Assembly: GCA_964617925.1 (NCBI GenBank)
Contig: CAZTYO010000001.1
Span: 1 to 60,771 of the forward strand
Source of the DNA: Candidatus Woesearchaeota archaeon
GTDB taxonomy: Archaea; Nanobdellota; Nanobdellia; SCGC-AAA011-G17; PNOQ01
DNA length: 60,771 nucleotides
Direction of reading: 5' to 3'
Part shown: positions 1-60,771 of the stretch, piece after piece
Position numbering within the stretch: position 1 is the first letter of the stretch
Layout: every line of letters starts with the position of its first letter
Position numbers and translations under genes: made by a program
The notes under the pieces: model-generated
Database searches by the model: none
Told to the model about the DNA's origin: nothing
The model's input: only the letters and a program-made list of their open reading frames with translations

Positions 1-102
1 GAGAAGAAATAATTTTTTTACTCAGTCTAAGTCCCGACAACGCAACAATGCATCCAAATAGTAAACTTTATATACTCTTCACTACTATTTGGGAGTACTA
101 CT

Positions 103-486
103 ATGGAGGAAATTAGAAAAATGAATAAAAAAATATTGCCTTATATTATTGCAGGAGGAGTTTCATTATTTGGTGCTTCTGTTGGTAATTCAACAGATGT
201 TGAAGTAGATCCTTATGTGGATTATTTAAATTTAAAAGAACTTTATGTTCAAGAACAAAATAGTATGAAAGTTTGTGAATCTGAATATGCTGTATTAGAA
301 ACAAAATTTGAAGAATCTGTCCAACATTATAATACTTTGTTGAATGAATATCAGGTTATGGTAAAAGAAATGGATTTAACAATTGAAGTATTACAAGATA
401 GTTTGAATTCCCTTGAACAAAAATTATTGATTGAATCAGGTTTGAAAGAGAAAGCAGAAAATAAGAAATTTTTAGGTATTTTTTAA
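103..486 (+). CDS. hypothetical membrane-anchored coiled-coil protein
   Basis: 127-aa ORF. Hydrophobic helix (ILPYIIAGGVSLFGASV) after MNKK; the rest is E/L/K-rich and heptad-like. No family recognised. Confidence 0.5.
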   Translation: MEEIRKMNKKILPYIIAGGVSLFGASVGNSTDVEVDPYVDYLNLKELYVQEQNSMKVCESEYAVLETKFEESVQHYNTLLNEYQVMVKEMDLTIEVLQDSLNSLEQKLLIESGLKEKAENKKFLGIF

Positions 487-494
487 TATCTTTT

Positions 495-842
495 TTAAAT
501 TAAACTTATTATTTCTGCTTCGATTTCTATTTTATTTTTATATTCTATAACTCTTCCTTGAACTCCTATTATGTTTCCTTTTTTTAACTCTAGGTTTTCC
601 TCTTTAAATGCTATGATTGTTATTTCTCCAGTCAAATCTCTAATTTTAATTATTGCTAATCCTGGAGTATTAATTATTGAATAAATTTCTCCTTTTATCT
701 TCACTTTTTCATTTATTTTATCAAGTGTAATCTCTCCAATATTTGAAGCAGATAAGTCCATTCTTTCAGAAATAAACAAAATTAAAAAAATTCCAACCAA
801 TCCACAGAATAATGCCATTCTTAGTAAGTTTTTCTCATTCAT
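495..842 (-). CDS. membrane-anchored OB-fold (tRNA_anti-like nucleic-acid-binding) protein
   Basis: N-terminal TM helix (LLRMALFCGLVGIFLILFI), then an ~80-aa module (VKIKGEIYSI...GNIIGVQGRVIEYKNKIEIEAE) with the beta-strand pattern of OB folds. Confidence 0.5.
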   Translation of the reverse strand: MNEKNLLRMALFCGLVGIFLILFISERMDLSASNIGEITLDKINEKVKIKGEIYSIINTPGLAIIKIRDLTGEITIIAFKEENLELKKGNIIGVQGRVIEYKNKIEIEAEIISLI

Positions 843-865
843 ATTATTATAGTAGAAGATAAAAA

Positions 866-873
866 TTTATAAA
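866..873 (+). promoter_or_regulatory. TATA-like box upstream of PAN gene (probable leaderless transcript)
   Basis: TTTATAAA ends 24 nt before the ATG at 897. No Shine-Dalgarno-like purine run lies in between. Confidence 0.35.
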
Positions 874-896
874 TTGATTTATGTTCTCTTTATTAA

Positions 897-2009
897 ATGA
901 ATTTATCTAGGAAAAAGAGGGGATTTGATAGTTCTGTTTATGAAGAGAATAAGAGATTAAGAGATACAATTTCTCATTTAAAATTGGAGATTGATAAATT
1001 TAGGCAACCTCCCCTATTATTGTGTGATGTTATTAAAATTATTGGAGAAAAAGCAATTGTTAAATTATCTAATGGAAATAAATTCTTGGTTGGAATTTCT
1101 AATAATTTGAAAGAAAAAATTAAATCTGGAGATACTGCATTAGTTGAACAAAAAACGTTGACAGTTCTTGCTAAAATTGGAAAAAGTAAAAGATTTGATG
1201 TTGAAAATTTTGTTAGAATTGAAAAACCTTCTATGTCTTGGTCTCAGGTAGGTGGACTTAATAAACAAATAAGAGAAATACAAGAAGTTATCGAATTGCC
1301 CTTAAAGAAACCTGAATTATTCAAAGAAATGGGGATGGTACCTCCAAAAGGAGTATTGCTTTATGGATATAGTGGAACTGGAAAAACTATCTTGGCTAAG
1401 GCGATTGCTGCTAGTACTAATTCTACATTTATAGAAGTTGTTGGGTCTGAACTTGTTCAAAAATTTATAGGAGATGGATCTAAATTAGTAAAAGATATAT
1501 TTAGGCTTGCAAAAGAGAGAAGTCCATCTATAATTTTTATTGATGAAATTGATTCTATAGCTTCTGAAAGGATGGAGTCTGGTACTTCTGGTGAAAGAGA
1601 AGTTCAAAGAACTTTAATGCAATTGTTGGCAGAAATAGATGGTTTTGATAATCTTGGAGATGTAAAAATTATTGCAGCAACTAATCGTTTTGATGTTTTA
1701 GATCCAGCAATTTTAAGGCCCGGAAGATTAGATCGATTAATTGAAGTTCCTCTTCCTTGTAAACTTGGAAGAGAAGAAATTTTTAAAATTCATTCAAAAA
1801 ATATGAAACTTAGTAAAGTAGTTTATGAGGAATTGGATAAAAAAATGGAAGGTCTTTCTGGAGCAGAAATAAGGGCAATTTGTACAGAAGCAGGATATTT
1901 TGCAATTAGGAATAAAAGAAAAGATATTCGTCATGGTGATTTTCTTAGGGCAATTGATAAAGTAAATCAATTTGAAGAAGATGAAGTGCATTTGGGAATG
2001 GTTGGTTAG
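897..2009 (+). CDS. pan: proteasome-activating nucleotidase (AAA+ ATPase)
   Basis: N-terminal coiled coil plus OB segment. AAA core has a Walker A variant (GYSGTGKT) and Walker B (IIFIDEID). It also has SRH (ATNRFDVLDPAILRPGRLDR) and the C-terminal SGAEIRAICTEAG pattern. Confidence 0.9.
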   Translation: MNLSRKKRGFDSSVYEENKRLRDTISHLKLEIDKFRQPPLLLCDVIKIIGEKAIVKLSNGNKFLVGISNNLKEKIKSGDTALVEQKTLTVLAKIGKSKRFDVENFVRIEKPSMSWSQVGGLNKQIREIQEVIELPLKKPELFKEMGMVPPKGVLLYGYSGTGKTILAKAIAASTNSTFIEVVGSELVQKFIGDGSKLVKDIFRLAKERSPSIIFIDEIDSIASERMESGTSGEREVQRTLMQLLAEIDGFDNLGDVKIIAATNRFDVLDPAILRPGRLDRLIEVPLPCKLGREEIFKIHSKNMKLSKVVYEELDKKMEGLSGAEIRAICTEAGYFAIRNKRKDIRHGDFLRAIDKVNQFEEDEVHLGMVG

Positions 2010-2010
2010 A

Positions 2011-2112
2011 ATGAATGATGGGTTGCTTCTCATATTATCGATTATTGGTCTTTTAACTCTTTATTGGGTGTTATTTGGTGAAAAAAAATATAATAAATTA
2101 TTTGAAAAATGA
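2011..2112 (+). CDS. 33-aa micro-ORF, single-TM peptide (unverified)
   Basis: MNDGLLLILSIIGLLTLYWVLFGEKKYNKLFEK. It starts 2 nt after the PAN stop, and its TGA overlaps the next ATG (ATGA at 2109-2112). Not in the ORF track. Confidence 0.3.
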   Translation: MNDGLLLILSIIGLLTLYWVLFGEKKYNKLFEK

Positions 2113-2645
2113 GATTATTTATAGCAATAAATTTGCCTTCTGAAATAAAAGATGAACTTTACCAGATTCAAGGTAATTTTGATAAAAAGTTTGCAAAAGT
2201 TAAATGGGTTTCAAAAAAGAATTTACATTTAACTTTAAAATTTCTTGGACAATGTGATGAAAATAAACTTGAAGAAATTAGAGAAAAATTAAAAAATATT
2301 TCTTTTAATTCCTTTGAACTTAATTTGGGAAAAATTGATTATTTTCCAGATAAAACAGATATGAAAATTATTTGGATAAACCTTTTTCCTAAAGAAGAAT
2401 TTCTACAATTACAGAAAACTATTGATTCTGAATTTTTAATTGATTGTTCAAAAGATAATATTTTTTCTGCACATTTAACTCTTGGAAGAATTAAGTTAAT
2501 AAAAAAGAAAGAAAACTTTCTAGGTTATTTTAATAATTTTAGAATAAAAAATAAATCATTTGTAGTATCTGAATTTCATTTAATTGAAAGTAAATTAACT
2601 AAAGATGGTCCTCAATACAAGGTTATTGAAACTTTTAATAAATAA
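2109..2645 (+). CDS. thpR: RNA 2',3'-cyclic phosphodiesterase / 2'-5' RNA ligase (2H phosphoesterase family)
   Basis: Two HxTx motifs (HLTLKFLG and HLTLGRI) at the spacing typical of LigT/ThpR; ~180 aa. Confidence 0.8.
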   Translation: MRLFIAINLPSEIKDELYQIQGNFDKKFAKVKWVSKKNLHLTLKFLGQCDENKLEEIREKLKNISFNSFELNLGKIDYFPDKTDMKIIWINLFPKEEFLQLQKTIDSEFLIDCSKDNIFSAHLTLGRIKLIKKKENFLGYFNNFRIKNKSFVVSEFHLIESKLTKDGPQYKVIETFNK

Positions 2646-2675
2646 ATTTATATATTGTAATGTCTGAAGGTTTTT

Positions 2676-3917
2676 ATGTTTGGTAAGAAACCCATTGTTT
2701 GGCCAATTGTATTTTTGATTATAGGAATATGTTTATTTCTTTTTCTTTTGTTTTGGAGCAAGGGAGGTTTTGTTAGGGCCCCAATTGAACCTATGCCTGG
2801 ATGTGTAGTGGTTGACAGTCAAGGAGGTTCCGATAATAAGATAGATATAGTTTTTCTTGGAGCTAATTATGCAGATGTTAGTAAATTTATAGAAGATACT
2901 TATGAATGGTCAAATGCATTGATGGATGTTGAACCCTATGATAGTTACAGAGATAGGTTTAATTTTTTTAGAATAGAAAATTTTGCAAATTATGGATGTG
3001 AATGGGACGAAGGATATATACTTTGTGATACTGGGAAAGTTGTTCGAGCTTCATCTATCTGTCCCCATGATTATTTCATTGTTTTGACTGATACGAAGGG
3101 AACTCAGAGGTTATCGGATTGGTTGAGATCTAGTTATTATCAAAAAGTACTTGCAATTAATACGGCTGATGAAAAATTAGTTTTGGCTCATGAAGCAGGT
3201 CATGCATTTGGAGATTTTGCAGAAGAATATACTGAAGAAGGTTTAAATATTTGGTGGGATGCACCTAATTGTGATTCTGAACTTGAAACTTGTTCAAAGT
3301 TTTCAGGAGTTGAAAATTCTGAATGTGTGAAAGGTTGTACAAATTTTGAATATTCAAGATCCACAAAAGAAGGGATAATGAGAGATTATTGGGTTTCTGG
3401 AGGAAAAACTTATGGTTTATTTGATGAATATGTTTTGGAACAATTTATTTTAAAGGTTACTGGGAATGTTTCAAATGAAGATCCAAAACCAGAAGATGTT
3501 TTAATTGTTGATATTGAATGTGAAGAAGATAATTGTTTTATTGGAAGTATTGAAGAGAGTTTGGGATTTCCAGATGGAGAAAATAGTGAAATTCATGACG
3601 ATTTCCCAATGAAACTATTGGCAAATGATGAGAAGGACAATCAAGTTATTGGTAAGATGGCAGATATGCCTAAAATTTTTACTTGTAATAAAGATAGTCG
3701 AAATGTTGAAAAGAAAAAACCTTTTAATTATGTTTTGGTCTTACCTCTTCCTTCTGTAGATAGTAAAGAAATTAAATTTAAACTTATTGATGAAAATGGA
3801 ATTAGTATTGATTTTGAAGAATATGAAATAGTTGGTTCTGAAAATGGAACTGAAGAAAATGTACTTGGTCCAAAACGTTCTGGAAATAAAGTTATTGTGA
3901 AAATTCCCAAGATTTAA
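2676..3917 (+). CDS. membrane-anchored zinc metalloprotease, M64 (IgA-peptidase)-like
   Basis: N-terminal TM helix. HEAGHAFGDFAEEY matches the HExxHxxGxxxDEY signature I associate with peptidase M64. The C-terminal half is Cys-rich. Confidence 0.45.
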   Translation: MFGKKPIVWPIVFLIIGICLFLFLLFWSKGGFVRAPIEPMPGCVVVDSQGGSDNKIDIVFLGANYADVSKFIEDTYEWSNALMDVEPYDSYRDRFNFFRIENFANYGCEWDEGYILCDTGKVVRASSICPHDYFIVLTDTKGTQRLSDWLRSSYYQKVLAINTADEKLVLAHEAGHAFGDFAEEYTEEGLNIWWDAPNCDSELETCSKFSGVENSECVKGCTNFEYSRSTKEGIMRDYWVSGGKTYGLFDEYVLEQFILKVTGNVSNEDPKPEDVLIVDIECEEDNCFIGSIEESLGFPDGENSEIHDDFPMKLLANDEKDNQVIGKMADMPKIFTCNKDSRNVEKKKPFNYVLVLPLPSVDSKEIKFKLIDENGISIDFEEYEIVGSENGTEENVLGPKRSGNKVIVKIPKI

Positions 3918-6103
3918 TTTTTGTAAATTTTATCTAAAATTTCTTTGATACTCTTTGCTTTTTTTGATCCTAGCTTATCTATCTCTTTTAATTTATCTTC
4001 TGAAGAATTCATTATTTTTTTAATTGTTTTAAATTGTTTTAATAATTCTTTTGCTAAAGATGGCCCTATTCCTGGTAACGACTCTATTATAAATTCTTGT
4101 TGTTCTTTTGTTGTAATTGGTTTTTTTTCTAACCTTATTCCAAATTCTTTGTTTTCAGAATTTTGTTCTCTTTTTGCTATTGTTTTTATTATTGCAGCAG
4201 TTTCTTTGAAATCTTTTGTAGTAATTATTGGAATTCCATAAGCGATAGTTATTGTTGCCAACATCCCCCTTATTGCATTTGGATGAATATTTCTAATTGA
4301 GTATATATCTTCGTCTCCTTCTAAAATTATTAATGGTTTTTCAAAATTATTTTTTAGTTCTTTTATCTGGATTATCAATCTTTTATCTATAATTGAATTG
4401 ACAAAATCTTGTTTTGTTTTTCTTTCTATTCCTACTTTGTTTGAAACTATAAAATCTGCAACATTAAGCGATTGAACAGTCAAATTTAATCCGATTTCGT
4501 CAAGCTCTTTTAATATTGATGAGCCATGTTCTCTTGAATCTGCAAATATTTTTAAATTAGTTCTTTTTGAATAGTTTCCTAGTTTCTGTTGATTTTCTAA
4601 ATTTATATTGTCTTTTAGTTTTTTTAATGCTTCATACATTCTTTTTTCTTTATGATGTGCAGTCCAATGATATGCCTCATCCCTTGTATCCTTTGTTATT
4701 AAAACTATAACTTTTCCCTTGGCATGTCTTGCTGTTCTTCCTCTTCTTTGTATGTTTCTTATTGCAGAAGGAATTGGTTCATAGAATATAACTGATTCAA
4801 CTTTTGGTATGTCTAATCCTTCTTCACCAATGGAAGTAGAAATAAGGCAATTATGGATATTATTTTTAAAATCCTTAAGTATGTCTATTTGTTCTTTTTG
4901 TGATAATCCTGTGCCTCTTTTTTTCATTTGACCAACAAATAATTTTGGATTTATTCCCTTTATTTTGTTTAGCCTTGTTTCTAATCTTTTTGCAGAATCA
5001 CGGTATTGATTGAATATTATTATTTTACTTTTTGAATTGTTCTCTAATTCTTTTTTTACTATTTTTTCTAATTCTTTTTCTTTTGGATGATTGATTTTTT
5101 CATCATATAAATTTTTTATTAATAGGTATGCAGATTTCATGTTTATATCTATTGAAAGATTTTTTCCAGATTTGGTTTTTGAATTTCCTTCAATTATTGA
5201 TTTTAGATATTTATGGGCGGATATTACTCCTTGAGTCTCAATTAAATCGATTGCATGATTTATTTTTATTGCTTCTGCTGTGCATGCTATTGCACCAAAT
5301 GTTTCAATGTCTTTTGATCCTTTTGCAACTTCTCCTTGTAATTTTGCCATAATTTTAAGTAAATCTTTTTTTGATGCATATTTTTCAGAATTTGAATATT
5401 TTAATTCCTTCAATCTGTTTAGTCTTTGATTATTCGCACCATCCAAAAATTTCTTTGCTTCTTTGAATTTTTGAGGTAAATTCACTTTTATTAATTTCAT
5501 TTCTGTTTTTTGAATATATGGTTTAACATCTTGATCTTGTTCTGTTCTTACTTCTAAATTCTGAATGAATAAGTTTGAACAAACTTCTTTTATTTTTTCA
5601 AGATCAGAACCAGGAGATGCAGTCAGTCCAATAATTCTTGAATGAATTGCATCTTTTTTGTATTTTTTTGCTAACCAAGTATATGAATAATTTTGTACTG
5701 CTCTGTGAGCTTCATCAAAAATGATTAATGAAACTTCTGCAAATTTGAATTTTTTATTTATTACATCGTTTTCTATGCTTTGAGGAGTACTGATTATTAT
5801 TTTAGCATTTTTTACAAGTTCATATCTTTTTTTTGGTAAAATTGCACCAGTAAATAAAACAATTTCATCAATATTTGTACTTTCCTTAAATTCTTCATAA
5901 ATTTGATTTGCTAATGGTTTTGTTGGCGTGAGAAATAATATTTTTGAATTTGGGTGTTTTCTTAATCTATTTATTGCAATTAAAATTGAAGTTTTTGTTT
6001 TTCCTAATCCTGTGGGCAAGGAGATTAAAGTATTTTTGTCTATACTTGAATTTAATATAGTTTCTTGATATAATCTTGGTTTAAAGTTTTTAATGGAATA
6101 CAT
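3914..6103 (-). CDS. hef: Hef helicase/nuclease (SF2 helicase fused to ERCC4/XPF nuclease and HhH2)
   Basis: Helicase motifs PTGLGKT, FDEAH, TASPG and QRRGRTAR. The C-terminal ERCC4 has ADSRE...GIERKTKQDF, followed by a terminal (HhH)2 (LPGIGPSLAKELL). Confidence 0.9.
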   Translation of the reverse strand: MYSIKNFKPRLYQETILNSSIDKNTLISLPTGLGKTKTSILIAINRLRKHPNSKILFLTPTKPLANQIYEEFKESTNIDEIVLFTGAILPKKRYELVKNAKIIISTPQSIENDVINKKFKFAEVSLIIFDEAHRAVQNYSYTWLAKKYKKDAIHSRIIGLTASPGSDLEKIKEVCSNLFIQNLEVRTEQDQDVKPYIQKTEMKLIKVNLPQKFKEAKKFLDGANNQRLNRLKELKYSNSEKYASKKDLLKIMAKLQGEVAKGSKDIETFGAIACTAEAIKINHAIDLIETQGVISAHKYLKSIIEGNSKTKSGKNLSIDINMKSAYLLIKNLYDEKINHPKEKELEKIVKKELENNSKSKIIIFNQYRDSAKRLETRLNKIKGINPKLFVGQMKKRGTGLSQKEQIDILKDFKNNIHNCLISTSIGEEGLDIPKVESVIFYEPIPSAIRNIQRRGRTARHAKGKVIVLITKDTRDEAYHWTAHHKEKRMYEALKKLKDNINLENQQKLGNYSKRTNLKIFADSREHGSSILKELDEIGLNLTVQSLNVADFIVSNKVGIERKTKQDFVNSIIDKRLIIQIKELKNNFEKPLIILEGDEDIYSIRNIHPNAIRGMLATITIAYGIPIITTKDFKETAAIIKTIAKREQNSENKEFGIRLEKKPITTKEQQEFIIESLPGIGPSLAKELLKQFKTIKKIMNSSEDKLKEIDKLGSKKAKSIKEILDKIYKN

Positions 6104-6156
6104 ATTGTGATACTTTAACTCTTATTTATAAATTATTAAGTTGGAGTTTGACAATG

Positions 6157-6894
6157 TTACAATGTTTTGTACATATAAGTTATTAAGAGCATTATTGCTA
6201 TTATTGATGATAGAATCAATGATCCAATTAATCCAATTATGTTGAGTAATGCAATTGAGAAAATAATGAATGCGATTGAAAAGATATAAAGGAATATTGA
6301 ACCAAAAAATATTTTTGCTCCATCTAATTGAGAAATTGGAATCATAGAATATATTGCCATTAAGTAGTTCATTTCTATAAAGGTCTCAAATCCTGGAAGG
6401 GCAAGTGTTTGAAATATAAGTGCTATGAATAAATTTGTTAATGGTCCTGCCAATGCAATTATTGCAGTTTCAAATTCTGTAATTTTTGTATATTTTTTCC
6501 CTATCCTTTTATGCTCTATCTCTTTTGCTTCAGAAGTTCCCACTAAAAATAGTTTTATTGATCCAAGAGAAAGAAATATTGTTATTATTGGTAAGAATAT
6601 TCCTGCAAAAAATCCACCTATTTTTTTACCTAATATTTTTTTGGGGAATTTTGATTTTCTAAAAAATCCATATCTTTTTATTTCCCATAATCTAAAATGA
6701 GATTCACATGCCTTTTTTCTTGCAACTATTTTGTGTGCTATCTCGTGGATCAATATAACGCCTGCACCCAAGATGGAAAACCTCAACCAATTTATTAAGT
6801 TAAATTGATTGAATGAAAAAATGAAACCTATTACCAATGTTGCTATAATTATGTGTTTTATCTCAGTTTTATCAAAAATTTTATTTTTTTTCAT
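6157..6894 (-). CDS. site-2-protease-like intramembrane metalloprotease (peptidase M50 family)
   Basis: Polytopic. HEIAH sits in a TM segment, with AGPLTN and the downstream MIPISQLDG (NxxPxxxLDG-like) motif. Confidence 0.65.
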   Translation of the reverse strand: MKKNKIFDKTEIKHIIIATLVIGFIFSFNQFNLINWLRFSILGAGVILIHEIAHKIVARKKACESHFRLWEIKRYGFFRKSKFPKKILGKKIGGFFAGIFLPIITIFLSLGSIKLFLVGTSEAKEIEHKRIGKKYTKITEFETAIIALAGPLTNLFIALIFQTLALPGFETFIEMNYLMAIYSMIPISQLDGAKIFFGSIFLYIFSIAFIIFSIALLNIIGLIGSLILSSIIAIMLLITYMYKTL

Positions 6895-7558
6895 TTTTCT
6901 TTAAATATTCTAAAATACTTTCTTTATGTCCTGCTCCAACTATTGCAAGTATCCTTTTATTGGGATAATTAGTAATTAGATTATTTAAGTTTTTTGCAAG
7001 AATTATATCTCTTTCTTTTATTAGTACCTTATAAATTGAAGGATATCTTCTTTTAACTATTTCAGTTAGTTCTTTTATTATTATTTTGTTGGGTACTTTG
7101 GTTAAATCAAAATTCTTTATCTCTTTTTTCAAATTTTTTGTTTTGAACAAATCTTTAAAAAATCTAAATTTTTCTTTTAATGTTATTTCTTTTGATAATC
7201 TTTTTAGGGTTATTTGAATATCTTGATCTATTAATGCAATCCTTGTTTTGTTCTTTTTTGATAATTCTATTGCTTTTTTCATTTCAGCACCAGGAGTCAT
7301 GCCAACTAGTTTCCCTAATTTTTTTTCTGCATATGCTCCAATTAGATTAAAGAAAAAACCCGTAATTCCTATTTTTTTTATGTTTTTTACTGATGCTTTT
7401 CTTTTTTCTGGGTGCATTATTAGGTAGAATCTAGATTGATCTAATTCTATTGCTACTATTTCTGGTTCAATTTCAGAAAATGCTGTTTTAACGTCTTTAA
7501 CGCTTTCTTTTGCTATGTGTGAAGATCCAATCAATGTTAAATTTTTGAATTTTATCAT
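6881..7558 (-). CDS. TraB/PrgY (GumN) family protein
   Basis: LIGSSHIAKESVKDV...IVAIELDQSRF near the N-terminus and VGAGH near the C-terminus. It overlaps the M50 gene by 14 nt. Confidence 0.7.
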   Translation of the reverse strand: MIKFKNLTLIGSSHIAKESVKDVKTAFSEIEPEIVAIELDQSRFYLIMHPEKRKASVKNIKKIGITGFFFNLIGAYAEKKLGKLVGMTPGAEMKKAIELSKKNKTRIALIDQDIQITLKRLSKEITLKEKFRFFKDLFKTKNLKKEIKNFDLTKVPNKIIIKELTEIVKRRYPSIYKVLIKERDIILAKNLNNLITNYPNKRILAIVGAGHKESILEYLKKNEKK

Positions 7559-7625
7559 TTGATTAGAAAGATATATAAAGTTTAAAAGACTTCTCTTTCA
7601 TACTTTGACAAAGGAGGAATTCGAA

Positions 7626-7910
7626 ATGTTAAAAACTAAACAAATAAATGAAATCTATGATATGGAAGTTTATACAGATTCTGGTGATTATTTTGGAGAT
7701 ATAGAAGAATCTATTCTAACAACCAATAAAATTTTTGGTTGGAGAGTTAAGGCAACAAAAAGATCTTATCTTTCAAAAATACTGGGTGGTGCTAAAGGAG
7801 TTATTATACCTCATCAACTTGTTAAAGCTATTGGAGATATAATAATCATAAGTAAGGCAGCTGTACCTACTACACATGATGAAAATAGTGCTATTGAAGA
7901 AGTGGAGTAA
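7626..7910 (+). CDS. PRC-barrel domain protein
   Basis: EIYDMEVYTDSGDYFGDIEESIL...GWRVK pattern. I prefer the ATG at 7626 (GGAGG at 7613-7617) to the TTG at 7605 used by the ORF track. Confidence 0.55.
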   Translation: MLKTKQINEIYDMEVYTDSGDYFGDIEESILTTNKIFGWRVKATKRSYLSKILGGAKGVIIPHQLVKAIGDIIIISKAAVPTTHDENSAIEEVE

Positions 7911-7952
7911 AAAACATAAATTTTAAATACTCCTTTTTTTATTATTCATACA

Positions 7953-8519
7953 ATGGTATCAACATTACAACAATCAATTGAGTTTCTTAAAGACTTTGGT
8001 CTTTTTGATGTAGTCCTTCCTTTCTTACTTGTGTTTGCATTAATTTTTGCAATTCTTGAAAAAACATTTATACTTGGTAAGGAAAGTGATGGAATTGCTA
8101 AGAAAAATTTAAATTCAATTGTTGCTCTTGCAATTGCTTTAATTGCGGTTGCTACAAATAAAGTTATTGGTGCGATTAATGAGGCTTTGCCCAATGTTGT
8201 TTTACTAATTGTTGTTTCAATTTCTTTTCTTATGATGATCGGAGTTTTTCTTAAAACTGGAGAATTTGATTTCAAGACTACGCACGGAAATTGGTATAAG
8301 GCTTTTGTTGTTGCAATGTTTGTTGGAGTTTTATTAATTTTTGCTAGTGCTATAAAAGTAGAGGGAGTTAGTTGGCTGAGTATGATACTAAGTAAGATTG
8401 GTGGAATTTCTGAATCAGTTATTAGTTCATTTATATTTTTAGCAATAGTTGTAGGAATTCTTGCATTTATAATTAAAGGATCGAATAGCAAAGATAGTAA
8501 TTCTGGAAGTGGTGGTTAA
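7953..8519 (+). CDS. 4-TM membrane protein, paralog 1 of a tandem triplet (unknown family)
   Basis: Shares VVLPFLLVFALIFAILEKTFILG with the next two genes. ~4 predicted TM helices and a Ser/Gly tail. Confidence 0.75.
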   Translation: MVSTLQQSIEFLKDFGLFDVVLPFLLVFALIFAILEKTFILGKESDGIAKKNLNSIVALAIALIAVATNKVIGAINEALPNVVLLIVVSISFLMMIGVFLKTGEFDFKTTHGNWYKAFVVAMFVGVLLIFASAIKVEGVSWLSMILSKIGGISESVISSFIFLAIVVGILAFIIKGSNSKDSNSGSGG

Positions 8520-8521
8520 TT

Positions 8522-9067
8522 ATGGTAAATATCAATCAATTAGTTTATCAATTAGAAACTTCAGGTGTTTATGAATATATGTTGCCCTTTCTTTTGGTAT
8601 TCATAGTTATTTTTTCAATTTTAGAAAAGGTTCATATTCTTGGTTCAATTAAAGCACCAATCACTCCTGGTGCTCCTGGTGCTTCGGATGCTCCTAAAAC
8701 TTCTCTTAATGCAATATTTTCGGTAATAGTTTCTTTAATTGTTATAGTTAATACCGATATTGTTATGTTAATTAATAATTATATGTCCAAGATGGCAATG
8801 ATAGTAATTTTAACTGTGATGTTCATGATTCTTGTTGCATTAATTACTGGAAAGAAATTTGACAAGGGAGGTTTCTTTTTTGCAGCTCTTTTTGCTTTGG
8901 CGGCAGCAGTTTGGTCTTTGACTCCATATCAGCTTCATAATCAAGCATGGTATCATGCATTATCTCCTACAATTAATGCATCTTTTCCACTTGTTTTATT
9001 TGGTTTAGTGATTGTTTGGATAGTCAAAGCTAGTAGTACTACTCCTGGTAGGTGGACTAGAACTTAG
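8522..9067 (+). CDS. 4-TM membrane protein, paralog 2 of a tandem triplet
   Basis: YMLPFLLVFIVIFSILEKVHILG. Has a Pro/Ala/Gly-rich loop insertion (PITPGAPGASDAP). Starts 2 nt after paralog 1 ends. Confidence 0.75.
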   Translation: MVNINQLVYQLETSGVYEYMLPFLLVFIVIFSILEKVHILGSIKAPITPGAPGASDAPKTSLNAIFSVIVSLIVIVNTDIVMLINNYMSKMAMIVILTVMFMILVALITGKKFDKGGFFFAALFALAAAVWSLTPYQLHNQAWYHALSPTINASFPLVLFGLVIVWIVKASSTTPGRWTRT

Positions 9068-9078
9068 ATTTATAAAAA

Positions 9079-9564
9079 ATGGTATTAGATGTTTCAATGT
9101 TTGGCAATTTTTTGCCAGTATTTGTTTTTGTATTGATATTTACGTTATTGTATGCGTTACTTGAAAAAACAAAACTTCTGGGATCAAATAGTAGTTTGAA
9201 TTTTTTAATTAGCATGTCTATTGCATTCATTTCTTTATTTTCTGGAAATGCAATGAAATTAGTGTTGTTTGTTTTGCCTTGGTATATTTTTTTAATGGTT
9301 TTTTTAGTGTCAATATTCAGTTTGTTTTTATTTTATGGAATGAAAGAAGAAGATTTTTTTCCTAAGCCCACCATCATATTTATAGTTATGATGATCTTTT
9401 TAATAATTGGCATTACAAAAGTTTTTGGTCCTGTTTTTACACCTTATGTAGAAGAAGGAACTAGTAATGTATTAAGGACTATTTTTCATCCAAGGGTATT
9501 TGGAGCATTTTTTATATTACTAATATCTTCATTTTTAATAAAGAACATTTCAGAGAATGTTTAA
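9079..9564 (+). CDS. 4-TM membrane protein, paralog 3 of a tandem triplet
   Basis: FLPVFVFVLIFTLLYALLEKTKLLG; same topology but more diverged. Confidence 0.7.
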   Translation: MVLDVSMFGNFLPVFVFVLIFTLLYALLEKTKLLGSNSSLNFLISMSIAFISLFSGNAMKLVLFVLPWYIFLMVFLVSIFSLFLFYGMKEEDFFPKPTIIFIVMMIFLIIGITKVFGPVFTPYVEEGTSNVLRTIFHPRVFGAFFILLISSFLIKNISENV

Positions 9565-9566
9565 AC

Positions 9567-10256
9567 TTATTTTTTTCTCTTTTTCAATTCTTCAGTGATT
9601 TTAGAAAGCTCCTTTATGTTTGTAGTTAAAGGTGTTATGATTTTATTTAGAACTTTTTCAATTGCTTGCATCTCTGTTCCAATATCTCTAATATCTTTTC
9701 CATATTCTTCAACCTTGCCAAGTGACGCAGTTTGTAAATTATCAAATCTTTGTTGAGTTCTCAATATTTCTTGTTTTATTGCTTGTATATCTGTTTCTGT
9801 TTTTTCTTTCCATTTACTGATGTCTCCAAGTCCATGTAATAATTCTGCCCATTTTTCTTTTATTACGGATTCTGCAATTTCTTCTACCATTTCATAGCTT
9901 GCTCTTTCTGCAGGCATAGATTGCATAGATATCAAATCAGAAGATTGAGGATTTGTTGTTATTGGAGTAATTGGGGATGGTTGTTGGGAATTATTTGGTG
10001 TTTCAGATGTAGGAGATGGTGCGTTAGTTAAACCAAGAGGTACGCCCATAGTTCCAGAAGGAGGGAGAGGTGTACTTGAAGTAGTAGTTGCTTCATGCTT
10101 TATATTTGTTTGATCCATTGCACTTGCAATTTGTTCGTGAGAATAAGATTTGTCACTTAGACTTCCAATGATTTGTTCATTTGTTAGTCCTTTTTTTTTC
10201 ATTTCTGAAACTTCGTTGATTGGTGTCTTATTTACATTATCTTTTTGATTTAACAT
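9567..10256 (-). CDS. hypothetical protein: small N-terminal helical domain, P/S/T-rich linker, C-terminal coiled coil
   Basis: Low-complexity TTTSSTPLPPSG...NNSQQPSPITPITTNPQSS linker, followed by a ~110-aa heptad-like region. No TM helix. Confidence 0.6.
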   Translation of the reverse strand: MLNQKDNVNKTPINEVSEMKKKGLTNEQIIGSLSDKSYSHEQIASAMDQTNIKHEATTTSSTPLPPSGTMGVPLGLTNAPSPTSETPNNSQQPSPITPITTNPQSSDLISMQSMPAERASYEMVEEIAESVIKEKWAELLHGLGDISKWKEKTETDIQAIKQEILRTQQRFDNLQTASLGKVEEYGKDIRDIGTEMQAIEKVLNKIITPLTTNIKELSKITEELKKRKK

Positions 10257-10635
10257 TCTTTTGCCTCTTTTTTTCTATTAATTTTAAAACTTCTTCTTCT
10301 GTAACAAAGTTAAATGGGTTCCACATATTAATATATTTTTCTAAAACCTTTAATTGGTCTTTTCTTGCAAAATTTTCTAATTCTTGTACTAAATGTTTTA
10401 CTGTTTCTTTTACTTTAAATATGGATCCTTTTAATTCTTTTATATCTTCATTTAAAGCAGATAATTCACTATTTGTTTTTTTATAGTGATCTATCATGTT
10501 TTGATTCATTACAAACATTCTTTCTCTGTTTGTGCCATATCTTTCTTCTAAAATTCTCAACCTATTGTTTAATTCTATTAAAATTGCATAAGGATCTTGT
10601 TTTTGTTGAGGCGTGGGATTAGTTTGTTGTACCAT
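10237..10635 (-). CDS. hypothetical coiled-coil protein
   Basis: 132 aa, mostly heptad-like (LIELNNRLRILEERY...ELSALNEDIKELKGSIFKVKETVKHLVQELE). Overlaps the downstream gene by 20 nt. Divergent from the pilus ATPase gene. Confidence 0.6.
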   Translation of the reverse strand: MVQQTNPTPQQKQDPYAILIELNNRLRILEERYGTNRERMFVMNQNMIDHYKKTNSELSALNEDIKELKGSIFKVKETVKHLVQELENFARKDQLKVLEKYINMWNPFNFVTEEEVLKLIEKKRQKNVKSKR

Positions 10636-10726
10636 TTTTATTGTTTTAAAACGAAAGTTATTTTAATTTAAAACTATATAAGGTTAATTAATAATAAAAG
10701 TTATGTTATTTTAGCGGAGTAGTAAT

Positions 10727-13009
10727 ATGGCATTCAAGAAAAAATTAAAATCGGGCGAATATGAATTAATTCAAGATGGGCAATTTGATGTAATGAAAGT
10801 GAATTATCTTGGAATCTCACATTCGTCATCTATTTCAGACAGTAAATTTTGTATGTTGGATGTCATTAACAAATTAATTGAAGTTCCAAGTGTGAATAGG
10901 TTAATCATTTCTTCTGAAAAAAATTATCAATATTCTGCTGAACAAATTTCGATGTTAAGGGAAATTGCGAATTTGTATATTTATTTAACTAAACAAAAAA
11001 GAATATTGAGTTTTGGAAGTTTTGGATTAAGTGTTGAATATGCACAAAAATCTCCTTCTAGGTTTTCAGAACTTCAATTTGTTATATCTACTCTTCTTCG
11101 TAGTGATCCAATCGGAGCATATGTAGAATTGAGGAGATTAATTAGGGAACAAAAAATTAGGATTTCTAAACTTCCTACAAAAGATTTGGCAAATGAAGAA
11201 AATGCACATCTCGAGTTGTTAGTTGGAGTGGTAGATTTATTGAAAAAAACTAAATTAATATCTTCTATTCTGGATTTTGTAGATGGGCATGAAATAGGTG
11301 ATCGTTCATTTTACTCTTCCTTATTTAGGCCATTGATTTCTCCAAATTTTATGTTTACTAGACTTATGTCTGAAATTCCATTGGATGGTGAAGAAATTGA
11401 TGCATATAATTTAGATAAAGAAACAGGTATTTCTATTTTTATTACTAAAAATGATATAAAACCTCTTTATCATTTGGATCCACTTGAATTTAATTTACCA
11501 GAAGAAAAAAATGAATTGTTAGATTTAGCTAGATCTGTTTTAGCAGAACATAAACCTGTTACTGAAGAGTTTGTAGATCCAGAAAATATGAGAAGAACAT
11601 TTTTTAATATAGGTAGAGATTTATTAATTGAACTTGCAAAACATAAAAATTATATTATACCTTATGATGAGATAGAAAATCTTGCTAATATTTTGGTTAG
11701 ATATACTGTAGGTTTTGGATTGATTGAATTATTATTAAAAGATCCTAAAATTCAAGATGTCGTTATAAATGGCCCAATCGGAGTAACTCCAATTTTTATT
11801 GTTCATCAAGATTATGGGGAATGTGTTACAAACATAATTCCTAGCAGGGAAGATGGAGAAAGTTGGGCAACGAAATTTAGAATGATTAGTGGCCGTCCAT
11901 TAGATGAAGCTAATCCAGTTTTGGACACTCAGCTTAATGTTCCTGGTGGTCAGGCAAGAGTTGCAATAATTTCTCAACCTCTTAATCCCTTAGGATATGC
12001 ATATGCTTTTAGGAGGCATAGGGAACATCCATGGACATTACCTTTATTTGTTCATAATAAAATGATAAATTCACTTGCTGCAGGTTTGCTTAGTTTTGTA
12101 ATTGATGGTGGAAGAACTATGCTTATTGCTGGAACCAGGAGCAGTGGTAAAACTTCCTTGCTTGGTTCTTGTTTAGTTGAAATTATGAGAAAACATAGAA
12201 TAATTACTGTTGAAGATACCTTAGAATTGCCAGTTAATTCTCTTAGAGATATGGGATATAATATTCAACCTATGAAAGTTAGGGCTGCGTTATCTGAAGG
12301 CGGGGCTGAAATGGCAGCAGAAGAAGGAATTAGAACAAGTTTGCGGCTTGGAGATAGCAGTTTGATAGTTGGAGAAATAAGGAGTAAGGAAGCTTTAGCT
12401 TTATATGAAGCTATGAGAGTTGGTGCCCTTGCTAATGTTGTTGCTGGAACTATCCATGGTGCAAGCCCCTATGGTGTTTATGATAGGGTAGTAAACGATC
12501 TTGGAGTTCCACGTACTAGTTTTAAGGCAACAGATTTGATTATTGTTGTAAATCCTATAAAAACTCCAGATGGTCTCCATAAAATTAAAAGAGTAGTTAG
12601 TATAACTGAAATTAGAAAAGACTGGGAAAAAGATCCGCTTGCTGAAAGAGGTTTTGTCGACCTTATGAAATATAATGCAAAAACTGATCAGTTGGAACCT
12701 ACAGATAATTTAATAAATGGAGATTCCGAAGTTATAAAGAGTATAGCTAGTTCAGTTAAAGAATGGGTTGGAGACTGGGATGCAGTTTGGAATAACATAA
12801 GATTAAGGGCAAAAATAAAACAAAGATTGGTTGATTATGCAGTAGAAAATAAAAATCTTGATCTTTTGGAAGCTCCCTTTGTTATAAACTCAAATGATCA
12901 ATTTCATAAAATATCTGATTCTATTCTAAGAAAAACTGGAAAATCAGATTATGAAAAAGTATATTTCCAATGGAATGAATGGTTAAAGAAACAAATAAAA
13001 AAGAGGTGA
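10727..13009 (+). CDS. type II/IV secretion-family ATPase (archaeal PilB/FlaI-like), long N-terminal extension
   Basis: Walker A (AGTRSSGKTS), the Asp/Glu box region and GEIRSKEALALYEAM, typical of GspE/VirB11/FlaI ATPases. ~330 residues precede the recognisable core. Confidence 0.85.
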   Translation: MAFKKKLKSGEYELIQDGQFDVMKVNYLGISHSSSISDSKFCMLDVINKLIEVPSVNRLIISSEKNYQYSAEQISMLREIANLYIYLTKQKRILSFGSFGLSVEYAQKSPSRFSELQFVISTLLRSDPIGAYVELRRLIREQKIRISKLPTKDLANEENAHLELLVGVVDLLKKTKLISSILDFVDGHEIGDRSFYSSLFRPLISPNFMFTRLMSEIPLDGEEIDAYNLDKETGISIFITKNDIKPLYHLDPLEFNLPEEKNELLDLARSVLAEHKPVTEEFVDPENMRRTFFNIGRDLLIELAKHKNYIIPYDEIENLANILVRYTVGFGLIELLLKDPKIQDVVINGPIGVTPIFIVHQDYGECVTNIIPSREDGESWATKFRMISGRPLDEANPVLDTQLNVPGGQARVAIISQPLNPLGYAYAFRRHREHPWTLPLFVHNKMINSLAAGLLSFVIDGGRTMLIAGTRSSGKTSLLGSCLVEIMRKHRIITVEDTLELPVNSLRDMGYNIQPMKVRAALSEGGAEMAAEEGIRTSLRLGDSSLIVGEIRSKEALALYEAMRVGALANVVAGTIHGASPYGVYDRVVNDLGVPRTSFKATDLIIVVNPIKTPDGLHKIKRVVSITEIRKDWEKDPLAERGFVDLMKYNAKTDQLEPTDNLINGDSEVIKSIASSVKEWVGDWDAVWNNIRLRAKIKQRLVDYAVENKNLDLLEAPFVINSNDQFHKISDSILRKTGKSDYEKVYFQWNEWLKKQIKKR

Positions 13010-15136
13010 ATGATGCCAATATCTGATAAAGAAATTCAAGATATTTTAAATAAATATAAAGTAAAACTTGAAGATAAAGTGAATGTGTCTGATATTAATA
13101 AATATTCTCCTAATCCTGAATTTTCTAAAGAGTATGAACAATTTAAAAAAGAATATATGTCTGCTGGAACAAGTACTTATGAAAAAATGTGTTCTGTTTC
13201 TGAAGGAATTTTAAAAGTTAACCCTTCAAAAAAAGATTATAATAAAATTGAAGAAAGTATTAAATTTACCCATTTGAAAATTACTCCTATTAGTGTTGCA
13301 AGTTTTTCAATGGTTGTTGCAGGAATATTTGTCCTGTTAGCAATTTTAGTTGGTTCAATTGGTTATTTTGTTTTTGAAAATTCTTCATCAATTTTTTTAG
13401 CAGTTTTGTTTGTTATTGGTGCCCTCATTTCTTTAAAATATTTTACAAATTATCCTATCCGTCTTGCTAATCAATGGAGGTTACAAGCTAGTAATCAAAT
13501 GGTATTGTGTATTCTTTATCTTGTTATTTATATGAGGCACACTTCTAATTTTGAAAATGCAATAAAATTTGCTGCAGATCATGTTAAACCTCCTCTCTCT
13601 CTTGACCTTAGAAAGATTTTTTGGGATGTTGAAACTGGAAAATTTTCAACTATGAAGGAATCTTTAGAAAGTTATCTTTCTCATTGGAGGGATTATAATT
13701 TAGAATTTGTCAATTCTTTTCATTTAATTGAAAGTAGTTTATATGAACCAGATGAAGGAAGAAGATTAGAACTTTTAGATAAAGGTTTAAAAGTAATTTT
13801 GGATGGAACTTATGATCGGATGCTTCGTTATGCGCATGATTTGAAAAATCCTATAACTATGCTCCATATGTTGGGAGTAATTTTGCCGATACTTGGATTA
13901 GTAATCTTTCCTCTTATTGGTAGTTTTATGGGTGGAACTGTTAAATGGTGGCACCTTGCAATGTTATATAATCTTGCTCTCCCTGTTATGGTTTTTACTA
14001 TGGGCAATGGCATTTTAAATAAAAGGCCAACTGGCTATGGCGAAAGTTTAGTAGAAGTTAAAACGAAAAAAAATGCTTCTTATTTTGGCTTTTTTTTATT
14101 TGGATTATTCGTTCTTATAGGAATATCTCCATTTATATTACATGCTATAAATCCAGGATATGATATTAATCTTTTTGGTGAGAAATTTCTAGATTTTGAA
14201 TGTTTTCAAACTGGAAAATGTTATGGTCCTTATGGTCTTGGTGCTACATTGTTGGGATTGTTCTTGCCTCTTGGAATTGCATTAGGTTTTGGAATTCATT
14301 TTGTTTCTAGAACAAAAAAAGCAATGAAAATAAGAGATGAAATAAAAAAATTAGAAAGTGAATTTTCTACAAGTTTGTTTCAGCTTGGAACTAGAATTGG
14401 AGATGGTATTCCTACCGAATCTGCTTTTAAAGATGTTGCGGAAACTTTAGGTGGGACTCCCACTGGTAATTTCTTTAGTAGGATTCATGCTAATCTAACT
14501 CAAGGAGGGTTAGGATTAAGGGATGCAATTTTTAATGGAGAAAATGGAGCAATTTTAGATTATAGGACGCCCTTAACTGAAAGTGCGATGGAAGTTCTTG
14601 TTGAAAGTTCAAAGAAAGGTCCGAATGTTGTTTCACAATCAATGATTAGTATTTCAGGTTATGTGGATAAGATCCATAAAATAAATGAAAGATTAAAAGA
14701 TCTTTTGGCAGAAATAATTTCTAGTATGAAAGGACAGATAAAATTTCTTACTCCCATAATTGCCGGAATTGTAGTTGGGATTTCTAGTATGATTGTAAGT
14801 GTAATCTCAAAACTTTCTCTTATGACTAAAGTAGTTCAGTCAGGGGATGATACCTTTGGAGGTGGAATTTCTGGACTGGGGGAATTATTCAATAAAGTAG
14901 ACACCATTCCTAGTTATTTTTTTCAAATTATTGTAGGGGTATATGTTATTCAAATAGTTTATATTTTAACTGTATTATCTAATGGAATTGAATTTGGTGT
15001 TGATAAATTAAATGAAAAAAATAAAGCTGGTAAAAATTTGATAAAGAGTACTCTACTATATTTAATTATATCTTTAGTTGTAATCTTAATGTTTAATGGC
15101 CTAGCATCTTCTATTCTTAGTCTTGATGGAATTTAA
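13010..15136 (+). CDS. polytopic pilus/archaellum platform protein (FlaJ/TadC/PilC-like)
   Basis: Starts directly after the ATPase stop. Has many TM helices separated by two soluble helical segments (for example FSTSLFQLGTRIGDGIPTESAFKDVAETL, T2SSF-like). Confidence 0.6.
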   Translation: MMPISDKEIQDILNKYKVKLEDKVNVSDINKYSPNPEFSKEYEQFKKEYMSAGTSTYEKMCSVSEGILKVNPSKKDYNKIEESIKFTHLKITPISVASFSMVVAGIFVLLAILVGSIGYFVFENSSSIFLAVLFVIGALISLKYFTNYPIRLANQWRLQASNQMVLCILYLVIYMRHTSNFENAIKFAADHVKPPLSLDLRKIFWDVETGKFSTMKESLESYLSHWRDYNLEFVNSFHLIESSLYEPDEGRRLELLDKGLKVILDGTYDRMLRYAHDLKNPITMLHMLGVILPILGLVIFPLIGSFMGGTVKWWHLAMLYNLALPVMVFTMGNGILNKRPTGYGESLVEVKTKKNASYFGFFLFGLFVLIGISPFILHAINPGYDINLFGEKFLDFECFQTGKCYGPYGLGATLLGLFLPLGIALGFGIHFVSRTKKAMKIRDEIKKLESEFSTSLFQLGTRIGDGIPTESAFKDVAETLGGTPTGNFFSRIHANLTQGGLGLRDAIFNGENGAILDYRTPLTESAMEVLVESSKKGPNVVSQSMISISGYVDKIHKINERLKDLLAEIISSMKGQIKFLTPIIAGIVVGISSMIVSVISKLSLMTKVVQSGDDTFGGGISGLGELFNKVDTIPSYFFQIIVGVYVIQIVYILTVLSNGIEFGVDKLNEKNKAGKNLIKSTLLYLIISLVVILMFNGLASSILSLDGI

Positions 15137-15175
15137 TAAAATTTATAAATCTGAAAATATGAATTAATTAGAAAG

Positions 15176-15289
15176 ATGGGTGAAATGGATAAATTTTTGA
15201 AGTATGCATTAAGGACAATATTTGTTTTACTTACATTATTTATATTATATTCCATGATTATGAAAGGGGTGAATTTATTTGTTAAATAA
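15176..15289 (+). CDS. 37-aa micro-ORF, single-TM peptide
   Basis: MGEMDKFLKYALRTIFVLLTLFILYSMIMKGVNLFVK. Not in the ORF track. Overlaps the next gene's TTG start by 11 nt. Confidence 0.35.
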   Translation: MGEMDKFLKYALRTIFVLLTLFILYSMIMKGVNLFVK

Positions 15290-16166
15290 AAAAGCAGGAA
15301 TGGCAATGACTATTGCAGGAATAATAATATTAGTTCTTGCTGCAGGAATTTTCCTATACTGGTTTCTTTTTGAATTTGGTCCTTATGCCGAACAAGGAGT
15401 TGGAAGAGAAGCATGTAGGGATAGTGTTTTTTTGAGAACTCAAGGAAAGATTGCAGGATATACCACTTTTAAAAATTTGGCTTGTGAAACTAGACAAAGA
15501 GAAATTAAAACTGTTGATGAAGATAATATTAAAAAAGCAATTTCTGAAGAAATGTATGATTGTTGGTATCAGTTTGGTGAAGGTAAAAAGGATTTTTTAA
15601 CTGATAGGGATTGGGGATTTGGAAATAATTGGTGTTTTATTTGTTCTAGGATTGATTTTGATGAAAGAGTTAAAGAAGAAATTTCTCAAGTAAATGGTTT
15701 GATGACTTATTTAGATACTACTCCAGTTCCATTTTATAATGGGTCTTTTTTTAATTATTTTTATGGTACTGAAGGAGAAATTGGTGGGCAAATTTTTGAA
15801 GATGACACCTATGCAACTAATGTTCCTCTTTATGTTGCTTTTTTTGGAGATAAGAAAGTAGGAAGTTGGCCAGGCCTTGGAGGAGAAGCAGTTAGCGATG
15901 TTGGGTGGACTGCACTTGTTGGTGGGATTGCAGGTTGTGTGATTTGGGGTACTCTTGGAGCTACTGGTGGAAGTATTGTTCCTATTGCTGGAACTGTTGC
16001 AGGTTTTATTGCTGGTTGTCTGGCTGGGGGTGATACTGGTTTTTATGCCGGGGCCTTAATTGGTGGTGGAAAGGCAGTTTATGATGTTGGAACCCATAAA
16101 AAAGGCTTTTATACTGGATTGTATGTTGGAAATAGTGATGAAATTTTGGAGTCGTGTAATCAATGA
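15279..16166 (+). CDS. pilin-like exported protein with Cys-containing middle domain and C-terminal glycine-zipper membrane segment
   Basis: N-terminus is LNKKA-GMAMTIAGIIILVLAAG (class III signal-like, TTG start; an alternative ATG lies at 15300). The C-terminus has GxxxG-dense hydrophobic repeats (VGGIAGCVIWGTLGATGGSIVPIAGTVAGFIAGCLAGG). Confidence 0.6.
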   Translation: MLNKKAGMAMTIAGIIILVLAAGIFLYWFLFEFGPYAEQGVGREACRDSVFLRTQGKIAGYTTFKNLACETRQREIKTVDEDNIKKAISEEMYDCWYQFGEGKKDFLTDRDWGFGNNWCFICSRIDFDERVKEEISQVNGLMTYLDTTPVPFYNGSFFNYFYGTEGEIGGQIFEDDTYATNVPLYVAFFGDKKVGSWPGLGGEAVSDVGWTALVGGIAGCVIWGTLGATGGSIVPIAGTVAGFIAGCLAGGDTGFYAGALIGGGKAVYDVGTHKKGFYTGLYVGNSDEILESCNQ

Positions 16167-16321
16167 ATAAAAAAGGAGACTTAGTTTGGGATCAGATTGG
16201 GAAATTTATTTTAGCAATTATATTGATGGTAATACTTGCTTTTATTCTTTGGATGCATAAAGATAATATTTTTGAAATGTTTGAAGATTTTAAAACTGTT
16301 TTTAGGTTTGGTGGTAGTTAG
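16163..16321 (+). CDS. 52-aa micro-ORF, pilin-like signal plus amphipathic Phe-rich tail
   Basis: MNKKGDLVWDQIGKFILAIILMVILAFILWMHKDNIFEMFEDFKTVFRFGGS. ATGA overlap with the upstream stop, and its TAG overlaps the next GTG start by 1 nt. Not in the ORF track. Confidence 0.45.
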   Translation: MNKKGDLVWDQIGKFILAIILMVILAFILWMHKDNIFEMFEDFKTVFRFGGS

Positions 16322-17499
16322 TGGAGACTACTATTAAACATATAATTTCGGGAATTTTTGTAGTTATGATTATAGTTTTGGTTGGTTTTTGGGGAAATAG
16401 TACTCTAACGACCTTGGCAAATCAATATGGTTGGGATCTTTTTATTGGTGCAGATGAAATTGCTGCTCAAAAAGATTCAAAAGAAATTTTTGATGATTTA
16501 ACTTTGTCTTTAACCGAATGTATGAGTGACGAAAGTGTTAATTGTTTTTGCATTAAGGAAGAGATAAATCTCCCCACCGATTTCAGACTTGAATTTTCTA
16601 AAAAAGAAAGTAGTACTGATGTTATTTTAAAGTCTTCAAGAGTTACATTGGATGAAAAAAATATTAATTTTATTCCTTGCCTTTTACTTGAACCTTGGCG
16701 TTCGTCAGTTAGTTTGAATGGTCCTTTGACTTTATTATACGGAAATGATAAGATAATTAATAAAGATTATGAAGGTTTTTTTGATTCTTCTTCTGTGTTT
16801 TATAAGATGGAAAATAATAATCTTTGTATTGTTTCTGTTGAAGTTGCTAATTCCTATGATATAATCAGTTTGGAATGTTCTGAAAAAGATGAATCTTTTG
16901 ATTCATGGATTGATGCAGCAATAGTTTTTGATTCTGAAATTGATAATGTCCAATTAAATCAATATGTTTCACTTGCATCAATAAATTCAAATTTTGTGAA
17001 TAATGCAGATAAAATAATTAAGGGAATAATTTATTTAGAATCTTATAATAATGGAATATTCACAAATAGAGAGATATTAAAACACCAAGGAACTGGAAAA
17101 TATTTTGAAGGAAAAGGAAAAGGAATATCTTCACTACAAGTCATTGAATCTGGTCCTGCATATGAAGCTATTGGATCTGATGAAGGTAGGAGAATTTTAA
17201 ATTTATATGGATATTCTGATGTTGATTTCAGTGATGATTATTTGTCTGCTCTTTTAATTAATGATCCAGAATTTTCTATTTCTCTTGCATATGTTTATTT
17301 ATCTAATTCTATTGAAGATTTTTCAAATGTTCAAAATACTAATGATTTGTTTAAGTTATGGTTAATTAATTATAATAAGGCGAGTTTGGAATATGGAGAT
17401 TATGTCAATAAGATAAATCTTTTAAATAGCAGAGTTTTTGATATTGGAATTGAAAATTCGCAAGTCATAAGTGAAGATCAGAATCCTCACAGAATTTAA
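16321..17499 (+). CDS. N-terminally anchored exported protein with C-terminal lytic-transglycosylase (SLT/GH23)-like motif set
   Basis: TM helix IISGIFVVMIIVLVGFW. The C-terminal region has YLES..N, GISSLQV, LINDPEFSISLAYVYL and WLINYNKA, in the order and approximate spacing of the SLT motifs ES / GLMQ / DPxxNIxxGxxYL / AYNAG. Confidence 0.45.
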   Translation: METTIKHIISGIFVVMIIVLVGFWGNSTLTTLANQYGWDLFIGADEIAAQKDSKEIFDDLTLSLTECMSDESVNCFCIKEEINLPTDFRLEFSKKESSTDVILKSSRVTLDEKNINFIPCLLLEPWRSSVSLNGPLTLLYGNDKIINKDYEGFFDSSSVFYKMENNNLCIVSVEVANSYDIISLECSEKDESFDSWIDAAIVFDSEIDNVQLNQYVSLASINSNFVNNADKIIKGIIYLESYNNGIFTNREILKHQGTGKYFEGKGKGISSLQVIESGPAYEAIGSDEGRRILNLYGYSDVDFSDDYLSALLINDPEFSISLAYVYLSNSIEDFSNVQNTNDLFKLWLINYNKASLEYGDYVNKINLLNSRVFDIGIENSQVISEDQNPHRI

Positions 17500-17707
17500 T
17501 AAAATGGAAAATAAAGAGTTAGAACAAAGAAGAATTCCCCTTACAGGTATAAAGTTAAAGGAAAATTTAGATAAAAATAAAGAAGTTGTTAGGGAAGCTA
17601 TAGAAGATCATATGTTTATTATGCCAGCATATTTAAAATTTTTTCATTTTTTTCCTACAATAAAAACTTATTTTAAAGAGAAGGTTAAATCTAAATCAAC
17701 CAAAAAG

Positions 17708-17715
17708 TTTAAATA
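17708..17715 (+). promoter_or_regulatory. TATA-like box in front of the canonical pilin gene
   Basis: TTTAAATA ends 27 nt upstream of the GTG at 17742. It lies in the only long spacer (17500-17741) of the operon. Confidence 0.4.
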
Positions 17716-17741
17716 GTAAATTTGCTAGTTTTTTAGAAGAG

Positions 17742-18107
17742 GTGATTATACTGAAAGTTGATAAAAAAGGTCAAAGTCTTTCAATGAATACAATTATAAT
17801 ATCTATTCTTGTGATATTAGTTTTAGTTATTGTTGCTGGATTTTTTGCAGGTGGGATGACTGGATTAATAAATAAGATGAAGGGAATTTTTGGAGCTCAG
17901 CCAATTGATGCTAGCCAGGCAGTAATGGAATGTAATGGCTATTGTCAGAGTTATGATATAACTGGTGTAGAAAATTACAAAACTAATTTTTGTGGTGATG
18001 TGCTTTTTGATTTAGATACTGATAATGATGGTAAGATGGATACAAGTAAAACTTGCTCTCAACTCGGAGTCATATGTCAAACGATTATAGATGAAGGGGG
18101 ATGTTAA
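17742..18107 (+). CDS. archaeal type IV pilin-like protein (class III signal peptide), Cys-rich globular domain
   Basis: VDKKGQ-SLSMNTIIISILVILVLVIVAG is a textbook KGQ cleavage context plus hydrophobic helix. Six Cys in the ectodomain. The exact start (GTG 17742) is uncertain. Confidence 0.75.
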   Translation: MIILKVDKKGQSLSMNTIIISILVILVLVIVAGFFAGGMTGLINKMKGIFGAQPIDASQAVMECNGYCQSYDITGVENYKTNFCGDVLFDLDTDNDGKMDTSKTCSQLGVICQTIIDEGGC

Positions 18108-18139
18108 CCCTTTCTTTCTATTATTTGGAGATTTGTTAA

Positions 18140-18310
18140 ATGAGACTTGCCCTTGATACCATAGTTGTGTTTATTATAGCTATTTTAGTTTTAGTTTTAA
18201 TGTTGTTTATTTTTGGGGATCAATTTAAGACATTTTTTAATACATTTGGTGTGTTTATAAAGAATGCATTAGGTATTGCTAATATTGGTGTTAATGGAAC
18301 CATACAATGA
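18140..18310 (+). CDS. 56-aa micro-ORF, single-TM peptide with Phe-rich amphipathic tail
   Basis: MRLALDTIVVFIIAILVLVLMLFIFGDQFKTFFNTFGVFIKNALGIANIGVNGTIQ. GGAG lies ~8 nt upstream, and there is an ATGA overlap with the next gene. Not in the ORF track. Confidence 0.45.
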   Translation: MRLALDTIVVFIIAILVLVLMLFIFGDQFKTFFNTFGVFIKNALGIANIGVNGTIQ

Positions 18311-18786
18311 AATTAAGTTTTAAATTTATCTTTGGATTGGTAATTGGTATTGCAGGTCTTTTTTTGGCATTTAGTGCAGGGAGTGCAATGTGGGGGATTT
18401 TTTTCCCCGAACCTTTAGAATTAACTGAAAGTTCTATGGATAGATTGAATGTAGTTATATCAAATTTAGAAGAAGGTCAGAATACCACTATGTTATTTTA
18501 TTTAGAAAAGGGTTTTTATTTAGTTGGTTTTGATAAAGGGTCTGATTCTGGGCCAGTATATTTGCGACCTGAACAATGTTTTGAAACTTTCTGTTTATTA
18601 ATTTGTTCAAATTCTGGAAATGAAAGAAGTTGTTTAGATGCAAATTATGGGATAAGTCCTAATTCAATTGTTTCTTTTACTTCTGAAAATGTTGGCGGAG
18701 TTATTCTTTCAGAAACGGGAGAATATATTACTTTATACTTGGAAAAACAAGGAAGTGCTCTTTTAATTGAAAAACTTAATTCTTAA
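18307..18786 (+). CDS. N-terminally anchored exported protein, unknown family
   Basis: 159 aa; TM helix FIFGLVIGIAGLFLAFSAG; 4 Cys. In-operon position. Confidence 0.65.
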   Translation: MKLSFKFIFGLVIGIAGLFLAFSAGSAMWGIFFPEPLELTESSMDRLNVVISNLEEGQNTTMLFYLEKGFYLVGFDKGSDSGPVYLRPEQCFETFCLLICSNSGNERSCLDANYGISPNSIVSFTSENVGGVILSETGEYITLYLEKQGSALLIEKLNS

Positions 18787-18799
18787 ATTTGTAAAAATC

Positions 18800-18809
18800 T
18801 TTATAAATA
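18800..18809 (+). promoter_or_regulatory. TATA-like box, possible internal promoter
   Basis: TTTATAAATA ends 20 nt before the ATG at 18830. Confidence 0.3.
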
Positions 18810-18829
18810 TGTAAATCTGATTTTTATGC

Positions 18830-19237
18830 ATGGAAGAGGAGAGAATATATTTGTGGCCAGGATATCTTGTTATAACAACGCTTGTTTTAATCTCTTTATT
18901 TTTTATTTTAGTTAAGATATCTGATGAAACTTCGTTTAATCAAGATTATCTTTCAAAAGATATTTCATTATTAGAACAAAGTTTATTTATTGCTCCAGGC
19001 GATGTTTCTCTTAGGTATGAAGTTGTTCAAGATGAAGATAGGTTTAAAATAACTTTTGATGATTCTTGTGAGGTAAATGTAAATATCGATGATAGTTTGG
19101 GTTTTTCTGGTTCTTCTTCTTGGTGTGGAGGAAATAATTATTTTTTTACAGATTATCCACCTCAAGATGATTTTGATTATTTATTTTTTAATAAAACTTA
19201 CTCGGATTTAATTGTTGAAGGTGGAAAAAATGGATAA
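18830..19237 (+). CDS. N-terminally anchored exported protein, unknown family
   Basis: 135 aa; TM helix GYLVITTLVLISLFFILV; acidic ectodomain. Confidence 0.6.
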   Translation: MEEERIYLWPGYLVITTLVLISLFFILVKISDETSFNQDYLSKDISLLEQSLFIAPGDVSLRYEVVQDEDRFKITFDDSCEVNVNIDDSLGFSGSSSWCGGNNYFFTDYPPQDDFDYLFFNKTYSDLIVEGGKNG

Positions 19238-19727
19238 AAAAGGTTTTGTTTTTTTAACTGAAGAACAAATGAGTTTAGTCGTATATGTTTTTGTAATTCT
19301 TTTTGTTTGTGGCGTTTTAATTGTTGGATCATATTTATTTACAGATAAAAACATTGAAACTCAAGGGTTAGAGAGGCATTTATTAATAAATGGATTGTTA
19401 TATTCTCCAACTTGTTTGAGTTATAGTGATGAACTTCGTTCATATCCTGGAATAATAGATTTAGATAATTTTAATGAGAATAAATTGTCTAATTGTATTT
19501 CTTATGAATTCGGAGGCCAAGGATTTAAGTTAATTTTATATGATGTTAATGAAACAATATTGAAAGAAGTAGAAGTTAATCCTCAAGTATTTACACAGGG
19601 ATTATTGTGTGGATTGAAAGAATCAAATTTTGAATGTTTTTCCAAACGAGATTATGTGTTGTTTGAGAACAATTCTTTTTTTGAATCTGGTTATTTAGAT
19701 ATTAAGGTGGTGACTCCAGTTGGATAA
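19230..19727 (+). CDS. pilin-like protein (class III signal-like N-terminus)
   Basis: MDKKG-FVFLTEEQMSLVVYVFVILFVCGVLIVG. GGTGGA precedes the ATG at 19230 (the track used the TTG at 19212). 8-nt overlap with the upstream gene. Confidence 0.6.
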   Translation: MDKKGFVFLTEEQMSLVVYVFVILFVCGVLIVGSYLFTDKNIETQGLERHLLINGLLYSPTCLSYSDELRSYPGIIDLDNFNENKLSNCISYEFGGQGFKLILYDVNETILKEVEVNPQVFTQGLLCGLKESNFECFSKRDYVLFENNSFFESGYLDIKVVTPVG

Positions 19728-20295
19728 AAAAGCAACAACTTTAATGATGAGGCTTTTTAATATTCTTTTAATAGGAATTCTCTTGGCAGGATTTTTATTG
19801 ATTATGGCATTTGGTAGTTTGAAAGAAAGTGAAAATCAAGAGATTATTAAAATAAATGAAAAATTAACTTATTCTGAAGATAACCTTCAAATGATTAATT
19901 ATCTTAGGTCTAATTTCCAATTTCCAAAATTTGGAAATTCTAGTGTTTTATCTATATTAATAAATTATGATTCTAATCTTCTTTCTAGTTCTGATGTGAA
20001 TTTTCTGAAAGAACAAACTGAAAATATCTTAAATAATATGACATACTGTCAAATTATTGATAATAAAGAAATTTTGAGAAGTTATTCCTTTTATTTGACT
20101 GCAGAACTATATATGAAATTTGATGAAATTGAGGAAATTGTTCAATTCAGTTCAGAATCTTTTTGTAATGTGGATGATCAATTTATTTGTAATGATCAAT
20201 TTATTGTTGAAACTCAAAAATTATTAGATGGGTATTATCTTATTCTTGTTGCTAGTGATACTTTTTATTCTGGGGAGAATTGTTTAAAATGGTGA
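19720..20295 (+). CDS. pilin-like protein (class III signal-like N-terminus)
   Basis: TTG start preceded by AAGGTGGTGA. MDKKA-TTLMMRLFNILLIGILLAGFLLIM. 8-nt overlap with the upstream gene. Confidence 0.55.
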   Translation: MDKKATTLMMRLFNILLIGILLAGFLLIMAFGSLKESENQEIIKINEKLTYSEDNLQMINYLRSNFQFPKFGNSSVLSILINYDSNLLSSSDVNFLKEQTENILNNMTYCQIIDNKEILRSYSFYLTAELYMKFDEIEEIVQFSSESFCNVDDQFICNDQFIVETQKLLDGYYLILVASDTFYSGENCLKW

Positions 20296-21059
20296 ATAAA
20301 AAAGGATTATTTACATTATATGTTTTAATTTATACTATCTTAGGAATAGGAATTTCTTTAATGTTATTTGTTAATTTTCAAGAACATTCTTCTACTAAAT
20401 ATCTTGGAGATAGCCAATTAAACCTTATTGAATTATATTCTGAAGGGGAGAGTGATCTATTTTATGTTACTCAACTTCTTTCTGATATTGAAATTGTTTC
20501 TAGTTTGTTTGAAAATGGAGGATTTTATAATGATCCAAATAAAATGAATGGAGAATATGTATTGTGGAAAAAGAATTCATCCGATTGCTATCCCACTTTA
20601 AATTTATTAGATAGGGAGTTTTCTATTGTTTTTAATAAAAAATTGTTAAATGAAGGCTATTCTCTTGATTATTCCACCAAAGTTATAAATTCTCTTTCTT
20701 TTTTTGAAATTTTATTTAATTCTTCAAAAAATTTAGATTATTCTATTGTTAATAAAGAAAATGAAGAAATTGGAATTTATTCTCTCTCCCCTAATTTCAA
20801 AATCTTGATTAATTATGATTTAAATAATTTTTTTAGTTTTGTTGAAGAAGTTAAATCTATTGTAGGTTTGTGCCAAAATGACGAAAATTGTTGGGAATCT
20901 CATGCAACTTTTGAATGGGAGAACAATGGTAACCTTTTTATGTTTGAGTCACTTCCTCAATTAATTCAAACTGTAAATGGAGAAAAAGAAGTAAAAATTA
21001 AAGCTGCAGTTGATTTCGAAGAAATAAATGAATTAGTTGAAGGTGAATTTGAATGTTAA
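20289..21059 (+). CDS. pilin-like protein (class III signal-like N-terminus)
   Basis: MVNKKG-LFTLYVLIYTILGIGISLMLFV. GGGGAG lies 12 nt upstream of the ATG at 20289. Overlaps both neighbours. Confidence 0.55.
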   Translation: MVNKKGLFTLYVLIYTILGIGISLMLFVNFQEHSSTKYLGDSQLNLIELYSEGESDLFYVTQLLSDIEIVSSLFENGGFYNDPNKMNGEYVLWKKNSSDCYPTLNLLDREFSIVFNKKLLNEGYSLDYSTKVINSLSFFEILFNSSKNLDYSIVNKENEEIGIYSLSPNFKILINYDLNNFFSFVEEVKSIVGLCQNDENCWESHATFEWENNGNLFMFESLPQLIQTVNGEKEVKIKAAVDFEEINELVEGEFEC

Positions 21060-22045
21060 GGTTAAGTTATGAAGAAATTATAGATAAGATAGTTAATGAA
21101 AAAGGCGTTTCTAAAGAAGATATTGAAGAAAAAATTGAAGTAAAAATTAATGAACTTTCTGATCTTATTAGTAAGGAAGGTGCAGCACATATAATTGCTA
21201 ACCAATATGGCATAAAATTATTTGAAAATAATGCCCCCAAAGATTTGAAAATTTCAAAAATTCCCAAAGGTGTTAATGGCATTAATGTACTAGGTAAATT
21301 AATTTCTGTTTTTGAGATTAGAGAATTTAAAACTGAAAAAAGACAGGGAAGGTTGGGATTTTGTACTATCGGTGATGAAACGGGATCTATGAGGTTGGTA
21401 GTTTGGGATGATAAAATTCTTGATAAAGTTAATGAAATTTCTAAAGAAGGAGATATTATTAAAGTTGGAGATGCATATTCTAAGGAAAATAATGGATATA
21501 TAGAACTTCATTTAGGGTCTAGAGGAAAGTTAGATATTAATCCAGAAGGAGAAACAGTTGGAGAAGTAAAAACCACTTCTTTTGAACCTTCATTTTCAAA
21601 GAAAAAAATAAATGAATTATCGAATGGGGAAAGAGTGGAATTACAAGGGACTATTGTCCAAGTTTTTGATCCTAGATATTATGATGTTTGTGAAAAATGT
21701 AATCGTAAAGTATTTCAACAAGATGGAAAAGCTACTTGTAATGATCATGGGGAAGTTTCGCCTAAGAAAGCAATTGTTCTCAATTTCTTTTTTGATGATG
21801 CTACTTCAAATATCAGAGTTGTTTGTTTCGCAGATCTTGCTGAAAAAATAATCAGTAAAACTGGCCAAGAGTTGAGTGTTCTTGAGCCTATAGAAGTTGA
21901 AAATGTGACTAAGGGATTATTGGGTTTTCAATTTGTAATTAAGGGTAGAGTTACAAAAAATGTTAATTTTGATAGATTGGAATTAATAGCAAATTTTATA
22001 GACCCTGCAAATCCTGTAGAGATTATAGAATCTTTTGAAAAATGA
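21053..22045 (+). CDS. rpa: replication protein A (euryarchaeal-type RPA, OB folds plus zinc finger)
   Basis: N-terminal SYEEIIDKI...ISKEGAAHIIANQYGI helix. OB-fold blocks (GRLGFCTIGDETGSMRLVVWD). CEKCNRKV...CNDHG zinc ribbon inside the second OB fold. Confidence 0.8.
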   Translation: MLRLSYEEIIDKIVNEKGVSKEDIEEKIEVKINELSDLISKEGAAHIIANQYGIKLFENNAPKDLKISKIPKGVNGINVLGKLISVFEIREFKTEKRQGRLGFCTIGDETGSMRLVVWDDKILDKVNEISKEGDIIKVGDAYSKENNGYIELHLGSRGKLDINPEGETVGEVKTTSFEPSFSKKKINELSNGERVELQGTIVQVFDPRYYDVCEKCNRKVFQQDGKATCNDHGEVSPKKAIVLNFFFDDATSNIRVVCFADLAEKIISKTGQELSVLEPIEVENVTKGLLGFQFVIKGRVTKNVNFDRLELIANFIDPANPVEIIESFEK

Positions 22046-22497
22046 TGTATAAAACTCATTTGATTTTTGGAATTTTGGCAGCTATATTAGTTTTACAAAT
22101 ATTTAAAATTGAAAATCCAATTATCTTTTTTTTGGTTTTGTGTTTTGCTTCTTTGCTTCCAGATATAGATTTCCCTAAAAGTTGGTTAGGAAGAAGAATA
22201 AAACCTTTGTCATGGATTATTAGGTTGTTTTTTGGACATAGAAAATTTATTCATAGTATTTATGTTCCATTTATTCTTTATTTCTTGTTGTCCATTGTAG
22301 GACAAAAAGAAGTGGGAATGGCAGTATTTATAGGTTATCTTGTTCATTTATTTGCTGATGGATTATCTAGTGAAGGAATTAAACCATTTTATCCTCTTTC
22401 AAAAATGAAATTCAAAGGAATTGTGCGGGTTGGAGGAATTTTGGAATCCTGTGTTTTAATTGGTTTGATAATTCTTATTTTATTTCTTTTGTTTTAA
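22042..22497 (+). CDS. membrane-bound metal-dependent hydrolase, YdjM/DUF457-like
   Basis: Polytopic, 151 aa, with LPDIDFP...HRKFIHS...HLFADG His/Asp pattern. ATGA overlap with the RPA stop. Confidence 0.6.
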   Translation: MMYKTHLIFGILAAILVLQIFKIENPIIFFLVLCFASLLPDIDFPKSWLGRRIKPLSWIIRLFFGHRKFIHSIYVPFILYFLLSIVGQKEVGMAVFIGYLVHLFADGLSSEGIKPFYPLSKMKFKGIVRVGGILESCVLIGLIILILFLLF

Positions 22498-22598
22498 TTG
22501 TCATGTTGTCATGGGCTATGGAATTATTTATAAATCTATTTTGATGTTTAACTGTGCTCCATTGAAATAAAATGCGAAAGCAAGGAGGTGTTATTTTA

Positions 22599-22838
22599 AT
22601 GAAACCGTTAAAAAAGTTTAAAGCTGGCTCGATTGAATGTTCTATTTGGGCTAATGAGAAAGAGATAGAAGGAAAAAAGATAGAATTTAAGACTGTTAAT
22701 TTGAAAAGAGCTTGGAAGGATGGAGATGTCTGGAGAGATCAACAAATTAATCTTCGAAGAAATGATATTATTAAAGCATTACTTGTTCTTGAAAAGGCAC
22801 AAGAAGATTTATTTTTGAATATTGAGGGGAATGAATAA
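22599..22838 (+). CDS. small basic protein, possibly a PC4/YdbC-like ssDNA-binding fold (tentative)
   Basis: 79 aa from the ATG at 22599 (GGAGGTG at 22584-22590). Has a beta-rich KAGSIECSIWANE...IEFKTVNLKRAWKDGDVWRDQQINL segment, then a helix. The fold assignment is from memory only. Confidence 0.3.
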   Translation: MKPLKKFKAGSIECSIWANEKEIEGKKIEFKTVNLKRAWKDGDVWRDQQINLRRNDIIKALLVLEKAQEDLFLNIEGNE

Positions 22839-23857
22839 TGAAAGAAATAATTGAAAAATCTAATGAGCTTATTGAAGAGAAACCAGTTCAGAAATCTAAA
22901 AAATCTGAAAAAAATGAAATGGTTATAGAAGACTTGCCAGGAGTTGGTGCTGCTACTGCAGATAAATTGAAAGAAGTAGGGTATACTGATTTGATGAGTA
23001 TTGCCGTTGCTAGTCCTTCTGAACTTATGGAGGCAGCAGGAATTGGAGATAATGTAGTAAAAAGAATAATTCAAGTTGCACGTAAAAATTTAGATATTGG
23101 TTTTGAAACTGGAGAAGAATTATTGAAAAAAAGAGATTTAGTTAAAAGAGTTAGTACTGGTAGTGAAAATTTTAATACTTTACTTGGAGGTGGATTAGAA
23201 ACTGGTTCAATAACTGAGTGTTATGGCGCATATGGATCTGGAAAAACTGCATTAGCCCATCAACTTGTTTGTTCTGCACAATCAAATGAATTTGGAAATG
23301 AAGATGGAGCAGTTGTTGTTTGGATAGATACTGAGGGAACTTTAAGGCCAGAAAGAGTAAAACAAATTGCTGAATTGAATGGATTAGATGTAGATAAAAC
23401 TTTGAAAAATATTCGTGCAGTTAGAGCATTTAATAGTGATCATCAAATGCTTTTGGCTGAAAAAGTTGAAGATTTGATAAAGAAAGAAGGCTTAAATGTT
23501 CGATTAGTTATTGTAGATTCTTTAATGAGCCATTTTAGAAGTGAATTTATTGGTAGGGGGACTTTATCTGATAGGCAACAAAAGTTGAACAAACATATGC
23601 ATGTTTTATTGAAATTGGCACAAAATCATAATATTGCAGTGTATATAACTAATCAAGTTATGTCAAAACCTGATACTTTTTTTGGGGATCCAACTGTTGC
23701 AATTGGTGGAAATATTGTTGCACATGCCTCTACTACTAGGGTATATCTAAGAAGGGGAAAAAAGGGGTCAAGAGTTGCAAAATTAGTAGATAGTCCTTGT
23801 TTACCTGATGGAGAATGTATGTTCTTTGTTACAGATGAGGGATTAAGAGACGAATAA
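22838..23857 (+). CDS. radA: DNA repair and recombination protein RadA
   Basis: N-terminal HhH (LPGVGAATADKLKEVGY), Walker A (GAYGSGKT), VVWIDTEGT, Walker B (LVIVDSL), and ITNQV...GGNIVAHASTTRVYLRRG. Confidence 0.9.
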   Translation: MKEIIEKSNELIEEKPVQKSKKSEKNEMVIEDLPGVGAATADKLKEVGYTDLMSIAVASPSELMEAAGIGDNVVKRIIQVARKNLDIGFETGEELLKKRDLVKRVSTGSENFNTLLGGGLETGSITECYGAYGSGKTALAHQLVCSAQSNEFGNEDGAVVVWIDTEGTLRPERVKQIAELNGLDVDKTLKNIRAVRAFNSDHQMLLAEKVEDLIKKEGLNVRLVIVDSLMSHFRSEFIGRGTLSDRQQKLNKHMHVLLKLAQNHNIAVYITNQVMSKPDTFFGDPTVAIGGNIVAHASTTRVYLRRGKKGSRVAKLVDSPCLPDGECMFFVTDEGLRDE

Positions 23858-23902
23858 TTTATTTGTCCCTTTTGGGACTCCTTTGTTTACTTATTAAAAA
23901 GA

Positions 23903-23910
23903 TTTATAAA
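23903..23910 (+). promoter_or_regulatory. TATA-like box upstream of Zn-ribbon/aEF-1beta pair
   Basis: TTTATAAA ends 26 nt before the ATG at 23937. Confidence 0.35.
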
Positions 23911-23936
23911 GGAATTATATCCACTTGATTATCAGA

Positions 23937-24113
23937 ATGGTTAAGAAAGAATTAATTTGTACATCATGTAAAAGAAAGGTAATGAATTTCACAGGTTCTG
24001 TTAAATTTAATTGTCCTAATTGTGGAAAAACTGAGATAATTAGATGTAAGGATTGTAGGGCGAATGTAATCAAATATATATGTCCTTCTTGTGAATTTGA
24101 GGGACCTAATTAA
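23937..24113 (+). CDS. Zn-ribbon protein (COG2888-type, usually paired with aEF-1beta)
   Basis: Four CxxC pairs (CTSC, CPNC, CKDC, CPSC) in 58 aa. Lies immediately upstream of the EF-1beta gene, as in many archaea. Confidence 0.65.
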   Translation: MVKKELICTSCKRKVMNFTGSVKFNCPNCGKTEIIRCKDCRANVIKYICPSCEFEGPN

Positions 24114-24114
24114 G

Positions 24115-24399
24115 ATGGCATATGTGATAGTGACTTTAAAAATAATGCCAAATAATCCCGAAGTAGATTTGAAAGAATTGGAATCAAAGATTAAAGTTTC
24201 ATTATCCGAATTTTTGAAAAAAAAAGAACCAGAAACTAAAGTAGAAATAACTCCTGTTGCATTTGGATTAAATTCAATTGATCTGACTTTTGCAGTAGAT
24301 GAAAGTCTGGGTTCGGCAGATCCTTTTGCAGAGTTAGTTTCAACTTTCGAAGAAGTTGCTTCTGCGGAAATAATCGATGCTAGACGGGCATTAGGTTAA
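24115..24399 (+). CDS. ef1b: translation elongation factor aEF-1 beta
   Basis: MAYVIVTLKIMPNNPEVDLKELE...VAFGLNSIDLTFAVDE...SAEI pattern and ~94 aa size. Start moved to the ATG at 24115. Confidence 0.75.
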   Translation: MAYVIVTLKIMPNNPEVDLKELESKIKVSLSEFLKKKEPETKVEITPVAFGLNSIDLTFAVDESLGSADPFAELVSTFEEVASAEIIDARRALG

Positions 24400-25275
24400 A
24401 ACATACATCAAGACATTTCCAAATATTAAACTTATTATTACTGCCAATATTATTGCAGGTAGAAAGGGGATTCCATCTTTTATTATTATTTTTTTAATTT
24501 TGTTTTTATTTAATAATTTAATTTGTTCTTTTGTAATTCCTTGTGTAGATGGTTTGTAAATTATTTGTTTATTTACTTTTATTTGATGAGTTATGTAATC
24601 TCCTTCTCTTAATTTATTTGAATTAATTGTTTTGATCATGCTTGCTTTTTCTATTGCAGAAATGGTTAACCAAAAATAAAATAAAACTAAAGGTAATGCA
24701 AGTATTATTATTGCCGAAAGTTTAAATTGAAAATTTTTAATCATTATCATACTTAATAATATTCCACTTATTGAAAAATAAATTGTTATTTTTTTTAGTT
24801 TTTTAATATTCTTGATTTTACTTTTTTCCTTATAATATTTTATTAATTTTTCTTTATTTTTTATTCCTAATATTATTCCTAAAATTATACTATATATTGC
24901 TCCAACAATCATTATGTTGATAAACAAAATTATTAAAAAATTCATATTTAAAGAAGGGTTAAAATATTTTAATAAGAATTCTGGATATTCTGGAATCGCT
25001 GCTCCAATCATCATTAATATTTTTGAATCTCCTCCTCCCCATTGTTTTGTGTAATACATTATATTTCCAATAGTGAAAAATATTCCAAAACCAATTAAAC
25101 TAATAATTAAGATATTCCAATTGTTCGATATTAGTGAAGAAAATAAATAAAAACTAAAGAGTGAGATTATTATACTAAAATTTAACCAATTTGGAACTTC
25201 TTTAGTTTTTATATCTGAATAAGTAGCTATAGTTAATCCTATTAATAATAATATTAAAATTATTGCTTCCATCAA
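24391..25275 (-). CDS. A24-family prepilin/preflagellin peptidase (PibD/FlaK/EppA-like)
   Basis: Polytopic. First catalytic Asp context is ATYSDIKTKEVPNWLN; the second is in WGGGDSKILMMIGA (GxGD). Confidence 0.8.
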   Translation of the reverse strand: MMEAIILILLLIGLTIATYSDIKTKEVPNWLNFSIIISLFSFYLFSSLISNNWNILIISLIGFGIFFTIGNIMYYTKQWGGGDSKILMMIGAAIPEYPEFLLKYFNPSLNMNFLIILFINIMIVGAIYSIILGIILGIKNKEKLIKYYKEKSKIKNIKKLKKITIYFSISGILLSMIMIKNFQFKLSAIIILALPLVLFYFWLTISAIEKASMIKTINSNKLREGDYITHQIKVNKQIIYKPSTQGITKEQIKLLNKNKIKKIIIKDGIPFLPAIILAVIISLIFGNVLMYVLT

Positions 25276-25452
25276 TTACTTATTCTTTTATTTTTTTATA
25301 AATCTTTTTGAGAAATAAATAAAGATAATTATCTAGTATGGAACAAATAAATTAAGTTTAAAATTATTTTTCTTCCTTTTTTGAATTATTGATGATTTAT
25401 TAATAATAGAAAACCTTTTAAATTATTTTTAGTTAATTACTTTATAAATAAA

Positions 25453-26580
25453 ATGTTTAATAAAAAAGCTAGTGTTTCTGGATTCATGATTCTTTTAGCT
25501 TTTCTTATGATTATTTACACTCTTTTATTGCCGCCTTGTGATAAATGCGAGTTATTAGATCTTGAATGTTCTGATGATTGTCATTTTGGTGGTGAAAATT
25601 TAATTTTGGATGAGTTTCCAGGGTTAATCTCTCCTCATTCAGATACTACTGTTGCCCATAATTTTGATTCTTTGAATTTATTTTTTCATTCCAACCCAGA
25701 GCTTAGAGAATTAATAAGTGAGTTACGTTTAGAAAATGGACTATTTAGTAATGTCGATCAAACTTTATTCTTTAATTTGGAAAATATAGAAGATTTGGAA
25801 TCTGTTCTTCTTTCTTTTGCTATTGCCGATAAAAAAGGAGAATTAAATATTAAATTGAATGGTTATGATATCTTTTCCGATCATGTTGATGAAAATATAA
25901 AAATAATTACTCTTCCTGTTGATTATTTAACTGAAAATAACGAAATAACTTTTTTTGTTAGTTCTCCTGGTATAAATTTTTTATCTAGTAGTTATTATGA
26001 TTTAATTGATATTAATTTGAAACTTAATTATGAATTAATTTATTCTAGCAATCTTGAATCTTTTGATATCTCGGTTATGGAAAAAGCAAGCATGAAAAAA
26101 TCTAGTTTATCTTATTCTGTTTTTTGTAATTGGGGACCAGGGAGTAATTTATTGAAAATTTATCTTAATCAGAATCAAGTGTTATCTGAAGCAATATCTT
26201 GTGCAAGTGAAAACCGTGCATTGAATTTGGATGTTGATTTTTTTGTAGAAAATTCAAATGATCTAACTTTTGCAATTGATGGTGGAGATTATATATTTAG
26301 TGATGTTAAAATTATAAATTACCTTTCTGAATCTATTCAACCTATTTATAATTTTAATTTAAATAAAAAAATTGAGGATAATTATTATTTAAATTTTATA
26401 TTTTCTGGCAATTATTTTTCTCTAGATGTTATAATTAATGGTCAAAGTTTTAATATTGATACTTTAGAAAACGAAGTTGGAAAGGATATAACTGACATGT
26501 TAAATTCTGGAAATAATATTTTAGAAATAGTGCCCCTTTCTCAATTTGAGATAGAAACACTTAAAATAAGAACAATTTAA
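25453..26580 (+). CDS. large pilin-like/exported protein, unknown ectodomain
   Basis: MFNKKA-SVSGFMILLAFLMIIYTLLL class III-like signal; 375 aa; Cys cluster near the N-terminus. Confidence 0.6.
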   Translation: MFNKKASVSGFMILLAFLMIIYTLLLPPCDKCELLDLECSDDCHFGGENLILDEFPGLISPHSDTTVAHNFDSLNLFFHSNPELRELISELRLENGLFSNVDQTLFFNLENIEDLESVLLSFAIADKKGELNIKLNGYDIFSDHVDENIKIITLPVDYLTENNEITFFVSSPGINFLSSSYYDLIDINLKLNYELIYSSNLESFDISVMEKASMKKSSLSYSVFCNWGPGSNLLKIYLNQNQVLSEAISCASENRALNLDVDFFVENSNDLTFAIDGGDYIFSDVKIINYLSESIQPIYNFNLNKKIEDNYYLNFIFSGNYFSLDVIINGQSFNIDTLENEVGKDITDMLNSGNNILEIVPLSQFEIETLKIRTI

Positions 26581-26590
26581 ATTATATAAG

Positions 26591-28009
26591 ATGGTTGAGG
26601 GTGAATTAAGATCAAAATTTAGTGAATTGTTTGGAAAGGTGATACATTTTATTATTATTATTGCCATTGTTATAATTATAGTTCTTGCCGTTATCTTTAT
26701 GGTCAATGTTTGGAGGACTGGCGCTGCATCAGGACTTGTAGATGAAGGGCTTATTGCACTTGATGAAACTGGAGATCCCATGAAAAAAGGAGTATTTGGT
26801 TTTTGGAATATTTTTTGGAATCCTTCTGAAATTTCAAATCAATTTAAATGGGAATCTGAAGTTGTAGAATATGAATCTGCTGTAGAATTAGGAGTGGATA
26901 TCTTAAAATTTGAAACTAATCAAAAGTTTTTATCTAATGAACCTATTCAAGTAACTGGGCTTGTTAAGGGAGCCAGCATTAATGATGAGGGTATGAATCT
27001 CAGATTTTTATGTGAATTGGATGATTACGAAGGAGAAAGTTTAGCAATGCCTTCTGAAATTGAAGTTCATGGAAAAGGAGTTACGAGAAATCAAGAAGTG
27101 AGTTGTTTTTTTTCAGATGGTATAGAGGTTTCAAAACAACAAGATTCGAAAAAAGTAACTTTAAAAGCAGAATATGATTTTTTAACACAATCTACTTATA
27201 GATTATATTTTATGGATTCTTTAATTTTGGATTCTTTCCTATCTCATGGTTTAGATCCTTTTATTAATAATCAATATAATGTTCAAGATGATTTATTATT
27301 AAAACCTACTAATGTTATGAGATCTCAAATAACTGAAGGTCCAATTGACCTTAGAATTAGTAGTGAAACTAGCCAACCTTTTTCCCAATCTAGTAATTTT
27401 GTTATGCTTAATGTTGATTTAGTTACAAAAGAAAGTGGAAATTTGAAACAAGTTAAATCTTTAAAATTATATGTTCCGTTTGCTGTAGAACTTTCTAGAG
27501 ATGTCAGATTCTGTGATTTTACTGATACTGGAGAGATAGATGGACAATTTAAAATTTATGAAATTAGTGAAATTTCCTTAAATGATAAAGTTAATGTTGA
27601 TTGTAGTAATAATCAGTTTTATGACATTGAAGAAGATTGTATTGAAGATTATTCAGTTGTTGAATTAAGATGTAGTTTTGGTGTTTCTCAATTACCTGGA
27701 GGGGACGTTTTTTTTAAGAGTTTAATAAAAGCCGAAGTAGAATATGTATTTGAAGTAGAAAAGAGAGAGGCTATTACAATTTTGCAAGCAGAGGATTCTT
27801 CTGATGTGTGTGATAGAATATTTGATGAAACTGACTGCATTTCTACAGTTGGTTGTATGCCTTCTTCCGCTGGAGAATTTGTATCTTGTACTTCTTGTCC
27901 TATCTCTTGGACAAATTGTGAATCTTATGAAGATGAAATATCTTGTGATAATGACTGGTGTGGTTTTGAAAATTGTAATTTTATTGAAGACTCTTGTTTT
28001 TCTTCCTGA
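26591..28009 (+). CDS. N-terminally anchored exported protein with Cys-rich C-terminus
   Basis: TM helix VIHFIIIIAIVIIIVLAVIFMV. Its middle region resembles the two downstream lipobox proteins (GPIDLRIS, AEYDF blocks). The last ~70 aa contain 13 Cys. Confidence 0.65.
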   Translation: MVEGELRSKFSELFGKVIHFIIIIAIVIIIVLAVIFMVNVWRTGAASGLVDEGLIALDETGDPMKKGVFGFWNIFWNPSEISNQFKWESEVVEYESAVELGVDILKFETNQKFLSNEPIQVTGLVKGASINDEGMNLRFLCELDDYEGESLAMPSEIEVHGKGVTRNQEVSCFFSDGIEVSKQQDSKKVTLKAEYDFLTQSTYRLYFMDSLILDSFLSHGLDPFINNQYNVQDDLLLKPTNVMRSQITEGPIDLRISSETSQPFSQSSNFVMLNVDLVTKESGNLKQVKSLKLYVPFAVELSRDVRFCDFTDTGEIDGQFKIYEISEISLNDKVNVDCSNNQFYDIEEDCIEDYSVVELRCSFGVSQLPGGDVFFKSLIKAEVEYVFEVEKREAITILQAEDSSDVCDRIFDETDCISTVGCMPSSAGEFVSCTSCPISWTNCESYEDEISCDNDWCGFENCNFIEDSCFSS

Positions 28010-28052
28010 TTTAGAAAGTTTTTTATATCTCTTTGTTTAATTTATTCTTAAA

Positions 28053-28940
28053 ATGAGGTATGATATATTGATATTAATTATTGGACTTGCGTTTATTTCT
28101 GGATGTACTGGTCCTGCACCTGAAACTCATGTTGGAGGAGTAGACATTGGATTTTTATTGAATCAACCTCCTTCTGAGTTAAGAGAAGATGCTAATTTTG
28201 TTGTTGGTCTCAAATTAACTAATAATATTCCTAAACCTATTAATGGAGAATTATGTATTTCAGATACTCCTGCTAATAGTTTTGGAGGCATTCAAGAGCC
28301 TGAGTGTAAACATTTTATGATTGCTGCTGCAGAGGTAGTAGATGATAAAAAATATGTTGAAAAACAAAATGTTTATTTTCCTTTTGAAGGTTCCTCTTAT
28401 TCTTACCATAATCTTGAATTTGGTATTGGTTCTACAAATATTAATGCAAATTTAAAATATGATCTTAGTACTACTTCACTTGCAGAAATTTGTTTGAAAA
28501 AAGATCCTGCTGAAGAAATAGAGAATTGTGAATCAAATGCTGTTATTATTGGGGACAGTATTGTTTCTGATTTTGCTCCAATAACTATTGAGAGAATAGA
28601 TTCTAGTGTCGTTCCTGAAGGTAATCAGAATAGAGTTCATTTAGAAATTTCTTTAAGAAAAGAACCTCTTGGGTCTGTATCCTTTAATGATATTGAAGAT
28701 AATCTAAAATTAGGTATTAATTTGGCAGGTACTGCAACATTATTTACTTGTTATCCTTCTCAAGATGGATTAATTAAATTTAATGATTTAACTAAAGTTA
28801 TAACTTGTGATTCCAGTGTTGATCTTGGAAGTCAGTCCTTTTATGTGGATTCCTTAATAATGGATTTAGCTTATACTTATTCTATCTCTGCAAGTACTGG
28901 GGCGATACCTTTAAAAAGAAAAAGTGAGGATACATATTAA
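28053..28940 (+). CDS. secreted lipobox protein, paralog A
   Basis: Signal ending in LAFISGC. Shares block order with 28954-29856 (GGVD/GGVN, PPSEL/APLSEF, APITIERI/GPVQVNSI, LAYTY/LSYKY). Confidence 0.65.
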   Translation: MRYDILILIIGLAFISGCTGPAPETHVGGVDIGFLLNQPPSELREDANFVVGLKLTNNIPKPINGELCISDTPANSFGGIQEPECKHFMIAAAEVVDDKKYVEKQNVYFPFEGSSYSYHNLEFGIGSTNINANLKYDLSTTSLAEICLKKDPAEEIENCESNAVIIGDSIVSDFAPITIERIDSSVVPEGNQNRVHLEISLRKEPLGSVSFNDIEDNLKLGINLAGTATLFTCYPSQDGLIKFNDLTKVITCDSSVDLGSQSFYVDSLIMDLAYTYSISASTGAIPLKRKSEDTY

Positions 28941-28953
28941 GAGGTGTTAATAT

Positions 28954-29856
28954 ATGAAAAATAATATTTATCTTATTTTATTGGCGGTTTTAGTACTTTT
29001 TGTTGTTTCTGGATGTGATAAGGAAGAACCTGGATTGACTGATGGCCCATTCAATGGGGGTGTCAATGGATTATCTTTATCTTTTGTTGAAGGTGCTCCG
29101 CTTTCTGAATTTATGGCAGGGGAAGATGTTCCTTTTCAAATTTTGTTAAAAAATGAAGGAGAAAGTCCAGTTTTGGCAGGAAGTGCCAAAGTTCAACTTT
29201 TTGGAATAAATCCTAATTTTGGATTAAGTACTGATTTTGTTTCTAATGTTGGTGAACTTGCGGCGAGTAGTAAAGATATAGAAATTGGTGGTGAAGAAAT
29301 AATTTCCTTGGGTGAAGGAAATTATATGGGAACTATTTATGGTTCTCAAGATTTTCCAATAAATGCAAGGGCGTGTTATCCTTATGATACTACTGTTGTT
29401 TCTACTGTATGTATGAGTTCTAATAGAATTCAACAAACAGGTGTTGAAACTTGCGATATTTCTGGTGAAAAGATAGTTTCTGGAGGGGTGTCTTCTGGTC
29501 CAGTTCAAGTTAATTCAATAACTGAAACTTATGTAGGTAGTGATAAAATTAGATTTGCGATAGTTCTTGAGAATAAAGGAATTGGAAAAGTTTATTCTAA
29601 AAATATAGAATGTGGTAATTTTAATTTAGTTAATGAAGGCAAAGTTTATGTTGATATTAGTCCTGAAATTGTTGAGTGCCATTTTACTAGTGGAAAGGCA
29701 AATGTTGGAGAAACTACTATTGCTGAAGATACTAGAACTTTGATTTGTGAAATGCCTGTTGATGCTACAGATAGTTATCAAGATAATTTGGACATAGTTT
29801 TAAGTTATAAGTATGTGAATGAAGTTTCTACTACAATCAATGTTTTAGGTGTTTAA
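28954..29856 (+). CDS. secreted lipobox protein, paralog B (CARDB-like beta-sandwich features)
   Basis: Signal ending in FVVSGC. LLKNEGESPV and VLENKGIGKV resemble CARDB NxG strands. Confidence 0.65.
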   Translation: MKNNIYLILLAVLVLFVVSGCDKEEPGLTDGPFNGGVNGLSLSFVEGAPLSEFMAGEDVPFQILLKNEGESPVLAGSAKVQLFGINPNFGLSTDFVSNVGELAASSKDIEIGGEEIISLGEGNYMGTIYGSQDFPINARACYPYDTTVVSTVCMSSNRIQQTGVETCDISGEKIVSGGVSSGPVQVNSITETYVGSDKIRFAIVLENKGIGKVYSKNIECGNFNLVNEGKVYVDISPEIVECHFTSGKANVGETTIAEDTRTLICEMPVDATDSYQDNLDIVLSYKYVNEVSTTINVLGV

Positions 29857-30418
29857 TTCTTTTTATATTTTTTTTAACTATTTTTATATCTTTTTTCCAT
29901 TCCTTTATTAGATTTCTATTGTAAATTATTGCTGCAGGGTGAAATAATGGAATTAATTTTATTTTTATTTTTTTAAATTTAATATTTATTGGTTTTCCAT
30001 GTAATTTTGTTATTCCTGGGTTGTTTTTCATTTCTTTTATATCTCCATTAGATAGGAAGAATTTTGTGGCATAATTGCCTAATGAACAAATTATTTTTGG
30101 ATTCATTTCTTTTATTTGTTTTAATAAATAAGGGGTATGGGAAGTTATCTCTTCATTAGTCGGATTTCTGTTTTTTGGTGGCCTACATTTTAATATATTT
30201 GTTATGTATATTTCTTCTAAATTTAATTCACAAGAATTTAATAATTTATTTAGATTTTTTCCTGCTGCTCCAACAAAAGGTTCTCCTTGTTCGTCTTCAT
30301 TTTTTCCTGGCGCTTCTCCAACAAAAAGGATATCTACATTTGAATTTCCTTTTCCTATAACTATGTTTTTACAATTTTTATAAATTTCAGTATTTTTAAT
30401 TAAATTTAATTCATTCAT
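29837..30418 (-). CDS. udg: uracil-DNA glycosylase, family 4-like
   Basis: GEAPGKNEDEQGEPFVGAAGKNL, ILKCRPPKNRNP and HPAA motifs. Confidence 0.8.
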   Translation of the reverse strand: MNELNLIKNTEIYKNCKNIVIGKGNSNVDILFVGEAPGKNEDEQGEPFVGAAGKNLNKLLNSCELNLEEIYITNILKCRPPKNRNPTNEEITSHTPYLLKQIKEMNPKIICSLGNYATKFFLSNGDIKEMKNNPGITKLHGKPINIKFKKIKIKLIPLFHPAAIIYNRNLIKEWKKDIKIVKKNIKRIKHLKH

Positions 30419-30448
30419 AATTATTAGTTTCAGAATAAATTTAAAAAA

Positions 30449-30610
30449 TTATTGAATTTGTTTTTTTGCTAGTCTTCTATATTTTCCAAATTTATCAATT
30501 GCAGAATATTTTACTGGTTTTGGATTAATTGTAAGTTTGCCACATTTTGGGCATTTTTTTTTAAGAGTGTATTCTTCACATTTTTTACATTCAAATATTT
30601 TGGGTTGCAT
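30449..30610 (-). CDS. nop10: H/ACA RNP protein Nop10
   Basis: Not in the ORF track. The 53-aa translation is MQPKIFECKKCEEYTLKKKCPKCGKLTINPKPVKYSAIDKFGKYRRLAKKQIQ. It has the Nop10 zinc ribbon and the P.P.K(F/Y)S..DK.G.YRR pattern, and sits in the conserved position after aIF2-alpha. Confidence 0.85.
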   Translation of the reverse strand: MQPKIFECKKCEEYTLKKKCPKCGKLTINPKPVKYSAIDKFGKYRRLAKKQIQ

Positions 30611-30611
30611 T

Positions 30612-31388
30612 TTAATTTTTTATTTGAATAAAGTTTCCAGTTCCTTTTTCTTCTTTAATTTTTTCTAATGCTTCATCCTTGGCATTTTTTAGAATTTCTT
30701 CTGCAGTCTTATAATCTGATGCAGTTACCACTATCTTATATCTCGGAGCTCCAAGATATGTTACCTTTATATTTCCTTTTTGTGTTTTTAATAAAATTTC
30801 TTTGATTATTTCAATTCCTTCACCCAAATCACTAGTTAGTGTTAATATCCCTCTTACTTGTACTTCTTTGGGTTTTATTTTTTCTAAAACGGTTTTTAAA
30901 ATTAAATCAAGAGTTTTCTTATTTATTTTCAATTCCCTTGCATTATCTTGATCAATCACAAATTCTTGAAATGCATTGTTTAAGGATCCAAATTTTTCCA
31001 TTAATTCATATCCTGCTTCTTTATACATTCCTTCAATATCTTTTTCTAATTGTTTTCCAACTAACTCTAATAATTTTTCGGCTTTTTGTTCTTGTTTATA
31101 TTCTGCAGTTTTATTCATTCTTTGCATTTTATTTACTCTACGCAAAGAAAGATCAATGTGTCTAGTTTCTTTTCTAACCTTTAGAACTTTACAAACAATC
31201 TTTTTTTCTTCTTTTACATAATCTTTTATTGTTCTTATTCTACCTGGAGCAATTTCAGATATGTGCATCATTCCTTCTAGATTTTCATACTCATCTAATG
31301 TAAGAAATACTGAATGAAAAGAAATTTTTTTAACTGTGCAGATAACTATCTCATCTTCTTCTGGCATACCTTTTTTGATATAAAACAT
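30612..31388 (-). CDS. eif2a: translation initiation factor aIF-2 alpha subunit
   Basis: N-terminal S1 domain (EIVICTVKKISFHSVFLTLDEYENLEGMMHISEIAPGRIR). Size and operon context match. Confidence 0.85.
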   Translation of the reverse strand: MFYIKKGMPEEDEIVICTVKKISFHSVFLTLDEYENLEGMMHISEIAPGRIRTIKDYVKEEKKIVCKVLKVRKETRHIDLSLRRVNKMQRMNKTAEYKQEQKAEKLLELVGKQLEKDIEGMYKEAGYELMEKFGSLNNAFQEFVIDQDNARELKINKKTLDLILKTVLEKIKPKEVQVRGILTLTSDLGEGIEIIKEILLKTQKGNIKVTYLGAPRYKIVVTASDYKTAEEILKNAKDEALEKIKEEKGTGNFIQIKN

Positions 31389-31574
31389 CTATTCTAGGGC
31401 CTCCAAAATATTAGCCATTATTTTTGCTTTTCCACCAGTTGGTTCTGCAAGAATTTCTTCACAAACTAAACATTTTATTATTTTGTCTGCTTTATCAAAA
31501 ATTATTTGTTCATTTTTACATTTTTGACATCTTACTTTTATAAATTTGCTTGTTGGTTCTTTTTGTTCTATCAT
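31389..31574 (-). CDS. rps27e: ribosomal protein S27e
   Basis: FIKVRCQKCKNEQIIF...KCLVCEEILAEPTGGKAKI zinc ribbon. Confidence 0.85.
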   Translation of the reverse strand: MIEQKEPTSKFIKVRCQKCKNEQIIFDKADKIIKCLVCEEILAEPTGGKAKIMANILEALE

Positions 31575-31575
31575 T

Positions 31576-31887
31576 TTATTCGAATACTACCTTTTTTGCC
31601 CTAGGCATTTTACCTAATTTTGATTTATGGCACTCTGAACAAGTCATTTTTAATGCTTCTTTTTTACTTGTTTTTACTCCATATCTTTTCCAAGAAGTAA
31701 GTGCTCCTTTTGATCCATAATTTCCAAGGTTTCCAAATCCTCTACCTAATCCTCTTTTTCTTGCTCTTTGGATTGATCCTCTTTTTAGGCTACCTCTCTT
31801 ACCAGTAGTTTTATTTGTAGTTTGTTTATGTTCAGTGTGTTTTTTACAATTTGGACAATATGATTTTTTTGCTTTTGGTACTTTCAT
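31576..31887 (-). CDS. rpl44e: ribosomal protein L44e (eL42)
   Basis: KKSYCPNCKKHTEHK...CSECHKS with a basic interior. Confidence 0.85.
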   Translation of the reverse strand: MKVPKAKKSYCPNCKKHTEHKQTTNKTTGKRGSLKRGSIQRARKRGLGRGFGNLGNYGSKGALTSWKRYGVKTSKKEALKMTCSECHKSKLGKMPRAKKVVFE

Positions 31888-32513
31888 TCTATTTCCTCAA
31901 CTTTATTTTTAGCTACCAATAAATTTACAATATCTGTTGGTAATGAAGCTTCATCTCCTATTTCAAAAGGTCCATGTGTTTCAAGATCAGTCCCAACAAA
32001 ACTCTGTATTGGTTTTAGTGCCTTTATTCTCTTAGTTTTTTTAGGTCCATCTTCGGTTTTTAAGTGTTTTGGTTCCCCCATTTGTTCTTGTTTTTTATCT
32101 TTTCCATTTATTAAATTTGATAATAATTTGTTTCTGGAGTTATCTAAATGGTTTTTTAGTAAGTTATAAAATTCTTCTTCTTCTTCTAACATTGTTGATT
32201 TATCTAAGGCTTCTTGTCCTGTTTTTGAATTCATTAGTGCTAGGTGTATAATCTTGTTTTCTCTTTTTTCATATAATTCTTTTATTATTTTGAATATGTT
32301 ATCTAACTGTTTTCTAGTTTTTTGTACTTCTATTGTTGTGAATATGCTTTCTTTTTTTTGTTGTGAAACTAAAATTTCTTTCTTTTCCTCTATATATTTT
32401 AATATCTTATTGTAAAAATTTTCATCTATCTCTTGTAATTCTGTATTGTGTTTCTCTTTCCTGAGAATATCATATAAATTCTCATAAGTAATCATACTAT
32501 TTTCTTCTGTCAT
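31884..32513 (-). CDS. gins51: GINS subunit Gins51 (Gins15)-like
   Basis: The A-domain start (ITYENLYDILRKEKHNTELQEIDENFY) and the C-terminal B-domain (FVGTDLETHGPFEIGDEASLPTDIVNLLVAKNKVEEI) match my memory of archaeal Gins51. Confidence 0.6.
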   Translation of the reverse strand: MTEENSMITYENLYDILRKEKHNTELQEIDENFYNKILKYIEEKKEILVSQQKKESIFTTIEVQKTRKQLDNIFKIIKELYEKRENKIIHLALMNSKTGQEALDKSTMLEEEEEFYNLLKNHLDNSRNKLLSNLINGKDKKQEQMGEPKHLKTEDGPKKTKRIKALKPIQSFVGTDLETHGPFEIGDEASLPTDIVNLLVAKNKVEEIE

Positions 32514-32597
32514 TATTGCTATGAATCTCTCTTGAGTTATTAAAGTTTTTGTAATTAAATGGAAAGTTTTTTAATTTAGTGAAATAAAATATGTATT

Positions 32598-33173
32598 ATG
32601 AAGTGTCATATTTATCTTTTTAGGCATGGTGAAAGTTTTTTTAATGAATCTAAAAAGTTTACTGGATGGAAAGATTCTAAATTGACTCCAAAAGGGATTA
32701 AAAGTGCTAAAATTGTTGCTAAAAAATTAAAGGGGTCAATAATAGAAGTTGCATACTATACTAATCTTAGTAGGTCAAAAGACACTTTGAAAGAGGTTTT
32801 AAAATTCCATCCAGAGTGTAATTTGAAACTTCTGGATGATAGGATGATTGAAAGATCTTATGGGGATTTGCAAGGGTTTAACCATAAAAAAGTGATTGAT
32901 AAGTATGGGCAAAAACAATTTGATACTTGGCATCGTTCTTATTCTGTTGCTCCACCTGGTGGAGAAAGTATAAGGGATGTTGAAAAAAGAGTTAAATCTT
33001 TTATTAAAGATGTGCTTAAGTATATGAAAAAAGAAAAAGTAAATGTTGCAATCTCTGCACATGGAAATTCAATGAGGCCATTTCGTAAATATTTTGAAAA
33101 ATTAACTATAAAAGAAATGATGAGTTTAGAAAACCCTTGGGATGATTATTTTGATTATGTAATTGAATGTTAA
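32598..33173 (+). CDS. histidine phosphatase family protein (dPGM/GpmA-like, short form)
   Basis: LFRHGESFFNESKKFTGWKDSKLTPKG and SAHGNSMR motifs. Only 191 aa. Confidence 0.7.
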   Translation: MKCHIYLFRHGESFFNESKKFTGWKDSKLTPKGIKSAKIVAKKLKGSIIEVAYYTNLSRSKDTLKEVLKFHPECNLKLLDDRMIERSYGDLQGFNHKKVIDKYGQKQFDTWHRSYSVAPPGGESIRDVEKRVKSFIKDVLKYMKKEKVNVAISAHGNSMRPFRKYFEKLTIKEMMSLENPWDDYFDYVIEC

Positions 33174-33233
33174 AAAAGCACATATATTGATATAATGTTA
33201 TTAAATTTATGAAAATTAGGAAAGGAGGTGAGA

Positions 33234-33559
33234 ATGGATAAAAATAAACTTATTGGAATTGTTGTTGGATTTGTACTTTTTATATTGATATTATTTTCTG
33301 GAACGAATAATTTTCAAGAAAGTAAATACAGGGGTAATGTTGTTGATTGTGTTTCTTCTGAATGTGGTGGCTCTTGCACTTCAGGGGTTGTGATTTAGTG
33401 AATGGAGCATGTACTGAAATGATTTGTGAAGGAAACTCTTGTGGAAGTTATGCATGTACTACACAATATGGTGGTACTCCAATTGATAATGGAAAAGGAA
33501 AAAAGTGGAAGTATGGCCTTGGTCCACTTGGGCAAATTATAGATTGGTTTAATGGATGA
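33234..33559 (+). CDS. small secreted Cys-rich protein interrupted by an apparent 1-nt frameshift
   Basis: GGAGGTG SD, then ATG at 33234. The first frame has a signal/TM (LIGIVVGFVLFILILF) and Cys-rich start, and stops at 33396-33398. An overlapping -1 frame (33362-33559) continues the Cys-rich sequence. One extra G in the GGGG run at 33384-33387 would fuse them. Confidence 0.4.
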
Positions 33560-33561
33560 GA

Positions 33562-34461
33562 TTAACCTTTAATTTCTAAGAAATCTTTTGCAGCTTTAGT
33601 GTTCGGAAAGATTTTTTTTGCTTCTTTTTCTAATACTTTTTCATTTTTATATCTTTGTCCAAAATGAATTAAAAATAATTTTTTTACTTTTGCATTTTTT
33701 GCAATCATTGCAGCTTCTTCTGAAGTTAAATGACAAAATTCCCTTGCCTTTTCTTTTAATTTTTTTTCAAATGTGGATTCACAGATTAAAATATCTGAAT
33801 CTTTTACAAATGTTGAAATTTCCTTGAAATAAGATGTATCTGTTATTAGGGATATTTTTTTTCCTTTCTTTAATGTTGTTCCTTTTTCTGGTGTTATTTT
33901 TTTCCCTTCAAAAGTTATTGTTTTTCCATCCACTAACTTCTTTAATACTGGATCTTTTGTTAATCCGAATTTTTTTGTATATTCTGTGTTTATTTTTCTC
34001 TTATCTTTTTCTATTATTGAATATCCAACTACTGGTGCAGTATGTTTAAGTTCTTTAGAACTAATATAATAATCATAATTTTCATAAATTTTTTTTGTAT
34101 TTCCAATTTCGTTTATTATTAACTCTATTTCGCTAGTTTTTTTTATTGGAAATAATTTTAATAATTCATTTATGTATTTTTTTGTATTTTTTGGTCCATA
34201 GATTTCTAGTTTTTTACTATATTCTGAAGAATATAATGTTTGTAATAATCCTGGAAGGCCGAGCACATGATCTCCGTGCCAATGAGTGATTAGTATTTTT
34301 GTTATCTTTGTTGGACTTATTCCTACTATTCTCATTTGTCTCTGAGTTCCCTCTCCACAATCAATTAAAATATTTTCATTCTTAAAATTAATTAGCGTAC
34401 TACTAGTATTTCTATTTTTAGTTGGAAGCATTGAAGAAGTTCCCAAAAATGTTATTTTCAT
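33562..34461 (-). CDS. rnz: ribonuclease Z (tRNA 3' endonuclease)
   Basis: MKITFLGT..., ITHWHGDHVLGLPGLL (HxHxDH), and a ~300-aa short-form RNase Z layout. Confidence 0.8.
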   Translation of the reverse strand: MKITFLGTSSMLPTKNRNTSSTLINFKNENILIDCGEGTQRQMRIVGISPTKITKILITHWHGDHVLGLPGLLQTLYSSEYSKKLEIYGPKNTKKYINELLKLFPIKKTSEIELIINEIGNTKKIYENYDYYISSKELKHTAPVVGYSIIEKDKRKINTEYTKKFGLTKDPVLKKLVDGKTITFEGKKITPEKGTTLKKGKKISLITDTSYFKEISTFVKDSDILICESTFEKKLKEKAREFCHLTSEEAAMIAKNAKVKKLFLIHFGQRYKNEKVLEKEAKKIFPNTKAAKDFLEIKG

Positions 34462-34511
34462 ATATCAACTTTAACAAAAGGTTTTTAAATAATTTTTGCT
34501 TTTGTTAGATC

Positions 34512-35042
34512 ATGAAATTAGAGAAAATTCAAGGATATTTTAGTGATGAAAGGATTATTGCAGAGTTATGTAATCTTGCTAGTAAGTTATATGATAAATC
34601 TAGAATTGGAGAAATAAAAAAAAATAAAGTTAATTATAGTTTTCTTGAAGCTCTTTATTTAGTTGAAACTGGCAAACTTGATATCTTAGATGGAAGAAAT
34701 AAAATAATTGAATTTGATAAAATAGTAAAAAAAGTTAGAAAAAATAATTCAAATTTTTGGGCAAGATATTGTGTTTACAAAGATTTAAGGGTTAGGGGGT
34801 ATATTGTTAAAACTGCCTTAAAGTTTGGGGCAGATTTTAGAGTTTATGATAGAGGAATTAAGCCAGGAGATGGACATGCAACTTGGATAGTTTATCCAGT
34901 TTATGAAACAAATGTATTGACTTGGTATGATTTTGCTGCGAAAAATAGAGTTGCACATAGTACTCGTAAAAAATTACTTCTTGGAATTGTAGATGGTGAA
35001 GACGATGTTACGTATTATGAAGTAAATTGGATTAAACCATAA
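34512..35042 (+). CDS. endA: tRNA-splicing endonuclease
   Basis: YKDLRVRGYIVKTALKFGADFRVYDRG...HATWIVYP...AHSTRKKLLLG match the EndA catalytic-domain pattern. Confidence 0.8.
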   Translation: MKLEKIQGYFSDERIIAELCNLASKLYDKSRIGEIKKNKVNYSFLEALYLVETGKLDILDGRNKIIEFDKIVKKVRKNNSNFWARYCVYKDLRVRGYIVKTALKFGADFRVYDRGIKPGDGHATWIVYPVYETNVLTWYDFAAKNRVAHSTRKKLLLGIVDGEDDVTYYEVNWIKP

Positions 35043-35077
35043 GCCTTTTATAATAAATATGAGTTTCTATTTTTATT

Positions 35078-35956
35078 ATGGCAGATGATGTATTTTTTAC
35101 ACTTAGTTTTGTTAAAAGAGAGGGTCCAATAGTTCCTTCTCAAGTTGCAAAAGAATTGAATACCAATATCTTATTTGCTAGTGCTATTTTGTCTGAACTT
35201 GTAGAGAAAGGTCAAGTTTTGGTTACCCATATTAAGAAAGGGGGGTCTCCCTTTTATTATTTTGCTGGCCAAGAAGAAAAATTACAACGGTTGATATCCT
35301 TTTTAAGTGAATTTGATAAAGAAGTTTGTGATAATTTACAAAAAGAAATAATTATTCGTGATAACTCCATTTCTCCACAACAAAAAAATAGTTTTAGAAA
35401 AGAATTGAAAGATTTTGCAATTCCGCTTAGTGTGAAATTGGGAAATGATCATGAGTTATTTTGGAAATGGTATCTTGCTTCAAATGATGTTGCAAAGGAC
35501 AAGATAAAAGCATTAATATCTAATAAATCTAATTCTTCTGTTGAAAACTCAAAAGAAGAAGTTGAAAAAGAAATGATAAAAGAACAGGAAATAGAAAAGA
35601 AAGAGGAAATTCAACAAAAAGTTGAATCTGTTACAAGAAAGATTGATTCTGGTTTAGATATATTGAATAATTATTTTTCTACTAATGAAATGTATATTAT
35701 TTCTCAAGATGTTGTTAGAAAAAATAAAGAATTAAATTTTGTTATTGATTTGCCTTCAAAAATTGGTACACTCAGATATTTTGTTAAATTTAAAGATAAA
35801 AAAACAATAACCGATGCTGATCTAATTTCTGCTTTAGATGAAGCAAGGTCTAAGAAACTTCCTGTATTGTTTTTGAGTAAAGGTCAGTTGGCTAAGAAAG
35901 CTGAAAAATACTTGAATGATAATGTTTCTGGACAATTAGTTTTTAGATCTCTTTGA
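35078..35956 (+). CDS. hypothetical protein with probable N-terminal winged-helix domain(s) and E/K-rich linker
   Basis: REGPIVPSQVAKELNTNILFASAILSELVEKGQVLV...GGSPFYY resembles a wHTH. The C-terminal ~90 aa form a separate alpha/beta module. No family recognised. Confidence 0.55.
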   Translation: MADDVFFTLSFVKREGPIVPSQVAKELNTNILFASAILSELVEKGQVLVTHIKKGGSPFYYFAGQEEKLQRLISFLSEFDKEVCDNLQKEIIIRDNSISPQQKNSFRKELKDFAIPLSVKLGNDHELFWKWYLASNDVAKDKIKALISNKSNSSVENSKEEVEKEMIKEQEIEKKEEIQQKVESVTRKIDSGLDILNNYFSTNEMYIISQDVVRKNKELNFVIDLPSKIGTLRYFVKFKDKKTITDADLISALDEARSKKLPVLFLSKGQLAKKAEKYLNDNVSGQLVFRSL

Positions 35957-36646
35957 TTTTTTTCTAAATAAAATTAAATATAATATTAATATTGTAGCTA
36001 GGTATGTTTGTGTTTTGCTTCCTAATCTGTAATTTTGTTTTATAATTTCTGTTGTTTTTATATTACAAGTTGTATTGAATTCTGTTAGTGCTATTGAATA
36101 GACTAATTCCATTGTTTGTTCTAACTCTGATTGTGGAATCTTTGGATCTTTTGAGTTTAACCAAGGCTCCCAGTCTTTGTTATTTTGTGATGCCATATAT
36201 AATGAATTATTTAGCTCATATTTGTTTTTTTTACATTTTGTTTTTATTGTTGAAACTTGTTTTTCGAATTTAGAATGATCATAAGGATCTTCTCCATTTA
36301 TATTATGTGGAGATACGAAAGAATCTGAAACATAATGGGTAATGACTCCAAATGCATAACTAGCATTTTCGTAATCTTTTATTTTTAAAGAATCTCTTAG
36401 TATTTGTAACCAATGAACGGATTTGTTATAACTTGGGGGATAATGATGTAACCTTTGATCATGAAAATCTTTATCTGGTGCTAATGCTCCTTCTTCCATT
36501 AATTCTAAATCTAATTTTTGAGTTAATTCTAGTGGAAACGAGTAATAAACTTTTTGAACAATTGCTTTGTGAGTTGGCCAATTCCATGCTCCTGTTGAAG
36601 GGAATAGTAGAAAACATAAGATTATTAAACTTAAAGTTTTGTTCAT
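35936..36646 (-). CDS. zinc-dependent phospholipase C / S1-P1 nuclease-fold-like protein, signal peptide plus C-terminal TM anchor
   Basis: The mature N-terminus is GAWNWPTHKAI (the W...H Zn-ligand pattern of Zn_dep_PLPC), with HYVSDSFVSPHN. C-terminal helix YLATILILYLILF plus a basic tail. Confidence 0.5.
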   Translation of the reverse strand: MNKTLSLIILCFLLFPSTGAWNWPTHKAIVQKVYYSFPLELTQKLDLELMEEGALAPDKDFHDQRLHHYPPSYNKSVHWLQILRDSLKIKDYENASYAFGVITHYVSDSFVSPHNINGEDPYDHSKFEKQVSTIKTKCKKNKYELNNSLYMASQNNKDWEPWLNSKDPKIPQSELEQTMELVYSIALTEFNTTCNIKTTEIIKQNYRLGSKTQTYLATILILYLILFRKKSKRSKN

Positions 36647-36685
36647 GGATTAAATAATAATTTAATATATTTAAATTTAAGTAAA

Positions 36686-37804
36686 ATGAGAGATTACATA
36701 TTTATTTTAGGAAGAAACCCCGAATTATCACTAGCAGAAATAATTTCATATTTTAAATCTAGTGATATTGTTTATGAGTTGAAAAGCAAGGGGGTAGATG
36801 TTGTAGTCTTTTTATTGGATGAAAATAAAGTTGATTTTAATAAAATGATTAATTCTCTTGGAGGAACTTTGAAAATTGGGGAAGTAATTTCTGAAAATGA
36901 TTTTGATGATTTGATTCCTTATGAAGGTGCAGATTCTAAACTAAAATATTGCATAAGTTCTTATGGTGATGATTATCTGCTTTTAGATTTTAAAAAATAT
37001 TTAAAGAAATGGTTTAAATCACAAAAAATTAAGGCAGTTCATAAAAAATCTAATGTTGAAAAATTAACTCCTCGCGATGTTGGCAGGAAAACTATAGAAT
37101 ATTTAGTTTATGGGAGGTATGCTGCAAAAGTTATTGCAGTTTCAAATCCTTCAGAGTATAAAAAAAGAGATCAGAATAGGCCAGTTAATGATTTTTTGAA
37201 AAATACTTCAATAAGATTAGCAAAAATTATGGTAAATCTTTCTCAAGCTAAAAAAAATGAATTATTCTTGGATCCTTTTTGTGGAACTGGTGTAATTCTT
37301 CAGGAAGCCATGTTAAATGATATTAATGTTATTGGCATTGATTTAGATGGGAAATCTGCTGTTGCTGCCCAAAAAAATTGTGATTGGATAAATAAGAAAT
37401 ATGGATTGAAAAAAGGATTTAGAATAATTACTGGAGATTCTACCCAGATGAAAAGATATTTTACTTCAAGTTCTGTTGATGCTGTTGCTACTGAACCTTA
37501 CATGGGCCCGTATTTGAATGATCTTCCTCCAATCTCTGAAGCAACAAAGATTTCTAAAGAACTAGAAATTCTTTATTTTGGAGTTTTGAAGAATTTGAAG
37601 AAAGTTATTAGAAAGGATGCAAAGATTGCAATCATTGTTCCAACTTTTAAAGTGAAAAAAGGAGAAACTGTTGAATTTGATTTTTTGGCTATGTTAAAGA
37701 ATCTTGGATTTGAAATTGCTGAACTTGATGAAAATGTGCAATTTCCTATTGAGTATGTTGATAAAAAAAGTAAAATAATTAGAAATATATATGTTTTGAA
37801 TTAA
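36686..37804 (+). CDS. SAM-dependent RNA methyltransferase, Trm11/TrmG10 (UPF0020)-like
   Basis: N-terminus is ILGRNPELSLAEIISYF. SAM motif I is LDPFCGTGVILQEA. Motif IV appears as ATEPYMG rather than the DPPYG I expect. Confidence 0.55.
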   Translation: MRDYIFILGRNPELSLAEIISYFKSSDIVYELKSKGVDVVVFLLDENKVDFNKMINSLGGTLKIGEVISENDFDDLIPYEGADSKLKYCISSYGDDYLLLDFKKYLKKWFKSQKIKAVHKKSNVEKLTPRDVGRKTIEYLVYGRYAAKVIAVSNPSEYKKRDQNRPVNDFLKNTSIRLAKIMVNLSQAKKNELFLDPFCGTGVILQEAMLNDINVIGIDLDGKSAVAAQKNCDWINKKYGLKKGFRIITGDSTQMKRYFTSSSVDAVATEPYMGPYLNDLPPISEATKISKELEILYFGVLKNLKKVIRKDAKIAIIVPTFKVKKGETVEFDFLAMLKNLGFEIAELDENVQFPIEYVDKKSKIIRNIYVLN

Positions 37805-37853
37805 ATTTTTCATTTTCAAATGATTTATAAGTTTTTAGTGATTAGTTCATGTT

Positions 37854-38669
37854 ATGATTTCGGTCAATATGCTTTCTACTTATTTGTACTGTAAAAGAAA
37901 ATTGTATTTACAGTATGTTTTGAAACTTTCTTCTCCTCCAAAAGATGTTTTGATTAAAGGAAGATTAAGGCATGAGGCATTCGATAGGATTAATTTGATC
38001 GATAAAGATATTGTGAAGGAAATTACAAAATTTATGCCACTTGAAGATATGAGTATGATGTTTAGGAAAGAATATTCTAAAATTCTTCGTGAAGTTCTCG
38101 ATGAAATGAAATTGGAATTATTAGAAGTAGGTGTTGATCCAACCTCTGTTTTTCATTCTATCTGGCCAACTTTTCTTCGGGAAGCTCAAGATAAGGCGGA
38201 ATCTACATATAATTTTATGATAGCTGAAAAAGTTTATGGAGATAGTTTATGGAAGGGGCTAACTCCTAAAATAATGACTGAATTAACATTGACTTCGCTA
38301 TCTATTAATTTAAAAGGAACTATAGACAGGGTTGAAATTTCTAATGGTGTTTATGTTCCTGTTGAACTTAAAACAGGTAAAATGCCAAATGAAGGTATTT
38401 GGCCAGGAGATAGAATACAATTAGAATCTTATATGTCTTTACTTGTTGAAGAAATGAATAAAAATGTTAAAGAAGGTTATGTTCATTATGTTGACCATAA
38501 TGAGAAAAGAAAAATAGTTATGACCCCATTTATTCGTGATAATGTGATTAAAACTGTTCAAAATGTTAATGCTGTTTTGGAAGGAAAGTTGCCAGATATT
38601 GTTACTAATAGAAATAAATGTGTTTCTTGTGTTTTTAGAGAAAAATGTTATGGTTTGACAGGTTCTTAG
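37854..38669 (+). CDS. Cas4/RecB-like PD-(D/E)xK exonuclease with Cys4 (Fe-S) signature, stand-alone
   Basis: N-terminal YLYCKRKLYLQY Cys, the core IDRVE...VELKTGK, and a C-terminal CVSCVFREKC triad. Confidence 0.7.
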   Translation: MISVNMLSTYLYCKRKLYLQYVLKLSSPPKDVLIKGRLRHEAFDRINLIDKDIVKEITKFMPLEDMSMMFRKEYSKILREVLDEMKLELLEVGVDPTSVFHSIWPTFLREAQDKAESTYNFMIAEKVYGDSLWKGLTPKIMTELTLTSLSINLKGTIDRVEISNGVYVPVELKTGKMPNEGIWPGDRIQLESYMSLLVEEMNKNVKEGYVHYVDHNEKRKIVMTPFIRDNVIKTVQNVNAVLEGKLPDIVTNRNKCVSCVFREKCYGLTGS

Positions 38670-38711
38670 AACCGATATATATATGAACATTTTGTTATAA
38701 TAATATGTTGT

Positions 38712-39299
38712 TCACCATAATTTTTTCTTTTTTATTTTTTTTATTATTTCTTTAAAATTCTTTTCAGTTTGTTTTTCTTTGTAGTTTTGCAATGTTTCAA
38801 TATCTTTTTCCATTAAATTTCTACTTATTAGAAATTGGCATAGTTGTGTAACATTTTTTGTATTTTCAGTATAGTAACATCTTTCAAAATCTAAAATAGT
38901 TACTTTTGGATAGTGTACTAATACGTGTTTTAATGGCCTAGTAAATTCCAATTTGTTTATTTTTAATTTATCCAATGTTCTTGCTTGTTTTAGTAAGTTT
39001 ATTATTACTCTTTTTTTCTTGATTGGAGATTTTTCTTTTTCTAGAAACTCGGGTAAAAAAATTCCTTCAACATATGTATAGATAATATAATCTTTTCCTG
39101 ATTTTAATAACTCTGGGCCAATATTATGTCCATTTAATATTTTAAGAAATTTGGCTTCGTTTTTTAATCTTTCAATTGCTTCTGAGTTTGGATTTTTTTC
39201 TTTTATAGAGACTTTTTTTTCATTCAAAAGTCCAATATATACTACTCCTCGTTTGCCTTTTGCTAAATATTCCTTGTTTGTCACATTCTTTGGAATCAT
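38712..39299 (-). CDS. small atypical protein-kinase-like protein (COG2112/RIO/Bud32-like)
   Basis: G-loop-like AKGKRGVVY, VSIKEK lysine, and a distal ILDFERC (DFG-like). No clear HxD catalytic loop. Confidence 0.45.
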   Translation of the reverse strand: MIPKNVTNKEYLAKGKRGVVYIGLLNEKKVSIKEKNPNSEAIERLKNEAKFLKILNGHNIGPELLKSGKDYIIYTYVEGIFLPEFLEKEKSPIKKKRVIINLLKQARTLDKLKINKLEFTRPLKHVLVHYPKVTILDFERCYYTENTKNVTQLCQFLISRNLMEKDIETLQNYKEKQTEKNFKEIIKKIKKKKLW

Positions 39300-39411
39300 A
39301 GTATCTTTTTTGTATTTTCTTTTAATTAATCTTTCTTTTTATGTTTATTAAAAACAAAAACTTTTTTAAAGAATATCTCCCAACTTAAAGATATAAAAAG
39401 ACGGTGTTCAT

Positions 39412-41133
39412 ATGAAAAAAGTAATATTTGTATTTTGTCTCGCATTTGTTTTATTAGGTTCTCCTAATCTTGTTTCTGCAGAATTTAATCTTTCTCAAGG
39501 AACTGATTGGCTTTATGATCAAATGGATGTTGCAAATTGGAATAAACCTGTTGATGAAGTTGCACTTTCTGTTTTGGCTTTAAGAAATTTTGGTTATGAT
39601 GTTAGTAATGGTGTTGATCAATTAAATAGTGAACAATTGGGAGATAATTCTTGGGGTAATGCATATTATACTGCTCTTGCAACTCTTGCTTTACATAAAT
39701 CAGGTGAAAATGTTAGTGAGGAGGTTCGATGGTTATTAGATAATCGTGAAAGAGCAATGCAAAATGGGCAATGGTTAATTCAATTGATGACTGAAGGTTA
39801 TGGGACTTGTGGAATAACCTATAATGAAAATCCTTTTTATTTCGTTGTAAATAATACAATTATTGAAGAATCTCCTTCTGGTTTGTGTACTGGAGAAAAT
39901 TGGATAGATTTTGAAACTTGTGTTAAGGGAGGTTTGGCAGATGTTACTGAAACTCTTTCTATCGATTGTGTTGGTTTGTCAGTTACACCTTCTTTGATAT
40001 TCAAATCTTATGATAATTCTTATTATCTTGTTGATGAAGTTATGCCGCTTGATTTAGAAAATGGATGTTTCTATGGTGGCGCATATTCGTGTGATTGTGC
40101 TTATACTGGTTATGCTAGTTTTGTTTTGAATGAACTTGCAGAATCTTATGCAACTGTGCCTTATTTAGCAACTACTTGTACTGGAGATGCTCTTGGAAAT
40201 TCATTTTTATTATCTTTAACTAATGATGGCAAATATTCTACTTGGTTGAGAGACAATCAATTGGGCGGAAATTGGGAGAATAATAAATATACTACTGCTT
40301 TTGCTACGTATGTTTTGAGAAATTCAGCACAAGGGGGAGAATCTGTTACAACTGCAACAGATTGGATTGAATTGCACCAGCTTCCAGAAGGTTCTTGGGA
40401 TGGAAGTATAAAAACTACTGCGATGGTAATCTGGGGAGTTTTTAGTACTGAATTATCTCCGATTTCGTCTTCAACTACTGAATGTAATAATGGAGTTATT
40501 GAATATGATGAATCATGTGAAAATGGAATTCCCTGTACTGGTAATCTTGTTTGTCAAAATTGTACTTGCGTAACTCCTCAAACTTGTACTGAAATTAATG
40601 AGTGTATGTCTGGTACTGATTGTGCAGAGGGATATGATTGTAGTTTTGCAAGTTGTACTTGTGAGCCACTTCTTCTTGAATGTACTTCTGATTTACAATG
40701 TGAACTCGGTTTTTATTGTAATGAAATAACAAATACTTGTGAGCGTAGTGAATCTCCCGGATGTAGTTCTGATTCAGATTGTGATGATGGTTATCATTGT
40801 AATCTTCAAACTGGAAATTGTGAAGTTGATGAGGAAAGTAGTAATTGGATAGCATGGTTAATCTCTATAATTGTTATACTTGCAGGTTTAGCTGCTGGCT
40901 ATTATTATTATATGAAATATAAGAAAAAACCTATGGCTAAAACTCCTTCATTTAGTGGAGGTTTACCTACTCAAGGTCAACCTAAGAAACCAAATTATCC
41001 TGTTGCTAGGCAAGCTATTTCCCGTCCTACGAGTAAAAAATATGCTCCAAGTAGAAAGGACCATAAATTAGAAAGTGAACTTGATGAATCTATAAAAAAG
41101 GCCAAGGATCTTTTGAAGGGCAAGGGGCGATAA
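39412..41133 (+). CDS. surface protein: signal peptide, prenyltransferase/terpene-cyclase-like alpha/alpha-toroid repeats, Cys-rich modules, TM anchor, basic tail
   Basis: Repeats are DNSWGNAYYTALATLAL, GGNWENNKYTTAFATYVL and EGSWDGSIKTTAMVIWG. Several C..D.(D/Q)C..G(Y/F).C......C modules span aa 357-471. TM helix WIAWLISIIVILAGLAAGYYYY. Confidence 0.6.
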   Translation: MKKVIFVFCLAFVLLGSPNLVSAEFNLSQGTDWLYDQMDVANWNKPVDEVALSVLALRNFGYDVSNGVDQLNSEQLGDNSWGNAYYTALATLALHKSGENVSEEVRWLLDNRERAMQNGQWLIQLMTEGYGTCGITYNENPFYFVVNNTIIEESPSGLCTGENWIDFETCVKGGLADVTETLSIDCVGLSVTPSLIFKSYDNSYYLVDEVMPLDLENGCFYGGAYSCDCAYTGYASFVLNELAESYATVPYLATTCTGDALGNSFLLSLTNDGKYSTWLRDNQLGGNWENNKYTTAFATYVLRNSAQGGESVTTATDWIELHQLPEGSWDGSIKTTAMVIWGVFSTELSPISSSTTECNNGVIEYDESCENGIPCTGNLVCQNCTCVTPQTCTEINECMSGTDCAEGYDCSFASCTCEPLLLECTSDLQCELGFYCNEITNTCERSESPGCSSDSDCDDGYHCNLQTGNCEVDEESSNWIAWLISIIVILAGLAAGYYYYMKYKKKPMAKTPSFSGGLPTQGQPKKPNYPVARQAISRPTSKKYAPSRKDHKLESELDESIKKAKDLLKGKGR

Positions 41134-41135
41134 TT

Positions 41136-42449
41136 ATGAGAAAAATAGGTTTTGTATTTTTATTTCTTTTATTGTGTTCTATGGTTTCTGCTGATGATAT
41201 AATCTTTAGTAAGGATAATTATAATGTTGGTGAGACTTTTCAGGCTGAGATAGATATCTCTGTTGATTTAGTTGAAGATTTGTCCCGTAATGATGTTAAA
41301 TTTTTTGATTCAGAAGGAATAGAAATTTCAATTCCTTTTTTATTCTTTAAACTGTTGGAAGATAAGTTTTATATTTACTTTAATATTCACCCCGATTTTA
41401 ATGAAGGAAATTATACTCTTATTGTTGAAAATATAATTTATCTTGAAGAAAATAATTTAATTCAATCAGAATTGAATGAATCTTTTAATATTTCTTCATT
41501 AAATCATACTCTTTATGTTAATCCTGCTATCTTAATAATTGATCAATTTCGGGCAGGTGAATTATTTACTCTCGATTTTTATAATACTGGAACTGAAAAT
41601 TTAGAAGTTGAAGTAAGTAGTAGTGATTCTGAAGGTATTGTCCTTTCTAATTCCAATTTTTTGATTGAATCCATGGATTCGATTAATTATGATATTTATA
41701 TTGATAATTTACTCTTGGATAGATCAGAATATCAAACTATTAGTGTTAGCTATCTTAATGGTTCTTATGAAATTCCTGTGTGGTTTGGGGAATTAGAATC
41801 TGAAGAAAATCAACTTCCTGTTGAAGGAGATTTATTTTTTGATTCTCCAGTTTCAGAATTTAATATGACTTTATTTGCTGATGAAGATAAGAAAGGATAT
41901 ATTGAAATAACTAATTCTTATGATTTTGATATTTATGATATAGCTTTGAATTTAACTGGAAATCTTTTGAGTATTATTGATCTAGAATATGTAACAATTG
42001 AAAGTATTTTGGCAGGAGAGACTAAGAAGTTAAATATTAATGTTAATGAAAATCATACTATTCAAATTGGAGTTTATTCTGGTAGTTTGACTCTTGATTC
42101 AGGTTCTTATTATGATGACTTTCCATTTTTTGTAGAAATAATTAATCATCCTCTTGGCCACATAGATTGTAGAACTGAAGGTTGTGAATCTGGCATTTGT
42201 TCTGTTGAAACGGGTTTATGTATTAATGAAACTGATTCTTATTGTACTATGGATAGTTGTCCAACCGGATGGGTTTGCAATTTAACTTCCGGACTCTGCA
42301 CTGTTGATACTCCAAATGAGACTGAAAAAAATGATGGAAAAATAGTGTTTATGATAATTTTGATAATTTTAATTTTGTTTAGTTATTTAATCTATAAAAG
42401 AATAAAAGGTAGACCTAAGCCTACTTTTCCTCTTCCTCAGTCTTCTTAG
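41136..42449 (+). CDS. surface protein: signal peptide, beta-sandwich-like repeats, two Cys modules, TM anchor
   Basis: The signal is followed by N-glycosylation-sequon-rich repeats. CRTEGCESGICSVETGLC and CTMDSCPTGWVCNLTSGLC precede the IVFMIILIILILFSYLIY helix. Confidence 0.6.
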   Translation: MRKIGFVFLFLLLCSMVSADDIIFSKDNYNVGETFQAEIDISVDLVEDLSRNDVKFFDSEGIEISIPFLFFKLLEDKFYIYFNIHPDFNEGNYTLIVENIIYLEENNLIQSELNESFNISSLNHTLYVNPAILIIDQFRAGELFTLDFYNTGTENLEVEVSSSDSEGIVLSNSNFLIESMDSINYDIYIDNLLLDRSEYQTISVSYLNGSYEIPVWFGELESEENQLPVEGDLFFDSPVSEFNMTLFADEDKKGYIEITNSYDFDIYDIALNLTGNLLSIIDLEYVTIESILAGETKKLNINVNENHTIQIGVYSGSLTLDSGSYYDDFPFFVEIINHPLGHIDCRTEGCESGICSVETGLCINETDSYCTMDSCPTGWVCNLTSGLCTVDTPNETEKNDGKIVFMIILIILILFSYLIYKRIKGRPKPTFPLPQSS

Positions 42450-42834
42450 CCTGTTGTTCTTTAGCACGCGTTTCCATTATCATTCTTTTTAGTGCCATAT
42501 CATATTGATGTAATTTTGCTAAAACATCATTTAACATTTCTTCAATACTTCCTGATGAAAGTTTATTTGTCTCTGGTTCAATTATTTCAATTGAAGAAGG
42601 CATAAAGTTAAAACAGAAATCTGTTAATTTTTTAAAATTATTAAATTCTAATTCAAATTCAGTAAATGTTGACCACATTTCTTTCACTAACTTTGCTTCT
42701 GCAGTATCATGATTTAGTTTTTTTATTTCTTCGTCTTTTTCTATCAATTCTACTACTTGTCTCATAGTTTTTTCCACATGTTCTTTTGGCATGCCCACTA
42801 TTTCTATTATTGTGTTAATTTTTATCTTTTCCAT
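42421..42834 (-). CDS. hypothetical cytoplasmic protein
   Basis: 137-aa acidic ORF that overlaps both neighbours. No motif recognised. Confidence 0.5.
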   Translation of the reverse strand: MEKIKINTIIEIVGMPKEHVEKTMRQVVELIEKDEEIKKLNHDTAEAKLVKEMWSTFTEFELEFNNFKKLTDFCFNFMPSSIEIIEPETNKLSSGSIEEMLNDVLAKLHQYDMALKRMIMETRAKEQQAKKTEEEEK

Positions 42835-44278
42835 TTTCTAAACCTAATTGAATGATTACTAATATCAATATGAAACAAAAGAAGTAAATTGCCATATTCA
42901 TTGATTTTTTGCCAGTTGATTCATAAACAATATTACTTGTTGTGTTATTATTGTTGTTTATAATTGTTTCTACGTTGTTTTCTTCTTCCATTAAAGATAC
43001 TATTTCTTCTTCTGAATATCCGATTTTGATTATTTTACATAGTTCTTTGGAAAATCCTTCAACCCGAAAATTTTTTTTTGTTTTATTGTCTAATCCCTCC
43101 AATATCATTGAATAGCTCCCGTTTTGATATTTTTCGTTACAGTTTGGGTATAGTTGAATTGGAATGGTTAGTTCATATTCAGTATATCTTGAGTTTAAGT
43201 TTATCTTTGTTGTTTTTGAAATTTTTTCATTATTCTGAGAAATGACATACGCATTTATTGAGTTTTTTGACGTATTTCCTTTATAAATTACAACTTTCAT
43301 TCTGATGCTGTCTCCGAATTCAGACCTATTATCTGAGCCTATGTATATTTTTTCTATATTCAACTTTGATTTTTTACTTTTTTCTGAGTCATCTGGATTC
43401 TTTTCTCCTGGACTTGGTTTTGAAAACCTCCATAAGTTATTTATTAATGACCAAGAGTTTCCTTCTTTTGAATCACTATATGAGAGTTTATCTAATTGAT
43501 TATCATTTTTGTCAAATAGTGTGATTTCTTCTAACTCTTTATTATTTAGAAAACCAGATAATCCATTTGTGTAAACTACCAAATATCCTTCTTTTTCTAT
43601 TATTGTTTGATAAGTAGTTGTTTCTGAGATTGTAATGTTTCTTCCAAATTCATCTTTTAATTTTGCTCCTTTTAGATCAACTGTTTCTCCTAGGTTGTAA
43701 AGTTCAATCCATTCTCCTTCTGGCATGGGGGCATCATCATGTCCTTCCGGATCCGGTAAGAATTCATTTATTCTTATGTTCATGAATGTTTGAATAGTAT
43801 TATTGTTTCCAGGTGATTGAATGCATTCAATCCATCTGCTTTGTAGTAGACATAAACTTTTGTTGTTTCCATTTGCTCCCCATTCTGGATAATAATGAGT
43901 AGCATCAATTATTGTGTTGTTGTTTAGGATTATTATTAGATCTCCAGTATTTCCTAATTGATTTCCAATTGTTGCTCCAACTGAGTATACTGCGGAATTT
44001 ATATTTGAATAATTAAATCCCTCTTCTACAATGAGGTGGTAATTGTTGTTTCCTTCTTTTAATAATTCTAGGGCATCTTCTGAAGTTGTATCTCTTATTG
44101 ATAAGTTTGTAATGAATTGAAACTCATCAGAATATATTTCAATATATTCTTTGTTATTGTCTGATCCAGATGGATTGTACATTATTTCATTTATGAATGT
44201 GGTTGCATAAGTACTGTGAATTAAAGAAAATAGAATTAAAATAAAAATTACTGTTGTGATACTTTTGTTTTTTTCCAT
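42815..44278 (-). CDS. surface protein with two lamin-tail domains (LTD), N-terminal signal and C-terminal TM anchor
   Basis: FINEIMYNPSGSDNNKEYIEIYS and RINEFLPDPEGHDD...GEWIELYNLG are the LTD hallmark, seen twice. C-terminal helix MAIYFFCFILILVIIQLG. Confidence 0.65.
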   Translation of the reverse strand: MEKNKSITTVIFILILFSLIHSTYATTFINEIMYNPSGSDNNKEYIEIYSDEFQFITNLSIRDTTSEDALELLKEGNNNYHLIVEEGFNYSNINSAVYSVGATIGNQLGNTGDLIIILNNNTIIDATHYYPEWGANGNNKSLCLLQSRWIECIQSPGNNNTIQTFMNIRINEFLPDPEGHDDAPMPEGEWIELYNLGETVDLKGAKLKDEFGRNITISETTTYQTIIEKEGYLVVYTNGLSGFLNNKELEEITLFDKNDNQLDKLSYSDSKEGNSWSLINNLWRFSKPSPGEKNPDDSEKSKKSKLNIEKIYIGSDNRSEFGDSIRMKVVIYKGNTSKNSINAYVISQNNEKISKTTKINLNSRYTEYELTIPIQLYPNCNEKYQNGSYSMILEGLDNKTKKNFRVEGFSKELCKIIKIGYSEEEIVSLMEEENNVETIINNNNNTTSNIVYESTGKKSMNMAIYFFCFILILVIIQLGLENGKDKN

Positions 44279-45288
44279 GTTTTTTTAACTAATTGAGAAA
44301 TATCTTCAAAATTACCTCCATCAATCCATTTTGCTATTTCTTTTGCTACATTTGGGTAATCAATTTTAATTTTTGATTTTGTGTTTAACCATTCCGATAA
44401 TATCTTTTCATCTATTTCTTTTGTACTTTTTCCATATGCTAGGGATTCAAGAGACATAGCATTTGCTTCTTGTTCTGTATGTCCTCTTATTGGTTTTACT
44501 AGCAATTTTTTTCCTAATTTTAGAACTTCTGCAGGTAATTCAAAACCTGCATTACATATGACTCCCTCACATTCTTCTAAATCTTTTAAAAAATTCTTTC
44601 TAGAAAATCCTCTTTCTTTTATGTTAATTTTTTTCTTTTTTTCTTTTTTCCCATATATGTTGAATTCATATTTTTTGAATTTTTTTAATAATTTTTTTAA
44701 TTTTTCATTATCTTCGTGTTGTAAATATATTAATATTTTATTTTTTGCTATTTTTTTGTTAGTTATTTCTTGTTTTATTATTGGTGGTAGAATTGGTTGA
44801 TTAAAATGATGAAAATGTAATCCAATATTATAATCAATTTTTGTAAATTTTTTTATAAATATTTTATTTAAGTAATCTTTTTTTATTAATTTTGGAACTG
44901 GTATTTTGTGTAAAAATGAATATTGATGGCCTATCCCAATACATGGAATTTTGTTTTTTTTAGCTATTCTAGATGAAATTGGTTCAAAATCAGTAATAAC
45001 TAAATCTATTTCTTTTATATCATATTTTTTGAAATCTTTATATGTTTGAATTAAATCTATGTTTGAGAGAGTTTTTAGATAATCTACTTTTCCTTTTTTT
45101 ATTACAAAGGTTATTCCCTTATATGCATCATATTCCTTGAATAGTTTTAATTTTTTTATTTCTTTTGGATCTCTACCGCTTAATATTACTTTAATACTGT
45201 GCCCAAGTTTTTCTAATTCTTTTATAATCTCTGTTGAACGTGTTATGTGCCCATTCCCTGTTGCTTGAATCCCATATAATACTTTCAT
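44248..45288 (-). CDS. GT-B glycosyltransferase, MJ1255/TIGR00661-like
   Basis: MKVLYGIQATGNGHITRS N-terminus and a C-terminal NAGFELPAEVLKLGKKLLVKP nucleotide-sugar-binding-like block. Confidence 0.5.
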   Translation of the reverse strand: MKVLYGIQATGNGHITRSTEIIKELEKLGHSIKVILSGRDPKEIKKLKLFKEYDAYKGITFVIKKGKVDYLKTLSNIDLIQTYKDFKKYDIKEIDLVITDFEPISSRIAKKNKIPCIGIGHQYSFLHKIPVPKLIKKDYLNKIFIKKFTKIDYNIGLHFHHFNQPILPPIIKQEITNKKIAKNKILIYLQHEDNEKLKKLLKKFKKYEFNIYGKKEKKKKINIKERGFSRKNFLKDLEECEGVICNAGFELPAEVLKLGKKLLVKPIRGHTEQEANAMSLESLAYGKSTKEIDEKILSEWLNTKSKIKIDYPNVAKEIAKWIDGGNFEDISQLVKKTWKKTKVSQQ

Positions 45289-45674
45289 TTGATTTCTATT
45301 AATTTGTTAAATGTAATTCCTGTTTCTTTTGATAGTTCTAGTGAAATTGTAAAGTTTCCATTTTTGTTAGGTGTTAAATTGTTAACATCTAAAAAGTACC
45401 ATCCCTTTCCATCAAATCTCATTCCTATTAATGCAGTTGCTCCAAAAAGTTCTGAAAATAATTTTAACTCATCAATTTCCTTTTTATTAAAATGATGGCT
45501 TTTACTTTTTATTGATTTACATTCTATTGCAAAAGTTGTTTTATTTTTGCTGGCTAATAAATCCGGAGATGGTCTTGTTGTTGATCCAGAACCTGCAGAC
45601 CGCATAGCAGCCCATTCATTTTCCCAAAATAGGTGTAGAAGTTCTCTTTCTGCTCTGGTTCCTTTGCTTTTCAT
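45285..45674 (-). CDS. hjc: Holliday junction resolvase Hjc
   Basis: KGTRAERELLHLF...AAMRSAGSG...PDLLASK...AIECKS, the PD-(D/E)xK pattern of Hjc. 129 aa. Confidence 0.85.
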   Translation of the reverse strand: MKSKGTRAERELLHLFWENEWAAMRSAGSGSTTRPSPDLLASKNKTTFAIECKSIKSKSHHFNKKEIDELKLFSELFGATALIGMRFDGKGWYFLDVNNLTPNKNGNFTISLELSKETGITFNKLIEIK

Positions 45675-45734
45675 AGAATTAAATTGTATGTTTAATTAAA
45701 ATAAGTTTTGGTTAATAAAAAAGAAAAAAAGAGA

Positions 45735-45896
45735 TTATAAATCTCTTGCTTGTACTGTTTTTCTTCCATTAGCTTTACATCTTTCGCATGCTTTATTTAT
45801 TACAGTTTGAAGTTCTTTATCAAGTGCTTCTGCGAAATCTCCTGCTACGTTTAAGTCCCCTGTGAATTCTTTTACTTTAGATTTTACAACTAACAT
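45735..45896 (-). CDS. small histone-fold protein, DUF1931-like
   Basis: Not in the ORF track. The translation is MLVVKSKVKEFTGDLNVAGDFAEALDKELQTVINKACERCKANGRKTVQARDL. GGAGGA lies 9 nt upstream. NGRKTVQARDL matches the histone-fold L2/alpha3 AGRKT(I/V)xxxD(I/L). Confidence 0.55.
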   Translation of the reverse strand: MLVVKSKVKEFTGDLNVAGDFAEALDKELQTVINKACERCKANGRKTVQARDL

Positions 45897-45976
45897 TTTT
45901 TTATTTCCTCCTATTTTTAAATTTTGACCTTCCAGGTAATCTCTTGTTAATTTAAGGAGAAATCTATTTATAAATT

Positions 45977-47443
45977 TTATTGTTCTTCTTCAGGTTTCAT
46001 TGTTGGAAATAGTATAACGTCCCTTATTGAAGGAGAATTTGTAAGTAACATCATCATCCTATCTATTCCTAATCCAAGTCCTCCTGCTGGAGGCATACCT
46101 GTTTCAATAGCTCTTATGAAATCTTTGTCCATTGGATGATATTCTTCGTCTCCACCTCTGCCTGCTTTCTCTTGTTCTTCTAAAAGTTCTGTTTGAAGCA
46201 CTGGATCATTTAATTCTGAATATGCATTTCCAATTTCCCATCCATTAATAAAAGGTTCAAATCGTTCTATTAAGTCTGGATTTGTTCTTTTTTGTTTACA
46301 TAATGGTGTTGTTTCTTTTGGATGATCTTTTATGAAAGTTGGTTGAATCAATTTATCTTCAACTAATTCTTCAAATAGTTCATTAATTGCTAATCCTCTA
46401 TTGAATGGTTTAAGATTAATCTTATGTTTTTTTAATAATTCTTGAAGTTGTTTATCTTCTAATTTATTTATATCAATTTTAGCATATTTTTTCAATGAAT
46501 CTATCATTGTTATTTTTTTCCAAGGTGTAGTTAAATCTATCTTTTGCCCTTGGTATTCTATTTTTGTAGTTCCCAGAACTTTTTTTGCTACATAGTTGTA
46601 TAAATCTTCAGTCAATTTTTCCATATCTGTATAGTCTGCATAAGCTTGATAGCACTCTAACATTGTAAATTCTGGATTATGGGTTCTGTCAACTCCTTCA
46701 TTTCTAAATGATTTATTTAATGAATATACTTTTTCAAATCCTCCAACTAATAATCTTTTTAAATGTAGTTCGGGAGATATACTAAGATAGATTGGCATGT
46801 CCCATGCATTGATGTGTGTTTTAAATGGTCTTGCATTTGCTCCACCATATATTGTTTGTAATGTGGGTATATCTACTTCCATAAATCCTTTTGAATCTAA
46901 AAATTCTCTAATTGCCTTAATTATTTCTGCTCTTTTGAAGAATACTTCTTTTACTTCTGGATTTGAGATTAAATCTAAGTATCTTTGCCTATATCTTATT
47001 TCATCATCTTTTAGGCCATGCCATTTTGAAGGTAATGGAAGAATATTTTTTGATAATAATTCAAAATTTTTAACATCTATTGTTATTTCTCCAGTTCTTG
47101 TTTTAAAAATTGTTCCAGATACTCCAATAAAATCTCCGTTATCAATTTTTTTTAAAGTATTATAATTTTCTAATGTTTTTTTAGAAGCATAAATCTGAAT
47201 CCTACCAGTTTGGTCTTGAATTTCAAAAAAAGAAATTTTCCCCATTATTCTAGATACCATTACTCTTCCAGCGATACTAGCTTTCTTTCTTGTTTTCTCT
47301 TCTTTCTTAAGTTTACTAAAATTTTCTTGAAGTTCTTTTGCATTATTCTTTTTATCAAAACTATATGGAAATGGATTTATTCCACTTTCTTTCAAGTTTT
47401 TCAACTTTTGTTTTCTTTTTCCAATAATATCTTCTTCTGGCAT
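45977..47443 (-). CDS. lysS: lysyl-tRNA synthetase, class II
   Basis: N-terminal OB anticodon-binding domain. Class II motif 2 (FRNEGVDRTHNPEFTMLECYQAYADY) and motif 3 (GGLGLGIDRMMMLL). Confidence 0.9.
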   Translation of the reverse strand: MPEEDIIGKRKQKLKNLKESGINPFPYSFDKKNNAKELQENFSKLKKEEKTRKKASIAGRVMVSRIMGKISFFEIQDQTGRIQIYASKKTLENYNTLKKIDNGDFIGVSGTIFKTRTGEITIDVKNFELLSKNILPLPSKWHGLKDDEIRYRQRYLDLISNPEVKEVFFKRAEIIKAIREFLDSKGFMEVDIPTLQTIYGGANARPFKTHINAWDMPIYLSISPELHLKRLLVGGFEKVYSLNKSFRNEGVDRTHNPEFTMLECYQAYADYTDMEKLTEDLYNYVAKKVLGTTKIEYQGQKIDLTTPWKKITMIDSLKKYAKIDINKLEDKQLQELLKKHKINLKPFNRGLAINELFEELVEDKLIQPTFIKDHPKETTPLCKQKRTNPDLIERFEPFINGWEIGNAYSELNDPVLQTELLEEQEKAGRGGDEEYHPMDKDFIRAIETGMPPAGGLGLGIDRMMMLLTNSPSIRDVILFPTMKPEEEQ

Positions 47444-47531
47444 ATTTGTTTAATTTGTTTAAGTGTATTTAAAACTTTTTACTATATTTATTTCTATAGG
47501 GTTTTTAAAAAAAGAAAAAGAAAAAGAAAAA

Positions 47532-47882
47532 TTAGCATAACATGCTATATATTTTCTTAAATACTACAAAAAGACCTGTTGTACCTAAGAATACTTTGAA
47601 CAGTTCAAAGAAGGATCCTGCAATTGCACCAACGTAAAATCCGCTATCTAAAATTGGTGTGAATTGAGACAATAGTACAAATAATAATATAAGCCACATT
47701 AACGGCATAACATCTTTCGCACTGTATAGCCACCCTACTATGATACCAAGTACAACTAGAACTAAATATGCATATTGATTAGTAAATGCAAATCCGAAAG
47801 CACCAGCTACTGCTAAAAATAGTGCTAATACCCAAGCTGCAGTAAATGCCCACTTGTCCCATGTTGCTTTTTTCTTAGCCAT
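47532..47882 (-). CDS. small 3-4 TM membrane protein, unknown function
   Basis: 116 aa, with a MAKKKATWDKW start and then hydrophobic helices. Strong coding appearance. Confidence 0.6.
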   Translation of the reverse strand: MAKKKATWDKWAFTAAWVLALFLAVAGAFGFAFTNQYAYLVLVVLGIIVGWLYSAKDVMPLMWLILLFVLLSQFTPILDSGFYVGAIAGSFFELFKVFLGTTGLFVVFKKIYSMLC

Positions 47883-48006
47883 ATAAATCTACCTCCCTTA
47901 TATTTTTTAAAATTAATATTTAATATTTGATTTTTTTATTATATAAGTATTTTGAAACTACACATTAGTTGTAATTTTATTAGAATTATTCAAACATATT
48001 GGATAA

Positions 48007-48996
48007 TTATGCTAAATTTGCTAGATATATGTTGTTTTTGTTTTGCACTATTTTAATTTTTACTGTTGATCCAATTGGTTGTTTACATTTGTTTATGGTT
48101 ATGCACCTATTGTTTGCTATTCCAATCATTTGATCTTTTGTCCAACCTGGAATTTTTATTTTTGCATAAATTTTTTGGTTAATGTCCATTGTTTTTGGAA
48201 ATCTTGGTAATTTTCTAAATTTAAATATGTCTGAATTTAATTTTAAACTTGTATTGTGATTTTTTTCCCATTCTTCAAGTTTTTTATAAAATTTCCAGAA
48301 AGTTAAGTTCTTCATCTTTTTCATTTTTCTTGAATACTTATATATCTCATATTTTTGAATTCCAATTAAACATTTTAATTCTTTTGAAAGTTCTATAATA
48401 TTATCTATTTGTTCATCATTTTTTCCAGATAACCAAACAGGTGCTAGAAGTAGTTCTATATTTTTCTTTAAATTGATGTATCTTGCCATCTCAACAATAT
48501 GGTTTATTTCGTAACTATTGTTTCCTGCAAGTTCCTTAGCAGATTCTTTTTCTGTTGAATGGATTGATAAATTTATTCTCATAGGGATTCCTATTTTATC
48601 TAGTTCATCTATTTTTTCTTTTGTTAGTAATGTCCCATTAGATTGCATAGATATCTTGTAAATTCCATTTATCTCTCCAATTTTTTCTACTAATTCTATG
48701 AAATTTTTATGTGCAAATGGTTCACCTACAGAATCTAAATTTGCTTCTATCTCTTTTTCTCCCTTGTATTTTACAACCTCTTTTACCCAATCTATTAAAT
48801 AATCTATATCTACCGAATAAGTTGTATTGTGAGTTTTTGAATTTGGGCCTGCATCTGTTGAACAAAATGGACAACTAAGATTACATACTGAAGTTGCCCT
48901 TATTTGTAATAAGTTTGTTCCTCTGTCAATTATTCCAAATTGAATCGCGCCCATTAAAGGAATTTCAGAGTCTCGAGTTATATGTATGTGTTTCAT
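48007..48996 (-). CDS. radical SAM protein (COG2100-like)
   Basis: CNLSCPFCS (CxxxCxxC) near the N-terminus, with a C-terminal beta-rich extension. Confidence 0.7.
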   Translation of the reverse strand: MKHIHITRDSEIPLMGAIQFGIIDRGTNLLQIRATSVCNLSCPFCSTDAGPNSKTHNTTYSVDIDYLIDWVKEVVKYKGEKEIEANLDSVGEPFAHKNFIELVEKIGEINGIYKISMQSNGTLLTKEKIDELDKIGIPMRINLSIHSTEKESAKELAGNNSYEINHIVEMARYINLKKNIELLLAPVWLSGKNDEQIDNIIELSKELKCLIGIQKYEIYKYSRKMKKMKNLTFWKFYKKLEEWEKNHNTSLKLNSDIFKFRKLPRFPKTMDINQKIYAKIKIPGWTKDQMIGIANNRCITINKCKQPIGSTVKIKIVQNKNNIYLANLA

Positions 48997-48997
48997 T

Positions 48998-49984
48998 TTA
49001 TTTTTTGTTGTATTTTGGATATGTTCCCTTTATCATGAATACTTTTTTTGTTTTTGCAGATATTCCTTTCTCTTTTTTCAATATTTCTTCTGAGTTTAGT
49101 TCTGCAATTCCAGTTGCAACTAATTCGTTTTTTAATGTCATGATTGCAATTTGATCTTTTTTGTTTATTTTTGAATGTATTTTAGCAATTCCGGGTATTG
49201 CTAATTCTGCACCATGGCAAATTGCATCTACTGTGCTATCTGTTATCCAAATTTTTGGTAAATGTTCTATTGCTCTTTCAATTGGTAAAATAATTTCTCT
49301 TAATGGTTTTTCATTTCCTTCTTTGTAAAATTCATATGCATCTTTTATTTCTTGTAACGAATGCCAAGTATCTTCTTTGAAAGGTCCTGCCTTGGTTCTT
49401 ATTAATTGTGCCATATGTGCACTTGTTCCTAATTTTTGACCTATATCATGACACAATTTTCTTATGTATGTTCCAGCCTGACAACCTACTCTAAATAATA
49501 CGTTTCTTTCATCTATTTCTAATATTTCTAGATAATAAATTTCTCTTGTCCTTTTTCTTCTTTTTACTGCCGACCTTATTGGGGGGAGTTGTTCTATTTT
49601 TCCAATGAAAGAGTTTATAATTTCTCTTACTTTTTTTTCGTCTTTTTTTTCATGAATTTTCATTAAACAGATATATTCTTTTCCGCTTGTTAATAACGAT
49701 TGTACAATTCTTGTTGCTTTTTCAATTGCAGTTGGAAGTACTCCGGTTACTTTTGGATCTAAAGTTCCAGAATGTCCTGCCTTTTCTATATCTAATATTT
49801 CTTTTAAGTATGCAGTTATTTGGTGAGATGTTGGACCTTCTGGTTTGTTAACATTAATTATTCCATATTTTAGTAATTCTTTGATGTCCCTTTTATTTGG
49901 AGATTTTCCGAATTCTTTATTAGAACTAGATTCTTGTTTTGTTAGAATTTTTCTTTCTATCTTTTCAAATGGGAGAAGGTTCAT
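48998..49984 (-). CDS. cbf5: H/ACA RNP pseudouridine synthase Cbf5 (TruB family with PUA domain)
   Basis: GHSGTLDPKVTGVLP catalytic Asp motif and a C-terminal PUA (ICHGAELAIPGI). Confidence 0.9.
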   Translation of the reverse strand: MNLLPFEKIERKILTKQESSSNKEFGKSPNKRDIKELLKYGIINVNKPEGPTSHQITAYLKEILDIEKAGHSGTLDPKVTGVLPTAIEKATRIVQSLLTSGKEYICLMKIHEKKDEKKVREIINSFIGKIEQLPPIRSAVKRRKRTREIYYLEILEIDERNVLFRVGCQAGTYIRKLCHDIGQKLGTSAHMAQLIRTKAGPFKEDTWHSLQEIKDAYEFYKEGNEKPLREIILPIERAIEHLPKIWITDSTVDAICHGAELAIPGIAKIHSKINKKDQIAIMTLKNELVATGIAELNSEEILKKEKGISAKTKKVFMIKGTYPKYNKK

Positions 49985-50430
49985 TCTTTCTTTTCTTTCT
50001 TCTCTTTTAATTCTGAAGCAGTTGGAACTTTTTTAGTTACTTTTTTCTTCACTTCTTTTTTTTCTTCAAGCTCTTTTGCTTTTGGAACTTCTTTTTTCTT
50101 GGCAGATTTTTTTTCAATAGTTTCTTTTTTCTTTTTTGAATCTTTCTTAGGTTCTTCCTTTATTTCTTCTGGTGCTCCAACTATTTCTGCTTTTGCAATT
50201 CCTTCTTCTGTTATAACTTTTACAGTTACTTTGGAAGGAGGATTTTTTGGACCATTCTTCCAGATTTCTTGATTGAGATAATTTCCTAATGAAGCTGCTT
50301 CAGTTTTCATATGTTTCATTAAAAATTGTTTTATGGCTCTAATTGATTTTGCAGATCTTTTATATTTAGGTGCTTTCAAAAATTCTTTTCTTAATGGGAT
50401 TGTGTAAATTCTTTCTTTTTTATCTGCCAT
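49981..50430 (-). CDS. rpl31e: ribosomal protein L31e with Lys/Glu-rich C-terminal extension
   Basis: ERIYTIPLRKEFLKAPKYKRSAKSIRAIKQFLMKH core, followed by ~60 aa of K/E-rich tail. Confidence 0.8.
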   Translation of the reverse strand: MADKKERIYTIPLRKEFLKAPKYKRSAKSIRAIKQFLMKHMKTEAASLGNYLNQEIWKNGPKNPPSKVTVKVITEEGIAKAEIVGAPEEIKEEPKKDSKKKKETIEKKSAKKKEVPKAKELEEKKEVKKKVTKKVPTASELKEKKEKKE

Positions 50431-50432
50431 TT

Positions 50433-50606
50433 TTACGGTTTAATCTTTGTTCTTTTCCAGTTTCTTTTTACTTTTGTAAAGACTGATGGGTGAATCTTCT
50501 TCCCGACTCCAGCTATTTTTGGTACTACCCAAAATGGTGCCCATTTTCTTTGCTTGCCTTTTTTAGCTAGCCTTTGTTTTTTTGCTGGATTTATGTGTCT
50601 TGCCAT
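50433..50606 (-). CDS. rpl39e: ribosomal protein L39e
   Basis: Not in the ORF track. The 57-aa translation is MARHINPAKKQRLAKKGKQRKWAPFWVVPKIAGVGKKIHPSVFTKVKRNWKRTKIKP. It lies between L31e and S19e. Confidence 0.8.
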   Translation of the reverse strand: MARHINPAKKQRLAKKGKQRKWAPFWVVPKIAGVGKKIHPSVFTKVKRNWKRTKIKP

Positions 50607-50607
50607 T

Positions 50608-51027
50608 TTATTTTGTTTCTTTTGAAATTTTGTTTAGGAATGATTGTCCTTTTGGAGTTAATACTCTTCCATGATGAACTCCTTTTTTTGTTTGTTTTAT
50701 TAATTCTGCAGATTCCAATTGTTGCAAAATTTTTCTGATTATATTTCCTGATCCTTTATAGAATTTTTCTGGTTTATGACCTCTCGCCTTTTTTCCACCA
50801 AATTTGATTCTAAGCTTTGAAGTTCCCACTGGACCTAATTTGTATACTTTTCTTAATATTGCTGCTGCTCTAGTGTACCACCAATCTTCATTTGAAGGTA
50901 CTCTTTCTTTGTGAGCTCCAGTTTTCACGAATTTTGCCCATTCTGGTGCAGTGATGCTATCCATCTTTTTTAATTCTACAGCAGAGTTTTCTATTAATTT
51001 GTTTATTGGTGCATTATCTATTACCAT
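50608..51027 (-). CDS. rps19e: ribosomal protein S19e
   Basis: APEWAKFVKTGAHKERVP...DWWYTRAAAILRKVY...GPVG pattern. Confidence 0.85.
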   Translation of the reverse strand: MVIDNAPINKLIENSAVELKKMDSITAPEWAKFVKTGAHKERVPSNEDWWYTRAAAILRKVYKLGPVGTSKLRIKFGGKKARGHKPEKFYKGSGNIIRKILQQLESAELIKQTKKGVHHGRVLTPKGQSFLNKISKETK

Positions 51028-51077
51028 TTTATTTAATTATCTTCTTCAAAAGGCTTAGCTTTTGTTTAAAAATGTTT

Positions 51078-52421
51078 CTATTTAATTTTTTTTAGTTTTG
51101 GGCCAGTGTTGGAATCTTCAATCATAAAGCCTTCTTTGTTTATTTTTTCTCTTAATTGATCTGCAAGTTTCCAATCTCTTTCTTTTCTGGCTATTTCTCT
51201 TTGATTTGCAAGAGTGATTAATTCTTTTGGAATTTTTTCTATTTTGTCTAAATTTAATCCGAGAATTTTATCAAGTTTTATTAAGAAATTGTATGCATTC
51301 TTTCCATTTCCTTCTTTATTTGCTTTTTTTATGAATTCAAATATTGCTGCGATTGCATTAGGTGTATCAAAATCGTTATTCATTGATTTTATGAATTTTT
51401 TATCTGTATCTTTTATTATCTTTTTGTCAATATTTGTTTTTGATTTCCTTGCATTTTCTACAAAATCTGTAATTCTTTGTAATGCATTTTTTGCTTGTTC
51501 AAGATTTTTTTTAGAAAAATCTATTGGGGCCCTATAATGTGCTGAAATAATCATATATCTAATTACTTCTGGTGCATATTCTTTGTATATTTCTTGTAAT
51601 GTGAAAAAATTATTTAATGATTTTGACATTTTCTCTTTGTTTACTTGAATAAATCCATTATGTAACCAATAATTTGCAAATGGTTTTTTATTTGCTGCTT
51701 CTGATTGAGCTATTTCATTTTCATGATGGGGGAATATTAAATCTTGTCCTCCTCCATGAATATCAAAAGTTTCTCCAAGATATGCTTTTGACATGGCAGA
51801 ACATTCTATGTGCCATCCGGGTCTCCCTTCTCCCCATGGACTTTTCCACGATGGTTCTCCTTCTTTTGCTAATTTCCAAATAACAAAGTCTTGATAATTT
51901 TTTTTATTATCATCTTTTTTTATTCTTCTTCCTGCTTGAAGTTGTTTTATATCTTGATGTGATAATTTTCCATAATCTTTTAATTTAGAAGTGTTAAAAT
52001 ATAATCCGTCCTTTAGTTGATATGTAACTCCATTTTTTTCGATATCTTTTATTAATTCTATTATTTCTTTAATTTGTTTTGTAGGTTTTGGATTTTTTGT
52101 AGGTTTTAAAATGTTTAATTTTTTATAATCTTCATCATATATTTTTGAAAATTTGCCAGTTAATTCTTTAACTGTTATTTTATTTTTGTTTGCTCTTTCT
52201 ATAATTTTATCATCTATGTCTGTATAATTAAATATAAAATTTACTTTATATTTTTGAAATTCAAAATATCTTCTTATTACATCAAAATTAACTGCTGATC
52301 TTCCATGCCCTAAATGTCCATAATCATAAATTGTTGGTCCACATACATACATACCAACTTGTCCTTTCTTTATTGGTTTGAATTCTTCTTTTTTTCTAGT
52401 TAATGTATTATAGACTTTCAT
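51078..52421 (-). CDS. cysS: cysteinyl-tRNA synthetase
   Basis: CGPTIYDYGHLGHGR (HIGH region), WHIECS and KMSKSLNN. Confidence 0.9.
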   Translation of the reverse strand: MKVYNTLTRKKEEFKPIKKGQVGMYVCGPTIYDYGHLGHGRSAVNFDVIRRYFEFQKYKVNFIFNYTDIDDKIIERANKNKITVKELTGKFSKIYDEDYKKLNILKPTKNPKPTKQIKEIIELIKDIEKNGVTYQLKDGLYFNTSKLKDYGKLSHQDIKQLQAGRRIKKDDNKKNYQDFVIWKLAKEGEPSWKSPWGEGRPGWHIECSAMSKAYLGETFDIHGGGQDLIFPHHENEIAQSEAANKKPFANYWLHNGFIQVNKEKMSKSLNNFFTLQEIYKEYAPEVIRYMIISAHYRAPIDFSKKNLEQAKNALQRITDFVENARKSKTNIDKKIIKDTDKKFIKSMNNDFDTPNAIAAIFEFIKKANKEGNGKNAYNFLIKLDKILGLNLDKIEKIPKELITLANQREIARKERDWKLADQLREKINKEGFMIEDSNTGPKLKKIK

Positions 52422-52454
52422 AAAAATAAAAAAGAAAGAAGAAGTATATAAAGT

Positions 52455-52979
52455 TTATTCTCCCATTAAATTAACAATTATTGTACCTGTTCCATATTGT
52501 TCGCCTGATGCAGATTCTGCAATTAGTGTATAAAAACAAGTTGGCCCTATCGGTGTACCTTTTGGAATATTTATCTGAAAAGGTATTGAAGTTAGGTCTC
52601 CTTCTTCAGTGGGTAATGCAGTAGTTGGTGTTTTTATCCAATCTAATTCACAGGCTGGATCGTTTCCACTTAATGCTAAGTTTAGTATAACATCTCCCCA
52701 TCCGTTATAATCTCTCACTCCTACTCCTACTGTTCTAATGTTTCCAGGTTTTATTTCAAATGATAGTCCTGATATGAAAAAGTCATCGTCGCTTGCCATT
52801 ATTTCTCTTACCATTCTGTCTGCTTCAAGAAATGCTTCATCCCCAAGTGAACCTCCCTTGTCAAATATATTTTTTACCCACGTTAGTCCAAGTGTTAATA
52901 ATGTGACTCCAATTACAATTACAATTATTGTTGTCATAGACAATTCGATTGCCCCTTTTTTATTAGAATGAGTTTTCAT
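52455..52979 (-). CDS. archaeal type IV pilin-like protein (class III signal peptide)
   Basis: MKTHSNKKG-AIELSMTTIIVIVIGVTLLTLG. GGTGA lies upstream. Confidence 0.7.
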   Translation of the reverse strand: MKTHSNKKGAIELSMTTIIVIVIGVTLLTLGLTWVKNIFDKGGSLGDEAFLEADRMVREIMASDDDFFISGLSFEIKPGNIRTVGVGVRDYNGWGDVILNLALSGNDPACELDWIKTPTTALPTEEGDLTSIPFQINIPKGTPIGPTCFYTLIAESASGEQYGTGTIIVNLMGE

Positions 52980-53026
52980 TTAATCACCTCTAGTTTTTTT
53001 CTTTTTTTAATCTTTATAAAATTTTG

Positions 53027-54157
53027 CTATTCTTCAATTGTAAATTGGATAGTATTTGAAGTTCCTTGGTTTATTTCATAACTTGTATCGTCATAATAGT
53101 ATGTATAACTTTCCCAATTTCCTGGACTAAAGTAATTAATTAAATTGTCCATGTCTATAATCTCAGATTCAAATGCTCTAGTTTCTGTTTCTGTCGAAAT
53201 TAATGAATCTGGGTTTAATGAACTATAATATGCCCAAGAATATCCAGTGTCTATATTTCTAAATACTCTAGCAATTGAAAAATTATGTTCTTCAGTGTTG
53301 CCTGCACAAGGTATTGTTTTGTCAATCATATCTCCATTGATTTCATCTTCATATATTGTTTTATCTTTTACTTCAGAAGTTAATGTTATTATTCTACCTT
53401 CTAATGTAGGTTCGTACATAATTGCTTGCGGTTGATTGCTTTCTATGAACATTTGAAATTCAACTTGTTGATTTCCTGGAATTTCTAGATTATAGACATC
53501 CCAATTGTTTGCTAATGTCATCTCTTCAAAATTTGGATATCCATTTAGAATTGCTTCTAAATTTTGAAGTAAATGTACTGCTTCGATTATTATTCCTCCT
53601 TTTGGAACTATGTATGAAATTGCTACATCAAATAAATCTAAATCATTTAGTAATGTTTCTCCAGTAATTGAAGTGATATAGTTTGAACAATCTGTTTCTC
53701 TATTCTGTGATTCGGTTTCAATTGCTTCTCTTAGAAATTTTTTGAATGGATCATTTTCTTCGTTTAATTCTCTAAATGTGTATCCTTGATTTGTAGGATT
53801 CTGTAATTCTATAGTTTCTGCCGAAAAATCTTCTAGATACCTTATTGCAGGCAAATAAATTTCATTTTCTTCTTGTATAGTTATTATTTTATAATTTTCT
53901 GATTCATCATGATAATAATTTACAATTATATTTTCTATTGATTCATGTGTTTCTGAATCAATTATATTTATTATCTCTCCATTTTCAAAAATAACTTCTC
54001 CTTCAGAATTTGTTTGTTCTTCTTGAAATTCTATGTAATTTGTACTGCTGTTTTCATCAAGTGGATTTGAACAAGAATTAATTGACATTGCTTGTGCTGC
54101 AATAAGGGCACTTATTAAGGTTTTTTTGCCTTTTTTAATTATTTTCTCGAGGGTCAT
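53027..54157 (-). CDS. secreted acidic protein, possible lipobox (MSINSCS), unknown family
   Basis: 376 aa; signal-like ISALIAAQAMSINSC; E/N/T-rich. Confidence 0.6.
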   Translation of the reverse strand: MTLEKIIKKGKKTLISALIAAQAMSINSCSNPLDENSSTNYIEFQEEQTNSEGEVIFENGEIINIIDSETHESIENIIVNYYHDESENYKIITIQEENEIYLPAIRYLEDFSAETIELQNPTNQGYTFRELNEENDPFKKFLREAIETESQNRETDCSNYITSITGETLLNDLDLFDVAISYIVPKGGIIIEAVHLLQNLEAILNGYPNFEEMTLANNWDVYNLEIPGNQQVEFQMFIESNQPQAIMYEPTLEGRIITLTSEVKDKTIYEDEINGDMIDKTIPCAGNTEEHNFSIARVFRNIDTGYSWAYYSSLNPDSLISTETETRAFESEIIDMDNLINYFSPGNWESYTYYYDDTSYEINQGTSNTIQFTIEE

Positions 54158-54180
54158 TTTTAATTTACCTCTTATTTAAA

Positions 54181-54254
54181 TGGGGCGAGAGGGATTTGAA
54201 CCCCCGACACCTAGATCTTCAGTCTAGTGCTCTCCCAGGCTGAGCTACCGCCCC
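54181..54254 (-). tRNA. tRNA-Phe (anticodon GAA)
   Basis: The reverse complement is GGGGCGGTAGCTCAGCCTGGGAGAGCACTAGACTGAAGATCTAGGTGTCGGGGGTTCAAATCCCTCTCGCCCCA. It folds as a cloverleaf: 7-bp acceptor stem, GCTC/GAGC D stem, CTAGA/TCTAG anticodon stem with loop CTGAAGA, and a TTCAAAT T-loop. CCA is not encoded. Confidence 0.9.
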
Positions 54255-54282
54255 ATTATGGGTTTGAGTATCTAAAAGTTGT

Positions 54283-54290
54283 TATTTAAA
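54283..54290 (-). promoter_or_regulatory. TATA-like box for tRNA-Phe
   Basis: On the minus strand, TTTAAATA ends 28 nt upstream of tRNA position 1. Confidence 0.45.
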
Positions 54291-54376
54291 TCTTTCTACA
54301 TTTACTAATTTTTCTTTATTTCTTTTATATAGTCTATAAATCTTTAAAAATGATGGATAGTTCTTTTATTTTAATA

Positions 54377-55195
54377 ATGTCTTTAAATGAAATTGTATTT
54401 TTGGGAACAGGAGGTGATCGTTTTTCTGTTGGACGTCAAATGAGATCTTCCGGAGGAATAGTTTTACGAATTAGTGGTATTCAATTTCATTTAGATCCTG
54501 GACCAGGTTCTTTAGTTAAAGCAAAAGATTATGGGATAAATCCAAGAGAGACTAACGTTTTATTGGCTAGCCATAATGGTCTTATCCATTGTAACGATAT
54601 TAATGTTATGATTGATGCTATGACTCATTCCGGACTTGATAAGTCAGGTATTCTATTGGCTAGTAGATCAATTATTTATGGAGATGAAAAAGTTAAACCT
54701 TATTTGACTAAAATGCATAGGAGATATGTTGAAAGATATGTTCCTCTTGATGCAGGACATACAGTGAAATTTAATAATAATATTAAAATTACTGCATTAA
54801 AAACACAAAGTAATGACTCTACTGGAGTTGGTTTTAAATTTGTCAATGATAAATTTTCTGTTGGTTATACTTCTGATACTGGATATTTTCCTGAATTGGC
54901 AGAAGATTTGAAAGGTAGCGATGTGTTGATATTGAATATAGTTATGCCTTTTGGACATACTTCTGAAGATTATTTGTCTTCTGATGATGCAATTAAGTTA
55001 ATTAGAGAAATTAGACCACGGTTGGCAATTCTTACTCATTTTGGACAAAAAATGTTAGAACAGGATCCTATTTATCAAGCAAGGAAAATTCAAAGAAAAA
55101 CCAATGTTCAAACTATTGCTGCAAGGGATGGAATGGCAGTTGATCCAATTACTTATGTTGCTACAAAAGATAGAAAGACCATGAATTTTTATTAA
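54377..55195 (+). CDS. metallo-beta-lactamase-fold protein with degenerate metal motif
   Basis: IVFLGTGG start and HFG near the C-terminus fit the MBL fold. SHNGLIHCND stands where HxHxDH is expected. I prefer the ATG at 54377 to 54350. Confidence 0.5.
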   Translation: MSLNEIVFLGTGGDRFSVGRQMRSSGGIVLRISGIQFHLDPGPGSLVKAKDYGINPRETNVLLASHNGLIHCNDINVMIDAMTHSGLDKSGILLASRSIIYGDEKVKPYLTKMHRRYVERYVPLDAGHTVKFNNNIKITALKTQSNDSTGVGFKFVNDKFSVGYTSDTGYFPELAEDLKGSDVLILNIVMPFGHTSEDYLSSDDAIKLIREIRPRLAILTHFGQKMLEQDPIYQARKIQRKTNVQTIAARDGMAVDPITYVATKDRKTMNFY

Positions 55196-55232
55196 AGAAA
55201 GGTTTAAATATTTCCCTTTAAGAATTACTTCT

Positions 55233-57596
55233 ATGGAACTTGCAAAAAAGTATGATTCTAAGGTTGCTGAAGAAAAGTTAGAAAAATATTGGAAAGATAA
55301 AGAAATCTATAACTTTGATGCTAAATCTAAAAAACCCATATTTTCTATAGATACTCCCCCTCCATATGTTTCTGCTTCTCATCTGCACGTTGGCCATGCA
55401 ATGCATTATTCACAATTTGAATTTATTGCTAGATACAAAAGAATGAAAGGGTTTAACGTTTTTTTCCCAATGGGTTTTGATGACAATGGGTTACCCACTG
55501 AAAGATTTGTTGAAAAAATACATAATGTGAATAAATCTAGAATTTCTAGAAAAGAGTTTACTAAATTATGTTTATCTGAAACTAAAAAAGGAATTGAGAA
55601 TTATAAAAATTTGTGGGATTCGCTTGGAATAAGTGTTGATTGGGATCTTACATATTCTACAATTGATTCACGTTCTACTCTTGTTGCTCAAAAATCTTTT
55701 ATTGATCTATATAAAAAAGGATTTCTTAAAAGAACTGACATTCCCATTATTTGGGATGTTAAATTACAAACTAGTTTGGCTCAAGCAGATTTAGAAGATG
55801 TTGAAAAATCATCTCATTTTAATGATTTGATTTTTAAATGTGGTGATGAAAATTTAATAATTTCTACTACTCGTCCAGAATTGTTATCTGCTTGTGTTGG
55901 GTTATTTTATAATCCTAAGGATAAAAAATATAAAAAATTCAAAGGAAAAAAGGCCATTGTTCCGCTTTTTAATTATGAAGTTCCAATTTTAGAAGATGAA
56001 TCGGTTGAAATTGATAAGGGGACTGGTTTGATGATGGTTTGTACTTTTGGTGATAAAGAAGATATTGAGAAATGGGCCAAATATAAGTTAGATCTTAGAA
56101 TTTCAATTACTGAAGATGGCAAGATGAATGATTTTGCAGAGAAATATTCTGGATTGAAAATAAAAGAAGCTAGAGATAGAATAATTGAAAATTTGAAAGA
56201 AAATAAACTATTAACAAATCAAGAAAAAATTACTCATGTTGTAAATGTTAGTGAAAGGTCTGGTGCTGAAATTGAATTTTTGAAAATTCCACAATGGGTA
56301 ATAAATGTGTTAGATTATAAAACTAAATTAATTAAACAAGGAAATAAAGTTAATTGGCATCCAGAATTTATGAAAACTAGGTATGAACATTGGGTTGAAA
56401 ATTTACAATGGGATTGGGTTATATCTAGACAAAGATTTTATGGAGTTCCATTTCCGGTTTGGTATGATAAAAAAACTGGAAAAGTAGTTCTTCCAAAATT
56501 AAGTGAATTACCAATTGATCCTAGAGATGGAAGTGTTCCTGAAGGATATAAGAAAGAAGATTTAATTCCTGAGATGGATGTTATGGATACTTGGATGACT
56601 TCTTCTGTAACTACAAAAATAAATGATGCTTATAATAAAACTAAATTGTTGCCAATGTCATTAAGACCACAAGCACATGATATAATTAGAACTTGGGCAT
56701 TTTATAGTATTGTAAAATCTTATTATCATGATAAAGAAGTTCCTTGGAAAGATATTATTATTTCTGGACATGGACTTGGTTCGAATGGAAAAAAGATGAG
56801 TAAATCTCTTGGAAATTTTGTTGAACCCTCCCAAGTTCTTGAAAAATATGGGGCAGATGCTTTAAGATTCTGGTCTTCTGGAGCGCATTTGGGAAGAGAT
56901 TTATCTTACAGGGAAGAAGATGTTAGGGCAGGATTGAAAACAATAACTAAATTATGGAATGCTTCCAAATTTTCTTTTATGCATTTGAAAGACTTTGATT
57001 ATAAAAAAGTTAACTTAACTGATCTAGATAATGGGATTTTATCTAAGTTTAATAATTTAATTAAAGAAGCCACTGAATCTTTTGATAAATATGAATATTC
57101 AAAATCTAGATTATTAACTGATTCATTTTTCTGGACACAATTTTGTGATAATTATTTAGAAGTTTCTAAGGATAGGTTGTATAATCCAGATAAGAGGGGA
57201 GAAGAAGAAAAGAAAAGTGCACAATATACTCTTTATTATTTGCTTAATGGAATATTAAAATTGTTTGCACCCATTATGCCATTTATTACTGAGGAATTAT
57301 ATCTTGCTTCATTTGCAGATATTGAAAAAGTTGAAAGTATTCATGTTTCAAAATGGCCAAAATATGATAAAAAATTAGATGATCCTATTTCTGAAAAAAT
57401 ATGGGATAATTTCATTGCTGTTTTAACAGAAGTTAGACAAACAAAAGCAAAATATAGTAAATCCTTGAAAACAGAAATTGATTTAGTATTAAAGAAAGAA
57501 GATGAATCTTTATTAAGGAGTAGTATTGAAGATTTAAAGGCAGTTACTTGTGCTAAGTCAGTTGATTCTGGTACAAAATTAAAAATTTTATTTTAA
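55233..57596 (+). CDS. valS: valyl-tRNA synthetase (class Ia)
   Basis: IDTPPPYVSASHLHVGHA (HIGH), an editing-domain insertion, WDWVISRQRFYGVPFPVWY and KMSKSLGN. 787 aa. Confidence 0.75.
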   Translation: MELAKKYDSKVAEEKLEKYWKDKEIYNFDAKSKKPIFSIDTPPPYVSASHLHVGHAMHYSQFEFIARYKRMKGFNVFFPMGFDDNGLPTERFVEKIHNVNKSRISRKEFTKLCLSETKKGIENYKNLWDSLGISVDWDLTYSTIDSRSTLVAQKSFIDLYKKGFLKRTDIPIIWDVKLQTSLAQADLEDVEKSSHFNDLIFKCGDENLIISTTRPELLSACVGLFYNPKDKKYKKFKGKKAIVPLFNYEVPILEDESVEIDKGTGLMMVCTFGDKEDIEKWAKYKLDLRISITEDGKMNDFAEKYSGLKIKEARDRIIENLKENKLLTNQEKITHVVNVSERSGAEIEFLKIPQWVINVLDYKTKLIKQGNKVNWHPEFMKTRYEHWVENLQWDWVISRQRFYGVPFPVWYDKKTGKVVLPKLSELPIDPRDGSVPEGYKKEDLIPEMDVMDTWMTSSVTTKINDAYNKTKLLPMSLRPQAHDIIRTWAFYSIVKSYYHDKEVPWKDIIISGHGLGSNGKKMSKSLGNFVEPSQVLEKYGADALRFWSSGAHLGRDLSYREEDVRAGLKTITKLWNASKFSFMHLKDFDYKKVNLTDLDNGILSKFNNLIKEATESFDKYEYSKSRLLTDSFFWTQFCDNYLEVSKDRLYNPDKRGEEEKKSAQYTLYYLLNGILKLFAPIMPFITEELYLASFADIEKVESIHVSKWPKYDKKLDDPISEKIWDNFIAVLTEVRQTKAKYSKSLKTEIDLVLKKEDESLLRSSIEDLKAVTCAKSVDSGTKLKILF

Positions 57597-57597
57597 A

Positions 57598-58686
57598 ATG
57601 GATATTAAAGAAAAGTTAGAATTGAAAAAATTTGTAAATCATCTGGATTCTATTAGGGGCAGACATACAGAATTAGTTTCTGTGTATATCCCTTCAGGAT
57701 ACAATATTCACAAAATTATTGAACACCTTTCACAAGAACAACATACTGCTTCAAATATTAAAGATGCAAGAACTAGAAAAAATGTTATAGATAGTCTTGA
57801 AAAAGCAATTAGGCAATTAAAATTATATAAAAAAACTCCCGAAAATGGATTAGCAATTTTTGCAGGAAATACTTCTACTAATGAAAGTAAGATTAATATT
57901 GAAGTTTTTAGTATAGAGCCCGTTCAACCCTTACAAACTAGAATTTATAGGTGTGATCAAACTTTTGTTACTAGTATTCTTAAAGATATGATGGAGCATA
58001 AAGAAACTTATGGTTTACTTGTTGTTGATAGGCGTGAAGGCAATGTTGGATTATTGAAGGGAACTGCGATAATTGAGTTGGCCAGTTTTACTTCTAATGT
58101 TCCAGGTAAAACAACAAAAGGTGGTCAAAGTCAGCAAAGGTATGCAAGACTCAGGGAAGAAGCAATGCATGAATTTTTTAAGAGAATTGCGGTTGCAGTT
58201 AATAAAGAATTTCTTGAGATGAAATCTTTGAAAGGAATACTTGTTGGTGGTCCCGGTCCAACTAAAGAATATTTTATTGATGGAGATTATATGGACAATA
58301 GGATTAAAACTAAAATAAAAAGTGTCCAGGATCTTAGTTATACTGGTGAATTTGGATTAAATGAACTTGTTGACAAAAGTCATGAAACTTTGGCTAAGGA
58401 AGATATAATAGAAGAAAAAAAGATTATGGAAGATTTCTTTTCTGAATTAGCTAAAGGTTCAAAAAAAGTTGTTTATGGTGAAGAAAATGTTAAAATGATG
58501 CTTGACCGTGCAGCAGTTGAGAAAATTCTTATTTCTGAAAAAACAGAACAAAAACTTATTGATGAATTGGAAAAAGGTGCTGCAGATACTGGTGCAGATA
58601 TAAAAGTTATTTCAGTTGATACTGAAGAAGGTCAACAATTAAAAGAAATTGGAATGGTTGCTGCTTTCTTAAGGTATGCAATTTAG
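57598..58686 (+). CDS. prf1: peptide chain release factor aRF1
   Basis: GGQSQQR (GGQ loop), TASNIKD (NIKS-loop variant) and RIYRCD (YxCxxxF region). Confidence 0.85.
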   Translation: MDIKEKLELKKFVNHLDSIRGRHTELVSVYIPSGYNIHKIIEHLSQEQHTASNIKDARTRKNVIDSLEKAIRQLKLYKKTPENGLAIFAGNTSTNESKINIEVFSIEPVQPLQTRIYRCDQTFVTSILKDMMEHKETYGLLVVDRREGNVGLLKGTAIIELASFTSNVPGKTTKGGQSQQRYARLREEAMHEFFKRIAVAVNKEFLEMKSLKGILVGGPGPTKEYFIDGDYMDNRIKTKIKSVQDLSYTGEFGLNELVDKSHETLAKEDIIEEKKIMEDFFSELAKGSKKVVYGEENVKMMLDRAAVEKILISEKTEQKLIDELEKGAADTGADIKVISVDTEEGQQLKEIGMVAAFLRYAI

Positions 58687-58722
58687 TAAGTTATTTAAAT
58701 TCTTTATGTTTTATTTCTTGAT

Positions 58723-59343
58723 ATGTCTGAAGATAAGAAAAAAATAGAGGCGATACTTTTTACTACTGGAAGATTCTTGAAACTTGATGATATTAGTAGA
58801 ATGTGTGGTATTGGAAGTGTTGGATATCTTAAAACATTATTAAATGAGATAAAAGAAGAATATGCTAAAAGGGAGACTGCCCTAGATATTGTTGAAGATG
58901 GAGGAAGATGGAAATTAAATATTAGAAAAGAATTTTTACATCTTACTGAAAAATTATTAGATGATGCAGAACTTGATTTACCAACTCAGAAAACTCTTGC
59001 AGTAGTTGCGTATAAACAACCTGCTATTCAATGTGATGTTGTTTCTATTCGTGGAAATAAGTCATATGATCATATTAGAAAATTAAAAGAAGAAGGGTTT
59101 GTTACTTCAGAAAGATTTGGTAGGACTAAGTTGTTAAAATTGAGTCAAAAGTTCTATGATTATTTTGATGTTGTTCAAGATGAACTTAAATCTAAATTTA
59201 TGAATAATCCTGAATCTAATGTTGAATTAACTGAGAAGGTTGAAACTGTTTCTAAATCTGAAGAAGTTATTGAAAAAGAGAGCGAAATTGTTTCTGAACC
59301 TGAACTTGAGGCTGAAATTGAAAATGAAATTGAAGATTCATAA
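58723..59343 (+). CDS. scpB: segregation and condensation protein B (ScpB)-like
   Basis: KKIEAILFTTGRFLKLDDISRMCG, then a second wHTH (LAVVAYKQPAIQCDVVSIRG...LKEEGFV), and an acidic tail. Confidence 0.65.
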   Translation: MSEDKKKIEAILFTTGRFLKLDDISRMCGIGSVGYLKTLLNEIKEEYAKRETALDIVEDGGRWKLNIRKEFLHLTEKLLDDAELDLPTQKTLAVVAYKQPAIQCDVVSIRGNKSYDHIRKLKEEGFVTSERFGRTKLLKLSQKFYDYFDVVQDELKSKFMNNPESNVELTEKVETVSKSEEVIEKESEIVSEPELEAEIENEIEDS

Positions 59344-60697
59344 GTTTTTTAGGGAACATAAATTTATTTTATACATTCTTATTTTATCTGCTATATTGCG
59401 ATTGATTTTTTTTAGTAGGTTTAGCGGTATCTGGTGGGATTCGGCAGTCTATATTGGAATGGCCAAGAGTATGTTTGGAACTTTTGGTTTTTGGGAGTTT
59501 CTTAGGCCAATTGGTTGGCCATTTATCCTTGGATTATTGTGGAAATTAAATTTAGATGTTGTTTTTTTTGGTAGGTTGCTTGAAGTTTTTTGTAGTTTTG
59601 GGATTGTTTATTTAGTTTATTTAATTGGAAAAAAAATATTCGATAAAAAAATCGCATTATTTGCAAGTTTTATTTTATCTCTTAATGCAATTTTTTTCTT
59701 TTTAGGATTTAGGTTGTATTCTAGTGTTCCGGCGTCATTTTTTATTTTACTTGCATATTATTTGGTTTTAATTGATGGGAAATTTAGAAGTTTTTTTATT
59801 GCTGGTATCTCTGCAGGTCTTGCTATGTTAATCCGGTATCCTGTTGCATTTTTAGTTGTTCCACTTTGTTTAAAACTTGGTTGGAATGTTCTTAAGAGGA
59901 GATCAAAATCTGTTCAAAAATTCTTTATTTTTAATTTAACTTCACTTTCTTTGTTTGGTATTTATTTATATTATAATTATATTAAGTTTGGCGATGCATT
60001 TATTTCTTTAAAGGCGGGTCTTTCTTCGATTTCAACAAATCATGGTGTGCCAATTATTATTATGAATTATCCCTTGTTTTATTTGGTCTTTTTATTCTTA
60101 TTCTTGAATTTTCTTATAGTTTTTCTAGGAATTGGGTTGTATAAACTGATTAAACAAATGAATGAGAAAAAATTCTTTTTTATTTTATTGCCCCTTATTC
60201 TTTTTGGAGGGTTCCTTCAATTATTTGTTTCAATGAGGGAAGAAAGATATGTTGTTCCCATCTTGTTTGTTCTATGTTTGATTGTAGGAGTTGGATTTGT
60301 TGATTTTAAGTTTAAGAAACTTAAATATATTTTATTGAGCCTTTATGTGGTTGTTTCTTTTATCTTGTTTAGTTTTATGCCTTATGCTGTAGGTCCGCAG
60401 CCCTTTTATGCAGAATCAGATGTTCTAGAAATGTTAAAATTATGTCCTAAGGAAGCAAGAGTTGCTAGTTCTAGTCCTTTGGCTGCAGTTCATTGGGACA
60501 ATGTTCAACCTTATTATGGGGAGTGGACAACTCCACAGATTAAAAATCATGTCGAAGATATTGAATGTATTTTTTATTCTTCTTGCGATTATTCTGGAGA
60601 GTTTCCATTTAGTTATTTTGAAAATTATTATGATTTAAATTCTTTTAGTGATGAAGAATGGTGTAAAGAATATGTGTTGGTGAAGAAAAATGAGTAA
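59324..60697 (+). CDS. GT-C fold membrane glycosyltransferase (ArnT/PMT_2-like)
   Basis: About 11 TM helices, with a first-loop WWDSAVYIGMAKSM motif region. Start placed at the ATG at 59324 (the track used an upstream TTG inside scpB). Confidence 0.5.
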   Translation: MKLKIHKFFREHKFILYILILSAILRLIFFSRFSGIWWDSAVYIGMAKSMFGTFGFWEFLRPIGWPFILGLLWKLNLDVVFFGRLLEVFCSFGIVYLVYLIGKKIFDKKIALFASFILSLNAIFFFLGFRLYSSVPASFFILLAYYLVLIDGKFRSFFIAGISAGLAMLIRYPVAFLVVPLCLKLGWNVLKRRSKSVQKFFIFNLTSLSLFGIYLYYNYIKFGDAFISLKAGLSSISTNHGVPIIIMNYPLFYLVFLFLFLNFLIVFLGIGLYKLIKQMNEKKFFFILLPLILFGGFLQLFVSMREERYVVPILFVLCLIVGVGFVDFKFKKLKYILLSLYVVVSFILFSFMPYAVGPQPFYAESDVLEMLKLCPKEARVASSSPLAAVHWDNVQPYYGEWTTPQIKNHVEDIECIFYSSCDYSGEFPFSYFENYYDLNSFSDEEWCKEYVLVKKNE

Positions 60698-60771
60698 GAT
60701 TTCAGTATTAATACCGGCATATAACGAAGAAGAACGAATAGTTTCTAGTTTAGAAAAAATTTCTAAATTTT
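60690..60771 (+). CDS. glycosyltransferase family 2, N-terminal fragment (runs off window)
   Basis: MSKISVLIPAYNEEERI is the typical GT2 start. Overlaps the upstream stop by 8 nt. Confidence 0.6.
   Translation, partial: MSKISVLIPAYNEEERIVSSLEKISKF

What the first reader, a model, noticed from the sequence alone, without database searches (positions are those of the whole stretch)
10727..21059. Ten-kilobase type IV pilus-like operon: long-form ATPase, 708-aa platform and 11 exported proteins, mostly of unknown family
All genes from 10727 to 21059 are on the + strand. They abut or overlap (13009/13010, ATGA at 16163 and 18307, 7-8 nt overlaps at 19230, 19720 and 20289), and the other gaps are under 45 nt. 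The exception is one 242-nt spacer (17500-17741) carrying a TATA-like box. The ATPase has GspE/FlaI hallmarks (GTRSSGKTS, GEIRSKEA) behind ~330 residues I cannot assign. The platform protein is unusually long. Only one downstream gene (17742) is a textbook pilin. The other ectodomains match nothing I recognise. In a housekeeping-dominated compact genome this is the largest accessory investment. That fits a cell-cell or host-contact organelle, but the functional reading is inference.
Basis: partly seen in the sequence, partly recalled or inferred. Interest (0 to 1): 0.72.

Follow-up and report, generated by a model that had tools for sequence, protein, structure and literature searches.

The report
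Woesearchaeal type IV pilus gene cluster
This is a real and widely conserved gene cluster for building a type IV pilus-like surface filament in a tiny uncultivated (DPANN, Woesearchaeota) archaeon; only its motor ATPase is recognisable to standard annotation, so it is an undescribed variant of a well-known machine rather than a new kind of system.

Summary
The gene layout is real, and the reading as a type IV filament (TFF) locus holds. The ATPase is a T2SSE/FlaI/CpaF-type enzyme with all catalytic boxes invariant. The 708-aa protein fails Pfam T2SSF by sequence, but its AlphaFold model matches the GspF/EpsF cytoplasmic domain (TM 0.69-0.74). An A24 prepilin peptidase sits 3.3 kb downstream. 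Six of the ten downstream proteins carry [KR][GA]+hydrophobic class III-like N-termini (Fisher p=3e-4). Homologues of four of the five others carry them in related genomes.

Corrections:
- The 242-nt 'spacer' holds a conserved 70-aa ORF plus a conserved BRE/TATA box for the major pilin.
- An overlooked 142-nt gap holds a conserved 37-aa mini-ORF.
- The platform length is the family norm.
- Tight gene packing is genome-wide, so it is not evidence of an operon.

The most persistent unit across 31 Woesearchaeota loci is ATPase + platform + two divergently transcribed cytoplasmic coiled-coil genes, which lie outside the reported coordinates. The pilin-like proteins, the first ~200 ATPase residues and the coiled-coil pair match no Pfam or PDB family.

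Verdict: an unannotated, lineage-specific variant of the archaeal type IV pilus. Its function (adhesion or host contact) is inferred. Interest is moderate.

The parts
9567..10256 (-). up2: 229-aa cytoplasmic protein with a small UBA-like N-terminal helical domain, a P/Q-rich linker and a C-terminal coiled coil. Probable accessory or regulatory subunit.
   Evidence: No TM segment. Only generic coiled-coil or weak UBA hits. Homologue found in 27 of 31 loci, just upstream of the up1 homologue that flanks the ATPase, including the most divergent loci.
10237..10635 (-). up1: 132-aa cytoplasmic coiled-coil protein, transcribed divergently from the ATPase. It shares its coiled-coil region with up2.
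   Evidence: Found in 28 of 31 loci. Its profile cross-hits up2 at 1e-10 to 1e-22. It is kept in L018, L019, L022, L023 and L031, where the other upstream genes are gone.
10727..13009 (+). Assembly ATPase, 760 aa. A lineage-specific N-terminal extension (about residues 1-200) is followed by a FlaI/GspE-type N domain and a RecA-like core with Walker A, Asp box, Walker B and His box.
   Evidence: Pfam T2SSE 4.4e-15. NCBIfam FlaI 3e-38 (residues 257-706) and TadA 5e-34. PDB 2OAP 4e-26, CpaF 1e-21, FlaI 2e-17. Catalytic residues are invariant. The N-terminus has no Pfam or PDB match. It occurs in 286 clusters, N-terminal in nearly all hits listed.
13010..15136 (+). Polytopic membrane platform protein, 708 aa, about 8 TM helices and two cytoplasmic helical domains. 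A divergent GspF/PilC/TadC-type protein.
   Evidence: Pfam T2SSF only 3.6e-4, below threshold, on residues 458-539. AF2 model pLDDT 78.9, pTM 0.73. Foldseek matches EpsF 3c1q/2vma/2vmb and OutF 5nbg with prob 0.99-1.00, TM(target) 0.69-0.74, rmsd about 3 A, though all Foldseek E-values are 0.2-2 (none <=0.001). Present next to the ATPase in all 29 loci whose contig reaches it.
15141..15149 (+). Conserved TATA-like box (TTTATAAAT) just after the platform stop codon. Candidate internal promoter.
   Evidence: Invariant block in a 6-locus DNA alignment. Function is inferred.
15176..15289 (+). Mini-ORF of 37 aa (MGEMDKFLKYALRTIFVLLTLFILYSMIMKGVNLFVK), a single hydrophobic helix. Micro-pilin-like peptide, not annotated publicly.
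   Evidence: An ORF of 30-41 aa lies at the same place in 12 of 12 loci where platform and g3 are adjacent. Four begin with KKG or KRG.
15279..16166 (+). g3: 295-aa pilin-like protein. It has a KKA class III-like N-terminus, a long N-terminal helix, a Cys-rich alpha/beta ectodomain and a Gly-rich hydrophobic C-terminal segment.
   Evidence: Found in 16 loci with 35 database homologues, all unannotated (hypothetical or unnamed). Six cysteines are invariant. AF2 pLDDT 70 with a lollipop shape. No Pfam, PDB or Foldseek match.
16163..16321 (+). g4: 52-aa micro-pilin (MNKKGDLVW...), helix only.
   Evidence: Passes the strict FlaFind-type motif. Conserved and cross-hits the g6/g7 N-termini.
16321..17499 (+). 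g5: 392-aa membrane-anchored exported protein with the largest ectodomain. It has no KKG motif in this clade and evolves fast.
   Evidence: N-terminal TM. Homologues in only 4 loci and 1 database fragment. Proteins at the same position in distant loci start with NKKG. No PDB match.
17504..17716 (+). 70-aa ORF inside the reported 'spacer'. Its invariant TKKFK-stop end coincides with the pilin promoter box.
   Evidence: 34-41% identity to ORFs at the same place in L001, L002 and L026. Called by ENA and JGI gene finders.
17702..17715 (+). BRE/TATA-like box AAAAAGTTTAAATA, about 27 nt upstream of the major pilin start.
   Evidence: TTTAAATA and the purine-rich run before it recur in the window and six loci down to 54% ATPase identity; the full 14-mer is identical only in the window, L001, L002 and L026. 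It is kept even where the 70-aa ORF is absent.
17742..18107 (+). g6: candidate major pilin, 121 aa. It has a DKKG|QSLSMNTIII class III signal and a small Cys-rich globular domain with a DxDxDG loop.
   Evidence: Passes the strict motif. Family found in 14 loci. Own conserved promoter. No Pfam pilin family or PDB hit.
18093..18114 (+). G+C-rich hairpin followed by a T-rich tail, straddling the pilin stop codon. Possible attenuator.
   Evidence: This is a consensus match only, and the count is not above shuffles.
18140..18310 (+). g7: 56-aa micro-pilin.
   Evidence: Found in 12 loci. Homologues start MLGKKGQ or MNKKGL.
18307..18786 (+). g8: 159-aa pilin-like minor subunit.
   Evidence: N-terminal hydrophobic helix. 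Found in 6 loci. Distant homologues carry NKKG or SKKG.
18830..19237 (+). g9: 135-aa pilin-like minor subunit.
   Evidence: Found in 9 loci. Distant homologues carry KRG.
19230..19727 (+). g10: 165-aa pilin-like minor subunit (MDKKGFVF...).
   Evidence: Class III-like motif. Found in 8 loci. The ATG start agrees with public gene calls.
19720..20295 (+). g11: 191-aa pilin-like minor subunit (MDKKATTL...).
   Evidence: Found in 4 loci.
20289..21059 (+). g12: 256-aa pilin-like minor subunit (MVNKKGLF...).
   Evidence: Found in 4 loci.
24391..25275 (-). Prepilin (class III signal) peptidase, 294 aa, about 7 TM helices.
   Evidence: Pfam Peptidase_A24 8.5e-13 (above threshold) and Arc_PepC_II 1.5e-3. 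A GxGD motif is present.
52455..52979 (-). Unlinked paralogous pilin, 174 aa (NKKGAIELSMTTII...).

Best explanation
The locus encodes a type IV filament (TFF) assembly machine of the non-archaellum, adhesive-pilus type. It is conserved across Woesearchaeota (GTDB Nanoarchaeia).

Proposed mechanism, step by step:
1. The pilin-like proteins insert into the membrane through their N-terminal hydrophobic helix.
2. The A24 peptidase at 24391-25275 removes the short basic leader after [KR][GA].
3. The hexameric 760-aa ATPase binds the cytoplasmic domains of the 708-aa GspF-like platform. It uses ATP hydrolysis to lift processed subunits out of the membrane into a helical filament.
4. g6 (121 aa, with its own conserved BRE/TATA) is the major subunit.
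5. The translationally coupled g8-g12, and probably g3 and g5 with their large ectodomains, form minor-pilin, tip or base complexes that prime assembly and carry binding specificity.
6. The three 37-56-aa helix-only peptides are Flp-like micro-pilins or assembly factors.
7. The two divergently transcribed cytoplasmic coiled-coil proteins probably dock on the lineage-specific N-terminal extension of the ATPase, as scaffold or regulator.

Shown here: the identity of the ATPase, the fold of the platform, the presence of the peptidase, the signal-like N-termini and the synteny. Inferred: processing, filament formation, subunit roles, docking of the coiled-coil proteins, and the biological role (attachment to surfaces or to a host cell).
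For: - ATPase: T2SSE, FlaI, TadA and CpaF homology with invariant catalytic boxes.
- Platform: predicted structure matches EpsF/OutF cytoplasmic domains, prob 0.99-1.00, TM 0.69-0.74. A sub-threshold T2SSF hit lies on the same protein.
- Peptidase: A24 family, in the window.
- Pilin-like proteins: 10 of 10 downstream proteins have one N-terminal hydrophobic helix. Six carry class III-like motifs, enrichment p=2.8e-4. Homologues of g7, g8 and g9, and proteins in g5's position, carry KKG or KRG in other loci.
- g3: the model has the pilin lollipop shape.
- Synteny: ATPase plus platform in every locus that extends that far. g3 in 16 loci, the g6 pilin family in 14, and g8-g10 in 6-9.
- Core unit: the up2-up1-ATPase-platform quartet survives in the most divergent loci.
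- Promoter: conserved box before g6.
- Literature: pili and type IV pilin genes are reported for ultra-small groundwater DPANN/CPR cells (PMC9938205). Subsystem-specific ATPase N-domains and coiled-coil partners are known in archaeal TFF (10.64898/2026.04.22.720090; PMC4858521).
Against: - The platform fails Pfam T2SSF. Only 3 of 21 members hit, all below threshold, and a profile search of PDB sequences finds nothing.
- An internal duplication of the platform is not detectable.
- No pilin here matches a Pfam pilin family or a solved pilin.
- Only 2 of 10 pass the strict FlaFind-type pattern.
- g5, g7, g8 and g9 lack a [KR][GA] site in this clade.
- g3 has a second hydrophobic segment, which would hinder extraction into a filament.
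- Several relatives have ATPase plus platform without adjacent pilin genes (L010, L014, L015, L021, L024, L028).
- Nearer relatives conserve the whole 7-kb upstream block. Part of the up1/up2 linkage could therefore be ordinary synteny.
- There are no expression, processing or imaging data.
Confidence: 0.8

Rival explanations
1. The locus builds a bindosome- or pseudopilus-like assembly. The same machinery makes only a short membrane-proximal structure that presents or exports large surface proteins (g3, g5, g12), not a long adhesive fibre.
For: There are many pilin-like proteins with sizeable ectodomains but only one small major-pilin candidate. g3 has an extra hydrophobic C-terminal segment. 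g5, g7, g8 and g9 lack cleavage motifs in this clade. NCBIfam BasE scores 1.8e-16. Functionalised TFF machineries are proposed to be widespread in archaea (10.64898/2026.04.22.720090).
Against: g6 has its own strongly conserved promoter and the best class III signal, as expected for an abundant fibre subunit. No ABC transporter or substrate-binding protein lies in the locus. The BasE score is far below FlaI and TadA.
Confidence: 0.12
2. The locus builds a DNA-uptake or DNA-exchange pilus (competence- or Ups-like) that is functionally coupled to the flanking recombination genes.
For: RPA overlaps the last pilin-like gene by 7 nt. YdjM, an 88-aa protein and RadA follow tightly. A Hef-type helicase-nuclease lies 4.6 kb upstream. 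RPA lies near the ATPase/platform in 8 loci, in two orientations. The Sulfolobales Ups pilus locus also neighbours helicase and nuclease genes (10.64898/2026.04.22.720090).
Against: RPA, RadA and Hef are universal housekeeping genes. Tight packing and long co-directional runs are genome-wide. No ComEC-, Ced- or DprA-like gene was seen in the locus. Synteny of the whole block is high in near relatives.
Confidence: 0.07
3. The locus encodes an archaellum, that is, a rotary swimming motor.
For: The best NCBIfam hit for the ATPase is FlaI (3e-38). Cytoplasmic coiled-coil partners are loosely reminiscent of FlaC/D/E or FlaX.
Against: The FlaI score is 132 bits against a cutoff of 550. No FlaH, FlaF/G, FlaC/D/E or archaellin family is hit by any protein. 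According to 10.64898/2026.04.22.720090, an extended ATPase N-terminus is typical of non-archaellum systems.
Confidence: 0.02

Closest known systems
Archaeal adhesive type IV pili (Sulfolobales Aap, Haloferax PilA/PilB3-C3, Methanococcus Epd)
   Same: The core set matches: a T2SSE-family ATPase, a polytopic platform, several class III-signal pilins and an A24 peptidase. The ATPase and platform genes are adjacent, followed by a pilin gene cluster.
   Different: No pilin here hits the Pfam archaeal pilin models. There is one platform gene of 708 aa, whereas the Epd-type system 1 has two. The ATPase carries about 200 extra N-terminal residues with no known homologue. There are three 37-56-aa helix-only genes and a conserved pair of cytoplasmic coiled-coil genes.
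Makarova 2016 subclade 4F archaeal T4P (PMC4858521)
   Same: That subclade has ATPases with extra variable N-terminal domains and a cytoplasmic coiled-coil partner (arCOG07564). [quoted passage not shown]
   Different: Membership could not be tested because no arCOG profiles or reference tree were available. The N-terminal extension here is not cysteine-rich (one Cys in residues 1-300). Here the pilins lie directly downstream.
Bacterial Tad/Flp pilus (CpaF/TadA, TadB/C, Flp)
   Same: The ATPase scores TadA 5e-34 and CpaF 1e-21. It has very small pilin-like peptides reminiscent of Flp. The platform is of the TadB/C-GspF type.
   Different: There is no Flp motif, no TadZ, no secretin and no TadV-type peptidase. 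The organism is an archaeon with a single membrane.
Archaellum (FlaI/FlaJ)
   Same: FlaI is the top NCBIfam hit for the ATPase. Both have a single large platform gene.
   Different: The score is far below the FlaI cutoff. No FlaH, FlaF/G or archaellins are present.

Membership tests
Type IV filament (TFF) superfamily | Secretion ATPase of the T2SSE/VirB11 family with Walker A, Asp box, Walker B and His box | tested here: met
   Pfam T2SSE 55.7 bits against a cutoff of 24.9. PDB hits to GspE, CpaF and FlaI. The motifs are invariant in 20 homologues.
Type IV filament (TFF) superfamily | Polytopic platform protein of the GspF/PilC/TadC (T2SSF) family | tested here: inconclusive
   By sequence: 20.9 bits, below the Pfam cutoff of 25.2; only 3 of 21 relatives hit; the PDB profile search is empty. 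By predicted fold: EpsF and OutF cytoplasmic domains match with prob 0.99-1.00, TM 0.69-0.74, rmsd about 3 A, but with Foldseek E-values of 0.4-1.7. A second repeat was not demonstrated.
Type IV filament (TFF) superfamily | Pilins with a class III signal peptide (short basic leader, G/A at -1, then a hydrophobic helix) | tested here: met
   Six of 10 downstream proteins fit a relaxed motif and two fit the strict FlaFind-type motif. Enrichment p=2.8e-4. The motif is conserved across relatives. Cleavage itself was not tested.
Type IV filament (TFF) superfamily | Dedicated aspartic prepilin peptidase (A24) | tested here: met
   24391-25275 (-) scores Peptidase_A24 49.1 bits against a cutoff of 26.5.
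Archaellum | FlaI equivalog, FlaH, FlaF/G and archaellins | tested here: not met
   FlaI scores 132 bits against a cutoff of 550. No other archaellum family is hit in the locus.
Pfam archaeal pilin families (Pilin_N PF07790, Class_III_signal PF04021) | HMM match of the pilin N-terminus | tested here: not met
   No hit at E<=0.1 for any downstream protein, and none at E<=0.05 for 14 members of the g6 family.
Makarova subclade 4F / arCOG07564-associated T4P | ATPase falls in clade 4F, with a coiled-coil arCOG07564 partner | not testable with these tools
   No arCOG profiles or reference ATPase tree were available. This is only a literature lead (PMC4858521).
Tad/Flp pilus | TadA equivalog, Flp prepilin motif, TadZ and a secretin | tested here: not met
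   TadA scores 118 bits against a cutoff of 373. No Flp or other Tad family hits were found.

The most novel reading that the evidence does not exclude
This may be a distinct, DPANN-specific TFF subsystem that current arCOG- and MacSyFinder-type classifications miss. It would build a composite filament or tip from a dozen or more pilin-like proteins, including three helix-only micro-pilins. A cytoplasmic coiled-coil pair bound to a novel ATPase N-domain would control it. The organelle would serve host contact and possibly DNA import, and be co-inherited with the flanking Hef, RPA and RadA recombination genes.
Probability: 0.15. Interest if true: 0.7.

Novelty: new variant of a known kind. Interest (0 to 1): 0.45.

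Why it matters
No Woesearchaeota has been cultivated, and how DPANN archaea attach to partners is largely unknown. This locus gives a concrete parts list that is conserved across the lineage: more than 3,400 platform homologues in public data, of which the 120 listed carry no Pfam domain. It includes a candidate major pilin with its own promoter, the candidate processing peptidase, and two unsuspected cytoplasmic partners. It also shows that standard annotation sees only the ATPase. Wrong start codons for g3 and g11 hide their signal peptides, and one of the two small genes is missed altogether. Surveys based on Pfam or KEGG will therefore under-report pili in DPANN.

Tried and rejected
1. g5 C-terminal domain as a lytic transglycosylase (motifs YLES, SSLQV, NYNK seen by eye). 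A profile of 5 sequences against PDB gave nothing below E=0.6, and Pfam gave nothing. Rejected.
2. Homologue search for g5. It found only itself and one fragment, so no structure could be predicted.
3. Internal duplication of the platform, tested by hhalign of the two halves. Not significant.
4. Profile search of PDB sequences with the platform family gave 0 hits.
5. ATPase N-terminal 300 residues gave no Pfam or PDB homologue.
6. g3 gave no Pfam, PDB-sequence or Foldseek match.
7. up2 gave only generic coiled-coil hits and a weak UBA hit.
8. PADLOC defence models on 10 proteins gave none.
9. Rfam and tRNA scans found nothing in the locus.
10. The sigma-70 promoter and terminator scan was not above shuffles and does not apply to archaea.
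11. Gene abutment as evidence of an operon. Rejected because packing is genome-wide.
Full report
**Source and context.** The window is a whole 60,771-bp metagenomic contig (ENA ERZ23498639, scaffold_1401; near-identical JGI contigs). It has about 28% G+C and is about 96% coding. Thirty-one GTDB loci encode the same ATPase. Twenty-eight of them match the full-length protein at 49-77% identity. Most are labelled Woesearchaeota or Nanoarchaeia, so the organism is a DPANN archaeon.

**Observation check.**
- Two statements fail. The interval 15137-15278 is a 142-nt gap, not one under 45 nt. The 242-nt 'spacer' is not empty.
- Tight packing is also not distinctive. Outside the region, 70% of co-directional gaps are <=45 nt. 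The tight + strand run continues through an RPA-like gene (7-nt overlap with the last pilin-like gene), YdjM, an 88-aa ORF and RadA.
- What does exceed chance is the content. Ten of ten proteins between 15279 and 21059 have a single N-terminal hydrophobic helix. Six carry a [KR][GA] site just before it. That is 6 of the 12 ORFs of at least 50 aa scanned inside the region, versus 3 of 64 ORFs elsewhere (Fisher p=2.8e-4).

**Core machine: ATPase.**
- The 760-aa protein is a T2SSE ATPase (Pfam 4.4e-15). Its best NCBIfam matches are FlaI (3e-38, residues 257-706) and TadA (5e-34), both far below equivalog cutoffs.
- Its best solved relatives are A. fulgidus GspE 2OAP (4e-26), CpaF and FlaI.
- Walker A (GTRSSGKTS), the Asp box, Walker B (GEIR) and the His box are invariant in 20 homologues.
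- The alignments to FlaI and GspE begin around residues 200-260. The truly unassignable part is therefore about the first 200 residues, not 330.
- That extension is conserved and has no Pfam or PDB homologue.
- In a search of 1.84 billion representatives it occurs in 286 clusters, at the N-terminus of the protein in nearly all hits listed.
- Subsystem-specific N-terminal domains are a described feature of archaeal TFF ATPases (10.64898/2026.04.22.720090).

**Core machine: platform.**
- The 708-aa membrane protein reaches only 20.9 bits on Pfam T2SSF (cutoff 25.2). Three of 21 relatives hit at all.
- A family profile finds nothing among PDB sequences.
- An AlphaFold2 model (pLDDT 78.9, pTM 0.73) matches the cytoplasmic domains of V. 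cholerae EpsF and D. dadantii OutF. The scores are probability 0.99-1.00, TM(target) 0.69-0.74 and about 3 A rmsd, with the PilC model of 3JC8 at lower probability. The whole-model Foldseek E-values are weak (0.2-2; none at or below 0.001).
- I therefore treat it as a strongly diverged GspF/PilC/TadC-type platform.
- Its length is the family norm, 680-757 aa in 29 relatives.
- The family is large: more than 3,400 database hits. The 120 listed carry no precomputed Pfam domain and are unnamed or 'hypothetical', apart from one JGI 'TadB' label.

**Core machine: peptidase.** A prepilin peptidase lies at 24391-25275 on the minus strand (Peptidase_A24 8.5e-13). This completes the four-component TFF core.

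**Pilin-like set.**
- g6 (17742-18107) has the textbook signal DKKG|QSLSMNTIII. It also has a small Cys-rich domain with a DxDxDG loop. Its family is found in 14 loci.
- g3, g4, g10, g11 and g12 start with [ND]KK[GA] followed by a hydrophobic helix.
- g7, g8 and g9 lack that site in this clade. Their homologues in more distant loci begin with KKG or KRG, as do proteins in g5's position. At family level, essentially all downstream genes are therefore pilin-like.
- g3 is the most conserved accessory gene: 16 loci, 35 database homologues (all unannotated) and six invariant cysteines. Its model is a long N-terminal helix on an alpha/beta head, followed by a low-confidence Gly-rich hydrophobic segment. 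It has no structural neighbour in the PDB.
- None of the pilins hits a Pfam pilin model or a solved pilin.

**Hidden features.**
- The 142-nt gap holds a 37-aa ORF (15176-15289) encoding one hydrophobic helix. An ORF of 30-41 aa sits at the same place in 12 of 12 loci where platform and g3 are adjacent. Four of these begin with KKG or KRG. A conserved TTTATAAAT box precedes it.
- The 'spacer' holds a 70-aa ORF (17504-17716) that is conserved in three relatives and called by public gene finders.
- Its invariant end, TKKFK-stop, is the DNA motif AAAAAGTTTAAATA. The TTTAAATA box and the purine-rich run before it recur upstream of the g6 homologue in six other loci. These include loci that lack the small ORF.
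- Together with g4 (52 aa) and g7 (56 aa), the locus has three helix-only micro-pilin-like genes.

**Conservation and true extent.**
- Iterative searches over all ORFs of the 31 loci show two divergently transcribed minus-strand genes, up1 (10237-10635) and up2 (9567-10256), in 28 and 27 loci.
- Both are cytoplasmic coiled-coil proteins. up2 adds a UBA-like head and a P/Q-rich linker.
- Near relatives also keep the 7-kb block further upstream: Hef helicase, M50 peptidase, TraB, PRC and three paralogous membrane proteins. Part of the up1/up2 linkage could therefore be plain synteny.
- However, the most divergent loci (L018, L019, L022, L023, L031) keep up2-up1-ATPase(-platform) while most or all of that upstream block is gone. 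This makes up2-up1-ATPase-platform the most persistent unit.
- The pilin block follows the platform in most loci that extend far enough. It is absent in six (L010, L014, L015, L021, L024, L028).

**Mechanism.** The best-supported reading is a non-archaellum type IV pilus.
1. The peptidase processes the pilin-like proteins.
2. The ATPase, docked on the platform, drives their extraction from the membrane and their polymerisation.
3. g6 is the major subunit, under its own promoter.
4. The translationally coupled g8-g12 form a priming or tip complex, by analogy with bacterial minor pilins.
5. g3 and g5 are specificity or base components.
6. The coiled-coil pair docks on the novel ATPase N-domain.

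Only component identity and conservation are shown here. Processing, assembly, subunit roles and the attachment or host-contact function are inferences. They are consistent with reports of pili and pilin genes in ultra-small groundwater DPANN/CPR cells (PMC9938205).

**Rivals.**
- A bindosome- or pseudopilus-like presenter of surface proteins.
- A DNA-uptake or DNA-exchange pilus linked to the flanking Hef, RPA and RadA genes.
- An archaellum. This is rejected: there is no FlaH, FlaF/G or archaellin, and FlaI scores 132 bits against a cutoff of 550.

**Comparison with known systems and novelty.**
- The system works like the archaeal adhesive T4P (Aap, Epd, Haloferax Pil) and shares ATPase affinity with Tad/CpaF.
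- A literature lead is Makarova's subclade 4F. [quoted passage not shown] I could not test membership without arCOG profiles or a reference tree.
- I rate the locus a new variant of a known kind. The core is canonical. The ATPase N-domain, the pilin repertoire, the micro-pilins and the coiled-coil pair are lineage-specific and unannotated.
- Interest is moderate at 0.45. The locus is useful for DPANN cell biology and annotation, but it is not conceptually surprising.

Noticed in passing
L027:10001-14392; L025:902-4711; L029:9554-13402; L030:5021-8869: Homologous ATPase genes carry inteins at two different sites. One is inside the P-loop (GTRSSGK|C...HN|TS, 711 aa, L027). The other follows the Asp box (ITVED|S...HN|TLELP, 516 aa, L025, L029 and L030). 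The window's ATPase has no intein. The representative search also returned several 1260-1783-aa members.
   Followed up: partly
L011:4033-5696; L016:12238-13921: About 1.7 kb of small ORFs is inserted between ATPase and platform in two relatives. By eye they look like a winged-helix protein plus a HEPN-like protein. They may form a mobile or toxin-antitoxin cassette.
   Followed up: no
window 21053-23857 and 3914-6103: The pilus genes are flanked by recombination and repair genes. Downstream lie an RPA-like gene (overlapping g12 by 7 nt), YdjM, an unassigned 88-aa ORF and RadA. Upstream lies a Hef-type helicase-nuclease. The downstream order is kept in L001, L002, L026 and L005, and partly in L013. 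RPA sits inverted next to the platform in L014, L015 and L021.
   Followed up: partly
window 7953-9564 (+): Three tandem paralogous membrane proteins with 5-6 TM helices (188, 181 and 161 aa) have no Pfam family. They are conserved just upstream of up2 in 24 of 31 loci but are absent from the upstream flank of L018 and L022 (not assessable in L023, which has only about 90 nt upstream).
   Followed up: partly
window 25453-29856 (+): A second cluster of exported proteins of unknown family lies next to the prepilin peptidase, transcribed divergently from it. The first (375 aa) starts MFNKKASVSGFMILL, which is class III-like. Two others look like lipoproteins (SGC).
   Followed up: no
window 15279-16166 and 19720-20295: ENA/NCBI gene calls start g3 at Met10 (286 aa) and g11 at residue 9 (183 aa). 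This cuts off the class III-like leaders. JGI calls use the TTG starts (295 and 191 aa).
   Followed up: yes
window 17742-17760: In relatives, a GGTGA Shine-Dalgarno-like motif lies 4-6 nt before the pilin ATG or TTG start. The window has CTG at that position and an in-frame GTG inside the GGTG. The true start codon of g6 is therefore uncertain, although the frame and the signal are unaffected.
   Followed up: partly
L014, L015, L022; protein P0102: Some records carrying this Woesearchaeota-type locus are labelled 'uncultured Methanosarcinales', 'Candidatus Micrarchaeum sp.' or 'Armatimonadota bacterium'. These are probably binning or labelling errors.
   Followed up: no

Follow-up and report, generated by a model that had tools for sequence, protein, structure and literature searches.

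The window, a 60,771-nt stretch of DNA from an uncultured archaeon, contains an operon headed by the gene for an assembly ATPase, and a series of genes whose predicted products begin with a short, lysine-rich box and a hydrophobic helix. The genes concerned are as follows, with a slash marking the predicted cut.

10727-13009, plus strand: T2SSE/FlaI-like assembly ATPase (PF00437), 760 aa, heading the operon
13010-15136, plus strand: polytopic platform protein, 708 aa, weak T2SSF match, adjoining the ATPase
15279-16166, plus strand: pilin-like protein, 295 aa, TTG start, MLNKKA/GMAMTIAG...
16163-16321, plus strand: micro-protein, 52 aa, MNKKG/DLVWDQIGK and a helix
17742-18107, plus strand: pilin-like protein, 121 aa, open reading frame from GTG 17742, ...VDKKG/QSLSMNTIII
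19230-19727, plus strand: pilin-like protein, 165 aa, MDKKG/FVFLTEEQ and a helix
19720-20295, plus strand: pilin-like protein, 191 aa, TTG start, MDKKA/TTLMMRLF...
20289-21059, plus strand: pilin-like protein, 256 aa, ATG start, MVNKKG/LFTLYVLIY...
24391-25275, minus strand: A24 (prepilin/preflagellin-type) aspartyl peptidase, FlaK-like, 294 aa, catalytic D21 and GGGD (D83)
25453-26580, plus strand: exported protein, 375 aa, ATG start, MFNKKA/SVSGFMILL...
52455-52979, minus strand: stand-alone pilin, 174 aa, ATG start, MKTHSNKKG/AIELSMTTIIVIVIGVTLL

All eight motif-bearing N-termini listed in an earlier reading, made from the sequence alone, are present. That reading counted three of the eight outside the main operon; only two (25453, divergent from the peptidase gene, and 52979) lie outside 15279-21059. 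The helix, said to follow the motif directly, generally does so, except in 16163 and 19230, where 9-13 partly charged residues intervene; in each of the eight proteins, a hydrophobic stretch of at least 18 residues (Kyte-Doolittle mean 2.3-3.4) follows within 0-10 residues.

Shine-Dalgarno (SD)-like sequences were used to weigh the start codons. An SD-like 4-mer occurs at 24% of crude gene starts vs 12% of random positions, and the arguments were restricted to long (6-10 nt) matches. GGGGTGA lies 6 nt upstream of TTG 15279, and AAGGTGGTGA lies 6 nt upstream of TTG 19720, while the next ATG (19744) has no SD. The internal ATG 19230 is preferred over TTG 19212 because the SD-like AAGGTGGA, 4-5 nt upstream of the former, has no equivalent ahead of the latter. 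The proposal that starts exposing the motif be preferred is thus upheld for 15279, 19230, and 19720, and orthologs keep the leader without an upstream ATG; those of 15279 (in the related loci L006, L007, and L030) retain DKRA or SKKG ahead of EMAMT, also without ATG. SD spacing does not discriminate between ATG 20289 and TTG 20280. For 17742, the V of the VDKKG given as an N-terminus is encoded by GTT, a codon that does not initiate translation, and the start is putative, since GTG 17742 falls inside the SD-like GAGGTGAT, a sequence that also serves as the SD of the 52979 gene. The start of 16163 overlaps the stop of the preceding gene (ATGA).

Several of these proteins have recognizable relatives. 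Counterparts of the micro-protein, of 46-52 aa and in the same operon position, occur in L006, L007, L009, L015, L016, L017, L020, L030, L031, and L033, with MKRG, NRRA, and SKKG as leaders. The 19230 ortholog in L007 reads NKKG/FIFLTDEQ, and orthologs of 20289 read GKKG/LFTLYVFIY (L006, L007, L030) or carry NRKG (L009, L017). For the 121-aa pilin (17742-18107), which is probably the main subunit of the filament of this operon, relatives preserve the mature N-terminus (Q/A)xLSMNTIII behind NKKG, DKRG, or NKRG leaders; a homolog search with this protein returned four matches only, too few for statistics. The 15279 protein belongs to no family in Pfam or NCBIfam, and the 25453 protein has no match in a Pfam scan.

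The genome of this Woesearchaeota-type DPANN archaeon (605 kb, 28% GC, 92% complete) was scanned for further N-termini of this kind, with candidates chosen by [KR][GA] and a helix only, leaving -4 and -3 free. Exact [ND]KK[GA] precedes a long hydrophobic helix at 16 N-termini, and near-matches (NKRG, KKRG, MKKG) do so at eight more, so that the set extends well beyond the eight in the window to ~24 proteins, or roughly 4% of genes. Over 656 crudely called genes, [ND]KK[GA] totals 26 occurrences vs 24.8 expected from composition; within the first 13 residues there are 14 vs 1.06 expected (Poisson P ~1e-11), 12 of them followed by an N-terminal helix, and the remaining proteome holds 12 vs 23.7 expected, i.e., no enrichment. 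The N-terminal placement of the motif far exceeds chance.

Across the 24 sites, position -4 is N in 17, D in three, K in two, and M in two; -3 is always K; -2 is K in 18 and R in six; and -1 is G in 17 and A in seven. The frequency of N/D at -4 (20/24) compares with a background of 11.3% (binomial 8e-16), and N occupies this position independently of the distance from the initiator Met (MNKKG, MLNKKA, MKTNKKA, MKEVNKKG, MKTHSNKKG). The tightest feature of the box is the invariant Lys at -3, which is K throughout although the proteome K:R ratio is 74:26 (P 8e-4), and which is the sole invariant column among proteins with ~10% column identity. Leaders are 4-10 residues long, and the 18-residue hydrophobic windows (Kyte-Doolittle 2.1-3.6) begin 0-13 residues past the site. 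The +1 residue is highly diverse (Q, A, I/V/M-S-P, G, D, F, T, L, S, Y, N), with K/R-G/Q in nine of the 24 proteins, including 17742-18107.

By these features, the N-termini are predicted to be prepilin-type (class III) signals, as had been proposed: every one of the 24, including the eight in the window, has a residue of the G/A/S class at -1, and all 24 have a charged residue (K/R) at -2 and an H-domain of ~20 residues after the site, near the N-terminus. Genes for the core machine are present as well: an A24 peptidase, a T2SSE/FlaI-type ATPase, and a polytopic platform. Family profiles recover few of these proteins. The archaellin/type IV pilin N-terminal domain TIGR02537 is matched above its cut-off of 20 bits by four of the 24 and by none of the eight in the window; one is G000:C4:20293-20757 (30.8 bits), and the others are likely to be found among ISP/MSP/VSP-type proteins encoded on contigs C4, C7, and C8 of this genome. 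The only family matches (TIGR02537, weak Pilin_N/UpsA) are to ISP-type proteins on these contigs. Nearly all other candidates are orphans in Pfam and NCBIfam scans, 20/24 being without a pilin-family match. No match to the Class_IIIsignal family (PF04021) was found in the genome at E<=1 or in the candidate proteins, the E(+5) pattern is absent from the nine Q(+1) proteins, and the genome has no archaellin (PF01917).

Similar starts also occur in proteins of other kinds. The motif-bearing G000:C5:4639-5232 is a DsbA/thioredoxin-like enzyme, not a pilin, and could be a simple signal-anchored protein. Among the proteins picked up by [KR][GA] and a helix, we rejected as pilins 47532-47882 (MAKKKA) and G000:C2:14949, which are multi-pass membrane proteins; G000:C3:19439, a PAP2 phosphatase; and several MK[KR]G proteins in which short h-regions and AxA-type or lipobox sites denote Sec or lipoprotein signals. 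Because several Sec-type signal peptides of this genome also start with MK[KR]G, K-[KR]-G alone is not discriminating.

The candidate processing enzyme, 24391-25275, matches PF01478 at 49.1 bits (cut-off 26.5) and contains two catalytic Asp residues, the second in GxGD, which places it among the A24 peptidases. Its best PDB match is FlaK (3S0X, E 2.6e-11), and the two Asp motifs align; its score against NF040695 (FlaK_Arch) is 61.7 bits, under the equivalog cut-off of 330, and the protein is FlaK-like rather than FlaK. The sequence-only reading had assumed a single A24 peptidase, and this is indeed the only match in the 92%-complete genome, and exactly one is found in 79/81 genomes of the same order; given that completeness, a second may exist. 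The T2SSE ATPase family has four matches in the genome, at least three of them type IV pilus assembly ATPases. The best NCBIfam match of the 10727 ATPase is FlaI (132 bits, under the cut-off), and the platform protein matches PF00482 at E 3.6e-4, also under the cut-off.

The stand-alone pilin, 52455-52979, has 138 homologs with a near-invariant mature N-terminus. In 119 homologs, the leaders are variable in sequence and 4-35 residues long, and the sequence becomes fixed from -3 on: K (118/119), K/R, G (115/119), then AIELSMTTII. Position -4 is N in 59 (50%), S in 31 (26%), K in 16 (13%), and D in three. An AF2 model of this protein, the one protein modeled (pLDDT 89), has a 50-residue helix (15-64) and a 7-strand beta-sandwich, the architecture of a type IV pilin (a long N-terminal helix plus a globular domain, which in archaea is usually a beta-sandwich). 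A Foldseek search of the model against the PDB returned generic Ig-like sandwiches (adhesin, CBM, p53-type) and no solved pilin.

Taken from sequence, the motif is very probably the cleavage box of ordinary archaeal class III signal peptides as this Woesearchaeota lineage typically has them, with a leader of only 4-10 residues (MNKKG most commonly) that ends in [N>D,K,M]-K-[K/R]-[G/A]. Judging from the families involved, the proteins would be inserted N-in into the membrane via the Sec route, leaving the Lys-rich box at the cytoplasmic face, where the single FlaK-like peptidase would cleave after G/A and free the N-terminal hydrophobic helix as the filament assembly module. Assembly into filaments would then fall to the operon's own ATPase and platform and to two or more further machines of this type that the genome encodes. 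Functional constraint would act on G/A(-1), K/R(-2), and above all K(-3), and N/D at -4 would represent a lineage- or genome-level preference for a small polar residue, aided by AT-rich codon usage (AAT AAA AAA GGN), rather than a strict recognition rule. The box is not a new kind of signal but an ordinary class III signal with a lineage flavor, and it adds nothing conceptually new to the class III mechanism.

It is possible, though we think it unlikely, that the peptidase has an extended P4-P1 specificity in which N/D(-4) is itself read, defining a closed and predictable substrate set. The N/D preference holds whatever the leader length and across unrelated families, it exceeds that of the closed relative G001 (20/24 vs 11/37, Fisher 6e-5; N itself occurs at 11 of ~37 sites there), and agreement at -4 within loci of related genomes is 0.39 vs 0.32 when shuffled (permutation p 0.05, marginal). 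However, K or the initiator Met occupies -4 at four sites of the same genome, and the closest orthologs (ATPase 75-77% identical) have D/S, M, N, or G at sites that read N, N, D, D, and N in the window; -4 therefore turns over fast. In the stand-alone pilin family, S and K are common at -4 besides N, and all of the common alternatives (K, S, D, T) are one base from AAT, while a relative of 63% GC that shares the operon has Arg-rich leaders (RRRG, RRRA, QRKA, ARKA). In a more elaborate version, to which we would give similarly little weight, the lone FlaK-like peptidase might read a strict Lys(-3), a small polar -4, and a minimum leader length, with the shortest leaders guarding that length by position-2 residues that block removal of the initiator Met; a small residue stands at position 2 in 1/21 homologs with M-x-K-K-G and at -4 in 35/97 longer leaders. 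Were the extended box real, one simple pattern would be enough to predict all the surface proteins that depend on pili in a host-dependent DPANN cell, amounting to ~4% of its genes and taking in non-pilin enzymes, the DsbA-like protein for one.

The same proteins could in principle be uncleaved N-in signal anchors, with NKKG reflecting the positive-inside rule in AT-rich codons and the peptidase uninvolved, which we consider improbable. Lysine makes up 10.3% of residues, a share that rises to 17-23% when positions 2-6 are taken across all proteins, Sec-type signals of this genome likewise begin with MKK or MKRG, K:R at -2 is at the background ratio, and look-alike starts occur in the DsbA-like protein, the multi-pass 47532-47882, and the PAP2 protein on contig C3. 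This explanation leaves unaccounted for the invariant G/A(-1), the exclusive Lys(-3), and N(-4), as well as the abrupt change in conservation that 119 homologs show at the predicted cut, the TIGR02537 matches, and the grouping of these genes with those for ATPase, platform, and peptidase. It is more improbable still that the peptide motif is a by-product of an A-rich AAUAAAAAAGG past the start that keeps initiation unstructured or slippery/phase-variable, as the near-uniformity of the codons (AAT AAA AAA GGN/GCN), which holds for most of the 24, might suggest, given that AAG and AGA freely replace AAA (AAC AAA AGA GGT; AAT AAG AAA GGA), the GC-rich relative retains the basic box and G/A with quite different codons, the A run is just 6-7 long, and conservation is anchored to the helix start, not the start codon.

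Interpreted as class III signals, these N-termini can be compared with known systems. The site cut by Methanococcus FlaK ends in G (or A) at -1 and has basic residues at -2/-3, K(-2) being critical (PMC2913515), as is a charged residue at -2 in archaea (PMC4371748); M. maripaludis FlaB2 is cut at GKSKKG/ASGIG, and five-residue leaders are enough (PMC4985597). The sites here resemble those of the FlaK archaellins in having a small polar residue, K, K, and G ahead of the cut, and their leaders are near the reported ~5-residue minimum (PMC4985597). In contrast to that system, they lack the +3 Gly needed by FlaK, no PF01917 archaellin is encoded, and the peptidase has 294 aa vs 237 residues in the crystallized FlaK chain (3S0X). 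The claim that the motif is tighter than the generic rule is not supported in the form given, as K-K-G at -3 to -1 had already been described for substrates of Methanococcus FlaK (PMC2913515, PMC4985597). As a rule, [ND] at -4 fails at 4/24 sites and in the closest orthologs, which have S, G, D, or M, and K at -2 is too strict, R occurring at six sites. What survives of the proposed defined substrate set is a predicted set of ~24 proteins rather than eight, served by at least three assembly ATPases and including the DsbA-like non-pilin.

Sulfolobus PibD, a single prepilin peptidase of broad range, acts on many substrates from several filament systems, non-pilin proteins among them, and accepts very short leaders (PMC2913515); a similar arrangement, with one peptidase for several filament systems and many substrates, is predicted here. 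The NKKA/ISPLI found in this genome recalls the Sulfolobus UpsA and UpsB sites (KA/IS and KG/IS; PMC4371748), and four proteins have weak UpsA matches. PibD is reported to be lax at -2/-3 (PMC2913515), whereas Lys is invariant here at -3, and no signal-bearing sugar-binding proteins were seen among the candidates. The K/R-G/Q proteins are reminiscent of the EppA-processed Methanococcus Epd pilins (KG/Q, DUF361/PF04021), but differ from them in matching no PF04021 and in departing from the QxSxE spacing; because no second, EppA-type peptidase was found in the genome, the Q(+1) proteins must share one enzyme with the rest. The FlaFind rule (Szabo et al., 2007), as summarized in PMC4371748, comprises G/A/S(-1), a charged -2, and an H-domain that begins immediately past a site close to the N-terminus, and all 24 proteins fit it; in that summary it is silent on -3 and -4, whereas in this lineage Lys(-3) is near-invariant and a small polar residue is preferred at -4. 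A search of the literature for an account of a pilin signal in Woesearchaeota found nothing specific.

According to a recent census, type IV filament systems are scarce among DPANN archaea (PMC13705601). Despite this, the 0.6-Mb genome encodes one peptidase and ~24 predicted substrates along with three or more assembly ATPases, and the machinery is therefore probably central to the host contact of these cells. The refined pattern, M-x(0-5)-[NDSK]-K-[KR]-[GA] followed by a helix, detects Woesearchaeota pilin-like proteins that Pfam and NCBIfam miss, and also mends gene starts, including TTG and internal ATG starts.

The [ND]KK[GA] box represents a well-known class of signal with a lineage flavour, and the sequence-only reading was partly supported: prepilin-type signals and a single peptidase stand, whereas the proposed tightness does not, given that K-K-G is known and position -4 is soft. 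All eight N-termini that it listed (15279, 16163, 17742, 19230, 19720, 20289 and 25453 on the plus strand, 52979 on the minus strand) were found in the window. The number outside the operon is two (25453 and 52979) rather than three; GTT, which is no start codon, encodes the V of "VDKKG"; and at 16163 and 19230 the helix begins 9-13 residues past the G instead of directly after the motif. The assembly locus is organized as follows:

From 10727, plus strand: T2SSE/FlaI-like ATPase, 760 aa
After the ATPase gene, plus strand: platform protein, 708 aa
After the platform gene, plus strand: closely packed small genes, products with N-terminal helices
24391-25275, minus strand: A24 peptidase gene

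A six-frame scan (frames of at least 50 aa) of the whole genome, which is 605 kb in 41 contigs, has 28% GC and is estimated to be 92% complete, yielded approximately 40 occurrences of [ND]KK[GA]. Sixteen of these are at most 12 residues from a start codon and precede a strongly hydrophobic stretch of at least 18 residues (eight on the window's own contig C1, five on C4, and single ones on C5, C8, and C10); the remaining two dozen or so are scattered through protein interiors or non-coding frames. In the crude set of 656 genes used for enrichment statistics, the total (26) is close to that expected from composition (24.8), with 14 copies in the first 13 residues vs. 1.06 expected (Poisson ∼1e-11), a helix after 12 of these 14, and 12 copies elsewhere vs. 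23.7 expected. Equal frequency in cytoplasmic proteins had been proposed as a refutation; with this N-terminal excess and deficit elsewhere, the frequency test therefore does not refute the proposal.

The sole selection criterion for candidates was a [KR][GA] close to a start and accompanied by a helix, and multi-pass membrane proteins, Sec signals, and lipoprotein signals were left out, which gave 24 proteins.

Residues before the predicted cut in the 24 proteins
-4: N 17, D 3, K 2, initiator M 2
-3: K 24
-2: K 18, R 6
-1: G 17, A 7

N or D occupies -4 in 20/24 vs. a background of 11.3% (binomial 8e-16), and -3 is exclusively K in a proteome with a K:R ratio of 74:26, a background that the ratio at -2 matches. 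The N at -4 is kept whatever the leader length (MNKKG, MLNKKA, MKTNKKA, MKEVNKKG, MKTHSNKKG), so its anchor is the cut site rather than the start codon. The proteins are otherwise unrelated (∼10% mean column identity), with the Lys at -3 as the sole invariant residue, and their +1 side is varied: Q in nine, [IVM]-S-P in five, and G, D, F, T, L, S, A, Y, or N in the rest.

For the stand-alone pilin at 52455-52979, 138 homologs were retrieved, none of them named and every one from a source of Woesearchaeota or Nanoarchaeia type. In 119 of them, the leaders vary in sequence and in length (4-35), and the sequence becomes fixed from -3 (K in 118/119, then K 101/R 18, G 115, and AIELSMTTIIVIVIGVTLL), a conservation boundary of the kind predicted for a processing site plus assembly helix. 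Its AlphaFold2 model (pLDDT 89, built on 67 homologs) has a helix at residues 15-64 followed by a seven-strand beta-sandwich; this modelled fold is the usual archaeal pilin architecture, and a Foldseek search against the PDB returned generic Ig-like sandwiches only. Of the 24 proteins, four score above the curated TIGR02537 threshold (archaellin/type IV pilin N-terminal domain), none of them a window protein. Among homologs of this pilin, a small residue (S/A/G/T/C/P/V) is at position 2 in only 1/21 five-residue M-x-K-K-G leaders and at -4 in 35/97 longer leaders (Fisher p 0.0036 without phylogenetic correction); this could be how the shortest leaders keep their initiator Met and with it a minimal leader length.

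Start codon choice by the motif is largely upheld, at 15279, 19230, and 19720, and spacing leaves 20280 vs. 20289 unsettled. SD-like 4-mers precede 24% of crude gene starts vs. 12% of random positions, therefore only long matches carry weight: GGGGTGA upstream of TTG 15279, AAGGTGGA upstream of ATG 19230 (no such match before TTG 19212), and AAGGTGGTGA upstream of TTG 19720 (no such match before the next ATG). A [DNS]K[KR][GA] leader without an upstream ATG is also seen in the orthologs of 15279 and 17742. The annotated GTG of 17742 (a 121-aa pilin) sits within the SD-like GAGGTGAT (17737-17760), and its orthologs in two related loci (L006 and L009) likewise have no ATG before N-K-K-G; the true start may be non-canonical and a few codons downstream (CTG 17751 or ATA 17748).

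The generic archaeal rule is G/A/S at -1 and charge at -2 (PMC4371748). G (or A) at -1 with basic -2 and -3 is usual, and Methanococcus FlaK depends critically on K(-2) (PMC2913515); cleavage of M. maripaludis FlaB2 is at GKSKKG|ASGIG, and five-residue leaders are sufficient (PMC4985597). K-K-G is therefore the already known FlaK-type box, to which the sites described here add only the -4 preference and the strict Lys at -3. In the closest relatives (ATPase 75-77% identical), five sites read DKRA or SKKG, MKRG or NRRA, NKKG, NKKG, and GKKG, and their window orthologs NKKA, NKKG, DKKG, DKKG, and NKKG. Across 65 sites in related AT-rich loci, -4 is N in 31, initiator M in nine, S in seven, D in five, and G in four, with K at -3 in 56; among the 119 homologs of pilin 52455-52979, -4 is N in 59, S in 31, K in 16, and D in three. 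A closed relative (737 kb, 31% GC, another family in the same order) has ∼37 class III-like N-termini, with N at -4 in only 11 (a significant difference from the present genome; Fisher 6e-5), many leaders that are merely MKK[GA], and K again dominant at -3. Another relative, at 63% GC, has the same operon with the leaders RRRG, RRRA, QRKA, and ARKA; the N/K flavour therefore follows base composition. Within-locus agreement at -4 is marginal (permutation p 0.05), and the alternatives K, S, D, and T are single-base neighbours of AAT, whose hydrophobic neighbours are rare at this position. Position -4 is read as tolerating small or polar residues, with N favoured in this clade, which hardly resembles a rule of recognition.

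The peptidase scores above the PF01478 cut-off. FlaK (3S0X) is its best match among solved structures, and both catalytic Asp residues (D21 and the Asp of GGGD) align with that structure. It is the only A24 gene in this 92% complete genome, and exactly one occurs in 79/81 genomes sampled from the same order, closed genomes included. T2SSE ATPase matches number four (C1, C4, C24, and C32; the one on C32 is weak and borderline, in a frame of 299 aa); several pilus-type machines are thus predicted to share a single peptidase. With one enzyme for Q(+1), ISP-type, and other substrates alike, the predicted peptidase must be broad on the primed side, a likeness to PibD, and it keeps the FlaK-like basic box on the unprimed side of the predicted cleavage. 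The position-specific box, the helix after it, the conservation boundary, a pilin-like fold in one member, the single FlaK-like peptidase and its catalytic residues, and the co-located ATPase and platform were computed; by analogy with these families, Sec-dependent N-in insertion would precede a cut after G/A at the cytoplasmic face, and the freed helix would be used in filament assembly.

Relatives of the operon ATPase were found at 30 loci (49-77% identity, plus one 34% partial match), nearly all in MAGs labelled Woesearchaeota, Nanoarchaeota, or Nanoarchaeia, which places the source of the window among the DPANN archaea of that group. Archaellin was absent in a search of the 92% complete genome, and a literature search found no description of such a signal for Woesearchaeota. 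According to a recent census, DPANN archaea have type IV filament systems only scarcely (PMC13705601), a picture with which this genome is at odds.

Two further class III clusters occur outside the window, at C4:14700-22600 (a 531-aa ATPase and seven such proteins, some TIGR02537-positive) and C10:12500-19300 (five K/R-G|Q proteins). A 661-aa protein on C14 starts MKKRGQVTIF, and NKRGQVTIF occurs on C10. The Thioredoxin_4/DsbA-like protein at C5:4639-5232 has an MNKKG start and then a helix, and shows no CxxC where one would normally be; it is either a prepilin peptidase substrate that is not a pilin or an ordinary signal anchor whose start resembles the motif. Proteins with the DFGLFDVVLPFLLVF..ILEK motif occur at window 7953-9564 and in related loci; in the relatives where they were seen (L011, L016, L018, L019, and L028), their distance upstream of the ATPase gene is 3-8 kb. 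As class III candidates they were rejected as false positives of the [KR][GA]-plus-helix scan (VFRG, LFRG, FLKA), and their position near the pilus locus is conserved.

Within the operon, the 16163-16321 gene has conserved 46-52-aa counterparts after the first pilin-like gene in many relatives, and its product after predicted cleavage would be approximately a single helix, i.e., a helix-only mini-pilin. The 56-aa ORF at 18140-18310 starts MR|LALDTIVVFII, without G/A at -1; a 57-aa ORF in L009 reads GKKG|QGLSIETIII, and if the two are orthologous, as their size and sequence suggest, the leader of the former would have degenerated. An N-terminal helix without the box also occurs in the operon proteins at 16321, 18307, 18830, and 26591.

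Follow-up and report, generated by a model that had tools for sequence, protein, structure and literature searches.

Conserved micro-genes in a T4F operon of a Candidatus Woesearchaeota archaeon probably encode headless pilin-like helices and a small membrane partner

Attachment to other cells is the way of life of DPANN archaea, and prime candidates for making contact with the host are the filaments on their surface. In an ultra-small Candidatus Woesearchaeota (DPANN) archaeon, three very short ORFs, here named m1, m2, and m3, are embedded among larger pilin-like genes downstream of a putative filament platform gene. The locus raises the questions of whether these ORFs are genes at all and, if so, whether their products become part of a filament or remain beside it in the membrane. 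They were analyzed in a 60,771-nt stretch of DNA (the window) and in related loci. The features of the operon are listed in Table 1.

Table 1. Features of the micro-gene operon and of the predicted assembly machinery in the window
Feature	Position	Strand	Remark
T2SSE-type assembly ATPase	10727..13009	+	Pfam T2SSE, E = 4e-15
708-aa T2SSF-like platform protein	13010..15136	+	Pfam T2SSF, E = 4e-4, below cut-off
TATA-box-like TTTATAAA	15142..15149	+	In the 39-nt platform-m1 gap; begins 34 nt upstream of the m1 ATG
m1, 37-aa single-helix micro-protein	15176..15289	+	First cistron after the platform gene
295-aa pilin-like membrane protein	15279..16166	+	Overlaps m1 and m2 on either side
m2, 52-aa headless pilin-like protein	16163..16321	+	MNKKG leader, helix, tail
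392-aa exported protein	16321..17499	+	Translationally coupled to m2
121-aa Cys-rich pilin-like protein (KKGQSLSMNTIII...)	17742..18107	+	N terminus paralogous to m3
m3, 56-aa headless pilin paralog	18140..18310	+	ATGA overlap with the 159-aa gene start
159-aa pilin-like protein	18307..18786	+	Translationally coupled to m3
A24 prepilin (class III signal) peptidase	24391..25275	-	Peptidase_A24, E = 8.5e-13; 6 kb away

RESULTS

Conservation and coding potential of the micro-ORFs

The positions given for the three ORFs in a preliminary description of this DNA, and the single hydrophobic helix ascribed to each, were borne out, with one hydrophobic stretch per protein and Kyte-Doolittle maxima (19-residue window) of 2.1 for m1, 2.75 for m2, and 3.5 for m3. 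The overlaps with neighboring genes described for two of the ORFs exist, but their number was too low, since m1, m2, and m3 all overlap the next gene. The term "unannotated" holds for m1 only, which was not called by the public gene finders (JGI and ENA calls on the contig); m2 and m3 are nameless genes in both sets of calls on the same contig.

The gene order platform, m1, 295-aa gene, m2, 392-aa gene, 121-aa gene, m3, 159-aa gene, and onward was kept in the family loci long enough to show it, with the three micro-ORFs at the same positions in every such locus, and was also largely kept across the order. Overlaps of 1 to 17 nt with the downstream gene were conserved, and alternative reading frames were seldom open across the orthologous micro-ORF regions. 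Iterated HMMs built from each micro-ORF pooled m2, m3, and all pilin N termini together; orthologs were therefore assigned by non-iterated seed profiles and position. In the only unsaturated pair, dN/dS was 0.07 for m1, 0.07 for m2, and 0.25 for m3, with 0.12 to 0.13 for the flanking genes.

Judged from these sequence comparisons, m1, m2, and m3 are real protein-coding genes under purifying selection, and chance is excluded because positions and overlaps are conserved, other frames are rarely open, and dN/dS is below 1. This bears out the earlier view that chance ORFs were unlikely and its expectation of conservation with a Ka/Ks below 1 in syntenic loci; instead of being broken in homologous loci, the frames are intact in the family, in the order, and beyond. 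Short ORFs abound in this AT-rich DNA, and this, with the failure of public gene finders to call m1, would suit untranslated frames that arose by chance in spacers between genes or in regulatory leaders. Such an origin is very improbable and effectively refuted by conservation, as every relative examined has the frames intact, conservation is at the amino acid rather than the nucleotide level, hundreds of diverged family members keep a constant length, the dN/dS values are 0.07 to 0.25, and an RNA family search over the micro-ORF region gave no match. A 57-aa ORF antisense to m1 (15133..15306) was rejected; its frame was open in just 6 of the 19 orthologous regions.

m2 and the 392-aa gene

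The m2 protein consists of an MNKKG leader, the residues D-L-V-W-D with the acidic one at +5, a hydrophobic helix of 19 to 20 residues, an amphipathic tail, and a C-terminal FRFGGS. At its start, its gene overlaps the stop codon of the 295-aa gene in an ATGA, and at its end it overlaps the GTG start codon of the 392-aa gene in a TAGTG. In the m2 family, the M-x-K-K-G leader is near-invariant, the residue at +5 is acidic or an amide, and conservation reaches at least 90% at K3, G5, and L17 (49 homologs). One helix, spanning residues 4 to 48, was predicted by AF2 (pLDDT 76). The family was found in 128 of the 151 genomes of the order and in 33 genomes from other orders of the class, and it comprises 576 representative clusters, the best 150 of which are all 45 to 91 aa long and free of fusions. 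The 392-aa protein bears a KKG leader in some genera and none in this genus, and it measures about 200 aa in other genera.

A Shine-Dalgarno-like GGNGGA ahead of the next start codon occupies the same stretch as the conserved RFGG end of m2, and part of the C-terminal conservation may therefore be at the nucleotide level. The idea of RFGG as a ubiquitin/SAMP-like diglycine end was set aside, given the overlap with the Shine-Dalgarno-like sequence and the predicted location of this end outside the cell.

m3, the 121-aa pilin, and the 159-aa gene

The m3 protein is built of a hydrophobic helix, an amphipathic Phe-rich continuation, and a disordered tail with an N-G-T sequon; the AF2 model comprises a helix of residues 2 to 44 and the disordered tail (pLDDT 80). 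Phe-rich tails reported earlier for two of the ORFs are indeed present in m2 and m3, and the m3-family profile matches m2 in its own genome at E = 3e-5. Amphipathicity of these tails is moderate (muH 0.48 for m3, p about 0.01; 0.43 for m2, p about 0.1).

The same profile matches the 121-aa pilin at E = 9.5e-11. In all other genera, m3 carries a KKGQ leader, and its start there, M..KKGQGLS[IV]ETII, resembles that of the 121-aa pilin; here, a leader is impossible because a TAA stop immediately precedes the m3 ATG. From its sequence, m3 is a headless paralog of the 121-aa pilin, with translation predicted to start at mature +1 in this genus. Among 17 m3 orthologs, 11 carried an N-x-S/T sequon at positions -5 to -9 relative to the C terminus, compared to about 5% expected, and it was retained in all four leaderless copies. 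The 159-aa protein is leaderless in this genus and in one other (g6), with two loci borderline, and has an NKKA or NKKG leader in most other genera of the family and in all order-level loci.

An improbable arrangement would make m3 the major filament subunit, the 121-aa protein a minor or tip pilin, and m1 and m2 priming subunits. In its size, headless build, conserved acidic residue, and tail sequon, m3 resembles the archaeal pilin EpdE, which is glycosylated and 6.4 kDa when mature (PMC4390842), and it directly follows the 121-aa gene with a Shine-Dalgarno-like GGAG/GGTG of its own. However, constraint is weakest on m3 among the three micro-genes (dN/dS 0.25 to 0.5) and strongest on the 121-aa pilin (dN/dS 0.12 to 0.25), which is the best-conserved pilin of the operon and retains its leader in 27 of 28 orthologs. 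A leaderless major pilin is without precedent in the literature searched, where the phrase "leaderless pilin" is absent, and a genome profile search for additional m3 copies found none.

m1, its putative promoter, and the 295-aa gene

The gap between the platform gene and m1 measures 31 to 41 nt in 18 of 19 syntenic loci, with a true gap of 39 nt in locus L031, and in all 19 a TTTATA/TTATAA-type element precedes the m1 ATG by 28 to 34 nt. The TTTATAAA element is likely the promoter of a near-leaderless transcript beginning with m1, because its spacing matches the usual archaeal TATA-to-start distance.

Orthologs of m1 were found in 19/19 family loci, and in another 12 loci of the order an m1-like ORF of 25 to 41 aa lies just ahead of the 295-aa ortholog; m1 always comes before this gene and overlaps it. 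The two genes, which overlap by 11 nt between the 3' end of m1 and the TTG start of the 295-aa gene, are still together where the module has moved (L045, L053, L056, L058, and L060). The 295-aa protein is composed of an N-terminal NKKAG with a helix, a Cys-rich middle, and a Gly-rich hydrophobic C terminus; its leader is retained in 31/32 orthologs, and its hydrophobic segments at both ends are unlike those of a filament subunit. A fusion of m1 and the 295-aa gene by frameshift was judged unnecessary, the latter having its own conserved leader and helix.

Elsewhere in the family, the other genera have an m1 leader of the form M-x-[KR][KR]G; in this genus it is reduced to Met-Gly. Because the leader is missing from most lineages of the order, m1 is a poor pilin candidate; it rather resembles a very small protein that partners the 295-aa protein in the membrane. 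The hydrophobic stretch of both m1 and m2 begins 9 to 10 residues past the glycine, later than in canonical prepilins.

Assembly machinery and searches of known families

The ATPase, platform, and A24 peptidase genes all lie within the window, and their synteny is kept in relatives; the platform protein is conserved in 40 of 41. NCBIfam FlaI/TadA-like matches were sub-threshold, and the ATPase gave a weak BasE match (E = 1.8e-16) far below the cut-off. In the A24 peptidase, both catalytic-type Asp motifs (SD... and GGGD) are visible in the translation, and the archaeal C-terminal domain scored 19.5 bits (E = 1.5e-3), under its 29.9-bit cut-off. This enzyme presumably processes m2 along with the other proteins that bear KKG.

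When m1, m2, m3, leader-bearing orthologs, and the neighboring proteins were scanned with Pfam and NCBIfam, the micro-proteins had no curated match at usable E-values. The class III signal model PF04021 (Class_IIIsignal; UPF0333/DUF361 archaeal short pilins, with a QxSxExxxL motif region) did not match the window proteins or leader-bearing orthologs at E up to 10, and its best genome-wide score was 6.8 bits against a 23.7-bit cut-off, with a Methanocaldococcus jannaschii control above the cut-off. JGI assigns the label UPF0333 to P0107, a distant m3 relative, but Pfam does not confirm it. Neither Flp_Fap (PF04964) nor Flp1_like (PF16982) matched m1, m2, or m3; the sole Flp match was that of another distant m3 relative (P0103) to Flp1_like at E = 1.7e-5, with 24.6 bits against a cut-off of 33.5. 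Profiles of the m2 and m3 families hit only unrelated hydrophobic helices among PDB sequences, and a Foldseek search with the m3 model returned no match, as expected for a single helix.

By its features, the pilin idea of the preliminary description is partly supported. A class III-like [KR][KR]G leader is nearly invariant among m2 proteins and occurs in the m3 proteins of all genera but this one, each micro-protein has the single hydrophobic stretch of a pilin helix, modeled by AF2 as one long helix in m2 and m3, and the operon context fits; the idea suits m2 and m3, although incompletely, and suits m1 poorly. The suggested likeness to Flp pilins of Tad systems does not extend to family membership, as the Flp models did not match and the system is archaeal, not Tad.

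DISCUSSION

Likeness to known systems

One of the two closest parallels is EpdE (MMP1685) of Methanococcus maripaludis, from the Epd system or archaeal T4F "system 1," a headless, N-glycosylated archaeal major pilin that carries its glycans on the exposed part (PMC4390842). The traits of such Epd-type headless pilins (arCOG06620), namely a headless build, Gln at +1, and an N-glycosylated exposed part, are partly present in m3 orthologs, which have KKG|Q, a helix-only build, and, in 11 of 17, the tail sequon; Gln follows the cleavage glycine in EpdE, in m3 orthologs, and in the 121-aa pilin. Epd pilins without a globular domain have been compared to Tad (PMC13705601). No sequence-family link between EpdE and the micro-proteins was detectable, PF04021 being unmatched. 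The EpdE gene lies away from the machinery locus, whereas m3 is inside the operon and overlaps the next gene, and in contrast to EpdE, m3 of this genus is without any signal peptide. The Epd system has two platform genes, compared to one 708-aa platform here (PMC13705601).

The Flp pilins of bacterial Tad systems, the other close parallel, resemble the micro-proteins as one-helix prepilins of about 50 to 60 aa with no head domain. Flp pilins are headless and known to polymerize. Their leader ends in Gly with an acidic residue at +5, and m2 has W-D/E at +4/+5. The locus differs in belonging to an archaeon, in having neither a TadV/CpaA-type peptidase nor an RcpA-type secretin context, and in encoding three distinct micro-proteins, every one of them linked to a larger gene of pilin-like type.

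In Geobacter, the roughly 60-aa helix-only pilin gene PilA-N lies directly upstream of the gene for its heterodimer partner, PilA-C. The logic of this gene pair is shared by m1/295-aa, m2/392-aa, and m3/159-aa. Unlike PilA-C, the downstream partners here carry their own pilin-like N-terminal helix, and they are therefore not the heads that a split pilin would lack; at the sequence level, no relation was detected. In Sulfolobus, the small pilin-like class III-signal proteins BasABC (bindosome assembly) are encoded beside a T4F ATPase and platform and are needed for the surface placement of larger class III-signal proteins. The Bas proteins are larger than 37 to 56 aa, the partners in this operon are not sugar-binding proteins, and no homology was established.

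Filament subunits or membrane-resident proteins

Entry of the micro-proteins into the filament, as opposed to residence in the membrane, is something we infer from sequence features. The reading we prefer, with a probability of about 60%, is that each micro-gene of this T4F operon encodes hardly more than the N-terminal alpha-1 helix of a type IV pilin, m2 and m3 being headless pilin-like subunits and m1 a bitopic partner. In this model, m2 and m3 would insert into the membrane N-in/C-out, the A24 peptidase would cleave m2 behind the glycine of KKG, and both micro-proteins would be passed to the ATPase/platform machine, where their helices would pack against those of the larger pilin-like proteins, leaving a short C-terminal tail exposed and, in m3, probably N-glycosylated. 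As a truncated paralog of the 121-aa pilin that lost its leader in this genus, m3 would bypass peptidase processing. As the first cistron of the pilin transcript, m1 would be made stoichiometrically with the 295-aa membrane protein, and m1, the 295-aa protein, and m2 would form a conserved, translationally coupled module.

It is less likely, yet a serious alternative, that all three are membrane-resident accessory or scaffold subunits, pilin-derived and unpolymerized, with a role in organizing or gating the platform as well as the larger proteins of pilin type. Dispensable leaders (m1 and m3 here, m1 in most of the order) would suit such a role, as would the tight, conserved coupling of each micro-gene to one downstream gene, the movement of the m1/295-aa pair as a unit, the 295-aa partner with hydrophobic segments at both ends, and the late start of the hydrophobic helix in m1 and m2. 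Against it, the near-invariant K-G of m2, the KKGQ of m3 in other genera, and the m3/121-aa paralogy point to peptidase substrates, the conserved m3 tail sequon suggests surface exposure, and headless pilins such as EpdE polymerize (PMC4390842). The leaders of several operon proteins are evolutionarily labile; this lability and the missing m1 leader fit membrane-resident accessory proteins and filament subunits equally.

Leader loss and the T4F parts list

A start codon at the predicted mature +1 was seen in this genus for m3, the 392-aa protein, and the 159-aa protein, and elsewhere for the 135-aa protein (in the whole family) and the 171-aa protein (in another genus); m1, with Met-Gly here and no leader in most of the order, is a further case. 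We tentatively suggest, as a possible but rather doubtful interpretation, that the operon records a repeated natural conversion of prepilins into leaderless pilin-like proteins. If these still join the filament or a tip/base complex, the class III leader and its processing would not be required for T4F entry. The leaderless copies offer a natural experiment on the need for a prepilin leader. Micro-pilins of 37 to 56 aa, each co-translated with a single large pilin-like partner, would, if real, constitute a previously undescribed design of T4F sub-complex in DPANN.

According to a recent survey, an ordered T4F locus is rarely seen in Nanobdellati (DPANN) and pilins are scattered (PMC13705601). 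In contrast to that survey, a fully ordered T4F locus is conserved across the Woesearchaeales loci examined. The pilin-like genes here match no curated model, which may explain why surveys overlook such loci. Three families are added to the T4F parts list, with 576 representative clusters for m2 alone. With one of the three micro-genes (m1) overlooked by gene finders, the locus is also a reminder for annotation that ORFs of fewer than 60 codons, lying in the operon gaps of reduced genomes, can rank among the best-conserved genes. ORF size alone was uninformative, as dozens of wrong-frame ORFs of 30 to 57 aa occur in the region.

Layout of the pilus operon

The window comes from a 0.6-Mb genome in 41 contigs. 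Downstream of the genes for the ATPase and the platform protein, about 12 plus-strand genes reached 21059, and nearly all of them encoded an N-terminal basic [KR][KR][GA] motif and a single hydrophobic helix. The A24 prepilin peptidase of the window looked intact. Three inter-ORF gaps were each filled by one of the micro-ORFs m1, m2 and m3, whose coordinates in the preliminary description were exact and were reproduced in the sequence. Each product carried a single hydrophobic 19-mer, which peaked on the Kyte-Doolittle scale at 2.1 (m1), 2.75 (m2), and 3.5 (m3).

All three micro-ORFs overlapped the next gene, and not only two of them as had been described. The overlap was 11 nt between m1 and the gene for the 295-aa protein (larger genes are named here by product length), to which a TTG start was assigned because this was needed to take in the conserved NKKAG. 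The junctions of m2 were ATGA on the upstream and TAGTG on the downstream side, and that of m3 with the 159-aa gene was ATGA.

Features of the pilus locus and its surroundings in the window, with the genera in which the leader is lost
Feature	Positions	Strand	Product	Leaderless in
T2SSE-type ATPase	10727-13009	+
T2SSF-like platform protein	13010-15136	+	708 aa
ORF antisense to m1	15133-15306	-	57 aa
m1	15176-15289	+	37 aa
m2	16163-16321	+	52 aa
392-aa gene	16321-17499	+	392 aa	window's genus and several others
Further small gene (likely ATG 17504)	17471-17716		~70 aa
m3	18140-18310	+	56 aa	window's genus
159-aa gene	18307-18786	+	159 aa	window's genus and one other
135-aa gene	18830-19237		135 aa	whole family
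171-aa gene	19212-19727		171 aa	one other genus
RPA-like gene	21053-22045		330 aa
A24 prepilin peptidase	24391-25275	-

The further small gene, located between the 392-aa and 121-aa genes, encoded a basic product without a hydrophobic helix and with a C-terminal KKFK. It was confined to the four genomes of the window's genus and is called as a 70-aa gene by JGI and ENA. The 392-aa protein measured 391 to 394 aa in this genus versus 197 to 255 aa in the other genera of the family, so its C-terminal half is a genus-specific addition.

Conservation and coding evidence

ORFs of 30 to 57 codons are common in the AT-rich DNA of the window, and the mere existence of m1 to m3 therefore proves nothing. 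The syntenic region was compared in 34 relatives, drawn from the window's genus, from six more genera of its family, and from 15 additional families of the order Woesearchaeales, with orthologs assigned by seed profiles and position. By tblastn and ORF maps, m1, m2, and m3 were found at identical positions, and every family locus of sufficient length had the gene order platform, m1, 295-aa, m2, 392-aa, 121-aa, m3, 159-aa, 135-aa, 171-aa, 191-aa, 259-aa, and RPA. In the only unsaturated pair of loci (L033/L032), Nei-Gojobori dN/dS was 0.07 for m1, 0.07 for m2, and 0.25 for m3, and 0.12 to 0.13 for the flanking accepted genes. In the orthologous stretches, frames other than the ORF frame were rarely open, and no Rfam families or tRNAs were detected in the m1-m3 region. 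The view that chance ORFs were unlikely here was borne out, and a lack of translation of m1 to m3 appears scarcely credible. The three are real micro-genes for helix-only membrane proteins in a type IV filament operon; they are conserved, under selection, coupled in translation, and look co-transcribed.

On this very contig, which turns up in several JGI and ENA metagenomes, both resources list m2 and m3 as genes without a name; neither calls m1, and its sequence was not in a collection of 15 billion proteins. The NCBI entries for the orthologs read "hypothetical protein" from Candidatus Woesearchaeota or Nanoarchaeia.

Wherever the locus of a relative extended far enough, in the family and in the order, the final pilin-like gene was followed by the RPA-like gene, so this junction represents conserved synteny and not a local accident. 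Of 19 orthologous regions, only 6 had an open frame for the ORF antisense to m1, which is most likely spurious.

m1 and a candidate promoter

The gap between the platform gene and m1 (15137-15175 in the window), otherwise short at 31 to 41 nt, contained a TATA-like TTTATAAA-type element 28 to 34 nt 5' of the m1 ATG in 19/19 loci. With the usual archaeal spacing from TATA element to transcription start, transcription would begin at or just before this ATG, which suggests that the pilin genes may form their own near-leaderless transcript, distinct from that of the ATPase and platform genes, with m1 as first cistron.

In the family's remaining genera, m1 started with M-x(0-2)-[KR][KR]-G; in the window's genus only M-G-[ED] was present, preceded by stops at a distance of one to seven codons. 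Throughout the order, a single-helix ORF of 25 to 41 aa, mostly without KKG, lay immediately 5' of the 295-aa ortholog and overlapped it in 11 of 12 loci, and this pairing persisted in the five loci where the module had left the platform gene (L045, L053, L056, L058, and L060). As the pairing is kept order-wide and KKG is mostly absent, m1 obligatorily accompanies the 295-aa gene and makes no convincing prepilin. The 295-aa protein carried hydrophobic segments at either end, and a place in the membrane is for this reason more probable for it than one in the filament. The initial interpretation of all three products as possible filament subunits or cofactors is partly supported: its pilin-related part fits m2 and m3, though incompletely, and m1 looks more like a tiny partner protein, one overlooked by public gene finders.

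m2 and m3 as headless pilin-like proteins

The m2 family was present in 128/151 sampled genomes of the order, covering 27/29 families, and in 33 further genomes from other orders of the same class (E <= 1e-5). At 50% identity it comprised 576 representative clusters; the 150 best were all 45 to 91 aa long and matched end to end, and m2 is consequently a stand-alone micro-protein, never a domain of a larger one. Its pattern consisted of M-x-K-K-G, [ED]-[IL]-x-W-[DEN], x-[IL]-G-K-W, about 20 hydrophobic residues, an amphipathic stretch, and a terminal R-F-G-G, with K3, G5, and L17 conserved in at least 90% of 49 homologs. At +5 from Gly lies an acidic or amide residue, reminiscent of Glu5 of bacterial pilins. 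An AF2 model with the family alignment as input gave a single helix (residues 4-48, mean pLDDT 76). The terminal codons (AGG TTT GGN GGA TGA, 16304-16323 in the window, and in orthologs) include a Shine-Dalgarno-like GGNGGA just 5' of the next gene's overlapping start, and Arg was encoded by AGG in 18 of the 21 orthologs having Arg at this position. Part of the RFGG conservation may accordingly lie at the nucleotide level.

In all genera other than the window's, m3 began with M-x(1-3)-K-K-G-Q-G-L-S-[IV]-E-T-I-I, and the adjoining 121-aa Cys-rich pilin (KKGQSLSMNTIII) had an N-terminus identical in type. Within its own genome, the m3-family profile matched the 121-aa pilin (E=9.5e-11) and m2 (E=3e-5), which makes m3 a headless paralogue of that pilin and m2 a more distant relative. 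This relatedness accounts for the similar Phe-rich tails pointed out in the preliminary description. In the window's own genus (four genomes), m3 started with M-[RGN]-[LI]-[AT]-[LI]-[ED], the Met aligning with the Gln at +1, the first mature residue. A stop directly adjoined the ATG upstream in three genomes and lay four codons away in the fourth, so a leader is impossible in this genus.

The AF2 model of m3 (pLDDT 80) showed a helix at residues 2-44 and a disordered 12-residue tail. In 11/17 orthologs, including all four leaderless ones, this tail bore an N-x-S/T sequon (-5 to -9 relative to the C-terminus), compared with ~5% expected from how frequent sequons are in the remaining ectodomains of the operon. 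This enrichment supports a C-out topology, and the tail is probably N-glycosylated, as in EpdE (PMC4390842).

Leader loss in larger genes

In the window and its orthologs in loci L031 to L063, several larger operon genes besides m3 had likewise lost the leader, their start codon lying at mature +1 (see the table). The 135-aa orthologs at order level kept MNKRG/MNKKG in 5/5 detected. The leader was kept almost everywhere in the 295-aa protein, m2, and the 121-aa and 259-aa proteins, and mostly in the 191-aa protein. A full-text search for the phrase "leaderless pilin" returned no paper; only this wording was absent from the papers searched, and the phenomenon may still be known. That these are natural leaderless pilins, with micro-pilin/large-pilin modules, is a tentative and rather doubtful proposal.

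Comparison with known systems and proposed mechanism

No Pfam or NCBIfam model fitted m1, m2, m3 or matched the pilin-like genes of the operon. By gene-pair logic, the system may be likened to the PilA-N/PilA-C pair of Geobacter and to BasABC of Sulfolobus. Among the closest known proteins were bacterial Flp pilins, one distant m3 relative having a sub-threshold Flp1_like match, and the headless, glycosylated 6.4-kDa pilin EpdE of Methanococcus (PMC4390842; PMC13705601). For EpdA and EpdC, processing has reportedly been assayed by co-expression with the peptidase EppA. In its statements on DPANN, to which Candidatus Woesearchaeota belongs, a 2026 survey of archaeal type IV filaments reports rarely an ordered locus and scattered pilins (PMC13705601); unlike this picture, the locus here (10727-21059) was ordered and conserved across the examined loci of the order. 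The products of m2 and m3 are two headless pilin-like proteins of new families. A role of m3 as the major pilin is very unlikely.

We favor, with a probability of roughly 60%, a composite arrangement of m2 and m3 as headless pilin-like subunits and m1 as partner of the 295-aa protein. Both m2 and m3 would insert N-in/C-out, m2 would be cut after Gly5 by the A24 peptidase, and m3 of the window's genus would bypass cutting. Their helices would join those of the larger pilin-like proteins in a filament core or tip, or in a membrane sub-complex, and m1 would pair 1:1 with the 295-aa protein. It seems somewhat unlikely that m1, m2, and m3 all remain in the membrane as accessory subunits, an alternative with which the companionship of m1 and the 295-aa protein would agree and against which the leader kept in m2 argues.

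Outside the operon, a weak match to the m3/pilin N-terminal profile (E=0.003), the sole other one in the genome, was located within a 148-aa open frame at G000:C10:13261-13374 on the minus strand (locus L075), which may be an additional pilin-like gene.
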